This document shows positions 1 through 64,000 of a stretch of 64,000 bases of DNA, piece by piece. The translations under genes and the position numbers were made by a program. The stretch is taken from the NCBI GenBank assembly GCA_943350765.1, contig CALRAJ010000002.1, positions 72,951 to 136,950 on the forward strand, given 5' to 3'. Position 1 is the first letter of the stretch. Every line of letters starts with the position of its first letter. Source of the DNA: Candidatus Tayloriibacteriota bacterium. GTDB lineage: Bacteria; Patescibacteriota; Minisyncoccia; Phycocordibacterales; PALSA-1337. The notes under the pieces were generated by a model. That model was given only the letters and a program-made list of their open reading frames with translations. It did no database searches and was not told the DNA's origin.

Positions 1-1
1 C

Positions 2-94
2 GGTAGCAGGGAATTAGCCGAGATATGGAAAACACTCCATCAGAAAATCTGGAAAGCAAAGGTATTGCCAGAGGAGGTACACACCATAAGTTAG
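2..94 (+). CDS. 3' end of an unidentified upstream gene (C-terminal ~30 aa, ...LPEEVHTIS), truncated by the window edge
   Basis: Open frame from the window edge to TAG at 92-94; no similarity recognised. Confidence 0.2.
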   Translation, partial: GSRELAEIWKTLHQKIWKAKVLPEEVHTIS

Positions 95-150
95 AAGTTA
101 GTCATTTTTGATTTAGAAATGTTTTTGCAATGATGGTTCCTGCGAAAACC

Positions 151-188
151 AACGGCTCAACACGCCTGTTGAGCCGTTCAAATGGCTC
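151..188. repeat. Dispersed palindromic hairpin repeat (H family, GGCTCAAC-N5-GTTGAGCC core, CGTTCAAATGGCT flank variant)
   Basis: aacGGCTCAACacgccTGTTGAGCCgttcaaatggctc; same motif recurs at >=12 intergenic sites in the window. Confidence 0.8.
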
Positions 189-250
189 TATATAGGCACA
201 ATATAGAATCGGTCAAGAATTACAAAAAACACTGTTTTTGAGGTAGAAAG

Positions 251-288
251 CTTCAAAGGCTCAACGGCACACCGTTGAGCCTTTGAAG
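251..288. repeat. H-family hairpin repeat (TTCAAAGGCTCAAC...GTTGAGCCTTTGAAG variant)
   Basis: Perfect extended palindrome cttcaaaggctcaacggcacaccgttgagcctttgaag upstream of lepA. Confidence 0.8.
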
Positions 289-346
289 TTAAAAGTCCCT
301 AAAAAGCTTGGAGATTGAAGTCATTTCTGTTAGTATGGACTAACTT

Positions 347-2143
347 ATGGATTTAAAGCATATACGAAACTTTAGTATTATTGCTCATATAGATCATGGT
401 AAGTCCACCCTTGCCGATCGTATGCTTGAGATTACAAACACTATAGAAAAGCGTAAAATGCAGGAACAAGTCCTCGATAGTATGGAGCTGGAACGCGAGC
501 GAGGTATTACAATAAAAATGCAACCAGTGAGGATGAAGTACCTGCTCGATGGACAAGAATATATATTAAACCTTATCGATACTCCAGGACATATCGATTT
601 CTCATACGAAGTATCCAGGGCTTTAAAGGCAGTGGAAGGCTCGATTTTGCTAGTTGATGCCACGCAAGGTGTCCAAGCACAGACCATGACTACGCTAACA
701 ATGGCTCGGGAATCAGGGCTGACTATTATCCCCGTGATAAGCAAGATTGACTCGCCACTTGCTCGGGTGGCTGATGTAAAAGGTGAGGTCTCAAAACTGC
801 TCGGTGTCTCGTTTGAGGATATATTGGAGGTATCAGGTAAAACTGGAGAAAATGTCGATCTACTTTTAAAAGAAATTATCAAAAGAGTACCACCACCACA
901 TATTCCTGTCGGTACCGAAAAGGCTTTCCAGTCACTTGTTTTTGATTTTCAGTATTCAAATCATCGTGGTGTGATTGTGTATATTCGGGTATTGTCAGGT
1001 CAGGTTACTCGTAATACGGCATTGGTTTTCAAAATCGCAAATGAGACTTTTAACGCAATAGAAGTGGGAATATTTTCTCCACAAGAAGTGCCGATGGAGT
1101 CTATTGGGGCTGGTGAGATCGGCTATATTGTAACAGGTATCAAACAGCCAGGTATTGCCTCGGTGGGAGATACTGTAGCATACGAACGAGATACCCTACC
1201 TCCACTTTCTGGATATATGAAGCCAAAGCCAGTGGTTTGGGCATCCGTCTATCCAGAAAGTCAGGATGATTTTACATTACTCAAACAGGCGCTCAGTCGC
1301 CTTTGTCTTTCGGATTCATCTTTTACACATGAGGAAGAATCGTCTGGATCACTGGGTCGTGGTTTTCGGTGTGGTTTTCTCGGTATGCTTCATCTCGAGA
1401 TTATTACTGAGAGACTTCGTCGGGAGTTTAATCTAGAGCTTATTGTAACCACACCTAGTATTACTTATGAAATCGATTACATAAATGGTAAAAGAGACAT
1501 TGTCTATTCTCCGTCAAGATTTCCAGATGATCATCAGATTAAGACTATTTTTGAACCTTGGGTAGATATTAGGATTATTGTACCAGCACAATATCTCGGG
1601 GCGATGATGCAGGCACTCTATGACCACGAGGCAGAAATCGGCGACTCCGAAAACTTTGGCGATAATAGAAATGCTTTGACTATTAAAATGCCACTACGCG
1701 AGCTGATGCGAAACTTTTTTGATGAAGTAAAAAGTATTACTTCTGGTTATGCGTCAATATCCTATGAGCTAGGAGAAATGCGTGTAGCGGATGTGGTAAG
1801 GCTCGATATTTTAGTAGCTGAGGAAGCTGTACCCGCTTTTTCTAGAGTAGTATCTAAAAGGCGAGTGCAGGAGGAGGCTGAACAGGCAGTGGGTAAGCTT
1901 GCTAAGGTACTTCCTCGGCAAATGTTTACCACTAAAATACAGGGCGTGGCACTTGGGAGGATTCTGTCATCTGAAACACTTACAGCACTTCGCAAAGATG
2001 TGACCCAGCATATGTACGGAGGAGATATTACTCGAAAAATGAAACTAAGAGAAAAGCAAAAAAAGGGTAAAAAGAGAATGCAAGAGACGGGCAAGGTAAA
2101 TATTCCTCATGATGTCTTTTTGAAAATGGTGAAGAGTGAGTAG
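347..2143 (+). CDS. lepA: Elongation factor 4 (LepA), translational GTPase
   Basis: N-terminal G domain [25 protein letters not shown], overall 598 aa LepA architecture. Confidence 0.95.
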   Translation: MDLKHIRNFSIIAHIDHGKSTLADRMLEITNTIEKRKMQEQVLDSMELERERGITIKMQPVRMKYLLDGQEYILNLIDTPGHIDFSYEVSRALKAVEGSILLVDATQGVQAQTMTTLTMARESGLTIIPVISKIDSPLARVADVKGEVSKLLGVSFEDILEVSGKTGENVDLLLKEIIKRVPPPHIPVGTEKAFQSLVFDFQYSNHRGVIVYIRVLSGQVTRNTALVFKIANETFNAIEVGIFSPQEVPMESIGAGEIGYIVTGIKQPGIASVGDTVAYERDTLPPLSGYMKPKPVVWASVYPESQDDFTLLKQALSRLCLSDSSFTHEEESSGSLGRGFRCGFLGMLHLEIITERLRREFNLELIVTTPSITYEIDYINGKRDIVYSPSRFPDDHQIKTIFEPWVDIRIIVPAQYLGAMMQALYDHEAEIGDSENFGDNRNALTIKMPLRELMRNFFDEVKSITSGYASISYELGEMRVADVVRLDILVAEEAVPAFSRVVSKRRVQEEAEQAVGKLAKVLPRQMFTTKIQGVALGRILSSETLTALRKDVTQHMYGGDITRKMKLREKQKKGKKRMQETGKVNIPHDVFLKMVKSE

Positions 2144-2149
2144 GGTATA

Positions 2150-2288
2150 GCAAATTATTAAATTTCTTTCTTAGCATATCTTTTAAATAGCACGAGTATT
2201 TCTTTGGTAAGAAATCTCTCAAGTCTCAGCTACCCGCTTCCGAAGTCTATTTAAAAGATACGCTTGCGACGAAATTTAATAATTTGCT
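2150..2288. mobile_element. MITE-like element copy 1 (subtype A core; perfect 18-bp TIR agcaaattattaaatttc)
   Basis: TIRs agcaaattattaaatttc / gaaatttaataatttgct; core gcacgagtatttctttggtaagaaatctctcaagtctcagctacccgcttccgaagtc is shared with the copies at 18157, 35029 and 53406. Confidence 0.75.
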
Positions 2289-2331
2289 ATGTTTTGTGAT
2301 GGTTGGTATGAAGGAGTGATGACTATTTTAA

Positions 2332-2375
2332 GCCACATTCAAAGGCTAAACAGGGTGTTTAGCCTTTGAATGTGG
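2332..2375. repeat. H-family hairpin variant (GGCTAAAC...GTTTAGCC)
   Basis: ccacattcaaaggctaaacagggtgtttagcctttgaatgtgg palindrome. Confidence 0.7.
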
Positions 2376-2580
2376 CTATATAGAGACATATTTAAAAAAT
2401 TGGCTTTAAACTGTAACTACCTATATAAAAACGGTGAATAAAGCAAGATCATGCTTATGATAATCAATACCGAAATAATGACCGAAACTACATTTAGTAC
2501 CTTTTTTGTTTTGTGATGAAATAGCATGGGTTTTATATCTTTTATGTTATCTTTTTGAATATGTAGTATAATATCATAAA

Positions 2581-2955
2581 ATGCTAGAATTTCAAGTAAA
2601 AAAAAGATTTAAAAGAATACTTTATTCTCGAGCGATGATCGTAATACTTATGATTGTTATTGTTTTTGCTATTAAAGCCACATGGAGTGTTTATAAAAAA
2701 CAGCAGACCAGCAGGATGAACCTAAATAGATTACAGCTGGAAATATCAGAATTGAAACAACGCGAAGATTATATAAAATCTGGTATTGATCGTCTTGGTA
2801 CGGATAAGGGGGTGGAAGAGGAGATTAGACAAAAGTTTAAGGTTGTCAAAGATGGTGAATCAATGTCGATACTTATCGATGATGAACAGGTCATGGCCAC
2901 TTCTTCCTCGCCAGAAAAAGGTTTTTGGTCTACAATTGCTGATGTGTTTCGGTAA
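2581..2955 (+). CDS. Septum formation initiator family protein (FtsB/DivIC-like): N-terminal TM plus coiled coil
   Basis: TM helix MIVILMIVIVFAI followed by a coiled-coil LQLEISELKQREDYI and an EEEIRQKFKVVKDGE motif typical of FtsB/DivIC. Confidence 0.5.
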   Translation: MLEFQVKKRFKRILYSRAMIVILMIVIVFAIKATWSVYKKQQTSRMNLNRLQLEISELKQREDYIKSGIDRLGTDKGVEEEIRQKFKVVKDGESMSILIDDEQVMATSSSPEKGFWSTIADVFR

Positions 2956-3008
2956 AATGTATATGATGGCCTAAAGCGGGCTTTGCTACGCCGAAGCTTT
3001 GAGCTATG

Positions 3009-3079
3009 GCGAGTGTAGTATAGTGGTAATACGTGTGCTTCCCAAGCATATGACGCGGGTCCGATTCCCGCCACTCGCA
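3009..3079 (+). tRNA. tRNA-Gly (anticodon CCC)
   Basis: Hand-folded cloverleaf: acceptor GCGAGTG/CACTCGC, D-stem GTAT/ATAC, anticodon stem TGTGC/GCATA with loop TTCCCAA, T-arm GCGGG-TCCGATT-CCCGC, discriminator A. Confidence 0.8.
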
Positions 3080-3125
3080 CAAAATGAGCGTCGAGAGGCG
3101 CTTTTTTGCTATACTTACTGTACCT

Positions 3126-4385
3126 ATGCCCCCGCAGTCTGAAATTAAAAAAGTACCAAAACCAAAAGTAATTCTCCATATGGATGGCGACGCTTTTTTT
3201 GTCGGTGTTGAAGTTGCTAAAAATCCAAAACTCAAGGGGTTGCCAGTAGTAACTGGTGAGGAGAGGGGGATAGTCTCGGCACTTTCGTATGAGGCAAAAG
3301 CACTCGGCGTGGTGCGTGGTATGCCAATATTTAAAATTAAAAAAGATTTCCCAAAAGTAATTATTCTACCCGGTGATTATGCCTCATATATTCGCTACTC
3401 GGCTATGATGTTTGATATTGTGCGTCGATATGTTGATGATGTGGAGGAATATAGTATTGACGAATGCTTTGCGGATCTCACTGGACTCGACCGACCATTA
3501 AAAATGACCTATCTGCAGATAGCCGAGAGGATTAAAAATGAAATAAATAAAGAACTACAGCTAAGTGTCTCTATTGGCGTTGCACCTACAAAAGTACTCG
3601 CCAAGGTAGCATCAAAGTGGGTAAAGCCAAATGGCCTGACCTCAATAGATATTAAAACCGCCCCAGATTTTCTCGCCAAAACACCTATAGAGAAAATCTG
3701 GGGTATTGGCCCGCAGACTTCAGAGTTTTTGAAAAGAAGATGTATAGATACCGCGCATGATTTTGTAAGTAAAGATATAGCTTGGGTAAAACACAACCTT
3801 TCAAAACCGTATGAGATAATCTGGCAGGAACTTTCTGGTGTATCCCTGATGAATATCGATCCAATAAAAAAGACCGTCTATTCCTCAATGCAGAAAACAA
3901 GGTCATTTCACCCCGCTACCAACGATAAAAAGTTTCTTCTGTCGCAGATTTCTAAACATGTGGAGGATGCGTGCACCAAAGCTCGGCATTTCCACCTAGT
4001 GCCGAAAAAGATATCTATTTTTCTCAAGGACAAAGATTTTAAATTTACCACTGTTTCGATTCATGTTCCGTCGCCGACCAACGCTCCGGAGATTTTGATT
4101 TCTCTTGCTAAAAAACAGTTTGATAAAATGCATGTTCGGGGGACACTCTATCGTACTACTGGCGTTGTGTTGCAAGATCTTATTTCGGGTTTAGTCTCGC
4201 AAAACGATTTGTTTGGCGGTACTGATGAGGCACACAAATTCGAACGCATACACGCGCAGATCGACTCTCTTGAAAATAAGTTTGGTCGGCATGTTGTCTA
4301 TCTCGCATCCACACACAATGCCCTGAAGCAAAAGAAGGTGGGTACGGATTCAGATGATTTGGATAGAAATTTGCTATTTCTGTAG
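3126..4385 (+). CDS. dinB: DNA polymerase IV (Y-family translesion polymerase)
   Basis: ILHMDGDAFFVGVE catalytic N-terminus, typical DinB length. The ORF-track start at 3084 abuts the tRNA; the ATG at 3126 is preferred. Confidence 0.9.
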   Translation: MPPQSEIKKVPKPKVILHMDGDAFFVGVEVAKNPKLKGLPVVTGEERGIVSALSYEAKALGVVRGMPIFKIKKDFPKVIILPGDYASYIRYSAMMFDIVRRYVDDVEEYSIDECFADLTGLDRPLKMTYLQIAERIKNEINKELQLSVSIGVAPTKVLAKVASKWVKPNGLTSIDIKTAPDFLAKTPIEKIWGIGPQTSEFLKRRCIDTAHDFVSKDIAWVKHNLSKPYEIIWQELSGVSLMNIDPIKKTVYSSMQKTRSFHPATNDKKFLLSQISKHVEDACTKARHFHLVPKKISIFLKDKDFKFTTVSIHVPSPTNAPEILISLAKKQFDKMHVRGTLYRTTGVVLQDLISGLVSQNDLFGGTDEAHKFERIHAQIDSLENKFGRHVVYLASTHNALKQKKVGTDSDDLDRNLLFL

Positions 4386-4450
4386 TTTGTGACAAAATGC
4401 CAACTAACATATTTTAACCTCGTTGGAGGATAAGGTGATATACTAGCAAA

Positions 4451-5149
4451 ATGAATGAATATGAAAAGAAATTGTCTGATGAGGCATTCCGTTGGGTTAA
4501 GGCAAATCATCGTAAAATTATAGAAGAGTTTGCTGGAAAAGCGGAGCATGTCGCTGATAATCAACCAATTACACTTTTTATGGCAGGATCTCCTGGAGCG
4601 GGTAAGACTGAGGTGTCCAAACGCCTCATTTCTCGTTTTATACAGAAACCAGTAAGAATTGATGCGGATGAAATTCGCGGAATATGCCCTGGTTATGTCG
4701 GATCAAATGCACACATATTTCAAAGAGCAGCTACTAAAGGGGTTCATATTCTCTATGATTATTCGCGAGAAAATAATTTGAATGTCATTTTGGACGGTAC
4801 ATTTGCATATGCAGATGAACAGAAAAATATACAGGGGTCATTAGATCGTCAGAGAAAAGTCGAAATCTATTTTGTGTATCAGGATCCTTCGCAAGCATGG
4901 GATTTTACAAAAAAACGTGAAGAAATTGAGTATAGAAAGGTTTCTAAAAAAGTTTTCATTGATGCTTTTATCAAATCTCGCGAAAATGTTAACCTTGTCA
5001 AAAGTTATTTCGGAGATCAAATCGAGCTCAACCTACTTATAAAAGATTTAACGAGTGATATTGAACAGCTGGAGCTTAATATACTCCTTGTTGATAGTTA
5101 TTTGAAGAAGGTGTATACTAGGTATGAATTGGAGACATTGCTTATATGA
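4451..5149 (+). CDS. Zeta-toxin-like P-loop kinase (AAA_33/zeta_toxin family)
   Basis: Walker A FMAGSPGAGKTE, a downstream IDADEIRG motif and an NVILDGTF (hhhDGT) motif characteristic of the zeta toxin/PezT fold. Confidence 0.55.
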   Translation: MNEYEKKLSDEAFRWVKANHRKIIEEFAGKAEHVADNQPITLFMAGSPGAGKTEVSKRLISRFIQKPVRIDADEIRGICPGYVGSNAHIFQRAATKGVHILYDYSRENNLNVILDGTFAYADEQKNIQGSLDRQRKVEIYFVYQDPSQAWDFTKKREEIEYRKVSKKVFIDAFIKSRENVNLVKSYFGDQIELNLLIKDLTSDIEQLELNILLVDSYLKKVYTRYELETLLI

Positions 5150-5337
5150 TTAATAAAATCAAGTCCTACTTAGGGATTAAAGAGATAAAGGAGCCAACGA
5201 CTGACTTTTCGGCGTTTTTTCATAATGCTTCTTCTGCCCAGAAAAAGAAGCTTCTAACCGAGGTTGTACGCGAAGCGAATAAGGATCAAAGAGCGGTTAT
5301 TGAGCGGTATAATCGGAGGACTACAAAGACCATCTAA
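5146..5337 (+). CDS. Small hypothetical protein (63 aa) with ATGA-overlapped start, possible partner of the upstream kinase
   Basis: Translationally coupled ORF; no recognisable domain. Confidence 0.3.
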   Translation: MINKIKSYLGIKEIKEPTTDFSAFFHNASSAQKKKLLTEVVREANKDQRAVIERYNRRTTKTI

Positions 5338-5380
5338 TCGGTGGTTTTTGTTTGGCAAAGAATTCCAACGGCTTAGTGGT

Positions 5381-5419
5381 TGAACGGCTCAACAGGGCTG
5401 TTGAGCCGTTCAAATGGCT
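5381..5419. repeat. H-family hairpin repeat
   Basis: gaacggctcaacagggctgttgagccgttcaaatggct. Confidence 0.8.
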
Positions 5420-5485
5420 TGGTTGAGAGGTTTTTAGAGTATGCTAAAAAGTGGCTATTTGGTGTAAATTTGCTATGATATTGAG

Positions 5486-6091
5486 ATGAATGAAATTGTC
5501 TATATTCTTATAAACGAAGCTATGCCAGGGTATACCAAAATTGGTATCACTACTGATTTGAAAGCTCGTCTGAAGCAATTAAGTAATACATCTGTTCCCG
5601 TTCCTTTTGAATGTTTTTTCGCAAAAAGAGTTAAAGATGCGAGGGCTATTGAGAATAGAATGCACGCTGCCTTTGCAAAGGATAGAGTTGACAGTGGAGC
5701 AGGAAGAGAATTTTTTATGATCCCCCCAGAACAAGCTGCGGCAGCATTGAGTATGGCAGAGGGAGAAGATATTCAAATTGATTCAGAAAAAACGGAACAA
5801 GAAAAGGTTGCAATCGCTGAAATCACAAGTAGACGCCCCGTTTTCAATTTTTCATTGGTTAATATAAATCCAGGTTCAACACTTCAGTTTTATATGGACG
5901 AGATAATTACTTGTACAGTCGTCGATTCAAGAAAGGTTGAATTTAATGGGAAAATCGTCTCGTTGTCCTATGCTGCTATGCAAGTATTGGAGTCAAAAGG
6001 TTTGCACTGGAAGGCTGTTTCTGGTCCCGGTATATGGATGTTTGAGGGTGAGACACTGTATGCGAGACGTATAAGGATGGAGGCTGAATAA
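5486..6091 (+). CDS. GIY-YIG superfamily protein: N-terminal T5orf172 domain plus C-terminal DUF4357-like domain
   Basis: VYILINEAMPGYTKIGITTDLKARLKQL ... GREFF matches T5orf172; C-terminal W...G..W....LYARRIR matches the DUF4357 pattern. Confidence 0.6.
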   Translation: MNEIVYILINEAMPGYTKIGITTDLKARLKQLSNTSVPVPFECFFAKRVKDARAIENRMHAAFAKDRVDSGAGREFFMIPPEQAAAALSMAEGEDIQIDSEKTEQEKVAIAEITSRRPVFNFSLVNINPGSTLQFYMDEIITCTVVDSRKVEFNGKIVSLSYAAMQVLESKGLHWKAVSGPGIWMFEGETLYARRIRMEAE

Positions 6092-6102
6092 TTGTAAGAC
6101 GA

Positions 6103-6729
6103 ATGACACCACAAGAAAGTTTCCCCGATGTCTTTCGTGTTATCCTAGATCTTTCTTCTACTATATCTAAGAAGATAGATGATTATAAAAATAATATTGA
6201 AAATAATCCCAGTATAAAGAGGGCTTTTTATAATATAGATTTTGTTTATATGCACTCTATTGTACTCGATATGGGAAAGCTACTTTCAGTAAATAATAAT
6301 GATAGGTCTGGATTAAGGGGGTTGGAAAAGTCATCACCAGATAAATTTAAAAAAGATATAAGGATATTTAGGGATAAATATAAGGATGTAATTGAAAAAA
6401 TAAAAAGCAATAGAAATAGGATAATTTCTCATGTAGATATAAGTGATGAAGGACATTTTTCTAAAATGGGTTTTTCTGAGAAAGAAGTAAATAAAAAAGT
6501 CACTGACCTCAATGATCACTTCACATTTTTGTATGGGTTGAATAAATCATTGGTAGAATCATCTATCGAACATTGGAATAAGTTAAGATCAGAGTCTATT
6601 AGGACTGAAAGATATAGTCCTTCAGATTTTTCTAAGGAAGTAGATATTTTCATAATAATGATTAGAGAAATAGTATCTATTTCGTATAAAATTAATGTGT
6701 GTTATTGTGAAAAAACAAGACTTAAGTAA
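6103..6729 (+). CDS. Hypothetical protein in an AT-rich segment; possible HEPN-like (R-x5-H motif RNRIISH)
   Basis: Local GC content is markedly lower than the flanks; an Rx4-6H motif is the only recognisable feature. Confidence 0.3.
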   Translation: MTPQESFPDVFRVILDLSSTISKKIDDYKNNIENNPSIKRAFYNIDFVYMHSIVLDMGKLLSVNNNDRSGLRGLEKSSPDKFKKDIRIFRDKYKDVIEKIKSNRNRIISHVDISDEGHFSKMGFSEKEVNKKVTDLNDHFTFLYGLNKSLVESSIEHWNKLRSESIRTERYSPSDFSKEVDIFIIMIREIVSISYKINVCYCEKTRLK

Positions 6730-6805
6730 TCAGATCGTTTTTTATGCAAAACTCTCTGTGCTATAATATAATCCCTACAAAGTAATTAAATAAATTAAAA
6801 CAAGT

Positions 6806-7039
6806 ATGAAAAAAGTTACGATATACTCGACCCCAACATGCCACTACTGTAATATGGCCAAGGATTTTTTTAAGGCAAATAAAATTATTTACACAGAATT
6901 GAATGTGGCGACTGATTTAGAAAAGCGGAAAGAGATGATTGAGAAGAGTGGGCAAATGGGTGTGCCAGTAATCGATATCGGCGGGGAGATCATGGTGGGT
7001 TTTGATCAGTCGGCGCTCTCGAAGGCTTTGGGGATGTAA
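6806..7039 (+). CDS. Glutaredoxin-like protein (NrdH/Grx family, CxxC)
   Basis: YSTPTCHYCNMAKDFF active-site motif, 77 aa thioredoxin fold. Confidence 0.85.
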   Translation: MKKVTIYSTPTCHYCNMAKDFFKANKIIYTELNVATDLEKRKEMIEKSGQMGVPVIDIGGEIMVGFDQSALSKALGM

Positions 7040-7048
7040 AGGGGGGAT

Positions 7049-7090
7049 AAAAGCCCCGCGGGCGAGTACGCCCGCGGGGCTTTTATATTT
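7049..7090 (+). terminator. Rho-independent terminator
   Basis: GC-rich hairpin aaaagccccgcgggcgagtacgcccgcggggc followed by ttttatattt. Confidence 0.85.
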
Positions 7091-7140
7091 AGCAAAAAAT
7101 GTTATAGTCTTGTAGCAGAGCTTGTGCATTCTGTATCTAT

Positions 7141-7245
7141 TCTCCCTTTGTAAAGGGAGCACCGCCAGTACTCTGGCGTGGAGGGATTTGAAATCCAAAT
7201 CCCTCGGCTTGAAGCCTGCTCCCTTTAGAAAAGGGAGAACAATGC
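7141..7245 (+). repeat. Multi-hairpin structured element R, copy 1 (immediately upstream of tRNA-Arg)
   Basis: Hairpins CTCCCTTT-gtaa-AAGGGAG, GCCAG-tact-CTGGC, AGGGATTTG-aaatc-CAAATCCCT, GGCTT-ga-AGCC and CTCCCTTT-agaa-AAGGGAG; homologous copy at 62966-63062. Confidence 0.6.
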
Positions 7246-7250
7246 TAATA

Positions 7251-7322
7251 GCCCCTGTAGTTCAATGGATAGAACAATTCCGTCCTAAGGAGGAAATCCA
7301 GGTTCGATTCCTGGTGGGGGCA
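7251..7322 (+). tRNA. tRNA-Arg (anticodon CCU)
   Basis: Acceptor GCCCCTG/TGGGGGC (two G-U pairs), D-arm GTTC-AATGGATA-GAAC, anticodon loop GTCCTAA, T-arm CCAGG-TTCGATT-CCTGG; the 27-43 pair is mismatched. Confidence 0.7.
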
Positions 7323-7383
7323 CAACAAAAATATCCAAAGGATATCTTTTTGTTGCTACCCAGCCAGAATCGAACTTATCTTT

Positions 7384-8703
7384 ATGCCCCAACTCAATCT
7401 AACCAAAATCAAAAAAGTCTATTTCATCGGTATTGGCGGTATTGGTGTTTCTGCCATTACTCGTATGATGGCACTGTCTGGAAAAGAAGTCCGAGGCTCC
7501 GACATGAGTCTTTCGGAAGTTACTAGCGAGCTCACACGGCTTGGCATACATATCGACCACGGTCAGTCTATAGATTTGATACCAAAAGATACTGAGCTAG
7601 TCATCTATACTATCGCCATTGCAAGTTTTGACCCAAAGCTCATTGAAGCCATCGACGCCCGAGGTATCCCAAGAAAAACCTATCCCGAAATACTTGGTAT
7701 TATTTCCGCGGACAGCTTCACTATCGCCATCTCAGGTACTCACGGCAAGACGACCACCACAGCCATGACTGCGAAAGTATTTCTCGATGCTGGGCTAGAT
7801 CCGACAGTAGTCGTCGGCTCATTTTTGAAAGATCAAAAGAGTAATTTTATTGCTGGTAAGAGTAAATACTTTATCGTCGAAGCTTGCGAATACCGTCGTT
7901 CTTTTTTAAACCTCACCCCGACAATTTTGGTAATTACAAACATAGACAATGACCATCTGGACTACTACAAAGACATGGCGGATATTCAAAGTGCGTTTGC
8001 AGAATTGATTTCAAAAATCCCTCCGCACGGTGCAGTAATCTGTAATCCAAACGATCCCACAGTCGCTCCCGTCCTCAAAAAAGCATCTTGTAAAATTATC
8101 GATTATACTGGCTTTTTGTACCCGAGCCTTTCGCTCAAGGTGCCGGGTATGCATAATAGAAAGAATGCTTCTGCGGTATGGGCGGTGGCAGACCTGACTG
8201 GCATATCAGAACGAGTTACCAAAGCCTCATTAGAGGCATTTTCTGGCACATGGAGACGGTTTGAGTACAAAGGTACTACTAATGCAAACGCGGTCGTCTA
8301 CGACGATTACGGTCATCATCCGACCGAGGTAGAGGCGACACTAGCTGGTGCGAGAGAGTTGTTTAAGAAAAAGCGAATTATTGTGGTTTTTCAGCCTCAT
8401 TTGTATAGTCGCACCAAAGACCACTTGGCTCATTTCGGAACAAGTTTCAAGGACGCAGATTTGGTAATTATCTCTCCAATATATCCCGCCCGAGAAGTGT
8501 TTGATCCAAGTATTACTTCGGATATGGTGGTGTCCGAAATAAACAAAAATGGAGGTAAGGCTATGGCGGTCACTGATTTTAGTGAAGCACTTTTTTTTCT
8601 CACAAATGAGGCTAAAAAAGACGATGTCATAATCACTATGGGTGCTGGAGATGTGTATAAAATAGGGGAATCATTACTCGCTCCAGATCATAAAACTTTT
8701 TAA
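7384..8703 (+). CDS. murC: UDP-N-acetylmuramate--L-alanine ligase
   Basis: N-terminal VYFIGIGGIGVSAI...GSD Rossmann motif, Mur ligase central and C-terminal domains. Confidence 0.9.
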   Translation: MPQLNLTKIKKVYFIGIGGIGVSAITRMMALSGKEVRGSDMSLSEVTSELTRLGIHIDHGQSIDLIPKDTELVIYTIAIASFDPKLIEAIDARGIPRKTYPEILGIISADSFTIAISGTHGKTTTTAMTAKVFLDAGLDPTVVVGSFLKDQKSNFIAGKSKYFIVEACEYRRSFLNLTPTILVITNIDNDHLDYYKDMADIQSAFAELISKIPPHGAVICNPNDPTVAPVLKKASCKIIDYTGFLYPSLSLKVPGMHNRKNASAVWAVADLTGISERVTKASLEAFSGTWRRFEYKGTTNANAVVYDDYGHHPTEVEATLAGARELFKKKRIIVVFQPHLYSRTKDHLAHFGTSFKDADLVIISPIYPAREVFDPSITSDMVVSEINKNGGKAMAVTDFSEALFFLTNEAKKDDVIITMGAGDVYKIGESLLAPDHKTF

Positions 8704-8715
8704 AATATATTCGCC

Positions 8716-9405
8716 ATGGCTACTTTGTATATCGTCGCAACCCCCATAGGTAATCTCAAAGACATTACTTTTCGAGCTGTCGAAATATTAAAAACAGTTG
8801 ATTGTATCTTGTGTGAAGATACACGGACAACAAAAGTTTTGCTCAACACTTATGATATTCATGTGCCGACCATGAGCTATCACGCCCAGAGTGCTCTGTC
8901 TCGTACAGAGGATATAATCAGTATGCTCAAGGACGGCAAAAACCTAGCTTTAGTTTCTGATGCTGGCACGCCATGTATTTCTGATCCCGGATCCGCGTTA
9001 CTTTCCTTGGTACGAAAAGAATGCAATGAGGACGAGGTAATGATTGTGCCTATTCCCGGACCATCTGCTTTTGTAACACTTCTTTCTGCAGGAGGACTTG
9101 ATACTAGCTCATTTGTTTTTCTAGGTTTTCTTCCACACAAGAAGGGTAGGGAGACATTGTTCAAGGAAATAGCTACCGCACCACGCACGATGGTTTTTTA
9201 TGAATCACCTCATAGGATCATGAAGACCCTAGCCTCGCTTGCGAGTGTACTTTCGGATAGTCCACGAAGAGTACTTGTGGGTAGAGAATTGACTAAGCTG
9301 TTTGAACAAATTATTTCTGGAACAGCTGGGGAAATGTTTTCATACTTTGAAAATAATCCAGACAAGGTGCGGGGCGAGTTTGTGGTCGCGGTCGAGGCAG
9401 TTTGA
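8716..9405 (+). CDS. rsmI: 16S rRNA (cytidine1402-2'-O)-methyltransferase
   Basis: Tetrapyrrole-methylase fold: LYIVATPIGNLKDIT...ILCEDTR. Confidence 0.85.
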   Translation: MATLYIVATPIGNLKDITFRAVEILKTVDCILCEDTRTTKVLLNTYDIHVPTMSYHAQSALSRTEDIISMLKDGKNLALVSDAGTPCISDPGSALLSLVRKECNEDEVMIVPIPGPSAFVTLLSAGGLDTSSFVFLGFLPHKKGRETLFKEIATAPRTMVFYESPHRIMKTLASLASVLSDSPRRVLVGRELTKLFEQIISGTAGEMFSYFENNPDKVRGEFVVAVEAV

Positions 9406-9726
9406 GTGTATAATATCAGTTGGAGTGACTATATGAACCCATTTGAAACTATAGATTGCCTACTTTGTAGGCATATGTACGCTGACGCTTTACCCTTTGT
9501 AAAACTTTTACCAACAGCAACCGAGGATGAAAGGGTAAAAAAAGATAATTACCTCATCTGTAGCATTACGGGTTTGCTCGAGCTGAATACATCTGATGAT
9601 GTCAGGATGGCTGTAGATAGCTGGTACTTTTTGTCCGAAACAGATTTAAAAAGTCAGCTTAAAAAGCGAGAACTTTATGACGGTGTTCTTGCAAGGGTAA
9701 TCATTGAACACAGGCTTCTTGATTGA
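9406..9726 (+). CDS. Hypothetical protein
   Basis: ORF followed by a hairpin plus T-tract at ~9745-9775; no domain recognised. Confidence 0.3.
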   Translation: MYNISWSDYMNPFETIDCLLCRHMYADALPFVKLLPTATEDERVKKDNYLICSITGLLELNTSDDVRMAVDSWYFLSETDLKSQLKKRELYDGVLARVIIEHRLLD

Positions 9727-9845
9727 TTTTTTAATGATAAGCAAAGCTCTCTTAATTGGGAGCTTTTTTAATTCTTTTTTTGTAAATAGTGTCTTTTAAA
9801 AAAAGTAATGTATACTATGCTGTATATAAGCTTTAATATATTTGC

Positions 9846-10085
9846 ATGACAAGACAACAAATACTGGGCGTGATCGGTCTGTGGACACTAATACTTCCTT
9901 TTTTAGGTTTTCCGAATGATTGGAAGCTCAATATGGTTGCACTGAATGGTTTAATAATTTTGATTTTGTATTGGAAAATGAGAAAAGAGTCTCAGGCTAT
10001 TTCTATTAAGACAAAGAACCATGGCGCGGGTTTTGTTGAAAATTCAATAGCAGAGAAACCAAATCAAGCAAACACGGAGGAGTAA
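9846..10085 (+). CDS. Hypothetical small membrane protein
   Basis: Two predicted TM helices; no similarity recognised. Confidence 0.3.
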   Translation: MTRQQILGVIGLWTLILPFLGFPNDWKLNMVALNGLIILILYWKMRKESQAISIKTKNHGAGFVENSIAEKPNQANTEE

Positions 10086-10153
10086 AAAGAGTTTTTTAAA
10101 AATGGATATTTTGTGTAAAAAGAGGTAAATAGCCTTGATTAGAGGCTTGTTTT

Positions 10154-10193
10154 GCTTCAAAGGCTCAACGGTACACCGTTGAGCCTTTGAAGC
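10154..10193. repeat. H-family hairpin repeat
   Basis: gcttcaaaggctcaacggtacaccgttgagcctttgaagc. Confidence 0.8.
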
Positions 10194-10245
10194 AAAAATA
10201 CTCACACTGCCTTTGTTTTTTTTATTTTTATGCTATAATCACTCT

Positions 10246-10506
10246 ATGAATCCAGAGGATAAAGCGGTCTTACAAAAAGTACTTAAAATATCAAAGGATA
10301 ATCAAGAGATTCTAGAGAAACTTCAGCGTGCAAACCGCTGGTCAGTTGTCTTTAAGATTATTTACTGGGTGTTTATCATACTGGCGGCTGGAGGTGCATA
10401 TTTTGCTATAAAGCCTTACTCAGACCAGCTCGGGGACACTTATACTGGATTCAAAGCTGAGTTGGAAGGTGCCCACTCGGTAACAAACAAGATTTTTGGT
10501 AATTAA
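10246..10506 (+). CDS. Hypothetical small membrane protein; extended -10 box TGcTATAAT lies 7 nt upstream of the ATG (leaderless-type start)
   Basis: ATG at 10246 preceded by tgctataat at 10231-10239; one TM helix. Confidence 0.35.
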   Translation: MNPEDKAVLQKVLKISKDNQEILEKLQRANRWSVVFKIIYWVFIILAAGGAYFAIKPYSDQLGDTYTGFKAELEGAHSVTNKIFGN

Positions 10507-10594
10507 TCTCTTGATTTTTTGTTGTCCTCTTAGGACAACAAAATTTACACCTAAAATAGGGTAATGTAATGTTTAGTCGAATAAATTTGATTTT

Positions 10595-10667
10595 GCCAAG
10601 ATAGCTCAGTTGGTAGAGCGCTCCCCTGAAGAGGGAGATGTCCCCAGTTCGAATCTGGGTCTTGGCA
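10595..10667 (+). tRNA. tRNA-Phe (anticodon GAA)
   Basis: GCCAAGA-TA-GCTC-AGTTGGTA-GAGC, anticodon arm CTCCC-CTGAAGA-GGGAG, T-arm CCCAG-TTCGAAT-CTGGG, discriminator A. Confidence 0.9.
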
Positions 10668-10678
10668 CCGAAACAAAA

Positions 10679-10710
10679 CAAATCACCTCACCGCATGCGG
10701 TGAGGTGATT
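10679..10710. terminator. Bidirectional terminator hairpin between tRNA-Phe (+) and hsp20 (-)
   Basis: Perfect palindrome aaatcacctcaccgcatgcggtgaggtgattt. Confidence 0.7.
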
Positions 10711-10725
10711 TGTCCCTAACATCTT

Positions 10726-11187
10726 TTAAGTAGTCGATTTTACCCTTACCTTTGTCTGTCTACCTTTGTCTACTTTGGTCAATTTTAAAATAAGTAAACC
10801 ATGTTTTTCTATGGCCTCAGCTGTGTCTACTTCTACTTCCTGTGGAAGAGTAACGGTGCGCGAAAATGAACCCCAATACAGCTCACGATAAAAGAAGTCT
10901 TCCTCGCGGATATTTCGCTCTTCCTCCCTTTTACCACGGATAGTTACCATATCTCGAGTGATAGAAATATCTAAATCTTCGGGACGCACACCAGCAACCA
11001 TGGTTTTTAGGATTATTTTATCGGCTGTCTGATGTATATCAACAGTCAGCTCGCCGTCCTTGTCCTCTTCATCTAGCCAGTCTTCTTTTTTGGTTTCAGT
11101 TAATGCCACCTCCTCATTTTCAGAATTTTCATCAAGCTTGATTGTTCCTGTTAATCTTTCAAAAAATGATTTTTTTGTTTTTGACAT
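10726..11187 (-). CDS. Hsp20/alpha-crystallin family small heat-shock protein
   Basis: ACD-type beta-sandwich with ...GLLILKLTK... C-terminal motif; 153 aa. Confidence 0.75.
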   Translation of the reverse strand: MSKTKKSFFERLTGTIKLDENSENEEVALTETKKEDWLDEEDKDGELTVDIHQTADKIILKTMVAGVRPEDLDISITRDMVTIRGKREEERNIREEDFFYRELYWGSFSRTVTLPQEVEVDTAEAIEKHGLLILKLTKVDKGRQTKVRVKSTT

Positions 11188-11203
11188 AATTTTAAATAAA
11201 TAA

Positions 11204-11929
11204 TTAACTCGTCGAGCTGACTTTTTTCTGTGAATCTATTGACCGTGCCTTTTCAAAAAAGAGCATAAGGATTATTACACCTACCCATACCAAAGCAAAA
11301 ATCTTGAAAGTATCAATACCACTTGACTGTATTATAAATAAATTAAACGCAGCATGCAATGCTGTGGCGAGGATAACTCCAAAGAGTAAGCTTGTCCTCT
11401 TTAGAAGCTTTCCCTTGAAGAAGGTTAGTGAAATACTAAAACCGATTGTTGCTGAGGCAACAACATGAAGCAGGGTGGCACCAATAAAACGGAGATTACC
11501 ACTTATAAGGGCCTGGAGTGTATTACCAAGCTCAAGTGGCTTGAGTATAAAAAAGGTGTTCTCTAGTGCTGCAAAACCGAGTGCCACAGTGATCAGATAA
11601 ATCATGGCATCGATAGGCTCATCTAGGAAACGACTGCGCAGGGCAATGAAGTAGACGACTACAAGCTTCATAATTTCCTCAATACCAGCCCAAATAATAT
11701 ATTTGAGTGTGGTAGCATAAGCTAGGGTTGACCCATCGAGCAGGTCTAATACTAATTTTTGTAGTGGTAAAACAAGTGCTACTGAAAGCATTCCACCTAA
11801 AAATGAAAATGCTAGCAAGAGTCGTGGCTCAGGATGAAGGTTGTCTTCTTTTAACCAAAACCAAAGCCAAAGTATAGCTGGTAAAATACCAGCGAGTAGT
11901 GCGTAGAAAATCTCAGTAGTACTATCCAT
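11204..11929 (-). CDS. PrsW-family intramembrane protease-like protein
   Basis: Multi-TM with EEIMK (EExxK) and HAAFN motifs characteristic of the PrsW/YpdC family. Confidence 0.5.
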   Translation of the reverse strand: MDSTTEIFYALLAGILPAILWLWFWLKEDNLHPEPRLLLAFSFLGGMLSVALVLPLQKLVLDLLDGSTLAYATTLKYIIWAGIEEIMKLVVVYFIALRSRFLDEPIDAMIYLITVALGFAALENTFFILKPLELGNTLQALISGNLRFIGATLLHVVASATIGFSISLTFFKGKLLKRTSLLFGVILATALHAAFNLFIIQSSGIDTFKIFALVWVGVIILMLFFEKARSIDSQKKVSSTS

Positions 11930-11990
11930 GTCTAGTAGTATACCTTAGAGATTTTTTATAATCTATGTGTTAAAAGTGGTGATGATAATC

Positions 11991-14234
11991 CTATGCTGGC
12001 CAATTCTCCACCATTAGTAGATTTTGCTCTGTATTATGAGGTAAGGTGAGCCAGATTTCCTCGGTAACAAATGGGATAAATGGGTGAAGGGTTTTTAGAA
12101 TGATATGAAGGGTATGGATAAGTAATTGAGCTCGAGATGATTTTTCTGAGTCTGTACCCTTACCTTCGTTAACGGGAGGGGTACCTAGAATAGTCTTACT
12201 TTCCTCTACGATTTTATCCGCAAATGTGTGCCATGTGTAATGGTAAAGCTTTTCAGCAACAAGATATAGTTTGTATTCCTCCATTTCTCGGGTAATTTCT
12301 GTAATAAGTGCGTCTCGCTCAGCAACAAGTTTTTTGTCGGCTTCTGTCCATTTGGAAAAACCTGGATCGTATTTGTAGGTCTCGGTACTTGAAAGAATAA
12401 AACGAGTAATATTCCAAAGTTTGTTGGCAAAGTTTTTGTAGCCTTTGATTTTGTTTTCATCAAAGCTAATGTCGCTACCGATAGCTGTACCAGTCAAAAG
12501 TCCCATGCGTAGAGCATCAGCACCGTATTTGTTTATAATATCGATAGGGTCGATACCGTTGTTTAGAGATTTGCTAAACTTTTGACCATCTTTTGCACGG
12601 ACTAATCCATGTATCATAACTGTACGAAAAGGGACTTGTCCAAGATGAAAACCACTCATCATGATCATGCGTGAGACCCATAGGTTTAAAATCTCGTACG
12701 CTGGGGACATAAATGATGTCGGGTGAAATGTTTTTAAATCTTTTGTTATATCAGGCCAGCCCATGGTCGAAAATGTCCATAATCCTGATGAAAACCATGT
12801 ATCAAGCACATCTTCCTCCTGTACCCAGCCTTCTCCTTTCGGAGCCTCTATTCCGACATACATCTTTGTTTTTTCTTCGTTTCCAACTTTTAACTTTTCA
12901 CTTTCGACTTTCGACTTTCGTTTATACCATACTGGGATTCGATGCCCAAACCAAATCTGTCGGGAAATACACCAGTCGTGTAGATTTTCTATCCAGTGAA
13001 AATAGGCATTACGGAAACCTTCCTGTGGCATATTTACCTGTTCGCTTGATACCGCTTTTCTCATAATTTCTTTTAATGTAGTTTCAGTACCACTTTCAAT
13101 ACCTGGTATTTCTGAGTAGGGAATAATAAAGGGTTTATTTACTGCTATCCACCACTGCTTCATTATCTGTGGCTCGATGGTCGCACCTGTCCTCTCTGCG
13201 GTTGCAATGTTGTGGGTGTATTCCTCTTCTTTTACAATCAAACCTTTGGCACGAAGCTTCTCAACAATCTTTTGTCGAGCTTCGGTAATCTTTATACCAT
13301 AAAATTCACCAGCAATTTCCAAAAGCTTTCCATATTTGTCGATAATTTGTACCTTATCGAGCTTGTGGCGTTCGGCAATGTCAAAATCAACAGCACTGTG
13401 CCATGGTGTGATTGTCATAACACCAGTCCCAAATCCCATGTCTATCGCAGAATCTTTTATAACTGTCGCAGTAAGTGGACCATTGATCCATTCAAGCTCG
13501 ATTTTTTGACCATGCTTGTATTCTGAGTAACGCTCATCGTCTGGGTGCATTACAACGTGCTTGTCGCCAAACTTTGTTTCTGGTCGAGCGGTACCAATAG
13601 TAAAAGGTCCATACTTTAGGTAATAGAATTTGGTTTTTTCTTCTTTGTATGCAATTTCATCATCAGATATTGTGGTTTGACCTTTTGGATCCCAGTTTAC
13701 TATTCTGTCGCCTTGGTAAATAAGACCAGAATTATACATATTTACAAACGCAGTAGTAACGGCTAGTGTACGAGTTTCATCCAGTGTATAGGCATAGCGT
13801 GACCAGTCGAGTGACGCTCCCATTTTTCGAACTTGGCCTAAAATAGTGTTTTCACTTTCCTTTGCAAATGTACGAACGCGTTTGACCAGCTCGTCACGAC
13901 CGAGGTCGTGACGACTTTTACCCTCGTCTTTTTGAATGTTTTTTTCAACTCGTGCTTGGGTTGCAATAGCTGCAGAGTCAGTACCAGGGATCCAAAGTAC
14001 ACGCTTGCCACGCATTCGTTGAAATCGTATGACCGCATCCTGTAACGAGTCCTCATAGGCATGTCCGAGATGTAGTATGCCAGTAACATTTGGTGGGGGA
14101 AGTACGACGGTAAAAGTTTCGGAGCGTTTGCCCGGTAAGTTGTCTAGATTAAAAAAACCGCTTTCCTCCCAGAGTTTGTAGATCTTATCTTCTGTATCCG
14201 TTGGATTATAAGGTTTTAGGAATTTATCATGCAT
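11991..14234 (-). CDS. valS: Valine--tRNA ligase (short form lacking the C-terminal coiled-coil)
   Basis: PPPNVTGILHLGHA HIGH motif and KFSKS (KMSKS) motif. Start assigned to MHDKFLKPYNP rather than the ORF-track start at 14348. Confidence 0.9.
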   Translation of the reverse strand: MHDKFLKPYNPTDTEDKIYKLWEESGFFNLDNLPGKRSETFTVVLPPPNVTGILHLGHAYEDSLQDAVIRFQRMRGKRVLWIPGTDSAAIATQARVEKNIQKDEGKSRHDLGRDELVKRVRTFAKESENTILGQVRKMGASLDWSRYAYTLDETRTLAVTTAFVNMYNSGLIYQGDRIVNWDPKGQTTISDDEIAYKEEKTKFYYLKYGPFTIGTARPETKFGDKHVVMHPDDERYSEYKHGQKIELEWINGPLTATVIKDSAIDMGFGTGVMTITPWHSAVDFDIAERHKLDKVQIIDKYGKLLEIAGEFYGIKITEARQKIVEKLRAKGLIVKEEEYTHNIATAERTGATIEPQIMKQWWIAVNKPFIIPYSEIPGIESGTETTLKEIMRKAVSSEQVNMPQEGFRNAYFHWIENLHDWCISRQIWFGHRIPVWYKRKSKVESEKLKVGNEEKTKMYVGIEAPKGEGWVQEEDVLDTWFSSGLWTFSTMGWPDITKDLKTFHPTSFMSPAYEILNLWVSRMIMMSGFHLGQVPFRTVMIHGLVRAKDGQKFSKSLNNGIDPIDIINKYGADALRMGLLTGTAIGSDISFDENKIKGYKNFANKLWNITRFILSSTETYKYDPGFSKWTEADKKLVAERDALITEITREMEEYKLYLVAEKLYHYTWHTFADKIVEESKTILGTPPVNEGKGTDSEKSSRAQLLIHTLHIILKTLHPFIPFVTEEIWLTLPHNTEQNLLMVENWPA
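12896..12925. repeat. Heptamer tandem repeat (CTTTCGA x3) inside valS
   Basis: cactttcgactttcgactttcg; encodes KSKVESEK in a probable insertion segment. Confidence 0.6.
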
Positions 14235-14685
14235 ATAGAGTATGTAAGGGTATAGTAGCAAAAAAATAGTTCTTTTGAAAGGCGCTGTAGTAGAGATATG
14301 GTGTCGGTGGAATATAAATAAAAAATTAGACCCACCTCGCTTTCGCAAGATGGGTCCGAGTCGAGATGTTTGAGTTCACTGTGCTGTTGGGATTGGTCGA
14401 TCCCTCAACTTTTTTCATTAGCCTATGCCAGCTATTACCTTTCGGTTTTGGGTAGAATTAGTCTATAACCATGTAGGTTGAGAACATATTAAACCACTAG
14501 CGTTAGCACATCATTTTTCATGTGTCCCTTCGGAGCGTTTGTTTTGTGAGGTTTGCAGACAAACACTCACTCAATAGCTCCTACCTTGGGGCGTGTGACC
14601 AATTTGACCAATGAAGGGTGTGTATTACTACAAACCCCAGTACCTCAAACATCTTAACTACATTAAGTATAGCATACCTATATTT

Positions 14686-15918
14686 TTATGCAAGTTTTTG
14701 CGAAGCGGTGGTATTTGATAGTTTTAGACATCCTTCAGCCCTCAGGGTGCTAGAATCTCCTCGAATACCAGAAATATAGCGATGATAACCTGCCACTCCT
14801 ATCATTATTGCATTGTCGGTAGTGTGAGAAATGCGAGGGATTTGTAATTGTATGTCAGGTAATACTTGCACTAGCTCCTCAAAAGATTTTCTAATACGCG
14901 TATTTGCAACAACACCTCCACCTAGGATCAGTGTTTTAGCCCCAGTGCGTTCAAGACACTTTTTTGTTTTTGAGATGATTACTTCTGTGACCGCGTCTTC
15001 AAATTGCCGAGCGATTTGCATTTGTATGTCGGGTGTCAATAAAGATATTTTTTGTACCATATACAAAACTGCCGTTTTTATTCCAGAAAAGGAAAAGTCG
15101 AAATCTTTTGAATAAATCATAGGGCGGGGGAGCTTGTATTGAGAATTTTCTCCATTCGGTCTGTGTATCCTATCTGCATCGGCTAATTTAGAAATCTCAG
15201 GTCCACCAGGATAGGGAAGTCCGAGAATGCGGGCGACCTTGTCGAAAGCCTCCCCAAGAGCATCGTCACGAGTTTGTCCTACTATTTGATATTTTCCTTC
15301 TTCTGTTATAAGTACTAGCTCAGTATGACCACCTGAAATGAGTAGAGCAAGGGCTGGATAGGCAACTTTTTTTATAGAAAATGAAGTTGTCTTTTCATCA
15401 GTTTTTTCTTCGAGCAGTGCGACAGCTATATGCCCCTCCATGTGATTGGTGGGAATAAGTGGAACACCCCAGAGTTTTGAAAGTGCTTTTGCAAAACTAA
15501 CACCAACCCACAAAGCTGGCTCGAGACCTGGTCCATGGGTAACTGCTATAGCGTCAATAGTAGGCTTTTCAAGTGTGGTAATTTCTTTACAAAAAAGCTC
15601 AGACAGATTATTTTCCCTTTCCAGAATTTTATTTATTTCGTTTAGAGAGTTTGGGTCAAGATCGGTAATATTTTGACTAAGCTTTTTTTGGTATAAATCA
15701 GCTTCTTTTAAGCATTGTATAGTGAGTGGTACGAGGTTTTTACCATGTTCCCTCTTTGCGAGCATCGGAAAAACACCGCCATATTCTCTATGAATATCAA
15801 CTTGGGAAAAGAGTGTATTACCGAGAATGGTCACGGTGATGTCGCTACCTTGCACTTCAAATTGAAGCAGACTCACCGCCGTCTCGTCGCATGATGTTTC
15901 GATAGAAAGTATAATCAT
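14686..15918 (-). CDS. tsaD: tRNA N6-adenosine threonylcarbamoyltransferase (TsaD/Kae1 family) with an internal insertion and a C-terminal extension
   Basis: MIILSIETSCDETAV N-terminus, an HMEGH metal site, and a GGVVANTRIR motif; about 70 aa longer than canonical TsaD. Confidence 0.85.
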   Translation of the reverse strand: MIILSIETSCDETAVSLLQFEVQGSDITVTILGNTLFSQVDIHREYGGVFPMLAKREHGKNLVPLTIQCLKEADLYQKKLSQNITDLDPNSLNEINKILERENNLSELFCKEITTLEKPTIDAIAVTHGPGLEPALWVGVSFAKALSKLWGVPLIPTNHMEGHIAVALLEEKTDEKTTSFSIKKVAYPALALLISGGHTELVLITEEGKYQIVGQTRDDALGEAFDKVARILGLPYPGGPEISKLADADRIHRPNGENSQYKLPRPMIYSKDFDFSFSGIKTAVLYMVQKISLLTPDIQMQIARQFEDAVTEVIISKTKKCLERTGAKTLILGGGVVANTRIRKSFEELVQVLPDIQLQIPRISHTTDNAIMIGVAGYHRYISGIRGDSSTLRAEGCLKLSNTTASQKLA

Positions 15919-15954
15919 GTTTAAAGAAATCGAAAATCCATATATTATTTGATT

Positions 15955-15977
15955 TTGTGACCCCACGGAGAGACACG
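15955..15977 (-). repeat. Duplicated 3'-end fragment of tRNA-Glu (direct repeat with 16139-16161)
   Basis: ttttgtgaccccacggagag occurs twice; the second copy is the 3' end of the tRNA-Glu gene. Confidence 0.75.
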
Positions 15978-16140
15978 AGTACGTTTTCGGTCATGGATAA
16001 TTTGCTCGCCGTCGCTCATAAATTTTCGTTACCACGACTCGCGGTTCAACTTTACTAAGTCTCATTCCGCTCCGTCTTTCGACTTTCCGTAGAGCCTACA
16101 AAAATATACTCACCAAACGCTCCACGTTAGGTTTGTTATT
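15978..16140. repeat. ~160-bp element A inserted between the tRNA-Glu 3'-end direct repeats; homologous copy (element B) at 59823-60010
   Basis: Shared blocks tttgctcgccgtcgctca-aaa, cgactcg, ctccgtct, tttttatttttgtg-acc. Confidence 0.6.
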
Positions 16141-16144
16141 TTTG

Positions 16145-16216
16145 TGACCCCACGGAGAGTCGAACTCCGCTTAACAGATTGAAAACCTGCTGTCCTAACC
16201 GATAGACGATGGGGCC
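16145..16216 (-). tRNA. tRNA-Glu (anticodon UUC)
   Basis: Reverse complement folds: GGCCCCA-TC-GTCT-ATCGGTTA-GGAC, anticodon loop TTTTCAA, T-arm CGGAG-TTCGACT-CTCCG, acceptor TGGGGTC-A. Confidence 0.8.
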
Positions 16217-16270
16217 TTTCTATAAGGCAGGAATACTATAGCATTCTTATCATTTATGTGGAAGTGAAGT

Positions 16271-17338
16271 ATGCTTGAGCGGTTTAGTATTATATTGTAT
16301 ACTTACATTATATTTAAATATCAAATGATGTCAGTATATATAGAATCAGGTCATGAAATCAGTAATTTTTTAATACAAGCAAAATCGTCTGTCGGTTCGT
16401 GGGAAAATCTTTCTAAAAAAGCGCCTGTATCCTCAAGGACACTTCGTCATTGGTATAATGGTAAGTCTTATATATCACTGAATGTTCTTGAGCTACTAAG
16501 TGACCAGCTCAAAATAGCTTTGCCTCCATATAAGCTGGTTGATTTTTTGGATCAAAAAAGAATTGCAGGCAAAAAAGGTGGTTTGGCGCGCGTTGCTCTC
16601 TATGGAAATCCAGGAACAATCGCAGGAAGATTGCGGGGTGGATTACAATCGATAAAGGTTCAAGCAAAGAATCCCGCTTCACCATTTGTGCAAAAAAAGA
16701 TTGCTATACCAGCATATTCATCTAAGTTGGCAGAATTTGTCGGGATTTTATTGGGGGATGGTCATGTTGACGAAAGACAAATTTCTATATCGATAGGAGG
16801 TGATGAGTTTGAATATACCAAATATATCTCGGATTTAAGTTTCAAACTATTTAATTATCGGCCGTCTATAAAAAAGAAAAAAGGAGTAGAAATGTATACT
16901 ATGGTTTTTTCTCGAACAGCCCTCGTTGACTATATTAAGGGGATTGGCCTAATCGATCATCATAAAGTAAGGTCGCAAAGCGAAGTCCCTTTATGGGTAC
17001 AGAGTAGTAAGAGTTATTCAAAGGCCTGTCTTCGAGGGTTGTTTGACACAGACGGTTCTTTTTTCATCGATAGACATTTAATAAAAAAGTCGTTATATTA
17101 TAATCCGGGTGTCGCGTTTACGAACTACTCATTACCGATACTTAACTTTTTCTATTCAACATTAGTTGTTTTGGGATTTCATCCAACAATATCGAATAAT
17201 AGAAATGTACTTTTGAGACGAGTCAGTGAGGTGCATCTCTTTTTTAAAGTTATTAAAAGTAACAACCCAAAGCATCTTGGAAAGTTTAAAGGATTTGTAG
17301 ATAATTATAAAAAAGGAAAGGTACCGAAGAGGTTATAA
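16271..17338 (+). CDS. Free-standing LAGLIDADG homing endonuclease (two LAGLIDADG motifs) with an N-terminal extension
   Basis: LAEFVGILLGDGHV and LRGLFDTDGSF motifs. The 3' end of the ORF overlaps tRNA-Ser by ~24 nt; the true start may be the internal Met at ~16325. Confidence 0.8.
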   Translation: MLERFSIILYTYIIFKYQMMSVYIESGHEISNFLIQAKSSVGSWENLSKKAPVSSRTLRHWYNGKSYISLNVLELLSDQLKIALPPYKLVDFLDQKRIAGKKGGLARVALYGNPGTIAGRLRGGLQSIKVQAKNPASPFVQKKIAIPAYSSKLAEFVGILLGDGHVDERQISISIGGDEFEYTKYISDLSFKLFNYRPSIKKKKGVEMYTMVFSRTALVDYIKGIGLIDHHKVRSQSEVPLWVQSSKSYSKACLRGLFDTDGSFFIDRHLIKKSLYYNPGVAFTNYSLPILNFFYSTLVVLGFHPTISNNRNVLLRRVSEVHLFFKVIKSNNPKHLGKFKGFVDNYKKGKVPKRL

Positions 17339-17404
17339 CGGCGCCGATTCGAAATCGGATGGCCGGGTCAAACCGGCACGAGGGTTCGAATCCCTCCCTT
17401 TCCG
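17315..17404 (+). tRNA. tRNA-Ser (anticodon CGA), type II with a long variable arm
   Basis: Acceptor GGAAAGG/CCTTTCC, long D-loop, anticodon loop TTCGAAA, variable arm GGCCGGG-TCAAA-CCGGC, T-arm GAGGG-TTCGAAT-CCCTC, discriminator G. Confidence 0.7.
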
Positions 17405-17436
17405 CCTGAGCAAAAACCTGCTATTCTGTGGATCAT

Positions 17437-17510
17437 GGGCGGTTAGCTCATTTAGCTAGAGCGCATCGTTGACGTCGATGAGGTAATAGGTGCAATTCCT
17501 ATACCGCCCA
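17437..17510 (+). tRNA. tRNA-Val (anticodon GAC)
   Basis: GGGCGGT-TA-GCTC...GAGC, anticodon arm CATCG-TTGACGT-CGATG, acceptor ACCGCCC-A; the T-loop TGCAATT is atypical. Confidence 0.65.
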
Positions 17511-17572
17511 CACACTAGACACAAGAATTGCGGTCGATCTTAAGATTAGTAAATGGTACAAATATATACTAA

Positions 17573-18142
17573 ATGTTTCTAGATATTGGAATAGGTTTAA
17601 TGGTTTCAAAGATTTTGATTAAAACTATGGGCTTTTATGCACCCACAGTTTTTATTATTCTTGGTGTGGTTTTCTCATTATTACCAGATATTGATTTTAT
17701 TTTTCATCTATTAAAAAAGAAAAGACTGAACGAATATAACCACAAACACCGTGACTATTTGCATTACCCGATACTGTATATTGGCGGTGGTTTTATTTTA
17801 TTTCTATTTGTTGATGTAAAAATAGCAATTTTGTTTGCTGTTGTTTCAGCTCTACATTTTTTACACGATAGTGTTGGTATCGGTTGGGGAGTAAAGTGGC
17901 TGTATCCATTCTCAAAAAATAGCTTTATGTTTTGCTATAAAATTAGAGAAAAAGGAGAGGGTTTGAGACGTGTTTTCCCATCACAACTTTATTACTCATG
18001 GACGGAGGAGCAAGTAGAACAAAAATCCTTACTATATGGTGATAAGGACTGGGTAAAAAATATTTACCTTAAATTTAGTTGGTATGCTTTTATTGAGTAT
18101 ATAGGTTTTCTGATAGGATTAGGGTTTCTTTTTTGGCTATAA
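17573..18142 (+). CDS. Membrane-bound metal-dependent hydrolase-like protein (DUF457/YdjM-like)
   Basis: Multi-TM protein with LHFLHDS...GIGWG motifs. Confidence 0.4.
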   Translation: MFLDIGIGLMVSKILIKTMGFYAPTVFIILGVVFSLLPDIDFIFHLLKKKRLNEYNHKHRDYLHYPILYIGGGFILFLFVDVKIAILFAVVSALHFLHDSVGIGWGVKWLYPFSKNSFMFCYKIREKGEGLRRVFPSQLYYSWTEEQVEQKSLLYGDKDWVKNIYLKFSWYAFIEYIGFLIGLGFLFWL

Positions 18143-18156
18143 TTTTTTGTGTAATT

Positions 18157-18300
18157 ACCCCGAATTACGAAATACCTTTCTAGGCATATCATTTTGAAAG
18201 CACGAGTATTTCTTTGGTAAGAAATCTCTCAAGTCTCAGCTACCCGCTTCCGAAGTCTTTCAAAAAGATACACCTGCGACGGTATTTTGTAATTCGGGGT
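18157..18300. mobile_element. MITE-like element copy 2 (subtype A)
   Basis: TIRs accccgaattacgaaatacc / ggtattttgtaattcggggt (19/20); same core as copy 1. Confidence 0.8.
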
Positions 18301-18302
18301 AC

Positions 18303-19030
18303 TTACTTTAAATCTAAATCTCTTCTGAAATTCAGTTCCTTTTTTTCAAAGATACTTGGTTTACCAAGTTTACCCCAGTAAGAAAGCTGTTTCCTCATAT
18401 CCGATAGATTTTTCATAGGATGCGAGTGTCTGACTGCAAATGATGGGTCAATCATTATTATGTAACCTGCGTCTCTGGCCCATTTTGCCCATTCACCATC
18501 TTCACCGCCTAGTCCGTACTTTTCGTCAAAATGATGTTTTTCCCAAAGAGATTTTCTGATGGCACAGTTGGTTGCCCCGAGTACCCCCATTTCATCCACA
18601 ACCATCCTTTTACCACGAAGCAGTAGTTTTAAATACCAGTAATTGTAAAGAAAAACTCAAGTAGGTGAGCATTTTTTCTAGGGCGACATGGCCCATAAAA
18701 TCCTGCCATTTTTGGGTTTTCGAAATTCTTAACCACAGTTTGAAGCCACTTATCCGAAGTGGGTAGGGAATGTCCCACGGTCAAAACCACATACTCGTAG
18801 GATGAGTTTTCTATACCAAGGTTCATTGATTTTGGATAGGAAAAGGCGTTTTTAGGCAGAGTGATGACTTTTGCATCAAAGCTTTCTGCGAGCTCCTTTG
18901 TCCCATCGGTGGACTCATTATCTACCACAATAATTTCGAAAGGCACACTACATTTTTGCTTTTTAAGCATAAACAAAAGCTTTTGCAGGCTATCCTTTTC
19001 GTTGAGTGTTCGTATTACGATTGATATCAT
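18303..19030 (-). pseudogene. Family-2 glycosyltransferase split by a frameshift into two ORFs (18629-19030 and 18303-18605)
   Basis: N-terminal half IVIRTLNE...VVDNESTDGT (GT-A fold, DxD region) and C-terminal half continue in different reading frames across ~18605-18630. Confidence 0.6.
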
Positions 19031-19249
19031 GAATGCTAGTATACACTACTATCGTCTACCCTCTCTTTATCTGACAACTATTCCGCCTGGAAAAATCCTA
19101 TTTACCTCGGCATCAAGCGATACCTGTTTTTTTAGGGATTGAATCTTTCGATGTACTGTTTGAATATATAACAGAATCAGCACTAGCTTTTATTCCTTAT
19201 ATTCTACCAATATAATACTGTTGATAATAAAAACTCTTAAAACACCACT

Positions 19250-19678
19250 TTACTTCCCCCTTTGTTTTTTTAAATCTGCAAACATACTGACTGCCAGAGC
19301 GATAATCACTACATTTTTAATAATATACTGCCCTTCGAGAGTGGGTACCATAAAGCCTTGCCAAGAGATCTCGGGAAGAAGAAAAAGTGGCATGATAGTC
19401 GTGATCATGTGGGGGATAAGCAGTATCATCGCTACTCTTTCCATTTTTGGAATAATAAATAAGATACCGATAAGTACCTCCCATGCACCCAGAAGCATTA
19501 TAAATGTCTGAAAGGAGATAAAAGGCAATGTCTGGCGTAATAAGTTTTCCACCAGAGGGTTGGCTGGGCTAAGGTCAAAAAACTTTAATGAGCCAAACCA
19601 AACAAAAACAATAAATAATGCAAAATGAGCAAATATAAATCCAAGATATTCTCTTCTTTGCATAACTGGAAGTGTCAT
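19250..19678 (-). CDS. Small integral membrane protein (4 TM, DoxX-like)
   Basis: Four hydrophobic helices; weak DoxX-like pattern. Confidence 0.35.
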   Translation of the reverse strand: MTLPVMQRREYLGFIFAHFALFIVFVWFGSLKFFDLSPANPLVENLLRQTLPFISFQTFIMLLGAWEVLIGILFIIPKMERVAMILLIPHMITTIMPLFLLPEISWQGFMVPTLEGQYIIKNVVIIALAVSMFADLKKQRGK

Positions 19679-19892
19679 AGTTTTAATTATAAAATGATTC
19701 TTTGATTATAGCTAGTATCATCTGTGTATATGTTGGTTTGTTTACTATTTCAGTAGACTGTATAATGTTAATTGAAATTATGAACTTATCTCAAAAAAGA
19801 CTTGTTTGGTTTTTCTTTATTTGTGTCTGTTTTTCTATTTTCTATACATACTATAATTTAGTTGTTCTGAAAAACTTTAACATCATATACCC

Positions 19893-21638
19893 ATGATTGA
19901 TTTCTCTCAATATTGTCAGTGGGAGCCAGTAAGGGCGATATTCTTTTCAGGTAATGTACCTGATGCACTGGTGTATTATGCCCATTTTACTTCATTTGTG
20001 TCTGCTGTTGCATATGCGGTTTGGTTTTACATAAAAAGCAAGGGAAGCACATCAGCAAAAATATTTGCCACAGCAATAGTTGCATTTTGTTTTTGGAATC
20101 TTTCTGACATGGTGCTTTTTGCGACAGACCGACCAGAGTATGTGATGTTTTTCTGGTCACTATTATCGCTTTTTGAGCCTTTGATCTACGCCGGGCTTTT
20201 TTTCTTTTTCTATACATACGCTCTCAAAAAGCCTGTATCATTTAAAGCACTCGAAGCAACATTTTTGGCTTTTGTACCGATACTTATTCTTTTGGGTACG
20301 ACATATAATCTACAAGCTTTTGATCTGTCTGATTGTGGGCGAGATGCAATCGAAGGATGGCTGATCAAATATGTTTATCTACTCGATATTATTTTTGCCT
20401 TGGGAATAGTCGCGACTGCGATCTATGCATATCGAAAAGATGACGGTGCATTTCGTCCTAAGGTTATTTCAGTAGCGATTGCACTTCTATGTTTTATGAC
20501 GATTTTTGGTCTAGGAAACTTTATCGGTTCATATACAGATTTGCAGTGGCGTTTTGCTCAGTATGGTTTACTAGGGTTGCCATTGTTTATTCTTATAATT
20601 CTATTTATTTCAACAAAGTTTAAACTTTTTGTGGGGCAGACTATACGACCTATTTTACTTGTGGCAATAATGTGGTTTACAGTATTCTCGCTATTATTTG
20701 CAGATCTAAATTTCATAACACGGATTCTGGTAATGATTTTGCTTATTCTAGTTTCCTTTTCATCATATTTCTTTGTGAGAACAGTAAACGATGATTTAAA
20801 AAAGTCTAAAGAAATCAAATGGCTTAATTCACAATTAAATAATTTCAATGACAATCTTCAAGATAAGGTAAAAGAACAGACTAGAGAGCTCGTAAGTGCT
20901 TATGAAATAGAGCGAAAGGCCAGAGTAGAGCTTCAAAAAATCAGTGATGAAAAGGATAGATTTATTATGATAACGCAACATGAGCTACGCACCCCATTGA
21001 CTGCTTTAAGATGGGGAGCCGAAACTATGCTCGAGGGTGGTTTTGGGGTCATCAATCAAGCCCAAAATGACTATTTTAAATCAGCAAAGGAAAGTGCCAA
21101 TCGGCTAATTAAAGTGGTAAATAGAATGGCGGACAGTGTAAATAAAAATCTATACAGTGCTACTGGTGTTGTGGAGAAATCACTTTTTTCAGAAGTTCTT
21201 GATCAGGCATTAGTAGCATTATCACTATATGCCACAGAAAAACATATTAAAATTGAAAAAAATATTCATATAGATACAAATATCCCCCTTCAAATATCTC
21301 AGGAAAAGCTGTATCATGTTATTTCAAATCTTGTAGATAATTCGTTAAAGTATACCCCGGTGGGCGGTACTATATCTATTAGTTTCTACTCAGACGATGA
21401 GAAGACGGTTACAATGAAGGTGGCTGATAATGGGATCGGAATACCTGCGGAGTCCACCAGGTTTATTTTTTCAAAGTTTTATCGAGCCACAAACGCCATA
21501 TCTTCACACCCTGATGGGTCTGGACTCGGACTATGTATTGTAAAATCACTTGTGGAGCAAACCGGAGGTACTGTCAAGGTGGAAAGTGGTGGGGAAGGTA
21601 AGGGGACTACAGTGATAGTGGTGTTTCCGAGGGCTTAG
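19893..21638 (+). CDS. Sensor histidine kinase with a multi-TM N-terminal sensor domain
   Basis: H-box ITQHELRTPLTAL; HATPase N-box and G-boxes (DNGIGIP, GSGLGLCIV). Confidence 0.9.
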   Translation: MIDFSQYCQWEPVRAIFFSGNVPDALVYYAHFTSFVSAVAYAVWFYIKSKGSTSAKIFATAIVAFCFWNLSDMVLFATDRPEYVMFFWSLLSLFEPLIYAGLFFFFYTYALKKPVSFKALEATFLAFVPILILLGTTYNLQAFDLSDCGRDAIEGWLIKYVYLLDIIFALGIVATAIYAYRKDDGAFRPKVISVAIALLCFMTIFGLGNFIGSYTDLQWRFAQYGLLGLPLFILIILFISTKFKLFVGQTIRPILLVAIMWFTVFSLLFADLNFITRILVMILLILVSFSSYFFVRTVNDDLKKSKEIKWLNSQLNNFNDNLQDKVKEQTRELVSAYEIERKARVELQKISDEKDRFIMITQHELRTPLTALRWGAETMLEGGFGVINQAQNDYFKSAKESANRLIKVVNRMADSVNKNLYSATGVVEKSLFSEVLDQALVALSLYATEKHIKIEKNIHIDTNIPLQISQEKLYHVISNLVDNSLKYTPVGGTISISFYSDDEKTVTMKVADNGIGIPAESTRFIFSKFYRATNAISSHPDGSGLGLCIVKSLVEQTGGTVKVESGGEGKGTTVIVVFPRA

Positions 21639-21653
21639 GTTTTTGACTCTAGA

Positions 21654-21884
21654 TTATTTTTCTCTCACAAATATAAACCTCGGCTTTTTCACTCCATCAA
21701 TCAGTACTTCTTCGGTAAACATATTCGCTGGTCGAACCCAGAATTTTGACTTGTCATTTTCATAAAGTGCCTCATACACCACCATGTCCTCCAGCGTCTC
21801 TGAGTGCTTTGCAATAAAATGAACTCGGTACTGGTTACCACTTTTAACGTGCTGATAAATGCCTAGTTTTATAGATTGATTCAT
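21654..21884 (-). CDS. DUF1653 family protein
   Basis: GIYQHVKSGNQYRV...AKHSETLEDMVVYEALY...WVRP..MF matches the DUF1653 pattern; start placed at the internal Met. Confidence 0.5.
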   Translation of the reverse strand: MNQSIKLGIYQHVKSGNQYRVHFIAKHSETLEDMVVYEALYENDKSKFWVRPANMFTEEVLIDGVKKPRFIFVREK

Positions 21885-22218
21885 GTGAATATGATATACC
21901 ATGCGAAGCAAAATAAAAAGCAAAACCGTCAGCAGAGAAAATGTGTCGGTTTGCTATTATGGTTGGGTATCTAATCCAAGCACAAACCAAACACACCCAG
22001 TATCCGATGACGGTCTGATCACCACGCCGTTATCATATCGCACGAGCTGATCCCGCGGAGAAATGATAATTAGACCTACTAGCAGGCGAAGGTATCACAA
22101 AACACTGGTTTATCTCTACCGACGGCAAAATCAAATGTTCAACTGACATTTATATTAGCATATGTACTAAAAATATCATAGCAAGCGGTGATTTTATCAA
22201 ATGGCTGTATAGAGCCAT

Positions 22219-22256
22219 ATTCAAAGGCTAAACACTAGCGTTTAGCCTTTGAATAT
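22219..22256. repeat. H-family hairpin variant (GGCTAAAC...GTTTAGCC) downstream of trxB
   Basis: attcaaaggctaaacactagcgtttagcctttgaatat. Confidence 0.7.
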
Positions 22257-22259
22257 ATA

Positions 22260-23183
22260 CTACTTCGTATGCAAAAAGTTATAAATATCCTCAATGGCCT
22301 TTACGGCATCTCCCGCAGCGATGTTGTTTTGGTGGTATAGTCCGTCAGTGCAGTCTCCAGCAGCCCAGATGCCAGCAGTGGTTGCCTTTTGGGTGCGTGG
22401 ATCTACCATTATGTGGTTCCATTTGTCGAGCGTGGTAGCATCTTTTACAAAAAGGGTATTAGGAAGGAGTCCAATTTCTACAAAAATACCTGTGGTCGGT
22501 ATCTCGACATTTTTACCAGTTTTCTTATCTGTATATACAAAGGCTGAAACAAATTTATCGCCCTTTACTTCGGCTGGTACTGCTTCAGTGATAGCACGCA
22601 TTTTTGGATTTTTAAGAACCCTTTCTACTGTTATTGGATCAGCCCTAAAGATACTACTTCGGTTTAAAAGTGTAACACTTTTGCAATATGCCAAAAGCTG
22701 GGAGGCACTTTCAAAAGCTGCATTTCCACCTCCAAGCACTACCACATCTTGGTCGGCAAAAAGTGGTCCATCGCAGGTGGCACAGTAGGTAAGACCCTTG
22801 TGTTCAAAAGTGTCTGCACCAGGGATACTGAGCTTTTGGCGATAGCTACCAGTGCATATCAGAATAGTTTTGGTCAGGTATTCACCCGCGTTTGTTTTTA
22901 CACTAAAGCCATCAGTATTTTTAGATACTGACTCACACAGCTCACCCTCTTTTATGGTGAGTATTTCTCCAGCGTAAGCCTTTAGGTGATTTTCGAGATT
23001 TTTGGCAAGATCTGCACCCGAAATCTTGATATTTCCAATCCAGTTTTCAATACCTTCCGAGACGGCACTTTGACCTTGGAAATCTTTAGTAATGAAAAGT
23101 GTTTTGAGACGCTTTCGAGCAGCGTAAACACCTCCAGCTACACCAGCAGGACCACCACCAATGATTATAAGGTCGTAAAGCAT
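22260..23183 (-). CDS. trxB: Thioredoxin-disulfide reductase
   Basis: FAD motif IIGGGPAG; redox-active CATCDG. Confidence 0.92.
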   Translation of the reverse strand: MLYDLIIIGGGPAGVAGGVYAARKRLKTLFITKDFQGQSAVSEGIENWIGNIKISGADLAKNLENHLKAYAGEILTIKEGELCESVSKNTDGFSVKTNAGEYLTKTILICTGSYRQKLSIPGADTFEHKGLTYCATCDGPLFADQDVVVLGGGNAAFESASQLLAYCKSVTLLNRSSIFRADPITVERVLKNPKMRAITEAVPAEVKGDKFVSAFVYTDKKTGKNVEIPTTGIFVEIGLLPNTLFVKDATTLDKWNHIMVDPRTQKATTAGIWAAGDCTDGLYHQNNIAAGDAVKAIEDIYNFLHTK

Positions 23184-23185
23184 TG

Positions 23186-24352
23186 CTATTTCTTATTCCT
23201 TCTTAAGAATGCTGGTACTGCACCCCAGTCGTCGTCTACTTCTGGGACTTCCTTTTTCTCTTCGGTTCTAACCTCTTTTATAATAGGTGCTTGTTGCACT
23301 GGCATTTGTGGAAGTGAGTTGTAGATTCTACCTTTTTTGTCTTCAGTATTAGTGTTGGTACTTATCGGTGTCTGGAAAAGTGTCTTTTTTAGAGGTGCTT
23401 CAGGAAATCCAGATGCTATTACAGTAACCTTGACCTCATTTTTCTTTAATTTTTCATCACGGACAGTTCCAAAAATAACTTTTGCTTGTGGATCAATAGA
23501 TTCTGTGATGATCTTGGCTGCATCTTGGATTTCAAACATTGTTAAATCATCGCCACCAGCGATAGAGAAAAGTACACCTTTTGCACCGGTAATAGAAAGA
23601 TCGAGTAAGGGGGAGTTGATAGCTAGTCGTGCTGCCTCCTCAGCTCGTTTTTCACCAGTGGCACAGCCGATACCCATGAGTGCAGAGCCAGCATTTTCCA
23701 TCACTGCACGAATATCGGCAAAGTCGATGTTTATAATACCAGGAGTAGTAATCAAATCTGAGATACCTTCGACTGCCGACTTTAGGATTTCATCACACAT
23801 AGCGAAGGCGTTTTTAGCGGTCGTGTTTTTGTCGATAGTACTCAAAAGTCGGTCGTTGGGGATAACAATAATAGCATCTACTTCTTTTCTAAGTTCCTCG
23901 AGTGCTTGCTCGGCAACCTTCATCCTCTGAAGCCCCTCAAAAAAGAAGGGTTTGGTAACCACAGCTACTGTAAGCGCACCCAGCTCCTTTGCGGTGCGAG
24001 CCACAGAAGGGCTAGCACCAGAGCCAGTACCTCCACCTAGTCCACAAGCAATAAATACCATATCCGCACCTTTTATGGCTTCTTGTACTTCTTCTTTTGT
24101 TTCCTCCACAGCTCGCTTGCCGAGGTCGGGGTTCATACCTGTACCTAGTCCACGGGTAAGATTTTTACCAATGTGGATTTTCTTTTTGGCAAGAGAGTGG
24201 TGCAGGTCCTGCGAGTCGGTATTTACTGCGATAAAATCAACCCCTTTTACTTTTGAGTTGATCATATGGTTTACGGCATTTTTGCCAGAGCCTCCAACTC
24301 CGAGTACCTTGATGCGGGCGAATGCTTCGATTTCTGGTGTAATGTGGGGCAT
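23186..24352 (-). CDS. ftsZ: Cell division GTPase FtsZ
   Basis: Tubulin signature GGGTGSG; N-terminal GVGGSGKNAVNHM. Confidence 0.95.
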   Translation of the reverse strand: MPHITPEIEAFARIKVLGVGGSGKNAVNHMINSKVKGVDFIAVNTDSQDLHHSLAKKKIHIGKNLTRGLGTGMNPDLGKRAVEETKEEVQEAIKGADMVFIACGLGGGTGSGASPSVARTAKELGALTVAVVTKPFFFEGLQRMKVAEQALEELRKEVDAIIVIPNDRLLSTIDKNTTAKNAFAMCDEILKSAVEGISDLITTPGIINIDFADIRAVMENAGSALMGIGCATGEKRAEEAARLAINSPLLDLSITGAKGVLFSIAGGDDLTMFEIQDAAKIITESIDPQAKVIFGTVRDEKLKKNEVKVTVIASGFPEAPLKKTLFQTPISTNTNTEDKKGRIYNSLPQMPVQQAPIIKEVRTEEKKEVPEVDDDWGAVPAFLRRNKK

Positions 24353-24458
24353 ATGGTTACGATTAATTTCTATGATGATATGTGGTCAATAATACCAAAT
24401 AGCGAGAAAAAAGGGAAATTAAATAAGTTAGAACACGCTATTTGTTAAGAGTGGTATT

Positions 24459-25643
24459 TTATGGTAAAAAAGGTCTCGATAGTTTGAGGATTGTTTTTAT
24501 TAATTTTTTTAAAAAACTTTTACCATCTGGCTTAAATCCAGTAGAGCTATCGCTATTTAGACCGAGAATACAGAGACCATAAGCCACTGCGGACGAAGCA
24601 TCTTTGATCTCTTTGTTACTCTCTTTAAAATTAATACTTGCAATACGGGAGGGAAGTCTGAGAGTAACTTTTGCTAGATCCTCAATGTTGCCGATCCCTG
24701 AGCCACCGCCAGTAATCACAATACCAGCAGGCAAAAGTCCATTTCGATTTATTTTTTTAAGATGGACTTCGATCAATTCAAAAATATCTGATAGTCTGGC
24801 TCCTACAATCTCTTCAAGCTTTTTTCGCGGGTAAGTAGCACTGGTGATCGCACCGATTTTAATCTGCTCAGCTTCTTCGAGTGGTACTTTGAGTCCCAGA
24901 GCGATGTCATTGGTAATATCAGTACTACCGATAGGAAAAACCTCGAGAGAAATCGGTATATTATTTTCAAATACTGCTATCGAAACCGTTTCGGCCCCGA
25001 TATTTGCAAGCATACAGCCAGCGACTTTTTGTTGTTTCGTAAGAGTTACAAGACTGGCAGCAATAGGAGAAGCCACAATATCCTGTACCTCGACCCCAGA
25101 TTTTTCAATTGCTTCGATTAGGTCGTTTAGGTGATGCTCAAGACAGCTGACAAAAAGTGTTCGGACTTCGAGCTTAGTGCCTTTGGTGCCTTCTGGATTG
25201 CCAAGTACGATTTTACCATCGACTTTGTATTGGAGTGGAATGGTATGGATGATTTTTTTGTTGATCGAGGCGGATTGGGGTATTTCATCCTCACTAGCTT
25301 CTATTGCTTTTTGGATATCCAGATCAGTGATTTCCGAATCAGCTCTAGAAATAATAGCTGAGCCATGTGAGACTATACTAGATAGTCCAATCCCACCGAC
25401 AGATACAAAAGCCTTTCGGATTTTTATTTTTGCTATTTTTTCGGCTTCGGCTACGGCGAGTTTAATACTCTCGACCACCTCAGCAGGTTGGGTAATATAG
25501 CCGTGTCTCACCCCGTGAGTTTCAGAGGCAGCAGCGGCTATGATTCTAGGAGTGTTTCCCTGATTATCCCCTCCACGCTCCGCGACCAGGACTTTTACCT
25601 GGTAAGTACCAATATCAATGCCCGTAACGATAGTGCGACTCAT
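24459..25643 (-). CDS. ftsA: Cell division protein FtsA (actin-like ATPase)
   Basis: IVTGIDIGTYQVKVLVAE N-terminus, actin-fold phosphate motifs. Start placed at MSRTIV so as not to overlap ybeY. Confidence 0.85.
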   Translation of the reverse strand: MSRTIVTGIDIGTYQVKVLVAERGGDNQGNTPRIIAAAASETHGVRHGYITQPAEVVESIKLAVAEAEKIAKIKIRKAFVSVGGIGLSSIVSHGSAIISRADSEITDLDIQKAIEASEDEIPQSASINKKIIHTIPLQYKVDGKIVLGNPEGTKGTKLEVRTLFVSCLEHHLNDLIEAIEKSGVEVQDIVASPIAASLVTLTKQQKVAGCMLANIGAETVSIAVFENNIPISLEVFPIGSTDITNDIALGLKVPLEEAEQIKIGAITSATYPRKKLEEIVGARLSDIFELIEVHLKKINRNGLLPAGIVITGGGSGIGNIEDLAKVTLRLPSRIASINFKESNKEIKDASSAVAYGLCILGLNSDSSTGFKPDGKSFLKKLIKTILKLSRPFLP

Positions 25644-25710
25644 GGTGGTGATTGGAGATACCACGCGTTTACACTTTATAAATCTAGTTTCGGGCGAACC
25701 TACTGTATTA

Positions 25711-26112
25711 CTAGATGCTAAATTGTTTGCGGATCTTCTCTTCTTCACTATCCATTATACTACTATGATCGAATCCCTTCAAATGTGTCAAACCGTGGAT
25801 AAATAAAAATGCTAGAAAGTTTTCATATGTACGGTCAAAATTCACTGCTTCTTTTTTAGTTTCTTCAAGATTTATAAAAATCTCACCTTCTGTATTTGAA
25901 ATAGGAAAGCTCAAAATATCGGTTGGTTTGTTTATCTTACGATACTGTAGGTTTAAAGCAGTGATGTACTCAATATCTACAAAAAGAACACTCAGCTCGT
26001 ATTCAGATCCTAGCACGGCTTCCTTCATGGCAACAAAAGACACGCGTGGAAGCGTGCTTTTGGTGAGATTTTGTATACTACAGTTTTCAGCACCTTTTGG
26101 CTTTACGGTCAT
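25711..26112 (-). CDS. ybeY: rRNA maturation endoribonuclease YbeY
   Basis: Zinc-binding HGLTHLKGFDH motif. Confidence 0.85.
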   Translation of the reverse strand: MTVKPKGAENCSIQNLTKSTLPRVSFVAMKEAVLGSEYELSVLFVDIEYITALNLQYRKINKPTDILSFPISNTEGEIFINLEETKKEAVNFDRTYENFLAFLFIHGLTHLKGFDHSSIMDSEEEKIRKQFSI

Positions 26113-26119
26113 CTAGCTT

Positions 26120-26371
26120 TTATTTCTTTGGTCCACCCCTCACTGGCTTTTCGGGCATTTTGCCAAGCTTGATTAGCTCCTGAATGTTTTTCTTGTACTC
26201 AATACTCTCAAGTGTCTTCATTTTTGTTTTGTAATGAGAAAGTACACGCTGATTGTACCTTAGGGAACGAACCCTCGGCAAGATACCTGACCCTTGGACT
26301 CGCTTGGTAAATCTTCGAATAAGGCTGACTGGGTTTTCGTTGCTATTCTTTGTTACTTCTACATTTATCAT
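26120..26371 (-). CDS. rpsU: 30S ribosomal protein S21
   Basis: MINVEVTKNSNENPVSLIRRFTKRV... bS21 pattern; start at the internal Met. Confidence 0.75.
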   Translation of the reverse strand: MINVEVTKNSNENPVSLIRRFTKRVQGSGILPRVRSLRYNQRVLSHYKTKMKTLESIEYKKNIQELIKLGKMPEKPVRGGPKK

Positions 26372-26473
26372 AGTGGAGTTTATCCTATCATGGAGTAATG
26401 GAAAGTGCAAACGGCGTTTGGTGCGGAGTCCTTTTAAAGATACACCTGCGACAGCATTTCATGATCCTTTGTT

Positions 26474-26512
26474 GAACGGCTCAACAGGGCTGTTGAGCCG
26501 TTCAAATGGCTC
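26474..26512. repeat. H-family hairpin repeat
   Basis: gaacggctcaacagggctgttgagccgttcaaatggctc. Confidence 0.8.
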
Positions 26513-26562
26513 TACATAGGCTCAGCAAAGAATCAGCCAAAGGTGATTTTGTGGTAAAAAAG

Positions 26563-26602
26563 TTTCAAAGGCTCAACGGTGTACACTGTTGAGCCTTTGA
26601 AG
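26563..26602. repeat. H-family hairpin repeat
   Basis: tttcaaaggctcaacggtgtacactgttgagcctttgaag. Confidence 0.8.
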
Positions 26603-26640
26603 TGTTTAGTCCCGAAATTTTCAGTAGAAAATTTCGGGGA
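26603..26640. repeat. P-family palindrome (CCCGAAATTTTC-agtag-GAAAATTTCGGG)
   Basis: Related to the palindromes at 36168, 43500 and 48913. Confidence 0.7.
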
Positions 26641-26683
26641 ACCCCTACTCATATATCACATTTTGTAATTTGCCTAGTTCTAC

Positions 26684-26772
26684 TTTATTGCAATTGTGGA
26701 GAATACCCCGACGGCTTGCCGCGGGGATGAATCCGCAAGAATGAAGATGAAGTCGGCGGAGCCGACACTCCT
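26684..26772 (+). ncRNA. Structured element E copy 1 (candidate small RNA or cis element); near-identical copy at 48782-48870
   Basis: ~85 nt sharing about 95% identity with copy 2; hairpins CCCCGaCGG-cttg-CCGcGGGG and GTCGGC-gga-GCCGAC. Confidence 0.45.
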
Positions 26773-26886
26773 GCAACAAAGTTTACCCTGTCGTCTCGCC
26801 TAATACCCCGCCGAGGTAATCCGAGGGAATAGCTTGCTACAGGGATAGGACGAGGCTAAACTTTATTGTAACTTAGTCAAAACTTT

Positions 26887-28161
26887 TTATGCTCCTAATC
26901 TTCTCACATACCGCACTAGCTCCGAGATGGGTACGGTTTCTTGGGATCTTGTATTCATATCTCGAACAATAGCAGACTCTTCCATAGCTTCTTTTTTGCC
27001 GATTAGTATCATGTGAGGGATTTTTAATCTTTCTGCTACAGAGAGCTGTGCGGTCAGCTTGTCTTTGGAAAGTGCTTGATGCACCATAATGTTTTCTCTT
27101 CTCAGTATATTTATTATCTGTAGACTGTATAGCTTGGCTTCAAAACCAAGTTGTACAAAGTATAAGATCGGAGTTTTGACTTTTGCCACAACCATTTCTT
27201 TTGCTGGTCTTTTGAAAAGTAATGAAATACCTACTCCAGAAACTTCTTTCTTGAGACCAATCTTTCTCGCAAGACCATCATAACGAATACCGAGTGCTAG
27301 GATCTCACATTCAGTTTTTTTCTTTCCATTTGCTGGGTGTATGATTTCAAAGATAGTCTCAGAACAGTATTTTTTGTTTCCTATTAGATGATGGTTGATT
27401 TTATAAGGAATGTCCAACTTTTCTAAAAACTCAAGTACCTCTTTGAAGTGAATACGGCTGGGTTCCGAAAGGAAGGTTATTGATTTTGGAGCATCTTCTT
27501 TTAGAGAATCACTTTTTTTATCAGAATGAGTAAGTAGCTCGAAAACATCTTTTTTTAAAAGCTGTCTACCGTGGGTAGAAAGATGTTCTATGTTTTTTCT
27601 ATAATATGCAGTGAGTTCTTTGGTAAATTTAGTAATCGACTCACGATCACCGATGCTATTTATTTCTACGCATAGATCCTTGTATCCATAATCTTCTAAA
27701 ATGACTAGTGCGGTTTTTATGAGGGTAGCCTCGGCAATACTTTTTGGATTACCAATAATCTCTAGGTCGCCGTATCTAGGGTAGGAATGATTTTTCTTGA
27801 CCAGTGAACCTTTGAAAGAGCTTTTGAAGTACATCATTACTGGCTGTGGAAGGGTGTGCATATTGCGTTCAATATATGTCCTTAGAACAGCTACTTTTTC
27901 CTCAACATGGAGTGGTAAAATGGCATGGTTTTCGCCTTCGTTTTCTACAAAATCACCATCGAGTAATGTTTTGGAATGATCGAGGTCTACTTTTTTTATT
28001 TCAGGAGTTTCTGTGGGGGTAAATCCGTAATGAAGTGCGACATAAGCACCTATGTCCAGATTTTTATATGGCAAATGTTTTGCCGTTTTTGCTGGTTTAG
28101 GTTCCGAAGCTTTTTCCGGGTTTCTCTTGTTGTTTGGGTTGTATCTGGTAAAGGCGGTCAT
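26887..28161 (-). CDS. hisS: Histidine--tRNA ligase (divergent, class II)
   Basis: LGIRYDGLARKIG (HisA-type GGRYDxL motif) and C-terminal anticodon-binding domain; motif 1/2 are divergent, so a HisZ-like paralog cannot be excluded. Confidence 0.65.
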   Translation of the reverse strand: MTAFTRYNPNNKRNPEKASEPKPAKTAKHLPYKNLDIGAYVALHYGFTPTETPEIKKVDLDHSKTLLDGDFVENEGENHAILPLHVEEKVAVLRTYIERNMHTLPQPVMMYFKSSFKGSLVKKNHSYPRYGDLEIIGNPKSIAEATLIKTALVILEDYGYKDLCVEINSIGDRESITKFTKELTAYYRKNIEHLSTHGRQLLKKDVFELLTHSDKKSDSLKEDAPKSITFLSEPSRIHFKEVLEFLEKLDIPYKINHHLIGNKKYCSETIFEIIHPANGKKKTECEILALGIRYDGLARKIGLKKEVSGVGISLLFKRPAKEMVVAKVKTPILYFVQLGFEAKLYSLQIINILRRENIMVHQALSKDKLTAQLSVAERLKIPHMILIGKKEAMEESAIVRDMNTRSQETVPISELVRYVRRLGA

Positions 28162-28183
28162 GGGGTAAAATGTTATTTGATAG

Positions 28184-28855
28184 CTAATTATATTCTTCCT
28201 GACGACCTGGGAATACGCTTATTTTTTGAATAGGCAAAAGTCTGAGAACAGGTCTTCCTATGATAAGATTTTCGGTGATTGGTCCCCAAATCCTCGAGTC
28301 CGAGCTACTTGCTCTGTTGTCACCCATTACAAAGTACTGTTCATTATTAAGAACAATATGGGAGCTGTCGATTTTCTTGTTTACTTCATCGATGTACGGC
28401 TCAATTAAAATTTGTCCTGCGGGATACTGGGTATTGATAATAGTTACGATGCCATTTTTAATCTCTACTGTTTCTCCAGGCAGACCTATGATGCGTTTGA
28501 TAAAAAAACGAGTAGTGTCAAGTGGATATTTGAAAATAATTATATCGCCACGCTCAGGTGACTGAAAACGGTGTGAAATCTCATCCACGATTAGATACTG
28601 ACCAGAGCTAAATGTTGTGTCCATAGATGGTCCACTTACGATAAATGGCCCGATCACATAGGCACGCACAAATAACACAAGTGGCAGTGCTATTAACGCA
28701 AATTTGAGTAGCTCTTTGAACTCATTTCTTTTTTGTAAAACAGGAGTGGTGGAAGGTGGTGTGGGATTTTCTGACAGAGAATTATTTTTTGTGATATTTT
28801 CCATTTGATTTATATTTCTGCTTACATTGTATCTTGTCTTAGTGGTTTGACACAA
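28184..28855 (-). CDS. lepB: Signal peptidase I
   Basis: SGPSMDTTF catalytic Ser box, GDIIIFKYP, YFVMGDNRASSSDSRIWGPI box E. Confidence 0.92.
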   Translation of the reverse strand: MCQTTKTRYNVSRNINQMENITKNNSLSENPTPPSTTPVLQKRNEFKELLKFALIALPLVLFVRAYVIGPFIVSGPSMDTTFSSGQYLIVDEISHRFQSPERGDIIIFKYPLDTTRFFIKRIIGLPGETVEIKNGIVTIINTQYPAGQILIEPYIDEVNKKIDSSHIVLNNEQYFVMGDNRASSSDSRIWGPITENLIIGRPVLRLLPIQKISVFPGRQEEYN

Positions 28856-28883
28856 TAGATGAAAGCAATGTAAAATGTTTTAT

Positions 28884-29501
28884 ATGACATATATTATTGT
28901 TGGACTCGGAAATCCAGGGGAGGAATATAAAGACACGCGACATAATGCGGGAAGAATTGTGCTGGAAGAGTTTGCCAGAGCTATCGATGCTGAAGAGTTT
29001 GTGTTTGATAAAAAAAGAAATGCTTTGGTGGCTGACGGTGCAGTAAAAAAGGAAAAAGTGATGCTTATTTCGCCGGAAACTTTTATGAATAAGTCGGGCA
29101 GTGCTTTAGGCAAGCTCGTGAAAGTGGCAAAGTCTAAGATATATAAAAAAGGTGTGGCAGGGAATCTGGTAGTGATTCACGATGACCTCGATATACCGCT
29201 CGGTAAATTTAAAATTTCTTTCAACAAAAGCTCGGGTGGACACAAGGGAGTCGAGTCTATTATTAAAACGTTAGGGACGGAGGCCTTTGTACGAGTGCGC
29301 ATGGGTATTTCTCCTGAGACTGCAGGAGGGAAATTAAAAAAGCCGACTGGAGGGGAAGTGGTCGGGGACTTTATCGTGGCACCCTTTAAAAAGGCTGAGC
29401 TTGAGTTGATAAAAAAGACTGCGAAAAAAGTGAGTGAAGGACTCGCGGTACTTATAGAGCACGGCCGAGAAAAAGCGATGAGTGAGTTTAATGGACTTTA
29501 A
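28884..29501 (+). CDS. pth: Peptidyl-tRNA hydrolase
   Basis: IIVGLGNPG...TRHNAGR motifs. Confidence 0.9.
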   Translation: MTYIIVGLGNPGEEYKDTRHNAGRIVLEEFARAIDAEEFVFDKKRNALVADGAVKKEKVMLISPETFMNKSGSALGKLVKVAKSKIYKKGVAGNLVVIHDDLDIPLGKFKISFNKSSGGHKGVESIIKTLGTEAFVRVRMGISPETAGGKLKKPTGGEVVGDFIVAPFKKAELELIKKTAKKVSEGLAVLIEHGREKAMSEFNGL

Positions 29502-29507
29502 AAATTA

Positions 29508-30434
29508 ATGCCACAGAATTTAATTACTGAATCAGAATTATCCAAAATAGAGAGGGTGAAAGATATGATCCTAACCCCTACCCAGTATCTAAAAAGTTCT
29601 TTTGTGGAAGGCGAACAAAAAAAGTCACAGAGCGATCTTTGTGGACTATACACATATCATCTCAAAAACAAATCAAGACAGGAAATATACTATTTTGGTA
29701 GTCGGCATAGTAATGATCCTGCAGACCCGATGTTTACCGAGATTAAAAAAGCATTTGTTGCAGTGCGTCCAGACATTGTTCTTGTTGAGGGGTGTGAAGG
29801 CATTAATTTGAACAAGGCTAGTGTGATAGAAAAGGGTAAAAAAGAAGCAGACGTCACAAGCCTCATTTGTTGCGGTGGGGAATCACACTATACATTGAAA
29901 CTTGCTGTTGATGCTGGTGTTGATTTTGAATCACCCGAACCAGATTTGAAAGATGAAATTGCCTATCTTGAAGAGAAGGGTTTCGAAAGAGATGCGGTGT
30001 TTGCTTTTTATGTGTTTCGACAGCTAAACCAATACACCCGAGAAAAACCACAGCAGGATTCTACGAAGGCCCAGAAATCTATCTCTCAATATCTTGAGAC
30101 TTTGTTCTACGAACTTCAGTCAGCAACAAAGTGGGAAGGTTTTGAATATTCTGTTGAGCATGTTCAGAGGGTAGGTAGAACATTTTGGAAACATGAGCTC
30201 GACTTTATAGATCCCAAGGTACCCATTCAGTATGTTGACCCTATTCCGTGGCCAGATAGTCTGGATTCCTATACAAAAATAAACGAAGTAGCTGCTGTTT
30301 CAAGTATGTTTCGAGACAGGTATATAGTAGGACGAGTTGCGGAAAATCTAAAAGAGCACAAGAAAATATTTATAGTTTATGGTTCGGCACATGCAGTAGT
30401 AGAGGAGCCTGCGTTGCGCGAGATTATGAGATAA
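29508..30434 (+). CDS. TraB/GumN-family-like protein
   Basis: N-terminal YYFGSRHS and C-terminal IVYGSAHAV resemble the GTxH...GxxH pattern of TraB/GumN; weak. Confidence 0.35.
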   Translation: MPQNLITESELSKIERVKDMILTPTQYLKSSFVEGEQKKSQSDLCGLYTYHLKNKSRQEIYYFGSRHSNDPADPMFTEIKKAFVAVRPDIVLVEGCEGINLNKASVIEKGKKEADVTSLICCGGESHYTLKLAVDAGVDFESPEPDLKDEIAYLEEKGFERDAVFAFYVFRQLNQYTREKPQQDSTKAQKSISQYLETLFYELQSATKWEGFEYSVEHVQRVGRTFWKHELDFIDPKVPIQYVDPIPWPDSLDSYTKINEVAAVSSMFRDRYIVGRVAENLKEHKKIFIVYGSAHAVVEEPALREIMR

Positions 30435-30478
30435 TACCACCCCCAGCTAACTAATCCGAACTATGCTATACTATAGGC

Positions 30479-30985
30479 ATGTTAATACCATTAGAAGACA
30501 AGCATAGTTACCTTGAACTCAAGGCTTTGCTTGTAAAAAACAATGATGAGCTGATGAAAACTCGTATTAAAATACTATTATTAATTAAGCAGAGTTTTAG
30601 TCGAAAAGATATTAGTGAGAGATTATCAGTAAATATAGATACCGTTACTGATGTAGTCAAAAGATACAATAAAAATGGAATTGATAGTTTAAAAACTAAT
30701 AAAGGAGGTAGACCGGGAGGGAATCCTGTTTGGGACAGTAGAATATTTGAAGAATTAATTAAAGATATTGATAAACAGGATCAGTATTGGTCAATACCCA
30801 TAATGCAAGAATGGATACAGAAGCATTACAAAAAATCAATTCCAGAACAGACTGTGTGGTATCGAATGAATAAAATGAATAATTTTTCCTACAAATCTTC
30901 TAGACCACACCCGTATTTAGGGAACATAAAAAAGCAGGAGAATTTTAAAAAAAAGGGTTATCGAATATTATCAAAAACTCATTGA
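30479..30985 (+). CDS. IS630 transposase N-terminal HTH part (orfA)
   Basis: Helix-turn-helix region; stops at a TGA overlapped by the orfB frame. Confidence 0.8.
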   Translation: MLIPLEDKHSYLELKALLVKNNDELMKTRIKILLLIKQSFSRKDISERLSVNIDTVTDVVKRYNKNGIDSLKTNKGGRPGGNPVWDSRIFEELIKDIDKQDQYWSIPIMQEWIQKHYKKSIPEQTVWYRMNKMNNFSYKSSRPHPYLGNIKKQENFKKKGYRILSKTH

Positions 30986-31500
30986 TATATTTTACTGATG
31001 AAATGCGTTACGGACTCATGTCTAACTTTAGAAGAAGTTGGAGCAGGATAGGTACAAGATCAATACTTCCTCAAAAACAAGGTTATGAAAACAGCTATTT
31101 GTTCACAGCCATACAACCAACAACTGGTGAAAATTTTTCGTTACTTTCGTTTGATGAGATGTCCACAAATACAGAATTAATATTTTTAACAGAACTCAAG
31201 AAGTTACACCCAGACAAACAGGTTTATGTGGTTATGGATAACGCACCATGTCACAAACCAAAAGTCCTACATATTTTAGAAGGTCTTTCCATAATTTACT
31301 TGCCACCGTATTCGCCAGAATTAAATCCTGTTGAAAGATACTTTGAGGAAATGCGAAGAGCCACTGCAAATCAAATATTTACAACTCTAGAAGAATTAGA
31401 AACAAGACTAACTACCGTTATCAACTCTTGGTCAAATGAAATGGTTAAGAAATTAACCTGCTATGGTTGGATAAAAGAACAAGTCGGATTGGTTAGTTAG
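30982..31500 (+). CDS. IS630 transposase DDE catalytic part (orfB, no ATG; -1 frame relative to orfA)
   Basis: DDE triad in IYFTDE, VVMDNAPCH and PELNPVERYF. Frame begins with TTG inside a TCAAAAACTC stretch, consistent with a programmed -1 frameshift or a decaying copy. Confidence 0.8.
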   Translation: MIYFTDEMRYGLMSNFRRSWSRIGTRSILPQKQGYENSYLFTAIQPTTGENFSLLSFDEMSTNTELIFLTELKKLHPDKQVYVVMDNAPCHKPKVLHILEGLSIIYLPPYSPELNPVERYFEEMRRATANQIFTTLEELETRLTTVINSWSNEMVKKLTCYGWIKEQVGLVS

Positions 31501-31533
31501 GGATGGTATAATTTGGTAAAATCAAGCTCTAAT

Positions 31534-31932
31534 CTAGGAAACAAGATCTCGTAGTGTCTGGGTAATATTTTTTCTGGTAGATTTCTTCTTTCTATTTTGA
31601 AATATTTTGTTTGCGATGATTGAAACGACCGCTGTCAGGATTGTCACGGCAATGGCGTAAATCAATTTTTGCATATCCGATTCTGTATTTGCAAAAAGTT
31701 TATTCACAACTGTCTTTAGAACTTGATCCCATGCCACAGCTGCAATCAAACCAAAAGCACCGATGACAAGTAGTGAAACTTTTTCAGTTAGATCTATATG
31801 TATTTTCTCTAATTCATACTGTTTGAGGAAGCCTTCGAGCTTATCAATTTTTACCTCTATTTTTCCTTTTGTAAATTCTTTTAAATTATCCAATTGTTCC
31901 ATGTTGGTTATTATAACATAAGTTTTTTTCAA
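31534..31932 (-). CDS. Hypothetical membrane protein
   Basis: Two C-terminal TM helices; no domain recognised. Confidence 0.3.
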   Translation of the reverse strand: MKKTYVIITNMEQLDNLKEFTKGKIEVKIDKLEGFLKQYELEKIHIDLTEKVSLLVIGAFGLIAAVAWDQVLKTVVNKLFANTESDMQKLIYAIAVTILTAVVSIIANKIFQNRKKKSTRKNITQTLRDLVS

Positions 31933-31973
31933 CCACTAAAAAATCGCCTTTAGGGGCGATTTTTTTAGTGGTT
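31931..31973 (-). terminator. Terminator hairpin downstream of rpsA
   Basis: aaccactaaaaaatcgcctttaggggcgatttttttagtggtt. Confidence 0.65.
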
Positions 31974-32130
31974 GTACTTCTATTTAATTTGTCCCAGCTT
32001 TTTTTTAATTTCTAATATCTACTGTCTGACTACTAATATCTCTCTAAAACATTTTGTACTCAAAATGTTCGGGCTAGCCCGGGAGTACCCATCGCCTTAG
32101 GGCGACCAAATTAGTAAATTTGGTTTAGCT

Positions 32131-33342
32131 CTACTTCTTCCCTCCCACAAAAGACAATGCCATTTTCTGCTCCTTTGGATCAAAGAGGGTAATCTTGAAG
32201 CTGTAGGTTTTGCCAAGCTCGAGCTGAGCTTTCATTTTCATTTCATTGCCAAACTCAGAAATATGTACCAGACCCGCAATACCCTCCTCAACACTGGCGA
32301 GAGCACCGTGTTTGTTGAATTTGATAATGACACCGTCTACCACACTGTCCTTTTTATACTTTGTCGCCGCCTCTACCCATGGGTTTTCCTGAAGTGCTTT
32401 GAGTGAAAGTGAGATTTTGTTTTCTTTGATCTCAATAATTTTCACCTGCACTTTTTCACCTACCTTAAAGAGTAGTCGAGGATCTTCTACTAATGACCAG
32501 TTGATCTCTGAAATATGCACAAGACCTTCGAGACCTTCCTCGAGTTTTACAAATACTCCGAAGTCCACCATACCGGTGACTGTACCAGACACTTCATCAC
32601 CTATTTTGTATTTACCAACAATCTTTTCCTTTTCTTTGTGTTCAGGACTTTTTTCAGAGAAGATGAGCTTGCCTTCTTTTGGAAGTGCAGAAATCATACA
32701 TACTGAGATTTTTTGACCCACCATTTTCTTTAGTTCCTCGAGGATTTTGTCCTTGTCTCCATCAGCTACCCGAGGATAGTGTTCTGTCTTGAGCTGGGAA
32801 GCTGGTAGGAATCCGACGATGCCTTGCCATGAGATAATGAGGCCTCCTTTGTTTGCCTCCTGTACAGGAAGTTCGAGGGCGGTTTTGTTTTTGATTAGCT
32901 CCTCTGCCTCACTCCAGATAAGTGCTTGGCGAGCCTCCTTTAGAGACAGCTCAATGTAACCTTCTTTGTTGTCAGTATCTACGACTTTGGCACTCACTTT
33001 GTCGCCAATATTCATCTTTTTGACTACATCTCGAGCGCTGATGTATTCACGGCCATAAATAATACCAGTACCATAAGGTGCTAGGTCAATATACACACCA
33101 GACTTTTCAATAGCGATGACGGGACCCTCGACAATATCACCCACACCTGGTGGGGTAACACTATCACTCACGATTTTTGACATAACAGTGTCCTTTTTTA
33201 GACGAAGCTCTTTTTCGGCTTCTGTATTGTCGTCAGACAAAGCTTTATTTGCCGATGCTTTTTTTGGCGCAACGACAGTTTCTAATTCTTCTGCTTTTGC
33301 CCCTGTAATATCCGCAAACTTCTCTTTTAATTTTTTTAACAT
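32131..33342 (-). CDS. rpsA: 30S ribosomal protein S1 (multiple S1 domains)
   Basis: Four S1-like OB folds (GDIVEGPV..., GDKVSAKVV..., GQKISVCMI..., GEKVQVKII...); start at MLKKLKEK. Confidence 0.8.
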   Translation of the reverse strand: MLKKLKEKFADITGAKAEELETVVAPKKASANKALSDDNTEAEKELRLKKDTVMSKIVSDSVTPPGVGDIVEGPVIAIEKSGVYIDLAPYGTGIIYGREYISARDVVKKMNIGDKVSAKVVDTDNKEGYIELSLKEARQALIWSEAEELIKNKTALELPVQEANKGGLIISWQGIVGFLPASQLKTEHYPRVADGDKDKILEELKKMVGQKISVCMISALPKEGKLIFSEKSPEHKEKEKIVGKYKIGDEVSGTVTGMVDFGVFVKLEEGLEGLVHISEINWSLVEDPRLLFKVGEKVQVKIIEIKENKISLSLKALQENPWVEAATKYKKDSVVDGVIIKFNKHGALASVEEGIAGLVHISEFGNEMKMKAQLELGKTYSFKITLFDPKEQKMALSFVGGKK

Positions 33343-33394
33343 ATTTTTATGGTAGATGCTCCGCTTTTTATATAAAATGTGTCGGTTGGATGCC

Positions 33395-33500
33395 CTTCGA
33401 GGCGCGAGCGAGGCTTGCGACCAAAATGTATAAGTATACATTGCGGGAACAAACGAGCGAAGCAACAAAGAAGGGCGCCGACCTACATATTTTATTTCTA
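33395..33500 (-). promoter_or_regulatory. GC-rich structured 5' leader of rpsA (possible autoregulatory element)
   Basis: Long-range pairing GTCGGCGCCCTTC...GAAGGGCatccaaCCGAC enclosing ~70 nt, in an otherwise AT-rich genome. Confidence 0.3.
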
Positions 33501-33697
33501 ATAATCAAATGTGCGGGGTTACATCTACCTATTATTAATAGGTGCTGGGAGTATATATGAAAAGTGGGGAAATGTCTATTTTTCGTTTTTATATAAAAAA
33601 GATTGGTTTTCTGGGGAGTTTTGCTATTTTAAACATAAATAAAAAATTGCATAGTACGGAAGGGTGTCCATCTATGCAATATTGCCGAGTGATATTA

Positions 33698-33961
33698 TTA
33701 TCTGAGGTACCAAGGCACCTCCACCTTTACTTCTCGTCGGATTTCTGCCAACTCCAAGCGAGAATTCATAGGACTATCTGTCGCTGGTGCAAAGTTGCCA
33801 TTTCTGCCGACAGCATAGAGTTTACAATTCTTCCAATAGCATGGAACCTTGAGGAGTTTCTCCATCGAGCGTCGAATGGCTTTGCGAGCGGAACGACGCT
33901 TTGAAACTGCGGTCTTGGTGTGATTGTGTCGGCGACTTTGCCGTTTGGATCCAGTTGTCAT
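33698..33961 (-). CDS. Small basic protein, possibly ribosomal (bL32-like N-terminus?)
   Basis: K/R-rich 87 aa (MTTGSKRQSRRHNHTKTAVSKRRSARK...); identity unresolved. Confidence 0.3.
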   Translation of the reverse strand: MTTGSKRQSRRHNHTKTAVSKRRSARKAIRRSMEKLLKVPCYWKNCKLYAVGRNGNFAPATDSPMNSRLELAEIRREVKVEVPWYLR

Positions 33962-34086
33962 AGGGTCAGTCTCCTGATTGGGGGTGATTCATTTTATCCT
34001 TTCTATTCTCTGGAGAGGATTATACACAAATTTCGGTGTAAATCAATACTGATGATATGCTAGTTGTAGTCTCTAAGTTTATATTT

Positions 34087-34175
34087 GAACGGCTCAAGGA
34101 GCGGAGGCGACGAAGATAACGAATCTTGCTAGATTCGTTATAAGGCTTTTGAAGCCTGTTGAGCCGTTCAAATGG
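34087..34175. repeat. H-family hairpin with a ~50-nt internal insertion
   Basis: gaacggctcaa[ggagcgg...aacgaatcttgctagattcgtt...gaagcct]gttgagccgttcaaatggct. Confidence 0.7.
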
Positions 34176-34227
34176 CTTGTTTGAGGCTCCGTACAGAATA
34201 TACTAAAGGTGTATTTTAGACCAAAAA

Positions 34228-34268
34228 CCCTTCAAAGGCTCAACCAGCATGGTTGAGCCTTTGAAGGG
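34228..34268. repeat. H-family hairpin repeat
   Basis: cccttcaaaggctcaaccagcatggttgagcctttgaaggg. Confidence 0.8.
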
Positions 34269-34275
34269 TCTAGAC

Positions 34276-34968
34276 TTACTTTTTTAGGTATGCCAGCCAA
34301 AAATTGCGTTTGTAGCTCTGATTATTAAAACGAGTGTACTGAGTACTTTTTTCGAGTGATAGGATAGTAAAAAATGGCGAATAGGTGGCAATAAAATCCT
34401 CTCGGCTAAACACTCGTTCAAAGAGGTCTAGCTCGGGCATGTAGTAGGTCTCAGGCTCTGGTCCCGGACTTTGTTTGAGTAGATTTTTGGCATTTTCATC
34501 ACCGTCCTTGCAGAGGGCGCGGACAAAAAAGTGTCCGTGAGTGGCAAGTACTCGATGACATTCTTTTAGATATACACCTCGCTCGCTTTTGTCAAGGGAG
34601 TTGGAGGAGGTAATATCGAGAAGTAGGTCAAATGACTGATCAGTAAAAGGGTAGAGTGTGCCGATGGAGTGTTTGAGGAAAGTGGGGGAGGAGGCTGTGG
34701 GGAGCCCGAGCTCGCGTACGCGAGCTCGGGCTTTTGCTATCGCTGTATCAGCAATCTCCATTCCAGTCACTATTGCACCATGTTCTGCTAAATAGATGCT
34801 GTTTTTGCCCCCACCTGAGCCAAGGTCGAGTACACGAAGATTGTCGAGGTTTACCTTTGCCACTTTTCTCAGAAATCTCACAAAATCTCGTACGCATGTT
34901 TGTGGCTCATCACCACCAGTGACGAGTTTTGGTTTACGATATTCTTTTTCCCATGCGTGTTCTTGCAT
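34276..34968 (-). CDS. Class I SAM-dependent methyltransferase
   Basis: Motif I VLDLGSGGGKNSIYLAEHG. Confidence 0.75.
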   Translation of the reverse strand: MQEHAWEKEYRKPKLVTGGDEPQTCVRDFVRFLRKVAKVNLDNLRVLDLGSGGGKNSIYLAEHGAIVTGMEIADTAIAKARARVRELGLPTASSPTFLKHSIGTLYPFTDQSFDLLLDITSSNSLDKSERGVYLKECHRVLATHGHFFVRALCKDGDENAKNLLKQSPGPEPETYYMPELDLFERVFSREDFIATYSPFFTILSLEKSTQYTRFNNQSYKRNFWLAYLKK

Positions 34969-35028
34969 TTTTTTGGTGAAATGATTTTAAGATTTATGAT
35001 ACTCGAATATTAAAGCTACCTACCCAAA

Positions 35029-35168
35029 ATTACAAAATACCGTCGCAAGCGTATCTTTTAAATAGACTTCGGAGGCGGGTAGCTGAGACTTGAGAGATTT
35101 CTTACCAAAGAAATACTCGTGCTATTTAAAAGATATGCTAAGAAAGGTGTTTTATAATTTGGGGTACC
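35029..35168. mobile_element. MITE-like element copy 3 (subtype A, inverted orientation)
   Basis: TIRs acccaaaattacaaaatacc / ggtgttttataatttggggt; core is the reverse complement of copies 1 and 2. Confidence 0.8.
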
Positions 35169-35214
35169 CAAGTCTCTATTGTCTACTATCTGTTCCTAAG
35201 CTATACTACGATAT

Positions 35215-35850
35215 ATGATTATAACACATCACGGAGGTGAGTTTTTTAAAGTTCAGTTTGGTGATATTACTCTAGCACTCAATCCTGTCTCAAAGGATTC
35301 AAAATTAAAGCCAAGTCGTTTTGGTGCGGATATTTCGCTTGTAACCGCCAATCACCCAGATTTTAACGGTGCTGATCAGGTAGCTCATGGAGAAAAAGAG
35401 CCATTTGTGATATCTGGTCCAGGTGAATACGAGACCAAAGGAGTTTTTATCAAGGGTTTTCTTTCTTCGACTGAATACGGTGGTGGTAAAAAGGTAAACA
35501 CGATTTATTCTGTGGCGTTGGAGAGTATGAATCTATGTTTTTTGGGTGCCATTTCATCAAAGGATTTGAAAAGTGAGACAAAAGAGGCACTCGATGAGAT
35601 TGATGTGCTTTTTGTGCCTATAGGTGGGGCTGGGGTGCTTTCTCCAGCCGATGCCTACAAGCTCGCTGTGTCATTAGAGCCAAAGCTTATCATTCCGATG
35701 CATTACGAGGGTGTGGGAGAAAAGGATTCGCTCAAGATATTTCTCAAGGAAGCGGGTGAGAACCCAACACCTATGGAAAAGCTAACACTAAAGAAAAAAG
35801 ACCTAGAAGGAAAGGAAGGAGATGTGGTAGTATTAAGCTCAGTAGTTTAA
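35215..35850 (+). CDS. MBL-fold metal-dependent hydrolase
   Basis: MIITHHGGEFFKV...PMHYEGVGE pattern typical of MBL-fold hydrolases. Confidence 0.55.
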   Translation: MIITHHGGEFFKVQFGDITLALNPVSKDSKLKPSRFGADISLVTANHPDFNGADQVAHGEKEPFVISGPGEYETKGVFIKGFLSSTEYGGGKKVNTIYSVALESMNLCFLGAISSKDLKSETKEALDEIDVLFVPIGGAGVLSPADAYKLAVSLEPKLIIPMHYEGVGEKDSLKIFLKEAGENPTPMEKLTLKKKDLEGKEGDVVVLSSVV

Positions 35851-35866
35851 AATTGCTTTTATTTTA

Positions 35867-36130
35867 ATGCTTCATAAACTTCGCCAAAAAACAGAATATC
35901 AAAAGAGGAAGATTGCACTGACCGTGTCTATTTTGCTGACCGGACTTATGTTTATTGTTTGGCTTTCCACCACAATACATTCTTTTTCTGCCTTAAACTC
36001 TGATAATGAAGGTGGGGAGATAAGTAAAAGTGCAGATAGTCCTTTTACTTTGGTAAAAGATAGTGTGGCCACGGTTTACGAAAGCATGAAGAAAAATGTA
36101 GGACAGCTCAATAATCAGGTTTCGGAGTAG
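35867..36130 (+). CDS. Hypothetical small membrane protein
   Basis: Single TM; no similarity recognised. Confidence 0.3.
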   Translation: MLHKLRQKTEYQKRKIALTVSILLTGLMFIVWLSTTIHSFSALNSDNEGGEISKSADSPFTLVKDSVATVYESMKKNVGQLNNQVSE

Positions 36131-36167
36131 TGGGGTGGGGGTGATTATTGATGATTGTAATTTTTAA

Positions 36168-36201
36168 ACTCCCAGATTTTTGAGTACAAAAATCTGGGAG
36201 T
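36168..36201. promoter_or_regulatory. Perfect 15-bp-arm palindrome upstream of giant protein G1 (operator-like, P family)
   Basis: ACTCCCAGATTTTTG-agtac-AAAAATCTGGGAGT. Confidence 0.5.
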
Positions 36202-36254
36202 TATCCACAGGACTACTGTGGAAGTACTATACGAATTTAATGTATACTAATGAT

Positions 36255-39200
36255 ATGCATTCTGTAAAAAAGTCATTACTCTCTTTATTTTTTCTTCTTA
36301 ATTTATTTCTAATACCCACCTCTTCTGTCCATGCTGAAGATTTCCTCTTTAATTTCGATAGAGGTTTACTAGATGGTGTGGGTGGTCGAGTAAAGGCTAG
36401 TAACAATGGAGATCTTACTTACTATACAGGTTCGCCATTACCGACTATAAGCTCGTCAGAGCACAAATTTGGTACGGGAAGTCTTTTCTATGACCCAGCT
36501 GGTGGAAATAAACATTCTCTCATATATGGTCTTGTTTCAAGCAAAGAAATATCACTCGATGGCGAATATACGATAGATTTTTGGGTGAAGCCTGTTGAGC
36601 CGTATGCAATAAATGGACAATACACTTTTTTTGTAATAGCAAACTCTAATCATAGTAATCTTGCGATGATGATGGAGTTTCCCTGGAGTGGTGGAGGTGC
36701 ATCCCCAGATTCAAAAGGTTTGATAGGAGACTATGCTTATACAAATTCTCAGCCATTTTTTACACAGCGTGAGGAGAATACACCAACAAATACAACTAAT
36801 CTTTATAGATCAAACTCTTCTCCAAAATTTCATCACCCTTTTAATGGTCCCTGGAATGGTAACGGTGCATCACAATTTAGACAAAAGGCAAATGGAGTAC
36901 CACACAAAGATACCGCGGGTCCTATTGTCGGACAATGGAATCATATAGCAGTTCAAAAGAAACTAGTCAGTAACCAGCCATGGATAAATGTGGCGATAAA
37001 TGGCCAGATGGGTAAATGGATTCCATATTTTGCCTATCCAACATCAGGAATAAAATATAGCGAAATAGTTTTCGGGGAGTGGCACAACAATACACCACCA
37101 TTTTATGGCTATATCGATAATTTCCGTATTACCGAGGGTACAGCTCGTTGGCGAGATATACCAGACAACGGTACATTTACCTTACCTACTTCCCAAGACT
37201 ATTCAGGTGTTACTATTTCAGATAGTGATAAAAATAAAGAAGTACAGCTAGGTGCCGAGGATTTTGTCTCAAACACCACCTCACTGGATAACAATACATA
37301 CCCAGCTGATGGAGTCTATACTAGCTGTCCTACTGTTGTCGGAAGTGGTCGAGATTCTGTCAGAGAGGAATATGTTCAAAAAATAGATGGTAATCCAAAG
37401 TTTACCAGCTATTTTGACACAAATCACAAACTCATCTGTACTTTATACTGGGCAGGCACTTCTACTACGACGGGTAGTAAGGTAACCAAAAGATTTGAAT
37501 ACGACACAAATGGTCAAATAGCAAGAGAAATATATTATGGGATCAGTGGTGAAAGTAGCGACATCACAGATATTATTGCCTACTACCCAAAACCTTCAGG
37601 GGGTACTCGTTACAAAGAAATCCAAAATCGAAATGGTACCGAATACTACAAGCGATATACAACAGACGGTAAACTTCTTTATGAACACGAGTATAAAAAC
37701 GGTACTTATATAGTTTCTAGGAATTATACATACAATGGCTTAGGAAAACTGCTGAGCAAGCTAGAATACTACAACGCTAGTAAGTATGAAAAAGTCTTGT
37801 ATACTCGAGATGGAACAGGTACCATAACCCGAGTAGATAGTTACAGAGCATATACACCAGAAGGTACCGATATCGCCAATTATGTTCACACAGCCACTAC
37901 TTATGTCGGGACACATGTTGCAAGTATCACAAACACCTTTTTTAATAAAAACACTCAATCTCCGACCGCTCTGCGTAGAGAGGTGACCCGATATGTTACG
38001 GCAGGTCCAACACTCGGTACAGTCATTGACCAACGAACATTTGATTATAATGCTTCAGACCCAAATCTCAATAAACAAAGATTCACCACTTTCATCGGAA
38101 CAGATGGTAATACACTAGGTAAAACAAAAACAGATGAGGAGTGGGTAGGGACAAATTATGCCACCTCGTCTTTTTCGTACGATATAAACACAGGAGACCT
38201 TACATCATGGAAAAGGACAGATGATGATGGTACCAAAATTACTAAACAAACTGCATATAATGTAAAAAATGGACTTATAAAACAGGAAGAGTCGGCTACC
38301 TATAGGAATAACCTATCTTTAGAAAAAATAATTCGCAAGGACTATAATGATGAGGGTGAGCTGATTGAAGTGTATGTGGATGATTTTCATGAGAGTAAAG
38401 GTTTCTCTTATCGTTATACAAAAAGCACTAAAGACGGTCTACCTGTTTCTTTGGTTAGACTAAACGAGTCAAATGGCAGAGTTATTTCTGAAGAACAGTA
38501 TTATCAAAATGGTGATATTTGGTACAAGACAGATTATACTGATTCTGGTTCAAATTATACTGCTACTGGATATTATGTAAATAAGGCAAATGATTTTATT
38601 TTAGATCAGACAAAAACACTTAAGCCAAATTTCGAGTTTATTAGTCAAGGCAGTAGTGATCCTCTCGCAAGACAAAAACTCGGTGCCAGAATCATTGCAG
38701 ATTTTACGGATAGCACCTTGCGTTTACAGGCTCAGGGTAGCAACGAAAAAGTCGCAATACTTGCAGTATTAAAAGCTATTCTACCAAGATACAAAATCGC
38801 CTTGAACGCAGTTTCTGTGAGTGATCCTTTAAGCGAGCAAAAAAGATTTGCGATATATTCAGCTTATTCAGATAAAATAAGATTTGCTATATATGATATT
38901 GAGTACCGAAAGTATAGTGGACAAGGTAAACATTTGGATACTGATATTGCCCTGGGTACGACTGTTACGAGCTGGTATGGTTTGGATGAAAGTAATAATA
39001 AGTTTTGGGGCATATATACAAAACCTGGTGCTACAGACGGTAAAATAAATGCGGATACTGCATATGTTGATATGGATATTATGAACCCAGATTTAGTGGA
39101 TCGGACTATAAATGCAAGTACTTATGACACTCTAGCTAATGCTGTAAAGAAAAAAGAAAAATGGGACTCGATACTTTCTAATACAGGGGCTCTATATCTA

Positions 39201-42200
39201 AATGGGGATTTCTTACTCTATAATATATCTGGTGGCAGTGGAAGGTATGTTACCCTCAATAATCTGACAAAAGAAAGTCCTATTGTAAATCTCACACTCG
39301 ATAGATTTGAGGAGGACATGGAGGTATTGGGAGTCAATCTATCTGCTTTGGGTGAGACAGCTCTAATAAACAAAATGTATGAGTATTTCTATGCAAAAAA
39401 TTATTTCGGTTATTTGTATGACCTGTCTCAGACTGCCCAGACGATAGAGCAGACTTTGACACGAGGTGGTGGTGACTGTGAAGACTTTGCTATTTTTATG
39501 ATAAGCCTTTTGAGAAATGAGTTTACTCGAAGAGGAATAACTTCTACAACCTTTGGTATGATGATAGGAAATGTTGATTCTCGTAGCCAAGCATTTGCCA
39601 ATAGTCAGGGTGTTGGTCACGCATCTATAGGTGTGAAAATAGACTCTAGCTATTATTATCTAGACGCTAGCTTCCTCTTTTTGGGTGCAGGTGCAGACCC
39701 TACACGCAGAGCTCCTATGGGACTAAATTCATTGTCTAGCAGTGGAGAAACATTTGCTGGGCCGATAGGTAGTGGTAACGGTGGCTGGTATGTAAAAGTT
39801 GCACATTTCTTTCCGACAAACGGAGCGAAAGTAGATTTCTATAATCGAGTCGGAGATCAATTTTACGATACAGCTAATATTGCAAATACTCCTATCTCTG
39901 TAGATACTGCGGTTACCAGAGTTTCAAATATCTCAACATATATAGAGCCATACAACCCGCTTGTTATTACCCTTGCATCATCTACGGTCAAGACTATTCC
40001 AGATTTTAAGAATAAAAATACGAGTTTTGTGGTGGGTAGTGTGCATAGCTTTTTTGCGGGACTTGCTCAATATGCACCGGAGACTGGTGGTGCTGATGTG
40101 TGGCGTGGAGTAGGACAAACCCTGCCAAATGTTATTAATTCAGATGGTACCGTCAGACTAGGGGCAAATATCTCTGGTGATTGTGAGGATCTCGCTTTTG
40201 CTGAGGCAAGTCTATTGGAGAATGTTCTTTTACGGCACTATCTTGCACGAGGTGAGCTACCAGTAAATGCTGTCGCCAAAGCAAAGAAAAATGTGATTAT
40301 TATTGCTGAGAAAAATTATAAAGGAATTGAGGGTAGACAGTCACATCTCTATGTGGGTTATTTGATTCCAAAAACATCTGCTACTCCAGCGACCGTGCGA
40401 CTAATAGACCCTCAGGATAAAAGCATTGGCGAACCACAACCACTCTCTGACTTTTTTAATGATAAGTATCTATTTTATGCTGATATAGAAAATGTGACAG
40501 CTATCACACCATACGACTGGAGTATGCTCAGTCTATCATCTGCTGTATCAGCCTCTTTGACACCTTCGGTTTCAGTAAATCCAGAGTCTGTGGCACCTGA
40601 TGCGTGGGTGGATACAAATAATCTTACTTTGACTACGGCTCAGATAGAAACTATTGCCGCAGCAGAAAGAGCCGCTCAGCCGACGACATCAGTCATTGGA
40701 AGAATTGGTAATTTTCTCCTAAAAGTTACGGGTATTAAAGATCTCATCAATTCTACGAGTGTTGGTGATTTTCTAACAAAGCTTGCCATAAAAGCCGGTC
40801 TGAGTTTAGCACCTACTCCTGTGTCTGTTGCGTCTACTGGTATTTCTCTTATAAACGGACTTTCTGAAATAATATCGGGAGAGCCATTGGTGGTAACACC
40901 AGGACAAATAGGATATTCACTGGTTAATGATATGGGTCAGTTTGTAAATGACTTTGGAGCTGCTATCGATAGTATAACCATTGGAGCTGAGTCCGGTGGT
41001 CAGATTTCATTTGAGGCCGCATCAGCCCAGAGTGCTTTCTCTGCTGGTAGTATACTTCCTGTACCAGAAGGTGGAGTAGATAGCTTTGCGGCAGCATCAT
41101 CTATTGAAGCTGGAATGGTATTTGTCAGAAATGAAAGCGTAACCCTGTCAGGTGGTCCAGGAGAAAACCGATCCTATGATCTGAGGGGGTATGATGCTAG
41201 TACCAATACTATCACTATCACCACTGTTGAGGTGGTCGGTGGTCCAGCTCTATCATTTAATTTTTCTACACCAGTAATCTCTAGACCACCACCAAGACCA
41301 GTGTCATGTCCTGCAGGTATACCACTTTGCTCATCTGTAAATACAGGTATCATCCCACCACTAAATGCTAGTTTCTCTGGCGCTATGGCGACATGCTATG
41401 TAGATGGTCAGGCACCTTCATGTAATACTCGCCAGTACAACACAGGGTGGATATGTAATGCTCCAGACTATGTGTCAAACGGCACTCCAGCAACAGGCTG
41501 TACCTGTATTAATATAAATGCAACAAATAGAGGTAGTGTGGGAACTTGTGAGTACGGTGCGACCATTTCATGTTCAGGAGGTACTCTGCCGTCTCAACCT
41601 ACAGCAACAAATCCAACAGGTGGTGTAGGTAATGTGGGGGTCTCATCATTCCCTGCACCTGTTGGAACACCTTCAGGCACGATTCTTTGGGGTTATGATG
41701 CAACTGCAATAGCGGGTAATACATCTTGTAAGTGGTCATGTGCTAGTGTGTATACTTATAATACAGATACAAAGCAGTGTGATTCTAACACTCGATATTC
41801 TTGTACTGAAATACCTGCAACCGATAATAATACCCAAAATTGTTCAAATACTAGTGTGAGAAATACAGTAAGCAGTAATGCCCATAGTGCATTTGTTGCA
41901 CTATGTACCGTGTCGCCTAGTACTGATGCACAAAAATGTGAATACAAGTGTGCGAGTGGTTTTATTAGAGGTACTAATACTTGTATTGTTGATCCATCTA
42001 GTACCTGTCCAATAGCAGGTCAGGTGTATAGGTTAGATACTTTAGGTGGAGGAAGTCGCATTTGTTGTAACCTCACACAGATTAATGTCGGAGGTACTTG
42101 TCTGAATAATACGACAGTGATTTCAGATGTAAATCTATTTGCTCATAAAAACACTGGAGGTACTACATATGAATCTCCTGGACACGACGATAAGATTACT

Positions 42201-42491
42201 ATCAGAAAAAATCAATCATTTAAACTATCATGGACACAGACTAATCCGTTATACACAGACACTTGTACACATAATGTTACGAGTCCGTCTCTAGCAATTC
42301 CAGAAGAGTTGGGAAAATGGACATCACCATTATTACCTGAAGACATAGGTGTGTCTGGAGATATAGATGGCTTAATTTTAAGTCGCACTGGTAAGTATGT
42401 ATTTTCAATTTCTTGTAATAATGGTGGCGTAGCGTCAGATTCCTCAGTCGAAGTAAATGTCAGTCCATCAGGCTCATTTATAGAATTTTAA
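36255..42491 (+). CDS. Giant secreted surface protein (~2078 aa): signal peptide, LamG-like lectin domain, YD-repeat region, two transglutaminase-like cysteine protease cores, Cys-rich module, shared C-terminal domain ending in GSFIEF
   Basis: Signal peptide MHSVKKSLLSLFFLLNLFLIPTSSVHA; DFWVKP/WNHIAV LamG-like; Y-x-YD-x-x-G-type repeats (RFEYDTNGQIAREIYYG...); GGGDCEDFAIFMISLL and SGDCEDLAFAEASLL cores; C-terminus homologous to that of 44967-47657. Confidence 0.8.
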   Translation: MHSVKKSLLSLFFLLNLFLIPTSSVHAEDFLFNFDRGLLDGVGGRVKASNNGDLTYYTGSPLPTISSSEHKFGTGSLFYDPAGGNKHSLIYGLVSSKEISLDGEYTIDFWVKPVEPYAINGQYTFFVIANSNHSNLAMMMEFPWSGGGASPDSKGLIGDYAYTNSQPFFTQREENTPTNTTNLYRSNSSPKFHHPFNGPWNGNGASQFRQKANGVPHKDTAGPIVGQWNHIAVQKKLVSNQPWINVAINGQMGKWIPYFAYPTSGIKYSEIVFGEWHNNTPPFYGYIDNFRITEGTARWRDIPDNGTFTLPTSQDYSGVTISDSDKNKEVQLGAEDFVSNTTSLDNNTYPADGVYTSCPTVVGSGRDSVREEYVQKIDGNPKFTSYFDTNHKLICTLYWAGTSTTTGSKVTKRFEYDTNGQIAREIYYGISGESSDITDIIAYYPKPSGGTRYKEIQNRNGTEYYKRYTTDGKLLYEHEYKNGTYIVSRNYTYNGLGKLLSKLEYYNASKYEKVLYTRDGTGTITRVDSYRAYTPEGTDIANYVHTATTYVGTHVASITNTFFNKNTQSPTALRREVTRYVTAGPTLGTVIDQRTFDYNASDPNLNKQRFTTFIGTDGNTLGKTKTDEEWVGTNYATSSFSYDINTGDLTSWKRTDDDGTKITKQTAYNVKNGLIKQEESATYRNNLSLEKIIRKDYNDEGELIEVYVDDFHESKGFSYRYTKSTKDGLPVSLVRLNESNGRVISEEQYYQNGDIWYKTDYTDSGSNYTATGYYVNKANDFILDQTKTLKPNFEFISQGSSDPLARQKLGARIIADFTDSTLRLQAQGSNEKVAILAVLKAILPRYKIALNAVSVSDPLSEQKRFAIYSAYSDKIRFAIYDIEYRKYSGQGKHLDTDIALGTTVTSWYGLDESNNKFWGIYTKPGATDGKINADTAYVDMDIMNPDLVDRTINASTYDTLANAVKKKEKWDSILSNTGALYLNGDFLLYNISGGSGRYVTLNNLTKESPIVNLTLDRFEEDMEVLGVNLSALGETALINKMYEYFYAKNYFGYLYDLSQTAQTIEQTLTRGGGDCEDFAIFMISLLRNEFTRRGITSTTFGMMIGNVDSRSQAFANSQGVGHASIGVKIDSSYYYLDASFLFLGAGADPTRRAPMGLNSLSSSGETFAGPIGSGNGGWYVKVAHFFPTNGAKVDFYNRVGDQFYDTANIANTPISVDTAVTRVSNISTYIEPYNPLVITLASSTVKTIPDFKNKNTSFVVGSVHSFFAGLAQYAPETGGADVWRGVGQTLPNVINSDGTVRLGANISGDCEDLAFAEASLLENVLLRHYLARGELPVNAVAKAKKNVIIIAEKNYKGIEGRQSHLYVGYLIPKTSATPATVRLIDPQDKSIGEPQPLSDFFNDKYLFYADIENVTAITPYDWSMLSLSSAVSASLTPSVSVNPESVAPDAWVDTNNLTLTTAQIETIAAAERAAQPTTSVIGRIGNFLLKVTGIKDLINSTSVGDFLTKLAIKAGLSLAPTPVSVASTGISLINGLSEIISGEPLVVTPGQIGYSLVNDMGQFVNDFGAAIDSITIGAESGGQISFEAASAQSAFSAGSILPVPEGGVDSFAAASSIEAGMVFVRNESVTLSGGPGENRSYDLRGYDASTNTITITTVEVVGGPALSFNFSTPVISRPPPRPVSCPAGIPLCSSVNTGIIPPLNASFSGAMATCYVDGQAPSCNTRQYNTGWICNAPDYVSNGTPATGCTCININATNRGSVGTCEYGATISCSGGTLPSQPTATNPTGGVGNVGVSSFPAPVGTPSGTILWGYDATAIAGNTSCKWSCASVYTYNTDTKQCDSNTRYSCTEIPATDNNTQNCSNTSVRNTVSSNAHSAFVALCTVSPSTDAQKCEYKCASGFIRGTNTCIVDPSSTCPIAGQVYRLDTLGGGSRICCNLTQINVGGTCLNNTTVISDVNLFAHKNTGGTTYESPGHDDKITIRKNQSFKLSWTQTNPLYTDTCTHNVTSPSLAIPEELGKWTSPLLPEDIGVSGDIDGLILSRTGKYVFSISCNNGGVASDSSVEVNVSPSGSFIEF

Positions 42492-42499
42492 ATAATCAA

Positions 42500-42877
42500 A
42501 TGAAAAAACCATCACAAAAACAAATTATTGAGATACTTATTACAATACTTTTAATAAGTATTGTTGGTATTGTTATTTACTACTTCTTTTTTTATAAGCA
42601 AAGACCAGCACCGCTACACCAGCCAGAGTTTCAGCTATCAGAAAAACAACAAAAGGAAATAGATAGGGCAGTAGAACAGGTAGCCACCGCAGAAGCCACT
42701 CAGGAAAATCTTTTTGCAGAACAAGAAAAACAACTAGATAAAAAAATAAATACAAAGAGAAATATCGATGTTAGGGCGTATAATCAACAGCAGAAAAATA
42801 TAAATCAGTTGCAAAGCTCAATGAATAGGCAAGGGGCTGTACTACCTGGTGGTCGTCTAGATTTTAATCCCCAGTAA
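42500..42877 (+). CDS. Hypothetical protein: N-terminal TM plus coiled-coil
   Basis: TM ILITILLISIVGIVIYYFFF; Q/E/K-rich helix. Confidence 0.35.
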   Translation: MKKPSQKQIIEILITILLISIVGIVIYYFFFYKQRPAPLHQPEFQLSEKQQKEIDRAVEQVATAEATQENLFAEQEKQLDKKINTKRNIDVRAYNQQQKNINQLQSSMNRQGAVLPGGRLDFNPQ

Positions 42878-43014
42878 AACTGTAAATCAAGGTGCCAAAC
42901 ACTGATAGTAAAAGCCCACGCATGGTGTGTGGTAGTACTTGACTTTATATACAAATGGGTGTATAATAAGCTGTTAAGCATAGGAGCGTCCTTCTATGCG
43001 CACTTTTAGATTAT

Positions 43015-43428
43015 ATGAGAAAAAGCTTGTTTTTGATGGTTTGTATCATGGGCATTAGTGTTGTCGGGTGCAAGAGCACTAGCCCACAGCGTGGCTCGAG
43101 TACTATCCTCCCCATCAGGACTACCCCAACAGGGGCAACGGTGCAGACCAACGGGGTGACCGTTGGTGTCTCCCCGCTAGACATTGTCCTGCCGAGAATG
43201 ATTGGTAGGGAAGGCTTGGTCATCAAAATCATCTGTGACGGCTATGAGCCTGTCCTGACCACGGTCGTATCGAGGCTGTCGATGGAAGGGTTTGTATTCC
43301 TCTTCCCGCGTCTGCCTATGGCGATGATACTCGATGTGCCGGCTGGACCAAAGGGCTCGAGCCTCGATCTAATCCCGAGGAGTATAGATATTTCGATGAC
43401 TCCAGTTTCTTTGCCACATGTTGAGTAG
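43015..43428 (+). CDS. PEGA-domain lipoprotein (GC-rich, possibly horizontally acquired)
   Basis: Lipobox ...VVGC; TTPTGATVQTNGVTVGVSP...ICDGYEP resembles PEGA; local GC content is much higher than the surroundings. Confidence 0.45.
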   Translation: MRKSLFLMVCIMGISVVGCKSTSPQRGSSTILPIRTTPTGATVQTNGVTVGVSPLDIVLPRMIGREGLVIKIICDGYEPVLTTVVSRLSMEGFVFLFPRLPMAMILDVPAGPKGSSLDLIPRSIDISMTPVSLPHVE

Positions 43429-43499
43429 CGAGTTCACTACTTGTCACTTTACATCACCCGCACAACTTCAAGTTGGCGGTTTTTATTTTTTAATTTCAT

Positions 43500-43535
43500 A
43501 ATCCCCCGATTTTTGTACTCAAAAATCGGGGGATT
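43500..43535. promoter_or_regulatory. Perfect palindrome upstream of the surface protein gene (P family)
   Basis: AATCCCCCGATTTTTG-tactc-AAAAATCGGGGGATT, preceded by a T-rich tract. Confidence 0.5.
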
Positions 43536-43621
43536 AGGAAAGTTATACACAGTTAAAACAACAGGACTTTTATAAAAAAATGCTACAATTTACTACACTA
43601 ATTTAAGAATACATATTTATT

Positions 43622-44980
43622 ATGATAAAAAATACAGCCTTAGGACTATTTTTATTTTTATTTAGCATTATTGTACTATCTCCGTTTTTAACTTTTGCCC
43701 AGACATCACCAGCATCTACTACCCCAGAAAGTAAGATAACTGCTGTTACTGTAGCCACTGTCAATATCTACGACGCCAAAATTATTTCTCAAAGTGGAAA
43801 TACATTCGCTATTTCCTTCGATATTTCCAACCGAGTCGGTGTGCAGTCTGGTATCAAGTACTCAGTCACACTAGTGAAGCCTAAAACAGGTGATGTTGCT
43901 GATGAACATGTATATAGCGAAGTGTTGGCATTAGGCGAAAACCAAACAATCACAAAGACCATCACATATACAGCGCCAGCATCCGTATCTAGTGGCACAT
44001 ACCAACTCTGGCTCCGAAGCAACAACGACCGAGGTCTCCCTCTAGCCCTAGCCAATCTCGGAAATATCACCATCACATCATCCAATACTCCAAAAGTCGA
44101 TATTCTCGGAGACACCTGCTACCTCACAGTCGATGGAGAGAAGTCTGTCAAGAAATACACCCTGAGACAGGGAGTCGACATTGCGAATACAGAATCATTG
44201 ACCGCTACATGCAAGGTATTCAGTACTATGCCTATTTCAAAAACAACACCGAAAATCTTCCCATTTTTTACCCCCACCTTCGAAACCCATTTTAGAACAT
44301 TGTACGGTGATATTGTTCCTCAAACAGGTGGAGCGACAACTTCGATTGCCATTAGTGCAGGAACATCCACCATATCAGTCAGCCTCCCTAAAGCCTTCAA
44401 GCCACAAGCATACGATGTCCTATTTTCATTAGTCCCTAATAGTTCAGCCAAGGCCACAGTATCAGAATCTAATAAGGTAAACTTTCACTATGTCCTCCGC
44501 GGTCTAAGTGGCACTGTTCAAAACACTGTCTTCGACAAGCTTTCATACAAGAAAGGGGATATAGCCCAACTCCAGATATTTACATCAGAATCCGCTGATA
44601 GTTTTGAACGCTCTCGTGCGGGGTCAGGAACAAAATCAGAGAAACAAAAACTCGATGTCACTGTCACTGATACAGTAGGAATTATATGTGGATCATATTC
44701 AAATAAAGAAACTAGGTTAGATCCACGAGGTAATAATATTGCTATCACTATGCTTGAAGATTGTAATGGGCCAATAGCAAAAGTTACTTTAGGTGCGGCT
44801 GTTGATGATAATTCTGATTTACAAACTCTTGATTCCAAAAGCTTCGAGAATCCACTACCGCTTCCACTGGCTCCTACTCCAGTTAATATAATAAATAAAT
44901 ATACAGTAATATTTTTGGTCGCTGGTTTGTTTATTGTATTAATCGTTTTACTAAAAAAGCGTTTTTATGAAAATAAATAA
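43622..44980 (+). CDS. Cell-surface protein with signal peptide and C-terminal TM anchor
   Basis: Signal peptide LGLFLFLFSIIVLSPFLTFAQ; beta-rich Thr/Ser-rich body; C-terminal TM VIFLVAGLFIVLIVLL + KKRF. Confidence 0.45.
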   Translation: MIKNTALGLFLFLFSIIVLSPFLTFAQTSPASTTPESKITAVTVATVNIYDAKIISQSGNTFAISFDISNRVGVQSGIKYSVTLVKPKTGDVADEHVYSEVLALGENQTITKTITYTAPASVSSGTYQLWLRSNNDRGLPLALANLGNITITSSNTPKVDILGDTCYLTVDGEKSVKKYTLRQGVDIANTESLTATCKVFSTMPISKTTPKIFPFFTPTFETHFRTLYGDIVPQTGGATTSIAISAGTSTISVSLPKAFKPQAYDVLFSLVPNSSAKATVSESNKVNFHYVLRGLSGTVQNTVFDKLSYKKGDIAQLQIFTSESADSFERSRAGSGTKSEKQKLDVTVTDTVGIICGSYSNKETRLDPRGNNIAITMLEDCNGPIAKVTLGAAVDDNSDLQTLDSKSFENPLPLPLAPTPVNIINKYTVIFLVAGLFIVLIVLLKKRFYENK

Positions 44981-47657
44981 TTTTTTAAAAATTTCACTTT
45001 TTTCTTTTTTCCTTTTGATTGGAGTTTTCTCGGTGGGGGTGGGGGAGGTAAAAGCGGATACGGTAGATCTTTGTTTTGAATATGGAACAGAGATCGTTTC
45101 AGCAGGACCAGGAAGAATAAAAAGAGTACCGCGAATTTGGTGTGTTTCCACTTTCGTATTTAATTTAGATAAAGCTACCTACAATGTCGGTGAACCAATC
45201 GTAATGAGCGGAAGCGCTTCATCAAAAGTGTGCTCTAATCAAGAGGTGGGAATATACGCAAAATATCATATAGATAATTCTAGTGATGTTTCTATTTTTA
45301 GTGGTAGTGGGACTTCTGGTAGTGGTTCAGCAATATATAACGGTAATTTGTTGCCCGGAATTCATAATGCTGTTTTTAGTGCTTGCAATAATTTGACTGG
45401 ATTTTGTACTCAAATAAGCATCCCCTTCACCGTCGTCGCACCCCCACCCCCTCCGCCCATCGTCACTCTGACAGCCACCCCAACATCCGTCCCTATTGGT
45501 GGCTCATCTGTGCTTTCATGGAGTTCAACCAATGCAACACAGTGTACCGCTTCAGGAGATTGGTCAGGTAATGATAAGTCCGTAGCTCCAGGTACACACA
45601 CAGAAAATACTGCTACTTTAAATACTGAAGGTACGGATGCATACAGCTATACACTTACTTGTACTGGTCCAGGCGGTTCGAGAGCTGAAACTGCCAGAGT
45701 AAGTGTTACCGCTCCGCATGTTACTTTGGACCCACCCAATAGCTCGATAATGGCTGGAGAGTCAGTTGATCTTATTTGGTCATCAAAAAATACCACTCTA
45801 TGCACCGCCAGCGCCTCTGGCCCAAATCCCGTTACAAATTGGACTAGTGGAATAAAAAGTCCAAATCCTACTTCAAACTATGTTGTAAATACACCCATAA
45901 ACACAGGTGCTTTGAATACACCGGGCGATCAAACCTACACTATTACCTGTGAGGGTGCTAGTAACGGTGTTGTGGCAGCACCTACTCCAGCCACACCGAT
46001 TATTTTTGATTATGCGACAGCTTCCAATGGTCAAACATCTGCGAATGGCCAGTACACATGGACGGTGCCTGCGGGAGTGACTAGTGTGAAAGTGAAAGCG
46101 TGGGGGGCTGGTGGGGCAGTGGCTAATCTAGGCGCAGGTGGAGGTTATACTGAATCAATAATTACTGTTACACCAGGTGAAAATCTGTCCGTTTTTGTCG
46201 GTGCAGGAGGAGTAAGTAGAAGTATTGACCACGGTGCTGATTATGGCTCTTGTCGTGTATCAATAGTTGGTAGTGGTGGACAGCCTAGTTATCTGTCGCG
46301 TAGCACTTCTATTATTCAAATGGCTGGTGGAGGTGGTGCGGGAGTGACTTCTGGTGCAGGTTGTGTTCCGAATGAATGGGATACAACATCACCGGTCTCA
46401 GTGGTGGGATCTCCGGGTGGTTACGATTATTATGCAGCACTCAGTCAACCGTATCCAAGCCTCCCAGATATAATCAAGGGTAGTGGTGGAGGGTCTAATT
46501 CAGTTCTTGCCCCAGTCTGTCTAGGTTTTGGAACTCCTTGTCATGTATTACCTGCGGTAGTGAAAACAAAAAGTTTCTGGGGTGGTTTAAACTTCTCTCT
46601 ATTGGGAGGCGTTAAAACAAATGCAACTGGCATTACCCCGGCCAATTCAGCTGATGCAAATCGTGGCACTGCTGGTAATACTGAAACGGCAGGTCGCATC
46701 GTGCTCATCCCTCAAAACGGCACTATTCCTCCACCAGTCACACCCACCGTTTCCTCTACAGCTGTCGTGACAGTCAATCGGGTACTACCACCAGAAGCTA
46801 CCCTAGAAACTAGTCGTTTAAGCGTACTACTCAGTGATACATACATCCTATCTTGGAAATCTAAAAATTCGGTCTCATGTGTTGCGGGTGGTACTGAGGG
46901 TGTTTGGACAGCAGATACAAGAGCAAATGGAACGGATACTGAACAAGCGTATAATACGGTGACCAAAACTGCAGGTTCTACAGGAGACAAAAGATATACT
47001 CTTACATGTACGGGTGCAGGTACTACCGGGTCTGTTACAAAAGAGGTGACTGTAAATGTTTATGATCCATCTATATCGTCATGCAGTACTTTGAGTATTA
47101 GTAATACGATTCAATGTCCGTATTCTCAATTAGGACCAGGTAACAGGACAAGTACACTTGAGCCTAGTTGCCCAGTTAATCCAGGTTGTTATTACAGTTG
47201 TAATACTGGTTACAATCTAGTTGCTGGAAGTTGTGTACGCATATCAACCCCCGCTTCAATCGTAACTCTTATGGCTCATAAAAAGATAAGTCAAAATCTT
47301 CTTTATGATGTTGGAAATACTACGGAAATAAAAATCAAAAAGAATCAGCCGTTTAAATTATCATGGACACAGTCTGATGTATCAAATGCTGGTATATGTA
47401 CGCGAAGTACCTTGGGTTCTTTTAAAGCGGGTAATGATACAGGTATAATGAATTACTGGAAAAATCCTTTAACTATACCAGCATCAATTACAAAAACAAT
47501 TAACCTCGATGGCTCTGAGGGTGAAATAGAAGGCTTCAAACTAGAAAATACAGGTACCTATACCTTTAAAATTTCTTGTCAAAAAGCTGGCTACAGAGCC
47601 TCGGAAAAAACAGTAAATGTAGTCGTGGATCCCGCGGGCTCGTTTATAGAATTCTAG
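44967..47657 (+). CDS. Giant secreted protein 2 (896 aa): signal peptide, Ig-like repeats, Gly-rich region, Cys-rich module and the shared C-terminal domain ending in GSFIEF
   Basis: Repeats LSWSSTNATQCTASGDWSG / LIWSSKNTTLCTASASG; C-terminal ~120 aa (KNQPFKLSWTQ...YTFKISC...PAGSFIEF) homologous to the C-terminus of 36255-42491. Confidence 0.7.
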   Translation: MKINNFLKISLFSFFLLIGVFSVGVGEVKADTVDLCFEYGTEIVSAGPGRIKRVPRIWCVSTFVFNLDKATYNVGEPIVMSGSASSKVCSNQEVGIYAKYHIDNSSDVSIFSGSGTSGSGSAIYNGNLLPGIHNAVFSACNNLTGFCTQISIPFTVVAPPPPPPIVTLTATPTSVPIGGSSVLSWSSTNATQCTASGDWSGNDKSVAPGTHTENTATLNTEGTDAYSYTLTCTGPGGSRAETARVSVTAPHVTLDPPNSSIMAGESVDLIWSSKNTTLCTASASGPNPVTNWTSGIKSPNPTSNYVVNTPINTGALNTPGDQTYTITCEGASNGVVAAPTPATPIIFDYATASNGQTSANGQYTWTVPAGVTSVKVKAWGAGGAVANLGAGGGYTESIITVTPGENLSVFVGAGGVSRSIDHGADYGSCRVSIVGSGGQPSYLSRSTSIIQMAGGGGAGVTSGAGCVPNEWDTTSPVSVVGSPGGYDYYAALSQPYPSLPDIIKGSGGGSNSVLAPVCLGFGTPCHVLPAVVKTKSFWGGLNFSLLGGVKTNATGITPANSADANRGTAGNTETAGRIVLIPQNGTIPPPVTPTVSSTAVVTVNRVLPPEATLETSRLSVLLSDTYILSWKSKNSVSCVAGGTEGVWTADTRANGTDTEQAYNTVTKTAGSTGDKRYTLTCTGAGTTGSVTKEVTVNVYDPSISSCSTLSISNTIQCPYSQLGPGNRTSTLEPSCPVNPGCYYSCNTGYNLVAGSCVRISTPASIVTLMAHKKISQNLLYDVGNTTEIKIKKNQPFKLSWTQSDVSNAGICTRSTLGSFKAGNDTGIMNYWKNPLTIPASITKTINLDGSEGEIEGFKLENTGTYTFKISCQKAGYRASEKTVNVVVDPAGSFIEF

Positions 47658-47849
47658 ATAATTCCATATAACCTTTTTTTAGCAAAATAACCCTATTTCT
47701 AGGGTTATTTTGCTATTATCTTGGCTGTGGATAATTCCACTTGACTTTTATATCATAAAGTAGTATACTGAGGGGTAGGCGAACCTTGACATCAATGAAG
47801 GTGTTTGAGGTTTCTCGTTGAAACTTTAGTCGGAAGTCGGAGGAAATTT

Positions 47850-48752
47850 ATGTACAAAATAGTTGCCACTTTGGCATTACTCTGTGCATGGACAATCCAT
47901 GCCGCAGAGCTACCCAGCTCTCTGCCTGTCGGAGACGACACGGTGAGAGCCTACAGGATAGCTAGTATCCAAAAACTAGTCATCAATCTCCTTTACTCGC
48001 CTACCCCGACCACAAACGGTCAAATGTGGATAATCGGGTACTACCAGACCAACTATATCGCCACAAACGGTGTGGTGAATATGGTGTATGTGAGAGAGGA
48101 AATCAGAAAGTTCGCGGAGTTGGCTCCTAAAAACTCGACCAATGTGTATGCCATCATTGCGGGCTTCAATTGCTCAGGTGGCGATGGAGCTTACGCAGGA
48201 ATGAACTCAGGTGAGTATTCTTGGATAGTAAATCCTGACGGGAGCTATTCGCTCCCAGCTCAGGCGACCAATGCTCCGCTCGTGGAGTATGATTGGACCA
48301 TAATTACTATTCCAGGTATCACTCAAGCCAGAGTAGAGGTGTATTGGCGGGGAAGGGTTGACTACACATGGGACAGTGAGCCTGGTGGTATCAGCACCCA
48401 GCGCGGTGTCTGCGCCTTTCCCACATGGATGCTGACTAGCGACTACGAAGGGGTTATCACTATCTGGTCAAAGTCTGGCACGCAGACTACCCAAACAAGG
48501 TATGATCTCAAGACTGGACAAAGGGAAGTCCCTCTAGTCCTCTCGTCGCCAGTGATGACCTCGCAGGGTATGAGGTTTGTCATTACGGGAAAAGCGGGTA
48601 AAGATGTGTTTGTTCAGCGTTCCAGCGATTTAAAGGTCTGGAATACTGGGACCAACCTGTCAAACCCGACAGGTACGATCACCTTCGTTGATACAGTGGC
48701 TACAGGTACATGTTCCTATTATCGGGTAGGGTACCTGGAGACATCACAGTGA
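47850..48752 (+). CDS. Secreted hypothetical protein (GC-rich)
   Basis: Signal peptide MYKIVATLALLCAWTIHA; elevated GC; ORF-track start is a TTG. Confidence 0.4.
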   Translation: MYKIVATLALLCAWTIHAAELPSSLPVGDDTVRAYRIASIQKLVINLLYSPTPTTNGQMWIIGYYQTNYIATNGVVNMVYVREEIRKFAELAPKNSTNVYAIIAGFNCSGGDGAYAGMNSGEYSWIVNPDGSYSLPAQATNAPLVEYDWTIITIPGITQARVEVYWRGRVDYTWDSEPGGISTQRGVCAFPTWMLTSDYEGVITIWSKSGTQTTQTRYDLKTGQREVPLVLSSPVMTSQGMRFVITGKAGKDVFVQRSSDLKVWNTGTNLSNPTGTITFVDTVATGTCSYYRVGYLETSQ

Positions 48753-48781
48753 TCCGTCGCACAGGGTTGTGCAGCGGATTT

Positions 48782-48870
48782 TTTATTGCAATTGTGGATT
48801 CATCCCCGACGGCTTGCCGCGGGGATGAATCCGCAAGAATGAGGATGAAGTCGGCGGAGCCGACACTACT
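48782..48870 (+). ncRNA. Structured element E copy 2, bracketed by two terminator hairpins
   Basis: Preceded by gcacagggttgtgc + T-tract (48755-48785) and followed by terminator 48913-48960. Confidence 0.5.
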
Positions 48871-48912
48871 ACATCCGCTCAATTCTGATTGAGCGAGCAG
48901 TAGTCGTATGAC

Positions 48913-48960
48913 GATTCCCCCGAAATTGCAGTAGCAATTTCGGGGGAATCGGATTTTTTT
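48913..48960 (+). terminator. Rho-independent terminator (P-family palindrome plus T-tract)
   Basis: gattcccccgaaattgcagtagcaatttcgggggaatc followed by ggattttttt. Confidence 0.8.
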
Positions 48961-48971
48961 CTGTAAAAAAC

Positions 48972-49028
48972 ATAACGGCTCAACAGAGCCATTCTCATCG
49001 GCTAAACCCCGTGTTTAGCCGATGATAC
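48972..49028. repeat. Degenerate H-family pair (GGCTCAAC half plus GGCTAAAC...GTTTAGCC hairpin)
   Basis: acggctcaacagagccat ... atcggctaaaccccgtgtttagccgatga. Confidence 0.6.
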
Positions 49029-49127
49029 TTTTGGGTAAAAAAACATGGTGCCAGAGGTATATACGCCATGGCGTATATACCTCTGGTTTTTTGTAATTCT
49101 GTTTATAATGTGCTACTATATCTATGT

Positions 49128-50654
49128 ATGAAAAAAATAATAACATCTATCGTCGGCGTCTTTGTGTTATCAATAATGCTGTTTCCTCTGGTATCTACCG
49201 CTCAAATCAATCCTCCACCAGAGGATGTAGTATTGCAGGCACAGATAGCATCTCTTTTGGCTCAGATTAAACGCCTACAGGAGCAACTCGCACAGTTGCA
49301 GGGCGGTTCGGGACAGTTTTGTCATGATTTTAATACAAATCTAAAAATATACTCTAGTGGCGATGAGGTTACCGCACTTCAGACGGCTCTTACGAAAGAG
49401 GGTATTACGCTCAATATTTCTGGTTCATTCGATAGATTTACTGAAACTGCTGTCAAATGGTTTCAGGAAAAATATAGTGGTGAAGTACTGACTCCATCAG
49501 GATTAACACGAGGTACAGGCTTTGTGGGTGTTAGTACTCGTGCAAAACTCAATCAGCTTTATAGGTGTGGTAACAGTGGCTCTTCTCTCCGTGTCATCTC
49601 ACCAAACGGTGGCGAGTCATGGCAGTTGGGAACTACGCAGACTATCAGGTGGAATGCTCCGCAGTATTTTAGAGCAACTTACGCAGATATTTCTTTGGTG
49701 CCTTATTATCCAGATAGGGTGTGTACAGGTACAGTGTGTCCAATGGAAGCTCAACAGTCAATGCGGTATCCATATCAAGGACCGTACACGATTGCTAACA
49801 GTGTAAGTATCAATCAGAATTATTATAGCTGGCCTGTGGGTAGGTATATCATAGGCTATGTGGCGCATGGCGAGGTATCAAATCCGACAGGTATTGTTCC
49901 TAATGGTCAATACAAAATAAAAATCTGCGAAACTGGGACATCAAACTGTGATACTAGCGATAATAATTTTACTATCACTGATAGTCCCCAAGCGAGTATT
50001 TTTCCAGCTGTACTAAATCCAGCTGTAGTTTCAGAATACTATCGTCAGGAGCTTACTATAGACAACGCTTCATCAGCAGGTTTATATCTAGCAGCAGGTG
50101 AGCTTCCTCCTGGGCTTCAGATCATATCAATGATTCCGTCTTGTGCTTATCCACCTGCTGGACAAGTAGCCAATACTTGCTCTGGACAATCTACCATTCT
50201 CGGTACGCCAACCACAGCAGGTTACTATACTTTCACTATCTCTAACAGAAACCCAAGTGCATCGAGAACATATACCCTCAGAGTTAGTCCATCAAACAAC
50301 AACAATCGCACTATCAGTGTCATCTCACCAAACGGCGGTGAAACTTGGAGTATGGGATCTGCTCGCCAAATCATCTGGAATTATTTAAATGCTACTTTAG
50401 ATAGTAGGGTAGATATGTATTTACTAACCAATTATGCCTGCCCAACAAATTATTCTCCGACAGAAATCGTTTGTGTGCCAAATGGGGAAAGAGTCCTCGA
50501 TAAAGATATTTCTGCCAGTGCAATCTATAATTGGGTCGTCGGTACAGATACAGTAGGCAATTATGTACCAACAGGAAGCTACAAGGTTAAGATTTGTGTA
50601 GCTGGTACTTCGGATTGTGATACGAGTAATGCTTCGTTCACTATTACAAATTAG
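49128..50654 (+). CDS. Secreted protein with a peptidoglycan-binding domain and two Kre9/KNH-like Ig domains
   Basis: Signal peptide; PG_binding_1-like GDEVTALQTAL...AVKWFQ; repeats ISPNGGESWQLGTTQTIRW and ISPNGGETWSMGSARQIIW. Confidence 0.55.
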   Translation: MKKIITSIVGVFVLSIMLFPLVSTAQINPPPEDVVLQAQIASLLAQIKRLQEQLAQLQGGSGQFCHDFNTNLKIYSSGDEVTALQTALTKEGITLNISGSFDRFTETAVKWFQEKYSGEVLTPSGLTRGTGFVGVSTRAKLNQLYRCGNSGSSLRVISPNGGESWQLGTTQTIRWNAPQYFRATYADISLVPYYPDRVCTGTVCPMEAQQSMRYPYQGPYTIANSVSINQNYYSWPVGRYIIGYVAHGEVSNPTGIVPNGQYKIKICETGTSNCDTSDNNFTITDSPQASIFPAVLNPAVVSEYYRQELTIDNASSAGLYLAAGELPPGLQIISMIPSCAYPPAGQVANTCSGQSTILGTPTTAGYYTFTISNRNPSASRTYTLRVSPSNNNNRTISVISPNGGETWSMGSARQIIWNYLNATLDSRVDMYLLTNYACPTNYSPTEIVCVPNGERVLDKDISASAIYNWVVGTDTVGNYVPTGSYKVKICVAGTSDCDTSNASFTITN

Positions 50655-50697
50655 GTTACTGGAAAGACGCTTTTTTCCTGTAATTTTTTTCAAGAGC

Positions 50698-50839
50698 ATC
50701 AAATTACGAAATACTGTCGCAGGCGTATCTTTTAAAGGGGGTTCGCAGGCGGGTAGCCGAGATTTCAGGAAAAAATTAGTAAATTTTTATCCGTACCCTT
50801 TAAAAGATATGCCAAGAAAAGTATTTTGTAATTTGGGGT
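50698..50839. mobile_element. MITE-like element copy 4 (subtype B)
   Basis: TIR aaattacgaaatact / agtattttgtaatttgggg; core gggggttcgcaggcgggtagccgagatttcagg. Confidence 0.75.
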
Positions 50840-50906
50840 AAGAAAATTAAAAAGTATCGTATCGTATTTGTAATCCAGTCAGCGTTTTGTTATACTTAGG
50901 AGCATT

Positions 50907-53402
50907 ATGGCAAAGGAAAAAGATGACAAAATAGTCCCTGAAAATGAGGGGGTAGTACCCGAAGCTGTCCGTGGAGTGGTCAATAGAAATATCACTACCG
51001 AAATGCGTGAGTCGTACCTAGACTACGCCATGTCGGTGATCACTTCTCGTGCTTTGCCCGATGTCAGAGATGGTCTAAAGCCCGTGCATCGACGCATACT
51101 TTTTGCGATGAATGAAATGGGTCTCACTTCGTCGTCGCGTTTTCGAAAGTCAGCAACTGTAGTGGGAGAAGTACTAGGTAAATACCACCCACACGGTGAT
51201 GTAGCTGTATACGAGTCCATGGTCAAAATGGCTCAGACTTTTTCTTTTAGATATCCACTTATACTCGGTCAGGGAAACTTCGGCTCTATAGACGGAGACG
51301 GTGCTGCAGCACACAGATATACTGAGGCAAAGATGTCTCGACTTTCCAGCGAGCTTCTAAAAGATATCGAAAAAGATACGGTAGATTTTCGACCAAACTA
51401 CGATAATACCAAAAAAGAGCCGACCGTACTTCCTTCAGCTGTACCCGCTCTGCTTTTAAACGGTACTCTCGGTATTGCTGTCGGTATGGCAACAAATATC
51501 CCTCCCCACAATCTAAAAGAAGTGGTAGATGCGACTATCCACATGATTGAAAACAAAGACGCATCTACGGAAGATTTATTACAGTTTATAAAAGGTCCAG
51601 ATTTCCCAACAGGTGCTGTGATCTATGGCGAAAAAGACATTCAGCACGCCTACTCGACAGGTCGTGGAGGTATTGTCGTGCGTGGCGAGGCAGAGGTTAT
51701 TGAAGACAAAAAGGAAAACTTTCAAATCATCATTACTTCTATTCCTTATCGTGTAAACAAAGCCGAGCTGATTATGCGTATTGCTGACCTAGTACGAGAA
51801 AAGGAAATCGACGGTATCAAGGGACTTAGAGATGAGTCTAGCAAAGACATTCGCATCGTAATCGACCTAAAAGGTGGGGCGCATCCACAAAAAGTTTTAA
51901 ACTATATCTACAAACACACCCAGCTCGAGGAAAAGTTTCACCTCAATGTAGTGGCACTTGTTGATGGTGTACCAAAAACGCTTTCACTCAAATCAATACT
52001 AGAGGAGTTTGTATCCCATCGAGTGATCGTGGTTCGTCGTCGTACCCAGTTTGATTTAAACAAAGCCGAGGAGAGGGAGCACATTTTACTTGGTTTGAAA
52101 AAGGCACTAGACCATATCGATGCTATTATCAAGCTTATCCGTGCATCCAAAGACGCTCCAGAGGCTCATAAAAATCTGATGAAGGAGTTCAAGTTTTCAG
52201 ACAAACAAGCTACTGCTATCCTAGAAATGCGTTTGCAAAAGCTGGCTGGACTTGAGCGTAAAAAGATTGAGGACGAGCTAATAGAAGTGCAAGCTCTGAT
52301 TATCGCACTCAAGGAGATCCTAGGTAGTCCTAAAAAGATTTTAAGTATTATCAAAGACGAGCTTCGGGAGATCGCTACCAAATACGGTGATGATAGACGC
52401 ACAAAGGTAGTCAAGAGAGGTGTGCAGGCGATGTCTGATGAGGATCTTATACCCGATGTTGACTCAGTGCTAGTTTTGACCTCGGGTGGATATATCAAAC
52501 GCACTGCCCCAGAGGAATATCGCAGACAAAAGCGTGGGGGAGTAGGTGTGGTTGATCTGGATACAAAAGAGGAGGATTTTATTACTCATATTGTCAATGC
52601 CAACACTCACGCCGATCTACTTTTCTTTACAAACAAAGGCAAGGCGTACCAGATCAAAATGCACGAAATTCCCGAAGGGAAACGCGCTACCAAAGGCAAG
52701 TCAGTAGTAAACTTTATTCAAATCACTGATGATGAGCGGGTTACCTCTATCTTGCCGATGTCAAAAGAGGTAAAGAAAAGCGGACTAAGCCTCTTTATGG
52801 TTACTAAAAATGGTGTAGGTAAAAAGGTAAATGCTGAGTCTTTCCATGATGTTCGACGAAGTGGTCTGATAGCTATCGGTCTCGACTCAGGAGATAGTCT
52901 GGTCTCAGTGCGGTTTGTGGAAAAAGGTGATGATCTAGTGCTGGCTTCGAGTGAGGGTCAATCTATTCGTTTCAAGGAGTCTGATATTCGAGAGATGGGT
53001 CGTACTGCTATGGGTGTGATCGCGATGCGACTGGAAAAGGATGATATGGTGATTGGAGCCGAAGTGGTCAAAAAGGACATGAAAAATCCAGCCCTACTGG
53101 TAATCATGGCCAACGGCTATGGTAAGCAGACTGAGCTTTCTGAATACAAGACCCAAAAGCGTGGTGGCTCTGGTGTGCTGACTGCAAAGATAACCAGTAA
53201 AACAGGAAAAGTTATCACTTCTAGTGTGGTAGAAAGCGGGGAGTCTGTCGAGGAAGTGGCGGAGCTGGTGGCTATTTCAAAAAAGAGTCAGGTGATTCGT
53301 TGTGATATAAAGGAGATACCAGTCCTAGGTCGTCAGACTCAAGGTGTGCGTATTATGCGACTTCGAGAAGGGGATTCTCTAGCGAGTGCGGTGTGTCTGT
53401 AA
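50907..53402 (+). CDS. gyrA: DNA gyrase subunit A
   Basis: [28 protein letters not shown] active-site region (catalytic Tyr context), C-terminal beta-pinwheel repeats. Confidence 0.95.
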
Positions 53403-53405
53403 TAG

Positions 53406-53536
53406 ATTAAAATACCTTTCTGGGTATATTTTTTTGAAAGCACGAGTATTTTTCTGGTGAAAAATCTCTCAAGTCTCAGCTACCCGCTTCCGAAGTCTTT
53501 CAAAAAGATATACCCAGAAAGGTATTTTAATTCGGT
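53406..53536. mobile_element. MITE-like element copy 5 (subtype A)
   Basis: TIR aaaatacctttctgggtatat / atatacccagaaaggtatttt (perfect); subtype A core. Confidence 0.8.
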
Positions 53537-53620
53537 ATAAATTAAGTTTTATCTATATGTCTTTTCAGAAATATAGTCTCCAGCAAAGGCATATTTTGAC
53601 TTGATTGCTTATGTGGTATA

Positions 53621-53762
53621 CCCCAAATTACGAAATACTGTCGCAGGCGTATCTTTTAATGGGGGTTCGCAGGCGGGTAGCCGAGATTTCAGGAATTTTC
53701 TACCAAGAAAATATCCGTACCCTTTAAAAGATATACCCAGAAAGGTATTTCGTAATTTGGGG
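53621..53762. mobile_element. MITE-like element copy 6 (subtype B)
   Basis: Perfect TIR ccccaaattacgaaatac / gtatttcgtaatttgggg; core matches copy 4. Confidence 0.8.
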
Positions 53763-53806
53763 TATTAATGAGAAAAATATCATTTATTAGAGGCATATTT
53801 TACCTC

Positions 53807-53847
53807 AACGGCTCAATGCTTTTATCCTAAAAGCATTGAGCCGTTGC
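53807..53847. repeat. H-family hairpin variant
   Basis: caacggctcaatgcttttatcctaaaagcattgagccgttg. Confidence 0.7.
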
Positions 53848-53900
53848 CTTCTCCACAGGTGCTATTTGGTATACAGTGGTCACTACTGTATAATATAAGT

Positions 53901-54416
53901 ATGTTTTCAAACCCAGAACATAATGTTGATCAGTTTGACATATATCCTGGCATGTCTATCGCAGACTTTGGTGCGGGGTCTGGATACTATACTATTGCTG
54001 GGGCAAAAGCAGTGGGTGGATCAGGTAGGGTCTACGCGATAGAAGTCCAAAAAGATTTGCTAGAGAAAATCAAATCACAGGCGACACATCAACATCTACA
54101 AAATATCGAGTACATCTGGGGAGATATCGAAAAGCTCGGTGGTACTCGTATAAAAGATGCGTCTATCGATCGTGTGATCGCTTCCAATGTCCTATTTCAG
54201 CTCCATGACAAAAAGTCTTTTTGTAATGAGATAAAGAGAGTGCTCAAGCCTGGTGGCAAGGCACTCTGTATTGATTGGTCGGATACCAGCCCGCTCGGTC
54301 CACAGTCTCTCATAACCACAGAGACAGCAAAGGAGCTTTTTCATTCGGCGGGTTTTGCATTTAGTTCATCAATAAATGCGGGAGATCATCATTATGGGCT
54401 TATTTTTATAAAATAA
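53901..54416 (+). CDS. Class I SAM-dependent methyltransferase
   Basis: Motif I IADFGAGSGYYTIAGA; extended -10 box tgtataat at 53887-53894 just upstream of the ATG. The ORF-track start at 53844 is a TTG inside the hairpin repeat. Confidence 0.7.
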   Translation: MFSNPEHNVDQFDIYPGMSIADFGAGSGYYTIAGAKAVGGSGRVYAIEVQKDLLEKIKSQATHQHLQNIEYIWGDIEKLGGTRIKDASIDRVIASNVLFQLHDKKSFCNEIKRVLKPGGKALCIDWSDTSPLGPQSLITTETAKELFHSAGFAFSSSINAGDHHYGLIFIK

Positions 54417-55705
54417 TGAAAGCTTTTCAAACAATTTTACTTGGTATATTTATTTTTTTTATTATTGTCGGTGTAGCATTGTTTGCAACCATGAAAAGCA
54501 AATCCTCAGGTGATGAGCTAGCACCCATAGTTCTCTGGGGTACGGTATCATCTGAGATATTTGAGCAATATCTGAGCAAATTAAATCTATCGCAAGAGCA
54601 AGAGTTAAATGTAACTTATATAGAAAAGCGTGCGGAGTCATTTGATCGAGAGTATATCGAGGCACTCGCTCGTGGCTATGGTCCAGATGCTATCTTGCTT
54701 CCACAAGATTTGATTTTGCGACATTGGGATACTATTTTACCTGTACCGTACGAGGCTTTTACGGAGAGGGATTTCAAGGATACTTTTATACCTGAGGGGG
54801 AGATGTACTTGACTTCAGCGGGGATATTGGCGTTTCCGTTTAGTATTGACCCACTTGTGATGTATTGGAATAGGGATAGCTTTACCAATGCGGGACTGCC
54901 TACTTACCCAAAGACATGGGCGGATATCAGCAATCTCACCAAATCATTGACCAGTCGAGATGTTTCTTCAAATGTCAGCAGTAGTGCTGTGGCACTTGGA
55001 GAATTTAAAAATATAAATCACGCCAAGGAGATTTTGAGCGCTTTGATCATGCAGGCAGGCAATCCTATCGTGACTATTGACTCACAGAATACAATAAACA
55101 ATCTACTCGCCGATAGGCTGGGCTATGCGGTATCGCCGACAGAGACAGCCCTCTCCTTTTATACCAAGTTTTCAAATCCTGTTGATCCTCTTTATTCATG
55201 GAATAAGTCTCTCTCGTCGTCTAAAAACTCATTCTTGAGTGGCAAGCTCGCTACCTATTTTGGTTTCGCATCGGAGTTGGCAGATATCAGAAATAAAAAC
55301 CCAAACATAAACTTTGATGTAGCACTCTTACCCCAAGCGTTGAATGCTAAAAATAGAGTAACTTTTGGTACCATGCTCGGTCTGGCTATTGCAAAAAGTA
55401 CTGGCGATAGTACCAACACCTTCGCCGTAATATCAAGTCTTTTTACACAGTCATCTATTGCTATATGGGCGGATACCACAAAACTTCCGCCTGTTCGTAG
55501 AGATCTATTGCTCACACGCCCACAAGATCCCTACCTTTCGGTATTTTATGATTCGGCACTTATCTCAAAGGCGTGGTTAGATCCACGGCGAGAGCAGACC
55601 GATACTATTTTCCAAAATATGGTCGAATCGGTCATTAGTGGTAGGAGTCGTGCGTCTGAGGCAGTGAGTACCGCAGGTCAGCAGATGGATAATCTCTTAG
55701 AATAG
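54416..55705 (+). CDS. Extracellular solute-binding-protein-like protein with N-terminal TM anchor
   Basis: N-terminal TM; periplasmic-binding-protein-like size and pattern (weak); start overlaps the upstream stop (TAATG). Confidence 0.35.
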   Translation: MKAFQTILLGIFIFFIIVGVALFATMKSKSSGDELAPIVLWGTVSSEIFEQYLSKLNLSQEQELNVTYIEKRAESFDREYIEALARGYGPDAILLPQDLILRHWDTILPVPYEAFTERDFKDTFIPEGEMYLTSAGILAFPFSIDPLVMYWNRDSFTNAGLPTYPKTWADISNLTKSLTSRDVSSNVSSSAVALGEFKNINHAKEILSALIMQAGNPIVTIDSQNTINNLLADRLGYAVSPTETALSFYTKFSNPVDPLYSWNKSLSSSKNSFLSGKLATYFGFASELADIRNKNPNINFDVALLPQALNAKNRVTFGTMLGLAIAKSTGDSTNTFAVISSLFTQSSIAIWADTTKLPPVRRDLLLTRPQDPYLSVFYDSALISKAWLDPRREQTDTIFQNMVESVISGRSRASEAVSTAGQQMDNLLE

Positions 55706-55711
55706 CTATAT

Positions 55712-56161
55712 ATGTCATTTTTTTCACTTACGGATTCTCAAAAAAGACTTTGGCGAGGGGGAGTGACTTTTTGTCTGGCACTTTTTCTATTACTTGCCCC
55801 AGTACTTGTTTTACACGCTCAGGTTACAAGTGGTACTGGACTGGTGCCGTGTGATGGTCCTAGGTCGGTGGCTGGGTCTGATGCTCGTACCTGCAACTTT
55901 CAGACTTTGATCAAAGGTCTGGAGGAGATTATAAAATGGATGTTTATTATCGCTATTCCACTTTCACTTGTTTCCTTTGCCTACGCTGGTATTCTTTTTA
56001 TGTCAGGCAAAGAGGCAAATATCAGCACGGGCAAGGAGATATTTACAAAGGTCATCTGGGGACTAGTCTTTATGGCGGGTGGCTGGCTACTCGTCCATAC
56101 TATTGTCGGTGGTCTACTTGATCCAGATAAGGGTTTTCGACCTTATTTCTTTGGTATATAA
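55712..56161 (+). CDS. VirB2/TrbC-like small membrane protein, paralog 1 of 5
   Basis: Signal peptide, Cys pair, then TM-charged loop (SGKEANISTGKE)-TM hairpin. Confidence 0.5.
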   Translation: MSFFSLTDSQKRLWRGGVTFCLALFLLLAPVLVLHAQVTSGTGLVPCDGPRSVAGSDARTCNFQTLIKGLEEIIKWMFIIAIPLSLVSFAYAGILFMSGKEANISTGKEIFTKVIWGLVFMAGGWLLVHTIVGGLLDPDKGFRPYFFGI

Positions 56162-56168
56162 TATCTTT

Positions 56169-56543
56169 ATGATAGCAAAAATGACACAAAAATATAAAAG
56201 TATGCTAGTGGCAGGGTTTGTCATGATGGTGCTGGTGTCTGTGGGTATTGTCTCCGCGGCACCCGGCGATGGCTCGGCTGGTGTGACCAATCCTATCAAA
56301 GCCAATACTATCCAAGACCTTATTTTTCAGCTGGCAGATATTGTGCTGACCATAGCGGTGCCTGTATCGGCGATATTGCTTATATATTCTGGGTTCCTTT
56401 TTGTAATGGCGAGGGGCAATGAGTCTGAGGTAACCAAAGCAAAAGAAACATTTCTGTGGACTGTGGTCGGTATAGCAGTACTTTTTGGAGCTCGCTTCTT
56501 GTCAGAGATAGTTCGTGGTACAATAAATCAATTAAAAGGATAA
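56169..56543 (+). CDS. VirB2/TrbC-like small membrane protein, paralog 2
   Basis: Signal peptide, then TM-loop (RGNESEVTKAKE)-TM. Confidence 0.5.
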   Translation: MIAKMTQKYKSMLVAGFVMMVLVSVGIVSAAPGDGSAGVTNPIKANTIQDLIFQLADIVLTIAVPVSAILLIYSGFLFVMARGNESEVTKAKETFLWTVVGIAVLFGARFLSEIVRGTINQLKG

Positions 56544-56559
56544 TTATTATTTAGCATAT

Positions 56560-57006
56560 ATGCAAAAATGTATAATGTTTCTAGGTCGTATGGGTGTTGT
56601 TTTAGGAGCTACTTTACCAGTGTTTGCTTTGGCTCAGGAGAGAATAAGTACATTTGAGGGTTTGGTAAACAAGTTTATCAATATAATACAACTGGTTGTA
56701 CCGCTCATCTTTGCTATCGCTCTGGTGGCTTTTCTCTGGGGGATTTTTCAGTACTTCTTCTCTGGAGAGGAGAAGAAGGAGGAGGCAAAGAGTTTTTTAC
56801 TCTATAGTCTCATCGGACTTTTTGTGATGGTTTCTGTGTGGGGTTTGGTAAGAGTTTTGACAGGCACTTTTGTTTTGGATACTACTATACCAGATTATCC
56901 GTCATTGAGGGGTGGGGGAGGGAGTGGTACTCAGCCCATTAATTATGTAAACCCAGGTACAGATTTATTTCCTGGCGGTGCGGGACTACAAATAAGACCT
57001 AATTAA
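56560..57006 (+). CDS. VirB2/TrbC-like small membrane protein, paralog 3 (Gly-rich tail)
   Basis: Signal peptide, then TM-loop (GEEKKEEAKS)-TM; close paralog of 57157-57543. Confidence 0.5.
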   Translation: MQKCIMFLGRMGVVLGATLPVFALAQERISTFEGLVNKFINIIQLVVPLIFAIALVAFLWGIFQYFFSGEEKKEEAKSFLLYSLIGLFVMVSVWGLVRVLTGTFVLDTTIPDYPSLRGGGGSGTQPINYVNPGTDLFPGGAGLQIRPN

Positions 57007-57156
57007 CGACAACTTAAATTAAAAGTGTATTTATAATTGTTTGGCACATCTTATCCACAGTTATATTTGTAGACTTATTTAAATGTGATAGTATTAGTAT
57101 ATAGACCTCGTGTCCCATTATTAGAAATTATTATTAAGAAGTAAAATATACATATT

Positions 57157-57543
57157 ATGAAAAAAGCGTTACTAGCCATTTCAGCGTTTGCACTTCCAGT
57201 ATTTGCGTTTGCAGCTACAGCACAATCATTCAATACTCTTCTAGTAAAGTTTAATAGCATTCTAAACGCTATTATCCCATTTATTATTGCTATCGCAGTT
57301 GTATTTTTCATCTGGGGAGTATTTCAGTACATGATTGCAGGAGATGAGGACAAGAAGAAGGAGGCAAAGGGTATGATTTTATACGGTATTATCGGTATTT
57401 TTGTGATGGTTTCAGTATATGGATTGGTAAATATCCTAGTCAGAACACTTGATTTGGAAAATAGTATTATACCAGGCACGATTCCAACAGTTCCAACGAG
57501 GGCAAATAACAGTGGAGCTAGTAATACTCAGTTAGGTGCCTAA
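57157..57543 (+). CDS. VirB2/TrbC-like small membrane protein, paralog 4
   Basis: Signal peptide MKKALLAISAFALPVFAFA; TM-loop (GDEDKKKEAKG)-TM. Confidence 0.55.
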   Translation: MKKALLAISAFALPVFAFAATAQSFNTLLVKFNSILNAIIPFIIAIAVVFFIWGVFQYMIAGDEDKKKEAKGMILYGIIGIFVMVSVYGLVNILVRTLDLENSIIPGTIPTVPTRANNSGASNTQLGA

Positions 57544-57573
57544 TAGCTAATAGATAAAGCAATAAGTATAAAA

Positions 57574-57855
57574 ATGTTTGGAAAGTTTATCTCTGTAGCT
57601 GAAGCCAGTGCCGTATCTGACATGATGGGTCGGGTCAATGTTGCGATACTCAACCCCATCATGAAGCTTTTGTTTGCTCTAGCCTTTCTCTATTTTCTAT
57701 ATGGTGTCGCAGTGTACTATTTAAATCCGCTGGATACAGAAAAAAGAGCAGAGGGCGGGCAACATATTCTCTGGGGACTGGTCGGGCTGTTTATAATGTT
57801 TTCCGTGTACGGTATCATCAGACTAGTTTTGGGAACATTCGGGATTCAGTATTAG
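57574..57855 (+). CDS. VirB2/TrbC-like small membrane protein, paralog 5
   Basis: TM-loop (NPLDTEKRAEGGQH)-TM. Confidence 0.45.
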   Translation: MFGKFISVAEASAVSDMMGRVNVAILNPIMKLLFALAFLYFLYGVAVYYLNPLDTEKRAEGGQHILWGLVGLFIMFSVYGIIRLVLGTFGIQY

Positions 57856-57875
57856 GTTTGTCGGGTAGGTAGAAT

Positions 57876-57920
57876 AAAAAACAAAAAGCTTTTATCATAT
57901 GATAGAAGCTTTTTGTTTTT
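57876..57920 (+). terminator. Terminator after the pilin-like array
   Basis: aaaaacaaaaagcttttatcatatgatagaagctttttgttttt. Confidence 0.7.
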
Positions 57921-57940
57921 AAATTTTGAATAAATAAAAA

Positions 57941-57990
57941 AGAAAAGCCGGGGTTTGAGATGTGATCTCAAATTACCCGGCTTTGTTGTT
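57941..57990 (-). terminator. Terminator for the minus-strand gene 57999-58640
   Basis: gccgggg-tttgagatgtgatctcaaa-ttacccggc nested palindrome, followed on the minus strand by a T-tract. Confidence 0.65.
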
Positions 57991-57998
57991 TGAACCGT

Positions 57999-58640
57999 TT
58001 AGATTGCCTTGAAGGCAATCTCGAACTGCACTGGCTCGCTCGCAGTAAAGCGTATCGCCCTTGGTAAGGCTTTTTCGCCTTCTCGCCTCGGGTGCCAGAC
58101 CTCACTACTGTCCTGCCACTCGATCTTCACACTGTTTGGCACATCCGCCACGATCCTGCGAAGGAGAGGGACCGTCTTGACGATGACCTGCCCAGCCTTC
58201 ATCGTGATGGTTTCTGACAGGTACTGACCATGTGCCATCCCGTTGCTGGGTACCGTTGTGTAGGTGACTGGTCCGGTGTTTACAGTGCCACCAACGCTCA
58301 CTACGGCGCTGTCGTTTGCGAGGATGGATGTCACTGAACCATCGGTTGCAACCGGGCTGTTGGTCGAGACACCTTCAGCCTTTGTGATAGGTGCAGGAGC
58401 TTTGGGCTCCTCGTTGGTCGAGGCTTGGGGCGGAGGTGTGGTGGATATAGACGGGGTTGCATTCTGAGCCATAACCCCAATTTTGCTACCCCACTTCAGC
58501 CAGCATCCACCACTCACAAGTGCCACCATCATCATGCTGATCAGGATGACTCGCCACCAGTTGGCGGGTACTGCGGGCTGGGCTGCCTGGGCGGGTACAG
58601 CCTCTTTTGCTCCGCTTAGCAATTTCCAAATGAATTTCAT
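57999..58640 (-). CDS. Membrane-anchored hypothetical protein in a GC-rich island
   Basis: N-terminal TM; Pro/Ala/Thr-rich linker; GC content is far above the window average. Confidence 0.4.
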   Translation of the reverse strand: MKFIWKLLSGAKEAVPAQAAQPAVPANWWRVILISMMMVALVSGGCWLKWGSKIGVMAQNATPSISTTPPPQASTNEEPKAPAPITKAEGVSTNSPVATDGSVTSILANDSAVVSVGGTVNTGPVTYTTVPSNGMAHGQYLSETITMKAGQVIVKTVPLLRRIVADVPNSVKIEWQDSSEVWHPRREGEKALPRAIRFTASEPVQFEIAFKAI

Positions 58641-58921
58641 AGATTTCCTCTTGTTTGATTTCTTCCAACACCACCCACAATGGGTAGTCCCTCACACTGT
58701 TTGCGTATTGTTCACAGATAGAGGAGAGGGGAGGCTTTGTGAAGTATCACCTCTTCTCTATCTGTGTTGTTTTGTGCCAAAGAGCTAAAATCTATCCTCT
58801 CATACCATTATAGCATACTATATACCTACTTGTCAAGCGTTTATATATAATATGGCTTAGTTGAGCCAGAAAGATTGTTTTCACGATAAGTGGAGATGTT
58901 CGATTTTTGCTTATGATCTAA

Positions 58922-58950
58922 ATAAAATAAAAAGCCATCATTTGAGATGG
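58922..58950 (-). terminator. Terminator downstream of the receiver-domain gene
   Basis: gccatcatttgagatggc hairpin with a T-tract on the minus strand. Confidence 0.55.
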
Positions 58951-58979
58951 CGACAACTAGTAAGGTGTGGTATTTCGGT

Positions 58980-59360
58980 TTAGGCAACCTCAGCTTCGAC
59001 ACCCTGTATCTTGTCTGGTATAGCCTGTGCCACGATGTGAAATAGGCTGTCCCATGTAGACACCGTTCGTAAAAATAAGGGATGCAAAGAAGAATCATCC
59101 GAGTCAATACTTGTCAGAATTACTGGTGTTTCTGGAGCATTTACGGCTAGCCAGTCAATCAGATCAGTGTTAGAGGGGTGGTCGCAGATCGCAAGGTCAA
59201 AATCAACACCACAGAGGATTTTATCCTTAGCACTACTACCGTGCTCGAAAGTAGTAACTGTGGCACCAAAACTCTCAAGCGCCTCCCTGAGTGCATACCC
59301 AAGGTTACCATTAGCATTTACCACGACCACCCGTGTTCCGCCATTTAATTTTTTTGCCAT
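58980..59360 (-). CDS. Orphan CheY-like receiver domain protein (GC-rich)
   Basis: RVVVVNANGNLG...DFDLAICDH receiver-like pattern; no output domain. Confidence 0.45.
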   Translation of the reverse strand: MAKKLNGGTRVVVVNANGNLGYALREALESFGATVTTFEHGSSAKDKILCGVDFDLAICDHPSNTDLIDWLAVNAPETPVILTSIDSDDSSLHPLFLRTVSTWDSLFHIVAQAIPDKIQGVEAEVA

Positions 59361-59439
59361 ACCTCACCCTTTGTTTTTTTGTTTTCTACCCTGTACCGAC
59401 TAATAGTAAATCATATAGGTGGAGGTCATGCAAGGATTA

Positions 59440-59700
59440 GTCGTGGGTGGGAGAGGGAGAGGAAGAGGAATCTTTCCCCTTACAGGGGCAGTATCCCGAT
59501 TGGGTTTTTTATTTGCGAGTACGCTTTACAAAACCTCAATCGGGCTTCAAGTCCTCTCCGCAAGTCGAACACAGAGCGGGAGAGGAGTCTTTTTCCTTAC
59601 AGGAACGGTTACCGTCGCTGGACTTTTTTTTGCTTGATTACAAGCTCAAAAAAGTGCTCAGCGAGGCTTCAAGTCCTCTCCGCAAAGCGTTCCACGCTTT
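59440..59700. repeat. Two tandem ~125-bp repeat units, each ending in a tRNA-Leu T-arm-like segment (GGCTTCAAGTCCTCTCCGCAA)
   Basis: Units gggagaggaagagg...ggcttcaagtcctctccgcaag and gcgggagaggagtc...ggcttcaagtcctctccgcaaa; 15-nt match to the tRNA-Leu(UAG) T-arm/acceptor in inverted orientation. Confidence 0.6.
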
Positions 59701-59737
59701 GCTCCCGGCACAAAAAAATCCCTTTCGGGATTTTTGA

Positions 59738-59822
59738 TGGTGCCGGGGAGAGGACTTGAACCTCCATGAGTTACCTCGCTTGCTCCTAAGGCAAGTGCGT
59801 CTGCCAATTTCGCCACCCCGGC
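59738..59822 (-). tRNA. tRNA-Leu (anticodon UAG), type II, CCA encoded
   Basis: Reverse complement: GCCGGGG..., anticodon arm CTTGC-CTTAGGA-GCAAG, long variable arm, T-arm GGAGG-TTCAAGT-CCTCT, CCCCGGC-A-CCA. Confidence 0.85.
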
Positions 59823-60010
59823 GTGTATTATCGAATTATTTCTATTGATTGTGGTCACGAATATTTTGCTCGCCGTCGCTCACAAAATTTCTCGACCCCG
59901 ACTCGTCAATATTTCTTGCTAGAAATATTGCTCCGTCTCGCACAAGTCTCAAAAAATCTACAGCCGTGTAAATTTTTATTTTTGTGGACCACAACTTTTT
60001 CACTTCGTGA
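59823..60010. repeat. Element B (homolog of element A at 15978-16140) between tRNA-Leu and tRNA-Lys
   Basis: tttgctcgccgtcgctcacaaaa...cgactcg...ctccgtct...tttttatttttgtggacc. Confidence 0.55.
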
Positions 60011-60118
60011 ACTCAGTGAAAAGTCGCAGCCCCCGCCTCCTTTCGCTCTGCTCCAGTCCGGCCCGCACATTGCAAAGAAAATTGTCGAGGATTGGGACAA
60101 TTTTTAATATTTGCAATG

Positions 60119-60191
60119 TGCGCCCAGTTGGAGTCGAACCAACGACCAATCGCTTAAGAGGCGAGTGCTCTACCAGCTGAGCTATGGGCGC
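60119..60191 (-). tRNA. tRNA-Lys (anticodon CUU)
   Basis: Reverse complement: GCGCCCA-TA-GCTC-AGCTGGTA-GAGC, anticodon arm CTCGC-CTCTTAA-GCGAT, T-arm GTTGG-TTCGACT-CCAAC, TGGGCGC-A. Confidence 0.85.
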
Positions 60192-60253
60192 AGGTATGAC
60201 TAGCGCCTAGAGAATATAACAAATTTTTATAGGATTGGCAATAAGGGATATTT

Positions 60254-60340
60254 TGGTGCTCGAGGTGGGAATCGAACCCACACGACCTTGCGGTCAACAG
60301 ATTTTAAGTCTGGCGCGTATACCAATTCCGCCACTCGAGC
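60254..60340 (-). tRNA. tRNA-Leu (anticodon UAA), type II, CCA encoded
   Basis: Reverse complement: GCTCGAG..., anticodon loop CTTAAAA, variable arm GTTGACCGCAAGGTCGTGT, T-arm GTGGG-TTCGATT-CCCAC, CTCGAGC-A-CCA. Confidence 0.8.
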
Positions 60341-60402
60341 GTGTAAGGCAGTTGTGTGTCAAATGACTAAAATATTTTGCGATTTAGCAAAATCTTTAGG
60401 GA

Positions 60403-60476
60403 GGCGTAGGCCGGGATCGAACCGGCGCATAACAGTTTTGCAGACTGTCGCGTTGACCAGCTTCGCCACTACGCCG
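60403..60476 (-). tRNA. tRNA-Cys (anticodon GCA)
   Basis: Reverse complement: GGCGTAG..., anticodon arm ACAGT-CTGCAAA-ACTGT, T-arm GCCGG-TTCGATC-CCGGC, CTACGCC-U. Confidence 0.8.
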
Positions 60477-60496
60477 TGGTTAGCGAGAGTATAGCA

Positions 60497-60823
60497 TTAT
60501 TGAGTATTATTTGAAATACGATCTATCTTTTGGCGGTTTTTCTCGCCACCATCTATAATAAAGTCAAAAAATGGTATTCGCATCAATCGAGAGTTATCCT
60601 TTACATATTGTCTAAACTCACTTCTTTTTCTTCTTACAAAATCAAGTACTCCCACCTCCTTGTTTTCAGGAAAAACCGAGAATAAAATCCTTGCACTTTT
60701 ACCATCGTCAGAAAGCAATACATCAGTAACAGTGATGAGAGAGATATGGTTGGACTCCATTTGTAGAAACTTTGCAGCAAGGCCCTTTATGATTTCTTTT
60801 ATTTTTTCATTGCGTACTTCCAT
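60497..60823 (-). CDS. rbfA: Ribosome-binding factor A
   Basis: KH-like 108 aa; typical infB-rbfA arrangement. Confidence 0.75.
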   Translation of the reverse strand: MEVRNEKIKEIIKGLAAKFLQMESNHISLITVTDVLLSDDGKSARILFSVFPENKEVGVLDFVRRKRSEFRQYVKDNSRLMRIPFFDFIIDGGEKNRQKIDRISNNTQ

Positions 60824-60827
60824 GGGT

Positions 60828-62354
60828 TTATTTGGTTACTGTTCGATATGACTCTATTTTGTCGCCGATAGCTATCTCGGTTTTGGATTCTATCATGGTG
60901 CCAAATTCGTAGCCCATATTAACCTCCTCTGCACGGACTTTTTGCTGTTGGAGCTCCTTTATTTTGCCTCGCCCAATCTCCACATCTCGTCGCAATATTC
61001 GCACATCGCCTCCGAGAGTAACACTTCCTTCTTGGACTTTACCACCGAGTATTTGACGATCTTTATTTTTACTAAAGACACGAAGGATTTTAGCCTTACC
61101 TGTGCTTTCTTCTACCTGAATCTTTGGGGTACGCAGGGAGATGACTTCCTCAAGGTATTCTATGAGTTTGTAGATGATATTGTATAGCTCAACTTTTATT
61201 TCCATTCTTTCTATAGCACTTTGGGCCTTTGGATCAACTTTCACATTGAAGCCGAGTATGAGTGTTCCTGGGATACCGCTTGCTGCCTTGATGTCACTTT
61301 CAGAAATATCACCAACACCTTCATGGATAACTCTCACGACTACCACACTGTCTTTACCTCGTGCATCTGAAATCTTTTTAAATTCGTGATGAATTGCTTC
61401 TAGGCTACCACCAGCATCAGCTTTTATCACTATCGGTATAATGATTTTAGTATCATCAAACTGGGCATAAGTTTTTGACGGATTTATATTTTGTGTATTT
61501 TTATCTGCGTATGCATCCGCCTCCTTTTTAGTTGAAAAGGCATGAAAGAGCGCTCCTGCAACTGGCATCGTACAGAGACCGATTATTTTTATAGGCATTG
61601 ATGCGGTAGCTTGGGTTACATTTTTACCCTGAGCATTTTCGAGCATACGAATAGGGGATACTACTCCGTCTATCACAGCAAACATTTGAGTTTTGAGTTC
61701 ACCGTCTTTTACTATCAAGGTCGCTGAAACACCCTTCCTTTTGTCTAAGGTTGCTTCTAGTATTACGCCGTGGGTCTGACCCTGTGTATTTGCAGTAAGT
61801 CCTTCGAGGTCTGACATGAGTACAATCATGTCTAGTAGAGCAGGTATACCCTCGCCAGTGATAGCTGACACTGGGACAGCTGGTACAGTACCACCGTACC
61901 CCTCGATATATATTTCATTTTCAGCTAGAGCTTGTTTTGTCTTTTCAACATTTGCTCCCGGCTTATCTATTTTTGTCATTGCTACTATGTATGGAGTCTT
62001 GGTTTCCTGAATACATTTGAGTGCCTCTAGGGTTTGTTTTTTAACTCCATCCTCAGCTGATATTACAAGTATCGCGATGTCTGCTACATTTACACCTCGA
62101 GTACGAATACCACAAAACGCTTCGTGTCCAGGTGTGTCTAGGAAGGTAATAGTTTGAGGTTTTCCTGACTCATCTGCATGTGCGACTTCATAGGCACCGA
62201 GGTGTTGGGTAATCCCACCAGCCTCTTTGTCTGTAATATTTATTTTTTTGATATAGCCTAGGAGGGTGGATTTGCCATGATCAATATGACCCATGATAAC
62301 TACCACAGGTGGTCGAGGAGAGAGCGTCGGCTTTTGTGGGGTAGTTTTTTTCAT
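60828..62354 (-). CDS. infB: Translation initiation factor IF-2 (short form lacking the N-terminal domains)
   Basis: G1 [22 protein letters not shown]; C-terminal beta-barrels. Confidence 0.92.
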
Positions 62355-62404
62355 TTAGGTAGATAAGTAATCGATACATCAGATTTCTATATTTTATTAT
62401 ATTC

Positions 62405-62914
62405 CTACTGACGAATAGTTTTTTTGGCCTCACTGATTGCTTCTTTTTCCTCTTTTGTAAGCTCGTATTCTGAGGCGTGCTTTTTTAAGGGCTTGGCAAA
62501 GATGCTACTGTGTTCACGGGTATAGATAGTAGATATGACTGCACCATCACCTTTTTCGTCTATAAGTGCTGTAGCAAAGCTCTGGTTGCCACCCGAGCCA
62601 GTGCCTTTGAATGGGTTGAAGCGTATTGTGTGTACGCTCTGGATACTTCTTCCTAATCGTTTTTCTACCCTGATTAAATACTCTTCCATACCTTTGCGAA
62701 AATCAGCGATTTCCTTTAATTCCCCTCGAAAGTGTTTGAGGGAGTCCTCGAGATTTTTTGCCCCTCCTCCTGCGAGTAGACGGTGAATGCGTATTTCCAA
62801 GCAAATGACCCAAATCAGAAGAAGTAGTACTATTACCCCAAGACCTATTTCTATAACTTGTGTAGTCTCAAAAATCATACTATATAAGTGTACCATGTTT
62901 TTACAATTTTGCAA
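62405..62914 (-). CDS. DUF4446-like membrane protein
   Basis: N-terminal TM; RFNPFKGTGSGGNQSFA motif resembles DUF4446. Confidence 0.4.
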   Translation of the reverse strand: MQNCKNMVHLYSMIFETTQVIEIGLGVIVLLLLIWVICLEIRIHRLLAGGGAKNLEDSLKHFRGELKEIADFRKGMEEYLIRVEKRLGRSIQSVHTIRFNPFKGTGSGGNQSFATALIDEKGDGAVISTIYTREHSSIFAKPLKKHASEYELTKEEKEAISEAKKTIRQ

Positions 62915-62965
62915 AAAGTGGAATACTGACTATAATGATGGAACTTATATATTTTAGCATTTATT

Positions 62966-63062
62966 TCTCCTTTTCTAAAGGAGGCAGCGAGTACTCTAGA
63001 CGGAGGATTTTAGAATCCAAATCCCTCGGCTAGCGCCTGCTCCCTTTAGGAAAGGGAGAATC
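62966..63062 (+). repeat. Multi-hairpin structured element R, copy 2 (upstream of the cysteine desulfurase gene)
   Basis: First hairpin CTCCTTT-tcta-AAAGGAG shows a compensatory C/G to T/A pair relative to copy 1; last hairpin CTCCCTTT-agg-AAAGGGAG is conserved. Confidence 0.6.
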
Positions 63063-63081
63063 GATACGATTTCTGTAAGTG

Positions 63082-64000
63082 ATGTATATGAAACAAGTCT
63101 ATCTAGATCACGCTTCGATAACACCTACTGACAAGCGGGTTTTTAGGATTATGAAAAAATATTACAGTGCGGAGTATGGCAATCCGTCATCTATTCATGG
63201 TGTGGGAGTTTCTTCAAAAAAGGTGGTAGATGAAGCCCGCAAAAAGTGTGCTCACTTTTTGCGGGCCCATGCAGATGAAATAATTTTCACCTCTTCTGGT
63301 ACCGAGTCCAATGTTTTAGCTATCGAAGGTGTTGTCCGTAAGCTATTAGAAAATGGCAGGGCATATACTGACATGCATGTCATTACTTCTCGGATAGAGC
63401 ATCAGTCGGTACTCGAGCCTGTTGCTCGTCTGGTACACCTCGGTGTAAAGGTGGATTATGTTAATGTGGATGAAAATGGGATTTTTGACCTTGTTGATTT
63501 GAAACATAAACTTCGACCAGAGACTGTACTAGTGTCGCTTATGACGGTAAATAATGAAATCGGTACAATACAGCCGATACGAGAGATTGCAAAGGTAATC
63601 AGACAGGCATGGACTCACGACTCACGACTCACGACTTTCGACTCGAAAATTGGGAATCGTAAACCGATTTTCCACACCGACGCTAGTCAGGCACCACTTT
63701 ACATTGAGCTAGATACGACAGTACTTGGAGTAGACATGATCACCCTCGATGGACATAAGGTTTACGGACCAAAGGGTATTGGCATGCTTTATCTAAAAAG
63801 AGGGACAGAGCTCAGTACAATAATCTCTGGTGGTGGGCAGGAAAGTGGTCTGCGCTCGGGTACCGAAAATGTCCCAGCGATTGCTGGTCTTGCTACGGCA
63901 TTTGAAATCGCTGAAAAAGAACGCGGTGGGGAGATCGATCGACTAGGTATGCTTCGCGACTACGCTATTTCAAAAATTCTTGCCCAGATTACGGGAGTAG
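63082..64000 (+). CDS. Cysteine desulfurase (NifS/IscS/SufS family), 3' end beyond the window
   Basis: Class V aminotransferase N-terminus MKQVYLDHASITP...; PLP-Lys region ...TLDGHKVYGPKG. Confidence 0.85.
   Translation, partial: MYMKQVYLDHASITPTDKRVFRIMKKYYSAEYGNPSSIHGVGVSSKKVVDEARKKCAHFLRAHADEIIFTSSGTESNVLAIEGVVRKLLENGRAYTDMHVITSRIEHQSVLEPVARLVHLGVKVDYVNVDENGIFDLVDLKHKLRPETVLVSLMTVNNEIGTIQPIREIAKVIRQAWTHDSRLTTFDSKIGNRKPIFHTDASQAPLYIELDTTVLGVDMITLDGHKVYGPKGIGMLYLKRGTELSTIISGGGQESGLRSGTENVPAIAGLATAFEIAEKERGGEIDRLGMLRDYAISKILAQITGV
63613..63645. repeat. Heptamer tandem repeat (ACTCACG x3, then related units) inside the cysteine desulfurase gene
   Basis: gactcacgactcacgactcacgactttcgactcg; in-frame (21 nt); encodes THDSRLTTFDS. 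Confidence 0.6.

Follow-up and report, generated by a model that had tools for sequence, protein, structure and literature searches.

Large cysteine-rich surface proteins of CPR/DPANN episymbionts have been proposed as mediators of host interaction (PMC6792436). The giant exported protein described here is like them in being very large, Sec-exported, cysteine-rich and multi-domain, and in coming from an uncultured organism with a small genome. In common with that class, it also combines lectin-like (LamG) and enzyme-like domains with rapid divergence relative to housekeeping genes. The class itself is descriptive and is not defined by a common domain, and the C-terminal module and tail considered below were found in no curated family of Pfam or NCBIfam.

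The C-terminal domain of T9SS substrates in Bacteroidota resembles this module in several respects, as it is a recognition module that lacks a transmembrane helix, forms an Ig-like beta-sandwich of ~100 aa and occupies the very C-terminal end of proteins exported by Sec. However, it tags dozens of proteins per genome, rather than one or two. Patescibacteria are not known to have an outer membrane or a T9SS. LPXTG and the CTERM signals of exosortases, archaeosortases and rhombosortases are likewise found C-terminally on surface proteins and include a short conserved motif. These signals require the motif, a hydrophobic helix and a basic tail, whereas the proteins carrying the module end five residues past a conserved Gly with an acidic/aromatic terminus and no helix. 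C-terminal peptides are also read by PDZ or TPR domains; the YxF-COOH end of OMPs is sensed by DegS, and EEVD-COOH is bound by TPR co-chaperones. Such ligands may serve as a working analogy for docking. As in the tail described here, their C-terminus is free and disordered, contains acidic residues and ends in one that is aromatic or hydrophobic. Finally, LapG, a transglutaminase-like cysteine protease acting on giant adhesins, has the same G-x-C ... H ... D arrangement as one of the enzyme-like cores that we describe (core 1). Unlike LapG, which is a separate periplasmic enzyme, these protease-like cores sit within the giant protein itself.

The locus comes from a Parcubacteria-type (Patescibacteria/CPR) bacterium with a small genome, a relative of Ca. 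Taylorbacteria. Its context is Patescibacteria-like: T4SS_pilin genes are present, and an orthologue of the giant protein occurs in a Ca. Taylorbacteria MAG.

Two exported proteins and their neighbours

The gene for the giant exported protein lies at 36255..42491 on the + strand of the 64-kb stretch of DNA that was analysed (the window). It encodes 2078 aa from an ATG at 36255, within a reading frame that opens at 36180. The first half of its domain order consists of a signal peptide, LamG, YD-like hairpin repeats, transglutaminase-like core 1 and putative core 2. These are followed by an Ala/Gly-rich linker, a Cys-rich EGF-like region, an Ig-like domain and the conserved tail. A second exported protein, of 896 aa, is encoded at 44967..47657 on the + strand, in the reading frame that the earlier note described. 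It carries a signal peptide, three Ig-like 'LSWxSxNxxxC' repeats, a Gly_rich_2 domain (PF21722; residues 358-542, 32.7 bits against a cut-off of 24.3, with the annotation also precomputed on the source contig), a Cys-rich hairpin and the C-terminal module that it shares with the giant protein. Both signal peptides are of the Sec type, and hydropathy shows no transmembrane segment beyond the signal peptide in either protein. A central membrane anchor in the giant protein was considered and rejected; by hydropathy, the Ala/Gly-rich linker of the window's protein does not qualify as a transmembrane hairpin, and that of the orthologue P0012 is only marginal.

The LamG, or concanavalin-like lectin, region (36327..37184, + strand) is confirmed and matches Pfam Laminin_G_3 (PF13385) above its cut-off (E=9.5e-7, 29.5 bits vs 27.6) when the N-terminal segment is scanned alone, and is unreported in a scan of the whole 2078-aa protein. 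The claim of RHS/YD repeats was overstated. A Tyr/Thr-rich region with YD-like beta-hairpin motifs (37365..38654, + strand; residues 371-800) is enriched at the level of motifs, with seven occurrences of a relaxed Y-D-x-x-G-x-L against 1.1±1.05 expected (2000 shuffles). However, neither RHS_repeat (PF05593) nor TIGR01643 matches the giant protein at E<=5 in Pfam and NCBIfam, where a weak MORN_2 match is all that appears.

The two transglutaminase-like cores that had been proposed also differ in their standing, as core 1 exceeds a curated threshold and core 2 is recognised at the level of motifs only. Core 1 (39378..39668, + strand), of the transglutaminase-like cysteine-protease type, reads GGDCEDFA ... 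GHASIG ... YYYLDAS and matches Pfam DUF553 (PF04473) at 26.9 bits against a cut-off of 20.5; Transglut_core scores 22.0 against 23. The Cys, His and Asp/Glu are kept in the orthologues within GDCEDF, GHA and YYY[LI][DE]AS. A profile search of core 1 against PDB sequences gave nothing significant, and NCBIfam LapG matches it faintly and locally (E=0.067, 12 bits vs a cut-off of 320). The putative core 2 (40038..40529, + strand; ISGDCEDLAFAEASLLENVLLR ... SHLYVGY ... RLIDPQ, with the motif GDCEDLAFAE) has no Pfam, NCBIfam or PDB match, and hhalign aligns it to core 1 over 35 columns (probability 57%, E=1e-4). It is the most conserved part of the whole giant protein, at 67-70% identity. A block of 21 residues around its Cys is invariant in four orthologues, as are GDCEDLAF, SHLYVG and RLIDPQ, and in P0023, a distant homologue, Ser replaces the Cys. 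In the AF2 model of core 2 the Cys lies at a helix start and the His and Asp on following strands, but the pLDDT is only 41 and the model is unreliable.

Eight nucleotides past the stop codon of the giant gene begins a gene (42500..42877, + strand) whose 125-aa product is a coiled-coil protein that passes the membrane once and has the conserved C-terminus LPGGR[FL]DFNP. At all eight loci (8/8) this gene lies 10 nt or less behind the giant gene. It is followed by a PEGA-domain lipoprotein gene (43015..43428, + strand; lipobox VVGC), which we confirmed and which is conserved in syntenic loci. Next is the gene for a 452-aa protein (43622..44980, + strand), whose product has a signal peptide and is anchored by a C-terminal transmembrane segment; the end of this gene shares 14 nt with the start of the 896-aa gene. 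The 452-aa protein has no family match in Pfam/NCBIfam scans and no similarity to the 896-aa protein, and its gene is absent from the syntenic loci L005 and L016. We found no relatives of the 896-aa protein in viral contigs, and the insertion of the 452-aa and 896-aa genes thus shows no phage link. Further downstream are a gene for a 315-aa secreted protein to which no function is assigned (47805..48752, + strand) and the PG-binding protein reported earlier, whose PG_binding_1 assignment at 49068-50654 was upheld. At L016, the corresponding place between the PEGA gene and gyrA is taken by a 307-aa counterpart of the 315-aa protein, the similarity being read from the translations. We detected no PDZ protein in the sequence examined. 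The sole TPR-containing protein seen has 798 aa and faint TPR matches and lies beside MurJ; nothing links it to the locus.

Both palindromes that had been noticed upstream of two genes are real, and they have a common core, GATTTTTG-N4-CAAAAATC, of which the window contains two sites against 0 expected. One is a perfect 16-bp hairpin (36167..36209, + strand) with the core GATTTTTG-AGTA-CAAAAATC, directly followed by TTATCCACA, and is located 46-88 nt upstream of the giant gene. The other, of 22 bp (43494..43551, + strand), has the core GATTTTTG-TACT-CAAAAATC, is followed by TTATACACA and lies 71-128 nt upstream of the 452-aa gene. At L023, too, the giant-protein orthologue is preceded by an analogous hairpin, with GTTATCCACA after it.

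The C-terminal module and its distribution

The homology that the earlier note had claimed between the two C-termini is borne out by BLASTP, which aligns residues 1835-2078 of the giant protein with residues 662-896 of the 896-aa protein at 33% identity (E=8e-22). The common stretch comprises ~245 residues. Across the last ~126 and ~137 aa of the giant and the 896-aa protein, respectively, identity is 42%, and both proteins end in GSFIEF. The Cys-rich segments said to lead into both C-termini are also present, with 24 Cys in the last ~450 aa of the giant protein and eight in the last ~200 aa of the 896-aa protein. In a six-frame scan of the 64-kb window, these two reading frames are the only ones with such a tail.

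The module consists of at least one EGF-like disulfide hairpin, a divergent Ig-like beta-sandwich and an unstructured acidic/aromatic octapeptide. In the giant protein, a Cys-rich region with EGF-like C-x3-C-x2-G-[FY]-x6-C hairpins (41292..42110, + strand), whose cysteines are kept across orthologues, precedes the Ig-like beta-sandwich (42111..42464, + strand), for which AF2 gives seven strands at a pLDDT of 76. The octapeptide PSGSFIEF-COOH follows (42465..42488, + strand; pLDDT 53). The Ig-like domain of the 896-aa protein (47244..47630, + strand) is paralogous to that of the giant protein and ends in the octapeptide PAGSFIEF-COOH (47631..47654, + strand). The structure prediction that had been suggested for the C-terminal domain yields an Ig-like sandwich for the body of the module and places a disordered tail outside the fold, although the AF2 alignment had six sequences and the disorder may merely reflect that.

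Foldseek searches of the PDB with the Ig-like domain returned generic Ig/PKD/FnIII-like matches only (probability about 1.0, TM 0.4-0.5). No Pfam or NCBIfam family matches the module at curated thresholds, and in NCBIfam there is none at E<=5. Sub-threshold Pfam scores of the Ig-like domain are those of DUF5979 (E=0.011), He_PIG (E=0.03) and Big_11 (E=0.04). A profile search of the module against PDB sequences gave nothing significant (PKD domain 2yrl, E=0.16), and hhalign relates the module's domain to the Ig repeats of the 896-aa protein itself with a probability of 5.6%. The module is real, strictly C-terminal and without a curated Pfam or NCBIfam counterpart, in agreement with the view that it is novel. 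Our literature search found no description of it or of the PSGxF[EI]E[FI] tail.

To survey its distribution we combined an exhaustive profile search of 1.84 billion (1.84e9) representative proteins with scans of genome, metagenome and viral collections for a degenerate DNA pattern encoding V-x-P-[SA]-G-x-F-x-E-F-stop. These searches found the module in two settings only: the orthologues of the giant protein, at seven loci in other assemblies (one of them the Ca. Taylorbacteria MAG), and the single extra copy on the window's 896-aa protein. All full-length matches among the 1.84e9 proteins are C-terminal and have the tail, and all of the 'short' matches are mis-called 3' ends of giant-protein orthologues. 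The DNA-pattern scans contribute only L005, L016 and L023; chance matches in non-coding or unrelated frames account for five of six hits in the genome collections, 18 of 20 in the metagenomes and both of two in the viral collections, so that the pattern finds no module in viral contigs. Word-indexed protein searches with the module recovered only the window's own fragment and two mis-called fragments. Each genome has one or two carriers. The module is the hallmark of one fast-evolving giant-protein orthogroup, with an architecture of LamG, YD-like repeats and then one or two transglutaminase-like cysteine-enzyme cores, and in this genome it has been copied once onto a second exported protein.

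In every case the module is at the extreme C-terminus and ends with P-[SA]-G-x-F-[EI]-E-[FI]-COOH. This octapeptide is its most conserved 8-column stretch (0.86 vs 0.42), and pairwise identity between members is 79% for the tail versus 31% for the body of the domain. The tail codons of the 896-aa gene differ from those of the giant gene by four synonymous changes and one replacement, and across members the kept peptide is encoded by variants such as CCA/CCC, TCA/TCC/TCG/GCG, GGC/GGT/GGA and TTT/TTC. These synonymous differences show that the constraint acts on the protein. Such conservation is compatible with a role of the octapeptide in recognition.

The remainder of the protein changes quickly. 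Between the window and L016, identity is 90% for GyrA, about 45% for the giant protein and 27% for its C-terminal domain. Between genomes whose GyrA remains 90% identical, the domain around the tail retains about 25-45% identity and the tail stays fixed. Such a contrast in rates would be expected of a surface protein that is exposed and diversifies rapidly but has a tail under constraint.

Docking, sorting and other readings

As neither protein has a membrane anchor besides its signal peptide, retention via the C-terminus is plausible. We tentatively favor a reading in which the module is a dedicated surface-retention or docking end on fast-evolving host-interaction proteins, and not a general sorting tag. 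Sec export would come first. The Ig-like domain and the free C-terminal tail would then bind a membrane-anchored partner non-covalently, and this binding would hold the protein at the cell surface. The variable N-terminal parts (LamG lectin, repeats and cysteine-enzyme cores) would be exposed to the outside, where they would act on a host cell or substrate. The foremost candidate for the partner is the 125-aa coiled-coil protein with its single membrane pass; its gene trails the giant gene closely at every locus. The PEGA lipoprotein would be a second candidate, and the overlapping 452-aa membrane protein a further one for the 896-aa protein.

Variation in the tail can be compared with variation in the leading candidate. 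Both paralogues in the window end in F-I-E-F, and the proteins of all other genomes end in F-E-E-[FI]; the window's 125-aa protein alone has GGRLDF, and the others have G[GD]RFDF. This joint, window-specific change fits a partnership but, as a single instance, is suggestive only, and with only about eight closely related genomes such co-variation has no statistical weight. No second copy of the 125-aa gene adjoins the 896-aa gene, and the neighbouring 452-aa protein is unrelated to the 125-aa protein. Gene order thus does not point to one receptor common to both proteins. The two proteins may also be released from the cell instead of being retained.

A plainer possibility, which we regard as somewhat unlikely, is that the module is the end-domain of an adhesin, a distal or stalk Ig-like domain whose tail is kept by structural demands (it might cap a sheet edge, for example, or pack against the Cys-rich stalk) and plays no part in sorting or docking. 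The generic Ig-like sandwich argues for this possibility, as do the landmarks L-S-W ... C ... Y-x-[FL]-x-C ... V-x-V, which recur at aligned positions in the three Ig-like repeats inside the 896-aa protein, and weak partial matches to PKD domains, to chitinase N-terminal domains and to numerous surface proteins with multiple repeats. However, the tail lies outside the predicted fold at low pLDDT and is far more conserved than the fold, the internal Ig-like repeats have no tail, and the module, in contrast to ordinary adhesin repeats, never occurs inside a protein or in several copies. The earlier note had itself considered that a common Ig-like domain without a conserved terminal motif elsewhere in the genome would be just a shared adhesin fold; the fold is indeed generic, but the tail does recur, though only in the orthologues from other genomes.

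The same note had read the module as a general C-terminal signal for sorting, anchoring or secretion, serving a set of surface proteins through a dedicated machine (sortase-like or T9SS-like). Its strictly C-terminal position, the nearly invariant terminal motif, its presence on two different architectures in one genome and the otherwise anchor-less state of both carriers are what such a signal would show. Yet we consider this reading quite unlikely, as the module is limited to one orthogroup and one paralogue across all databases searched, with one or two carriers per genome, and has neither a transmembrane helix nor a basic tail. It matches no LPXTG, PEP-CTERM, GlyGly-CTERM, PGF-CTERM or T9SS C-terminal-domain model. 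There is no LPXTG in the last 50 residues of either protein and no NCBIfam LPXTG-anchor match, and Por_Secre_tail / TIGR04183 gives no Pfam or NCBIfam match at E<=5. For the PEP-CTERM, GlyGly-CTERM and PGF-CTERM signals there is no helix, no NCBIfam match (E<=5) and no exosortase, rhombosortase or archaeosortase among the annotated genes. Among the ORFs that we examined over about 74 kb of the contig (the window and the 10 kb before its start), there was no sortase, PDZ protease, secretion component or other candidate for such a machine. Two further export routes were rejected: recognition of the tail as an OMP beta-signal by BAM, since the sixth motif position is usually Glu and the lineage is not known to have an outer membrane, and a T1SS-type C-terminal signal, because both proteins have Sec signal peptides.

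The -E-E-F / -I-E-F end could instead be a processing substrate, trimmed or cross-linked by the giant protein's own transglutaminase-like cores. Either the terminal aromatic residue would be removed, in the manner of the vasohibins, which remove that of tubulin -EEY, or the end would be joined to the cell wall by transpeptidation. In favour of this reading, the giant protein contains one confirmed and one putative Cys-His-Asp core, the latter its most conserved part, and CPR-C4, a conserved CPR protease, is reported to have remote structural similarity to vasohibins (PMC9108980). Nevertheless, neither core has detectable sequence similarity to vasohibin or CPR-C4, core 2 is without an HMM or PDB match and has an unreliable model and a Ser-bearing homologue, and the connection between tail and cores is purely conjectural. 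We therefore hold such processing to be very unlikely.

It is highly improbable that the giant protein is a polymorphic toxin of the RHS/YD type, with the variable C-terminal domain as toxin and the 125-aa gene product as immunity protein. YD-like motifs, a C-terminal domain that diverges much faster than housekeeping genes and a small gene within 10 nt at every locus are features of this kind. However, no RHS repeat or RHS core HMM matches, the C-terminal domain is homologous in all members with no swaps of unrelated cassettes, and the Ig-like sandwich, with its disulfides and conserved tail, does not have the fold of a toxin. Moreover, conservation of the 125-aa membrane coiled coil (43-48% identity between the orthologues and the window's copy) equals or exceeds that of the domain that an immunity protein would need to neutralise (27-47%), and the module is also carried by a non-RHS protein without such a neighbour. 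Finally, conservation of the tail codons as a ribosome-binding or terminator signal for the downstream gene is scarcely credible even though the last codons of the giant gene lie in the translation-initiation region of the 125-aa gene within 10 nt, since the 896-aa gene has the same tail with the next gene starting 147 nt past its stop, and the codons vary synonymously with the peptide kept.

Implications for uncultured episymbionts

Few clues exist to the way in which Patescibacteria/CPR cells attach to their hosts and exploit them, and giant exported proteins are one of these. With a fixed eight-residue tail, a candidate partner gene at every locus and a natural 'transplant' of the module onto a second protein, the locus provides a small, testable system. 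If the tail is a docking ligand, it would represent a new mechanism of retention and a search key for related systems; if it is not, the locus is one more lineage-specific adhesin family. The very narrow distribution of the module limits its general impact either way.

A bolder form of the docking reading, which we think unlikely, is that the octapeptide on its Ig-like domain is a new C-terminal surface-retention signal that needs no transmembrane helix, in wall-bearing Patescibacteria without an outer membrane. In one version, the tail would serve as a linear ligand for the 125-aa membrane coiled-coil protein, whose gene is co-transcribed and whose ectodomain would capture it. In a second, more speculative version, the giant protein's own transglutaminase-like cores would trim the terminal Phe and switch retention off, much as vasohibins trim the terminal aromatic residue of tubulin. 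Should either version be true, it would offer a first starting point for understanding how uncultured episymbionts keep giant host-interaction proteins in place and perhaps let them go.

The C-terminal module and its distribution

Homology between the C-terminal regions of two proteins encoded in the window, one of 2078 amino acids (36255-42491, the giant protein) and one of 896 (44967-47657), was proposed in the earlier note and is borne out by the alignments. A BLASTP alignment (E=8e-22) pairs residues 1835-2078 of the giant protein with 662-896 of the 896-aa protein (33% identity); identity reaches 42% over the final 126 and 137 residues, respectively, and both proteins end in GSFIEF. No other ORF in the window was found to carry a GSFIEF-type terminus. 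Both proteins have typical N-terminal Sec signal peptides (...SVHA/ED and ...VKA/DT), and neither has a hydrophobic segment beyond the signal peptide.

The lead-in to the module holds EGF-like hairpins (C-x3-C-x2-G-[FY]-x6-C), whose cysteines are conserved. Searches of curated profile libraries, one of the checks that had been called for, gave no match to the module above threshold. AlphaFold2, another of these checks, predicts an Ig-like, seven-strand beta-sandwich (pLDDT 76, from a 6-sequence alignment).

We searched the module profile against 1.84 billion representative proteins and obtained 22 matches at E<=1e-3, six of which cover the whole module. These six are the window's own two proteins, P0004, P0005 and P0006, which, as reading of their contigs revealed, are mis-called 3' ends of giant-protein orthologues, and P0012, a full-length orthologue (2016 aa, 47% identity). 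In all six the module lies at the extreme C-terminus and ends in PSG[VRAS]F[EI]E[FI]. The other matches are partial and fall within multi-repeat surface proteins. A second search route, scans with degenerate DNA patterns, gave three more loci, one in a Ca. Taylorbacteria MAG reference genome (L005) and two on metagenome contigs (L016 and L023); the remaining pattern matches were all due to chance, and nothing was found in viral contigs. The syntenic loci L005 and L016 lack the genes for the 896-aa protein and its 452-aa neighbor. From the outcomes of both searches, therefore, the module is confined to a single orthogroup of giant proteins within a narrow lineage, plus one further copy on the 896-aa protein here.

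Gene neighborhood and domains of the giant protein

The window lies within a 124-kb metagenomic contig (ENA ERZ27280191, k141_474225). Its setting is Patescibacteria-like: several T4SS_pilin genes lie downstream and the sole reference-genome orthologue is in the Ca. Taylorbacteria MAG. Four or five small membrane proteins annotated as T4SS_pilin/TrbC-like are encoded in a row at 55712-57855, adjoining a gene for a solute-binding protein. Accessory genes are set amid housekeeping genes at 4451-6729 and 30479-31500 and encode a Zeta_toxin/AAA_33 protein, a T5orf172/MUG113 (GIY-YIG-like) protein and a weak HEPN_AbiU2 match; the same regions hold two apparent transposase-like ORFs, judged by eye only.

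The locus is a run of plus-strand genes (36255-53402), as the earlier note described for the stretch at 36-50 kb. The giant gene is followed by genes for a 125-aa protein (42500-42877), a PEGA lipoprotein of 137 aa (43015-43428), a 452-aa protein (43622-44980), the 896-aa protein, whose gene overlaps the preceding one by 14 nt, a 315-aa protein (47805-48752), a 528-aa protein with PG_binding_1 (49068-50654) and GyrA (50907-53402). The PEGA lipoprotein also occurs at L005 and L016, and the 315-aa protein has a counterpart at the same position in L016. In eight of eight loci the 125-aa gene starts no more than 10 nt from the stop codon of the giant gene. The encoded protein is basic at its N-terminus, contains a single transmembrane helix and a Gln/Glu-rich coiled coil, and terminates in a conserved LPGGR[FL]DFNP. 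This terminus reads GGRLDF in the window only and G[GD]RFDF in the rest, and the module tail reads F-I-E-F in both window paralogues and F-E-E-[FI] in every other genome; the paired differences (n=1) may be a hint. On the contig beyond the window start (L036, 5654-8050), beside the MurJ gene, lies the gene for a 798-aa protein whose TPR matches are faint or weak. No other repeat protein of the peptide-binding type was seen near the locus, and nothing links this one to the tail motif.

The LamG domain reported for the giant protein was recovered (Laminin_G_3, 29.5 bits; cut-off 27.6). Two transglutaminase-like cores had also been described; the first matches DUF553 (26.9 bits; cut-off 20.5), whereas the second has no HMM or PDB match. 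Comparison of the two by hhalign gave a 57% probability over a local link only, and the AlphaFold2 model of core 2 is unreliable (pLDDT 41). Core 2 is the best-conserved part of the giant protein among orthologues, with ISGDCEDLAFAEASLLENVLLR, SHLYVG and RLIDPQ invariant across four of them. Its sole distant homologue, the much shorter P0023 (238 aa, ENA; 45% identity), has GDSEDLAFAEAS, in which Ser replaces the putative catalytic Cys. The assignment of core 2 as a transglutaminase-like core is putative, unproven but striking. The 896-aa protein contains a Gly_rich_2 domain and three Ig-like repeats of the pattern LSWxSxNxxxC...YTLTC.

Between the window and L016, identity is 90% for GyrA, about 45% for the giant protein and 27% for its C-terminal domain. 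The contrast in rate between GyrA and the giant protein is very steep for closely related genomes. Judged from sequence, the giant protein appears to be exposed and rapidly diversifying, apart from a few elements that stay fixed (the tail and core 2).

Intergenic palindromes and DnaA-box-like sites

Long perfect hairpins precede both the giant gene (36167-36209) and the 452/896-aa gene pair (43494-43551). Their flanks are alike over about 60 nt, and they have in common the core GATTTTTG-N4-CAAAAATC, which has two sites in the 64 kb against none expected. Each is followed by TTAT[C/A]CACAG, matching the DnaA-box consensus TTATCCACA. At L023 a hairpin of different sequence (1802-1850) occupies the same place before the orthologue and is followed by GTTATCCACA. 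These upstream sequences may serve as a common regulatory element or as a combined terminator and promoter.

Further long, perfect or near-perfect hairpins are clustered downstream of the 896-aa gene and in the interval that separates the 315-aa gene from the 528-aa one (47680-47715, 48792-48836, 48912-48951, 48995-49025 and 49051-49086), some followed by T-runs and terminator-like in appearance. The hairpin at 48912-48951 (CCCCCGAAATTGC-AGTA-GCAATTTCGGGGG) resembles the one preceding the L023 orthologue, and the likeness suggests that these intergenic palindromes form a family. Sites within one mismatch of TTATCCACA number 35 in the window (18.8±4.3 expected), with perfect copies at 36201(+), 47726(-), 48025(-) and 57051(+). 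Cumulative GC skew climbs over the entire window, and thus no replication origin is evident within it.

Candidate roles of the module

We favor, at somewhat less than even chance, a C-terminal module dedicated to retention or docking rather than a general sorting tag. Both proteins are Sec-exported and neither has an anchor of its own; an Ig-like scaffold presents a fixed, free, acidic/aromatic C-terminal peptide; and the giant protein is co-encoded with a small membrane-anchored protein at every locus. It is from these features that we infer retention or docking. The nearest functional analogies are the T9SS C-terminal domain, likewise a C-terminal Ig-like recognition domain, and the C-terminal peptide ligands read by PDZ or TPR domains.

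The main rival, which we consider possible but rather unlikely, is that the module merely caps an adhesin as its end domain, with a tail of structural role. Foldseek searches of the PDB with the module model brought up nothing beyond generic sandwiches of the Ig, PKD, FnIII and LPMO types (TM about 0.4-0.5). Against this rival, the final six to eight residues fall outside the predicted fold (pLDDT 53 in the 6-sequence model), and the tail is the constrained element. Across eight members, mean identity is 31% in the domain body and 79% in the last eight residues, the top 8-column window of the module alignment.

A general sorting signal is improbable. Of the anchoring, sorting or secretion signal first envisaged, the strictly C-terminal position, the fixed tail and the anchor-less exported proteins stand; however, the distribution is narrow, all tests for membership among known sorting signals were negative, and those window ORFs that we scanned or read, together with the 10 kb beyond the window start, yielded no sortase, PDZ protease or known secretion component.

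Self-processing by the giant protein's transglutaminase-like cores is more doubtful still. Vasohibins act on tubulin -EEY. This parallel and a conserved CPR protease, shown to be structurally vasohibin-like (PMC9108980), form the sole basis for trimming of the -EEF end, and no sequence evidence here ties such trimming to these cores. The YD/RHS repeats once attributed to the giant protein match no curated model, although a relaxed YD-like motif occurs more often than expected (7 against 1.1); that the locus encodes a toxin of RHS type paired with an immunity gene is very improbable. A nucleotide-level artefact behind the tail's conservation is scarcely credible, since tail codons differ synonymously and the 896-aa gene retains the tail even though the next gene begins 147 nt past its stop codon, so the constraint acts on the peptide itself rather than on a nucleotide signal that overlaps it.

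The module is a lineage-specific domain at the C-terminus of giant CPR surface proteins, its tail conserved and its distribution very narrow. The 2078-aa and 896-aa proteins fit the class of large Cys-rich surface proteins of small-genome symbionts, which have been proposed as mediators of host contact (PMC6792436).

Follow-up and report, generated by a model that had tools for sequence, protein, structure and literature searches.

A five-gene array of VirB2/TrbC-like pilin genes in a conserved block of a Taylorbacteria-like genome

Known pilin arrays and the present locus

Tandem arrays of VirB2-like genes are already known for the Patescibacteria, and the one described here is ordinary for that phylum and nothing categorically new. 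In the portions of the published survey consulted here, 441 arrays of 2 to 11 VirB2-like pilin genes are reported from 383 assemblies, an array being defined as at least 2 such genes lying in tandem, or one nonpilin gene apart, in a Patescibacteria genome, and a pilin gene is found near virB4 in only 1135 of 1948 assemblies (PMC12102498, Quinonero-Coronel et al. 2025). The sole member of this kind with experimental evidence is the array of Southlakia epibionticum ML1, whose PF18895 genes SEML1_0014-0019 are essential in Tn-seq (PMC10633639, Wang et al. 2023; reviewed in PMC12857230), and for the review the building of pili by Patescibacteria is no more than a "potential" (PMC12857230). These bacteria depend on host cells, and a T4SS-like system and a pilin array are essential in the sole genetically tractable species; the comparative data given below sharpen the question of what these pilins build and why several exist. 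To our knowledge, no organism has been observed to make a pilus from PF18895 proteins. Outside the phylum, the tandem virB2 paralogs of Bartonella and Anaplasma, several copies per genome, are read as variants that serve antigenic or host variation.

The present locus lies in a Taylorbacteria-like genome of the Paceibacteria (Patescibacteria). Within the window, by which we mean the whole 64-kb stretch of DNA that was analyzed, 5 adjacent plus-strand ORFs at 55712-57855, all intact, encode small membrane proteins of 93 to 149 aa (P1 to P5; Table 1), so that the description of 5 consecutive genes in an earlier note on this DNA is borne out by the ORF list. Five adjacent genes in a Patescibacteria host come within the array definition of the survey, although assembly GCA_943354485 is absent from its supplementary tables (PMC12102498). 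Like the arrays that the consulted parts of the survey describe, which have 2 to 11 divergent genes at about 25% identity, the present one is chromosomal, belongs to PF18895 (with PF04956), is a tandem run of divergent genes, lacks a relaxase, and, as is often the case there, does not adjoin virB4. It differs in its Paceibacteria host, in its linkage to a substrate-binding protein (SBP), and in having fused pilins among its relatives, the latter two being unmentioned in the survey text consulted, where fixed-order orthology was likewise not found described. The details that appear to be new are the ancient paralog types in fixed order, fusions of 2 to 8 units into single polypeptides, and, ahead of gene 4, a spacer that resembles a promoter and holds a DnaA-box-like octamer.

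The other described systems resemble this array in part. The Southlakia proteins are also tandem PF18895 members, of about 125 to 140 aa, but their 6 genes adjoin VirB6-, PrgI-, and VirB4-like genes and have no SBP or methyltransferase gene beside them, whereas no T4SS gene was seen within tens of kilobases of the present array. With the TrbC/VirB2 pilins (PF04956: RP4 TrbC, Agrobacterium VirB2), it shares a long signal peptide, 2 helices, a short charged loop, a length of about 100 to 150 aa, and an HMM similarity that is weak but repeated; it differs in its monoderm host and in its 5 different subunits where those systems have a single major pilin, and neither cyclization nor a TraF-type maturase was seen for the present array. 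The Mbov_0395-family pilin-like protein of Mycoplasma ICEs (NF045849) is likewise a small two-helix protein of a monoderm lineage, but it is part of a mobile element that carries a complete conjugation module, and the present proteins score under the cut-off of its family. In contrast to the Bartonella and Anaplasma arrays, the copies here are orthologous types in fixed order.

Table 1. Features of the array and its flanks, in window coordinates
Feature	Position	Strand	Description
Putative operon promoter	53849-53894	+	TTCTCCACA box 53849-53857; -35-like TTGGTA 53866-53871; -10 TATAAT 53889-53894
Class I SAM-dependent methyltransferase	53901-54416	+	171 aa in public gene call; Pfam Methyltransf_31/11/25, E 1e-16 to 1e-19
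Membrane-anchored extracellular SBP, sugar-binding (MalE/UgpB-like) type	54416-55705	+	PF13416 47.5 bits, PF01547 35.8 bits
P1	55712-56161	+	149 aa; divergent VirB2-like pilin; signal peptide and two TM helices
P2	56169-56543	+	124 aa; VirB2/TrbC-like pilin; signal peptide and two TM helices
P3	56560-57006	+	148 aa; VirB2-like pilin; Gly/Pro-rich C-terminal tail of ~45 residues
Conserved P3-P4 spacer with putative internal promoter	57007-57156	+	DnaA-box-like TTATCCACA 57051-57059; -35-like TTGTAG 57067-57072; extended -10 TGaTAGTAT 57086-57094
P4	57157-57543	+	128 aa; VirB2-like pilin; canonical MKK...AFA|A signal peptide
P5	57574-57855	+	93 aa; shortest VirB2-like unit; two TM helices, no signal peptide
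Inverted repeats between convergent P5 and 213-aa gene; possible terminators	57877-57991		22-nt perfect-centre palindrome 57877-57920; GCCGGG...CCCGGC and T-rich run 57937-57991

Three of the genes have alternative starts. The mechanical ORF of P2 begins at GTG 56079, while ATG 56169 is the start called on public contigs of identical sequence; P3 has 143 aa with an alternative start; and the mechanical ORF of the methyltransferase begins at TTG 53844, against 53901 in the public call.

Family membership and architecture

In whole-protein HMM searches, P2 (37.9 bits), P3 (47.2), P4 (44.2), and P5 (29.8) all pass the gathering score of PF18895 T4SS_pilin, which is 26.6 bits. P1 alone scores 17 bits, under that threshold, but it is counted in the family because of profile-profile comparison (hhalign against the family profile, probability 96%, E 4.5e-9; orthogroup against orthogroup, 99.6%, E 1.6e-23) and because 32 of its 33 positional orthologs match PF18895. 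The earlier note had proposed VirB2/TrbC-like proteins and not type IV pilins, and this is supported. Type IV prepilin and N_methyl models gave no match to P1 to P5 at E <= 1, the only pilin models that matched being PF18895 and PF04956, and a type IV reading was rejected, with no N_methyl or prepilin motif present and N-termini that are ordinary Sec-type signal peptides. The comparison with PF04956 itself, whose gathering score is 27.9 bits, came out divided. Twenty-five of 34 P2 orthologs match it (E <= 0.01, best E 7.1e-10), as do 9 of 33 position-1 orthologs at the same threshold, but the window's own proteins all fall under the gathering score: P2 narrowly (25.6 to 26.7 bits, E 6e-6 to 1.5e-5), P3 and P4 at about 17 to 18 bits, and P1 and P5 with no match. 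By these scores, P2 is the array member nearest to classical TrbC. The best NCBIfam match of P2 to P5 is the Mbov_0395 family NF045849 (E 1e-5 to 4e-7), with 27.9, 29.5, 29.2, and 23.1 bits, respectively, all under the 40-bit family cut-off, and none for P1; such a match agrees with the MPF-FATA ancestry that has been reported for Patescibacteria T4SSs. The family is large (36,770 cluster representatives at 50% identity, E <= 1e-3), and the 86 homologs of P4 that were found are all PF18895 or closely similar proteins, one of them named "pilin" by NCBI. The 5 paralogs are homologous yet divergent, P3 and P4 being 47% identical and the remaining pairs 22% to 37%; within-array identity is low, with a median of 29%.

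A hairpin of 2 membrane helices is common to all 5 proteins, with a signal peptide ahead of it in 4. By hydropathy, with motifs picked by eye, P1 to P4 have the cleavable-signal-plus-hairpin layout of VirB2: an N-terminal hydrophobic segment with an AXA-type end (LHA|Q, VSA|A, ALA|Q, and AFA|A), followed by 2 more hydrophobic helices with a charged loop of 10 to 14 residues between them. P5 departs from it in having no signal peptide. These differences are kept by position, since 31 to 35 of 36 orthologs at positions 1 to 4 have 3 hydrophobic segments, and 35 of 36 at position 5 have only 2. An AlphaFold2 model of P4 (pLDDT 76) contains helices at residues 3-21, 25-60, and 64-102. Fold searches with it returned generic helical hairpins only and no solved pilin, and searches of PDB sequences with the family profile and a position-2 profile found no solved conjugative pilin, so that neither sequence nor fold searching brought out any similarity to solved pilins. 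P1 carries in its mature N-terminus a cysteine pair (C47 and C61), nearly invariant in orthologs, that flanks a loop of variable length, and it is likely an exposed or specialized subunit. P4 is, with P5, among the best conserved and outscores the other members against the family HMM in nearly every array; it is the likely candidate for the major subunit.

Conservation of the block and its spacers

All the related genomes that were fetched, which are MAGs of Candidatus Taylorbacteria, Paceibacterota, or Parcubacteria, keep the block gyrA, methyltransferase, SBP, pilins in synteny. Wherever a related locus extends past the SBP gene, the pilin array comes directly after that gene. Of 79 related loci, 75 have the methyltransferase gene directly 5′ of the SBP gene, and in 23 the two overlap by 4 nt; here, too, the end of the methyltransferase gene, the first of the conserved block, overlaps the SBP start. 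The wider setting is common to many species, with S1, MBL-fold, and gyrA genes upstream and a tRNA cluster, rbfA, and infB downstream, and we read the array, from this comparison, as part of a conserved core-genome operon in a housekeeping region. The SBP belongs to SBP_bac_8 and is anchored by a TM segment at its N-terminus; its closest solved relatives in the PDB are sugar-binding SBPs, and no ABC permease or ATPase gene is found next to its gene here or at the related loci inspected.

Among 60 complete arrays, 36 have 5 genes, 15 have 6, 4 have 4, 3 have 2, and 2 have 7. Across the 36 arrays of 5 genes, a gene finds its best match in another genome at its own position 167 times out of 180 (93%), the gene order is fixed between species with SBPs merely 43% to 74% identical, and the position-specific features of each paralog are kept across species. 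The 5 paralogs are accordingly classed as ancient types in fixed order. Many family relatives are a single polypeptide with one signal peptide and 2 to 8 pilin units joined by short linkers, and in 2 relatives with syntenic arrays, position 3 is itself a two-unit fusion protein. Within one large lineage, these paralogs are old, order-fixed, individually conserved, sometimes fused, and always paired with an orphan sugar-type SBP. We know of no counterpart to this universal SBP linkage among known T4SSs.

The spacers contain two candidate promoters. That ahead of the methyltransferase gene has 10 of 12 consensus matches and fits the pattern TCCACA-N28-32-TANAMT; the methyltransferase ATG stands 6 nt beyond its -10, and the operon mRNA may therefore be leaderless. 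The same arrangement precedes the orthologous methyltransferase gene in about 9 of 76 relatives and is absent from the regions upstream of gyrA, IF2, and S1. TCCACA as a general promoter element was rejected, the full pattern matching just twice in 64 kb. The other candidate lies ahead of P4 and would give a leader of about 55 nt after the extended -10. The gap ahead of the penultimate gene has a median of 104 nt, against 4 to 14 nt at the other gaps, and TATCCACA is some 85-fold denser in these penultimate-gene spacers than in the remaining 1.22 Mb of the loci, always forward and 75 to 125 nt from the ATG. In both places, promoter function is what we infer. Putative promoters with TTATCCACA also stand at 36201 and 47726 of the window. 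A generic promoter and terminator scan was uninformative (19 promoter-like elements against 12.2 +/- 3.7 expected, and 2 terminator-like elements against 3.7 expected) and left the inverted repeats downstream of P5 unflagged.

That the array sits between an SBP-like membrane protein and a GC-rich island near 4 tRNAs, beside tRNA-fragment repeats, had been noted earlier and is correct. GC content is 0.50 at 58001-59000 against about 0.40 elsewhere; the 4 tRNA genes, at 59738-60475, are the only elements above gathering score in an Rfam scan of 53000-61000, which was empty in the P3-P4 spacer; and a stretch of 21 nt, repeated exactly at 59543 and 59665, has 14 nt in common, in inverted orientation, with the T-arm of tRNA-Leu(tag). 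Neither of the island's two genes has a homolog in any of 80 related loci; hence, the island is a separate, strain-specific insertion beside a conserved tRNA cluster. A PADLOC search of the island genes, methyltransferase, and SBP gave nothing relevant except a generic methyltransferase match.

What the array may build

The best explanation, which we hold to be probable while leaving real room for others, is that the 5 genes encode distinct, co-assembling PF18895 pilin subunits of a chromosomal, nonconjugative T4SS-like apparatus typical of Patescibacteria. P1 to P4 would be exported by Sec and cleaved by signal peptidase I, and P5 would insert into the membrane without a signal peptide; each subunit would then rest in the cytoplasmic membrane as a helical hairpin with its N-terminus out, loop in, and C-terminus out, until pulled into a single heteromeric surface or trans-envelope structure by a VirB4-type ATPase that is probably encoded elsewhere in the genome. 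P4, with its own promoter-like spacer, would be the likely major subunit and P1 the exposed or specialized one. The array would be co-transcribed with the methyltransferase and the membrane-anchored sugar-type binding protein, which may help to recognize or use host-cell material. Fixed order, individual conservation, fusions, and SBP pairing favor a defined heteromeric structure over spare variants, and positional orthology, fused forms, and the promoter-like spacer argue for co-assembling, nonredundant subunits. Several observations count against this explanation. The window proteins are under the PF04956 gathering score, the fold and PDB profile searches recovered no solved pilin, no pilus of PF18895 proteins is known, and the constant linkage to an orphan SBP is not known from other T4SSs. 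Moreover, no homolog of VirB4, VirB6, VirD4, VirB3/PrgI, or TrsD was found in the 64-kb window by reading the translations of all long ORFs and by a Pfam scan of 19 proteins (the earlier note had likewise seen no VirB4, VirD4, or VirB6), nor was a T4SS gene seen in the 10 kb to the left, which hold pentose-phosphate genes and MurJ only, or to the contig end on the right, and around the array in 80 related genomes no T4SS component turns up repeatedly within 10 kb.

The same absence could be read in other ways. The earlier note thought 5 paralogs without VirB4 unusual and suggested a remnant or mobile system; the former is not sustained by the array sizes and virB4 distances in the consulted parts of PMC12102498. 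As for the latter, that the array is what is left of a conjugative or integrative element after decay, or else that these are generic small membrane proteins unrelated to secretion, could be argued from the missing machinery and from the GC-rich island and tRNA-fragment repeats downstream, but we give this almost no credence: it is already contradicted by synteny within a housekeeping block of many species, the 5 ORFs are intact, matches to the family HMMs reach significance, the island was inserted separately, and the translations and Pfam scan of 19 proteins revealed no integrase or relaxase in the window. Another reading is that hairpins of the pilin type were co-opted for a membrane complex with the adjacent SBP, independent of any T4SS ATPase and forming an anchor, channel, or sensor for host carbohydrate instead of a filament. 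The SBP leads the array wherever downstream DNA is available and adjoins no permease or ATPase of its own, its nearest solved relatives bind sugars, VirB4 is missing within 10 kb in 80 genomes, and the fused forms, with 4 to 16 TM helices, resemble polytopic membrane proteins. We nevertheless consider it unlikely, given the similarity to TrbC/VirB2 and the presence of the same family, essential and with no SBP, inside the Southlakia T4SS cluster; moreover, neighborhood by itself is no proof of a physical link between SBP and pilins. We also know of no precedent for an SBP-plus-pilin membrane system.

A bolder form of this thinking makes the methyltransferase/SBP/pilin block a distinct apparatus kept in much of the Paceibacteria, a fixed heteromer of 5 VirB2-like subunits that is physically coupled to the SBP, co-regulated with large surface proteins through DnaA-box-like elements, and used for sensing or importing host material and not for secretion. 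We think this distinctly unlikely; if true, a T4SS-pilin scaffold would have been repurposed for import or host recognition. The remaining alternative concerns the paralogs themselves, which might be versions of a single pilin that can stand in for one another and are kept to switch host range or vary the surface. Such a role has been proposed for the VirB2 paralogs in Bartonella and Anaplasma, the consulted text of PMC12102498 suggests it for the arrays of Patescibacteria, and it would suit the low within-array identity and the variable loop of P1 between conserved cysteines. However, best hits by position, an order fixed across species with divergent SBPs, features conserved at each position (such as the P5 without signal peptide in 35 of 36 genomes), and covalently fused multi-unit forms all indicate old, nonredundant subunits and not recent diversifying copies, and we judge interchangeable variants very unlikely.

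Two observations concern other parts of the window. A signal peptidase I gene, which would fit the proposed cleavage of P1 to P4, is apparently present at 28184-28855, from reading of its translation. The unassigned ORFs of the window, compared with Pfam, include a zeta toxin, T5orf172, a histidine kinase, a transglutaminase-like giant protein, a Gly-rich domain, and a PG-binding domain.

The five genes and their family

Between 55712 and 57855 five ORFs follow one another on the plus strand (P1 to P5 in the table), with starts taken from gene callers on identical public contigs. In hydropathy profiles, P1 to P4 begin with a hydrophobic segment, closed, as read by eye, by an AXA-type motif (LHA/Q, VSA/A, ALA/Q and AFA/A, respectively), and continue with two long hydrophobic helices separated by a charged loop of 10-14 residues; P5 has two helices and nothing more. 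An AlphaFold2 model of P4 built from 60 homologues (mean pLDDT 76) comprises a signal helix at residues 3-21 and a helical hairpin at 25-60 and 64-102. Since ORFs, hydropathy and model agree, the five-gene array with a shared two-helix architecture described in the earlier note is confirmed.

The VirB2/TrbC-like assignment made there also holds up, on HMM and profile-profile evidence. Against PF18895 (Pfam T4SS_pilin, gathering score 26.6 bits) P2, P3, P4 and P5 score 37.9, 47.2, 44.2 and 29.8 bits, and P1 no more than 17 bits. Despite this low score P1 is, on sequence grounds, a family member, because it matches a profile built from 40 members of the family (hhalign: 96% probability, E 4.5e-9), its orthogroup aligns with that of P2 (99.6%, E 1.6e-23), and 32 of its 33 positional orthologues match PF18895. 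Similarity to classical TrbC/VirB2 (PF04956) is less strong than this, but repeated: 25 of 34 position-2 orthologues match (best E 7.1e-10), although the window's own P2 stays under the cut-off (25.6-26.7 bits vs 27.9). The top NCBIfam match is NF045849, a Mycoplasma ICE pilin-like family, with a score under its cut-off. Type IV prepilin models matched none of the five proteins, consistent with the claim that these are not type IV pilins. Comparison with solved structures, by sequence and by fold, gave no informative match, an outcome to be expected for a bare helical hairpin.

The five positions are not equivalent. Comparison of 36 five-gene arrays from different species put the top BLAST hit in another genome at the same array position 167 times out of 180. 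Three hydrophobic segments are found at each of positions 1-4, and two at position 5 in 35 of the 36 genomes. Position 1 carries a near-invariant Cys pair at the mature N-terminus (P1 C47 and C61), bracketing a loop of about 8-45 residues whose length varies between species. Because best hits keep to position and position-specific features are retained, the paralogues are old and non-redundant. The bracketed loop recalls a variable receptor loop bounded by a disulfide.

A full HMMER search over 1.84 billion representatives returned 36,770 family members at E <= 1e-3, and many of the top ones match in 2-8 stretches of one polypeptide chain. The six such proteins that were read (P0087, P0088, P0096, P0126, P0140 and P0199) have a single signal peptide followed by tandem units of TM1, charged loop and TM2, joined by short linkers; the largest fused PF18895 proteins reach 820 aa and about 16 TM helices. 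Two-unit fusions also occupy position 3 of two syntenic arrays (L090:12275-13210 and L066:13567-14304). By the Rosetta-stone argument, the fused forms suggest that the units act side by side in one assembly, in a common orientation.

A conserved operon with putative promoters

MAG GCA_943354485.1 contains identical DNA, as do ENA metagenome contigs as long as 124 kb. The window's other genes form the housekeeping set usual for reduced genomes (LepA, MurC, ValS, TsaD, FtsZ/FtsA, GyrA, IF2). The membrane-anchored solute-binding protein (SBP) encoded next to the array has its nearest relatives in MAGs labelled Candidatus Taylorbacteria, Paceibacterota or Parcubacteria, and one P4 homologue is named "pilin [Candidatus Paceibacterota bacterium]"; the host is a Paceibacteria-class member of Patescibacteria (CPR).

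All P4 homologues on long contigs show the same block: S1, an MBL-fold protein, gyrA, a methyltransferase, the SBP, and then 5-6 PF18895 genes. An SBP alignment, searched with one genome per GTDB species, found relatives at no fewer than 447 loci, the best 80 of which were compared. In these, with the family HMM run on all ORFs, the pilin array lies directly 3′ of the SBP gene wherever downstream DNA exists. The 60 arrays that no contig end truncates comprise 36 with five genes, 15 with six, four with four, two with seven and three with two. The SBP gene is immediately preceded by the methyltransferase gene in 75/79 loci (with a 4-nt overlap in 23), and gyrA is upstream in 54/58. When ORFs of >=250 aa from the 80 loci were clustered, the neighbours that recurred were limited to GyrA, S1, IF2, a HisS-like protein and similar ones, and no VirB4-sized P-loop protein appeared besides ClpB, ABC ATPases and SMC. 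No VirB4, VirB6 or VirD4 was seen in the window, on reading of its translations and a Pfam scan of 19 of its proteins, nor in 10 kb leftward or rightward up to the contig end. By its synteny the array belongs to a conserved core-genome operon and is not a relic. Two loci (L059 and L071) have the first two pilin types only, followed by unrelated minus-strand genes; L078, L040 and L062 are similar but cut by contig ends. This sublineage may have lost types 3-5, those encoded behind the internal spacer, or may encode them elsewhere.

That spacer, about 100 nt long, is found ahead of the penultimate pilin gene in almost every array (57007-57156 in the window; others in L006-L091), with a median of 104 nt vs 4-14 nt for the remaining gaps. 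In a large minority of genomes it contains TATCCACA, a DnaA-box-like octamer about 85-fold denser here than in the rest of the compared loci; in about a dozen spacers counted by eye, a -10-like hexamer follows 29-32 nt downstream of it. The window's spacer has the perfect DnaA-box sequence TTATCCACA at 57051-57059. Some other spacers have GGTCGT (14/57 vs 0.6 expected) or, within the presumed leader, ATTATTAG. A similar box-to-TATAAT layout precedes the methyltransferase gene. These motifs suggest a putative operon promoter and a putative internal promoter for P4-P5; P4 may therefore be the major subunit. At the methyltransferase gene the putative -10 TATAAT ends only 6 nt before the ATG (53889-53903), as in some relatives (L019, L022), which suggests a leaderless mRNA. 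A gene for a secreted 300-aa protein (ATG 47850) likewise has a perfect TTATCCACA copy immediately ahead of its TTGACT-N17-TATACT promoter, and the element could be a shared putative regulatory site for surface-protein genes.

Proposed assembly and its alternatives

The earlier note regarded five paralogs without a visible VirB4 as unusual, and published arrays refute this. In Southlakia, SEML1_0014-0019 encode PF18895 proteins adjoining VirB6- and VirB4-like genes, according to the tables of Wang et al. (PMC10633639). In the survey of Quinonero-Coronel et al. 2025 (PMC12102498), which applied PF04956 and PF18895 to 3,035 Patescibacteria genomes, VirB4 is common (2,474 virB4 genes in the 3,035 genomes), VirB2-like genes occur in 1,948 VirB4-bearing assemblies but near virB4 in only 1,135 of these, and 441 arrays of 2-11 pilin genes each (mean identity about 25%) are found in 383 assemblies. 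Tandem divergent VirB2-like genes away from virB4 are therefore an already described Patescibacteria trait, and the array is ordinary for its phylum. What is added here is modest: the linkage to the SBP, a quintet in fixed order, pilin fusions and the promoter motif. Positional orthology and fused pilins find no mention in the searched text of PMC12102498.

On balance we favour co-assembly of the five types as hairpin subunits of a chromosomal, relaxase-less T4SS-like system. P1-P4 would be exported by Sec and cleaved by signal peptidase I, P5 would insert into the membrane unaided, and every subunit would be a hairpin with N-out, loop-in and C-out. The five types would then form one heteromeric structure of the phylum's system, its assembly probably driven by a VirB4 encoded elsewhere, with the methyltransferase and the orphan, sugar-type SBP as conserved, putatively co-transcribed partners. 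A T4SS-independent membrane complex coupled to the SBP, which we consider unlikely, is supported by the universal linkage to the SBP and the absence of T4SS genes nearby, and is weakened by the essential Southlakia array. Interchangeable pilin variants serving host range are a still less probable explanation, contradicted by both positional orthology and fused forms. Least credible by far is the remnant or mobile system suggested in the earlier note, or a set of generic membrane proteins, since synteny and the HMM evidence contradict both.

The GC-rich island and other features of the window

A GC-rich island separates P5 from a tRNA cluster (Leu-tag, Lys-ctt, Leu-taa, Cys-gca). Its two ORFs encode a 213-aa protein with a TM segment and a Pro/Thr-rich region and a 126-aa protein with a weak match to a receiver domain. 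The 80 related loci contain no homologue of either, and in relatives the same tRNA cluster lies close behind the array, ahead of rbfA-infB; the island is a separate strain-specific insertion. The direct repeat GGCTTCAAGTCCTCTCCGCAA resembles a tRNA T-arm/3′ fragment and has 14 nt in common with the T-arm of the adjacent tRNA-Leu(tag), in inverted orientation, so the repeats are not classical att duplications.

Features of the window
Feature	Position	Strand	Remarks
P1	55712-56161	+	149 aa
P2	56169-56543	+	124 aa
P3	56560-57006	+	148 aa
P4	57157-57543	+	128 aa
P5	57574-57855	+	93 aa
TTATCCACA, perfect	36201-36209	+	just upstream of likely 2103-aa surface-protein start, ATG 36255
TTATCCACA, perfect	47726-47734	-	just upstream of promoter of secreted 300-aa protein gene, ATG 47850
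TTATCCACA	48025-48033	-	further copy
TTATCCACA, one mismatch	53849-53857	+	ahead of pilin operon
GC-rich stretch	57999-59360	-	two ORFs; GC 0.50 vs 0.40
Direct repeat GGCTTCAAGTCCTCTCCGCAA	59543-59563 and 59665-59685		21 nt, exact; near tRNA-Leu(tag) 59738-59822
Surface-protein block	36180-50654		2103 aa, transglutaminase-like core; 452 aa; 896 aa, Gly-rich domain; 300 aa; 528 aa, PG-binding domain
Zeta-toxin-like kinase	within 4451-6729		PF06414, E 9e-32
T5orf172 protein	within 4451-6729		PADLOC candidate system PDC-S57, E 2e-64
HEPN/AbiU2-like protein	within 4451-6729		weak match

The MBL-fold gene and gyrA are separated by about 15 kb of genes for large secreted or surface proteins. Only the closest relatives (L012, L013) have parts of this block in common; in more distant ones (L006-L008, L092, L093) the two flanking genes are almost adjacent. 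A terminator hairpin precedes the start region of the 2103-aa gene. The kinase, T5orf172 and HEPN/AbiU2-like genes make up a small candidate defence island, and two overlapping ORFs at 30479-31500 (168 and 172 aa) resemble, by eye, the halves of a frameshift-split IS630/Tc1-type transposase.
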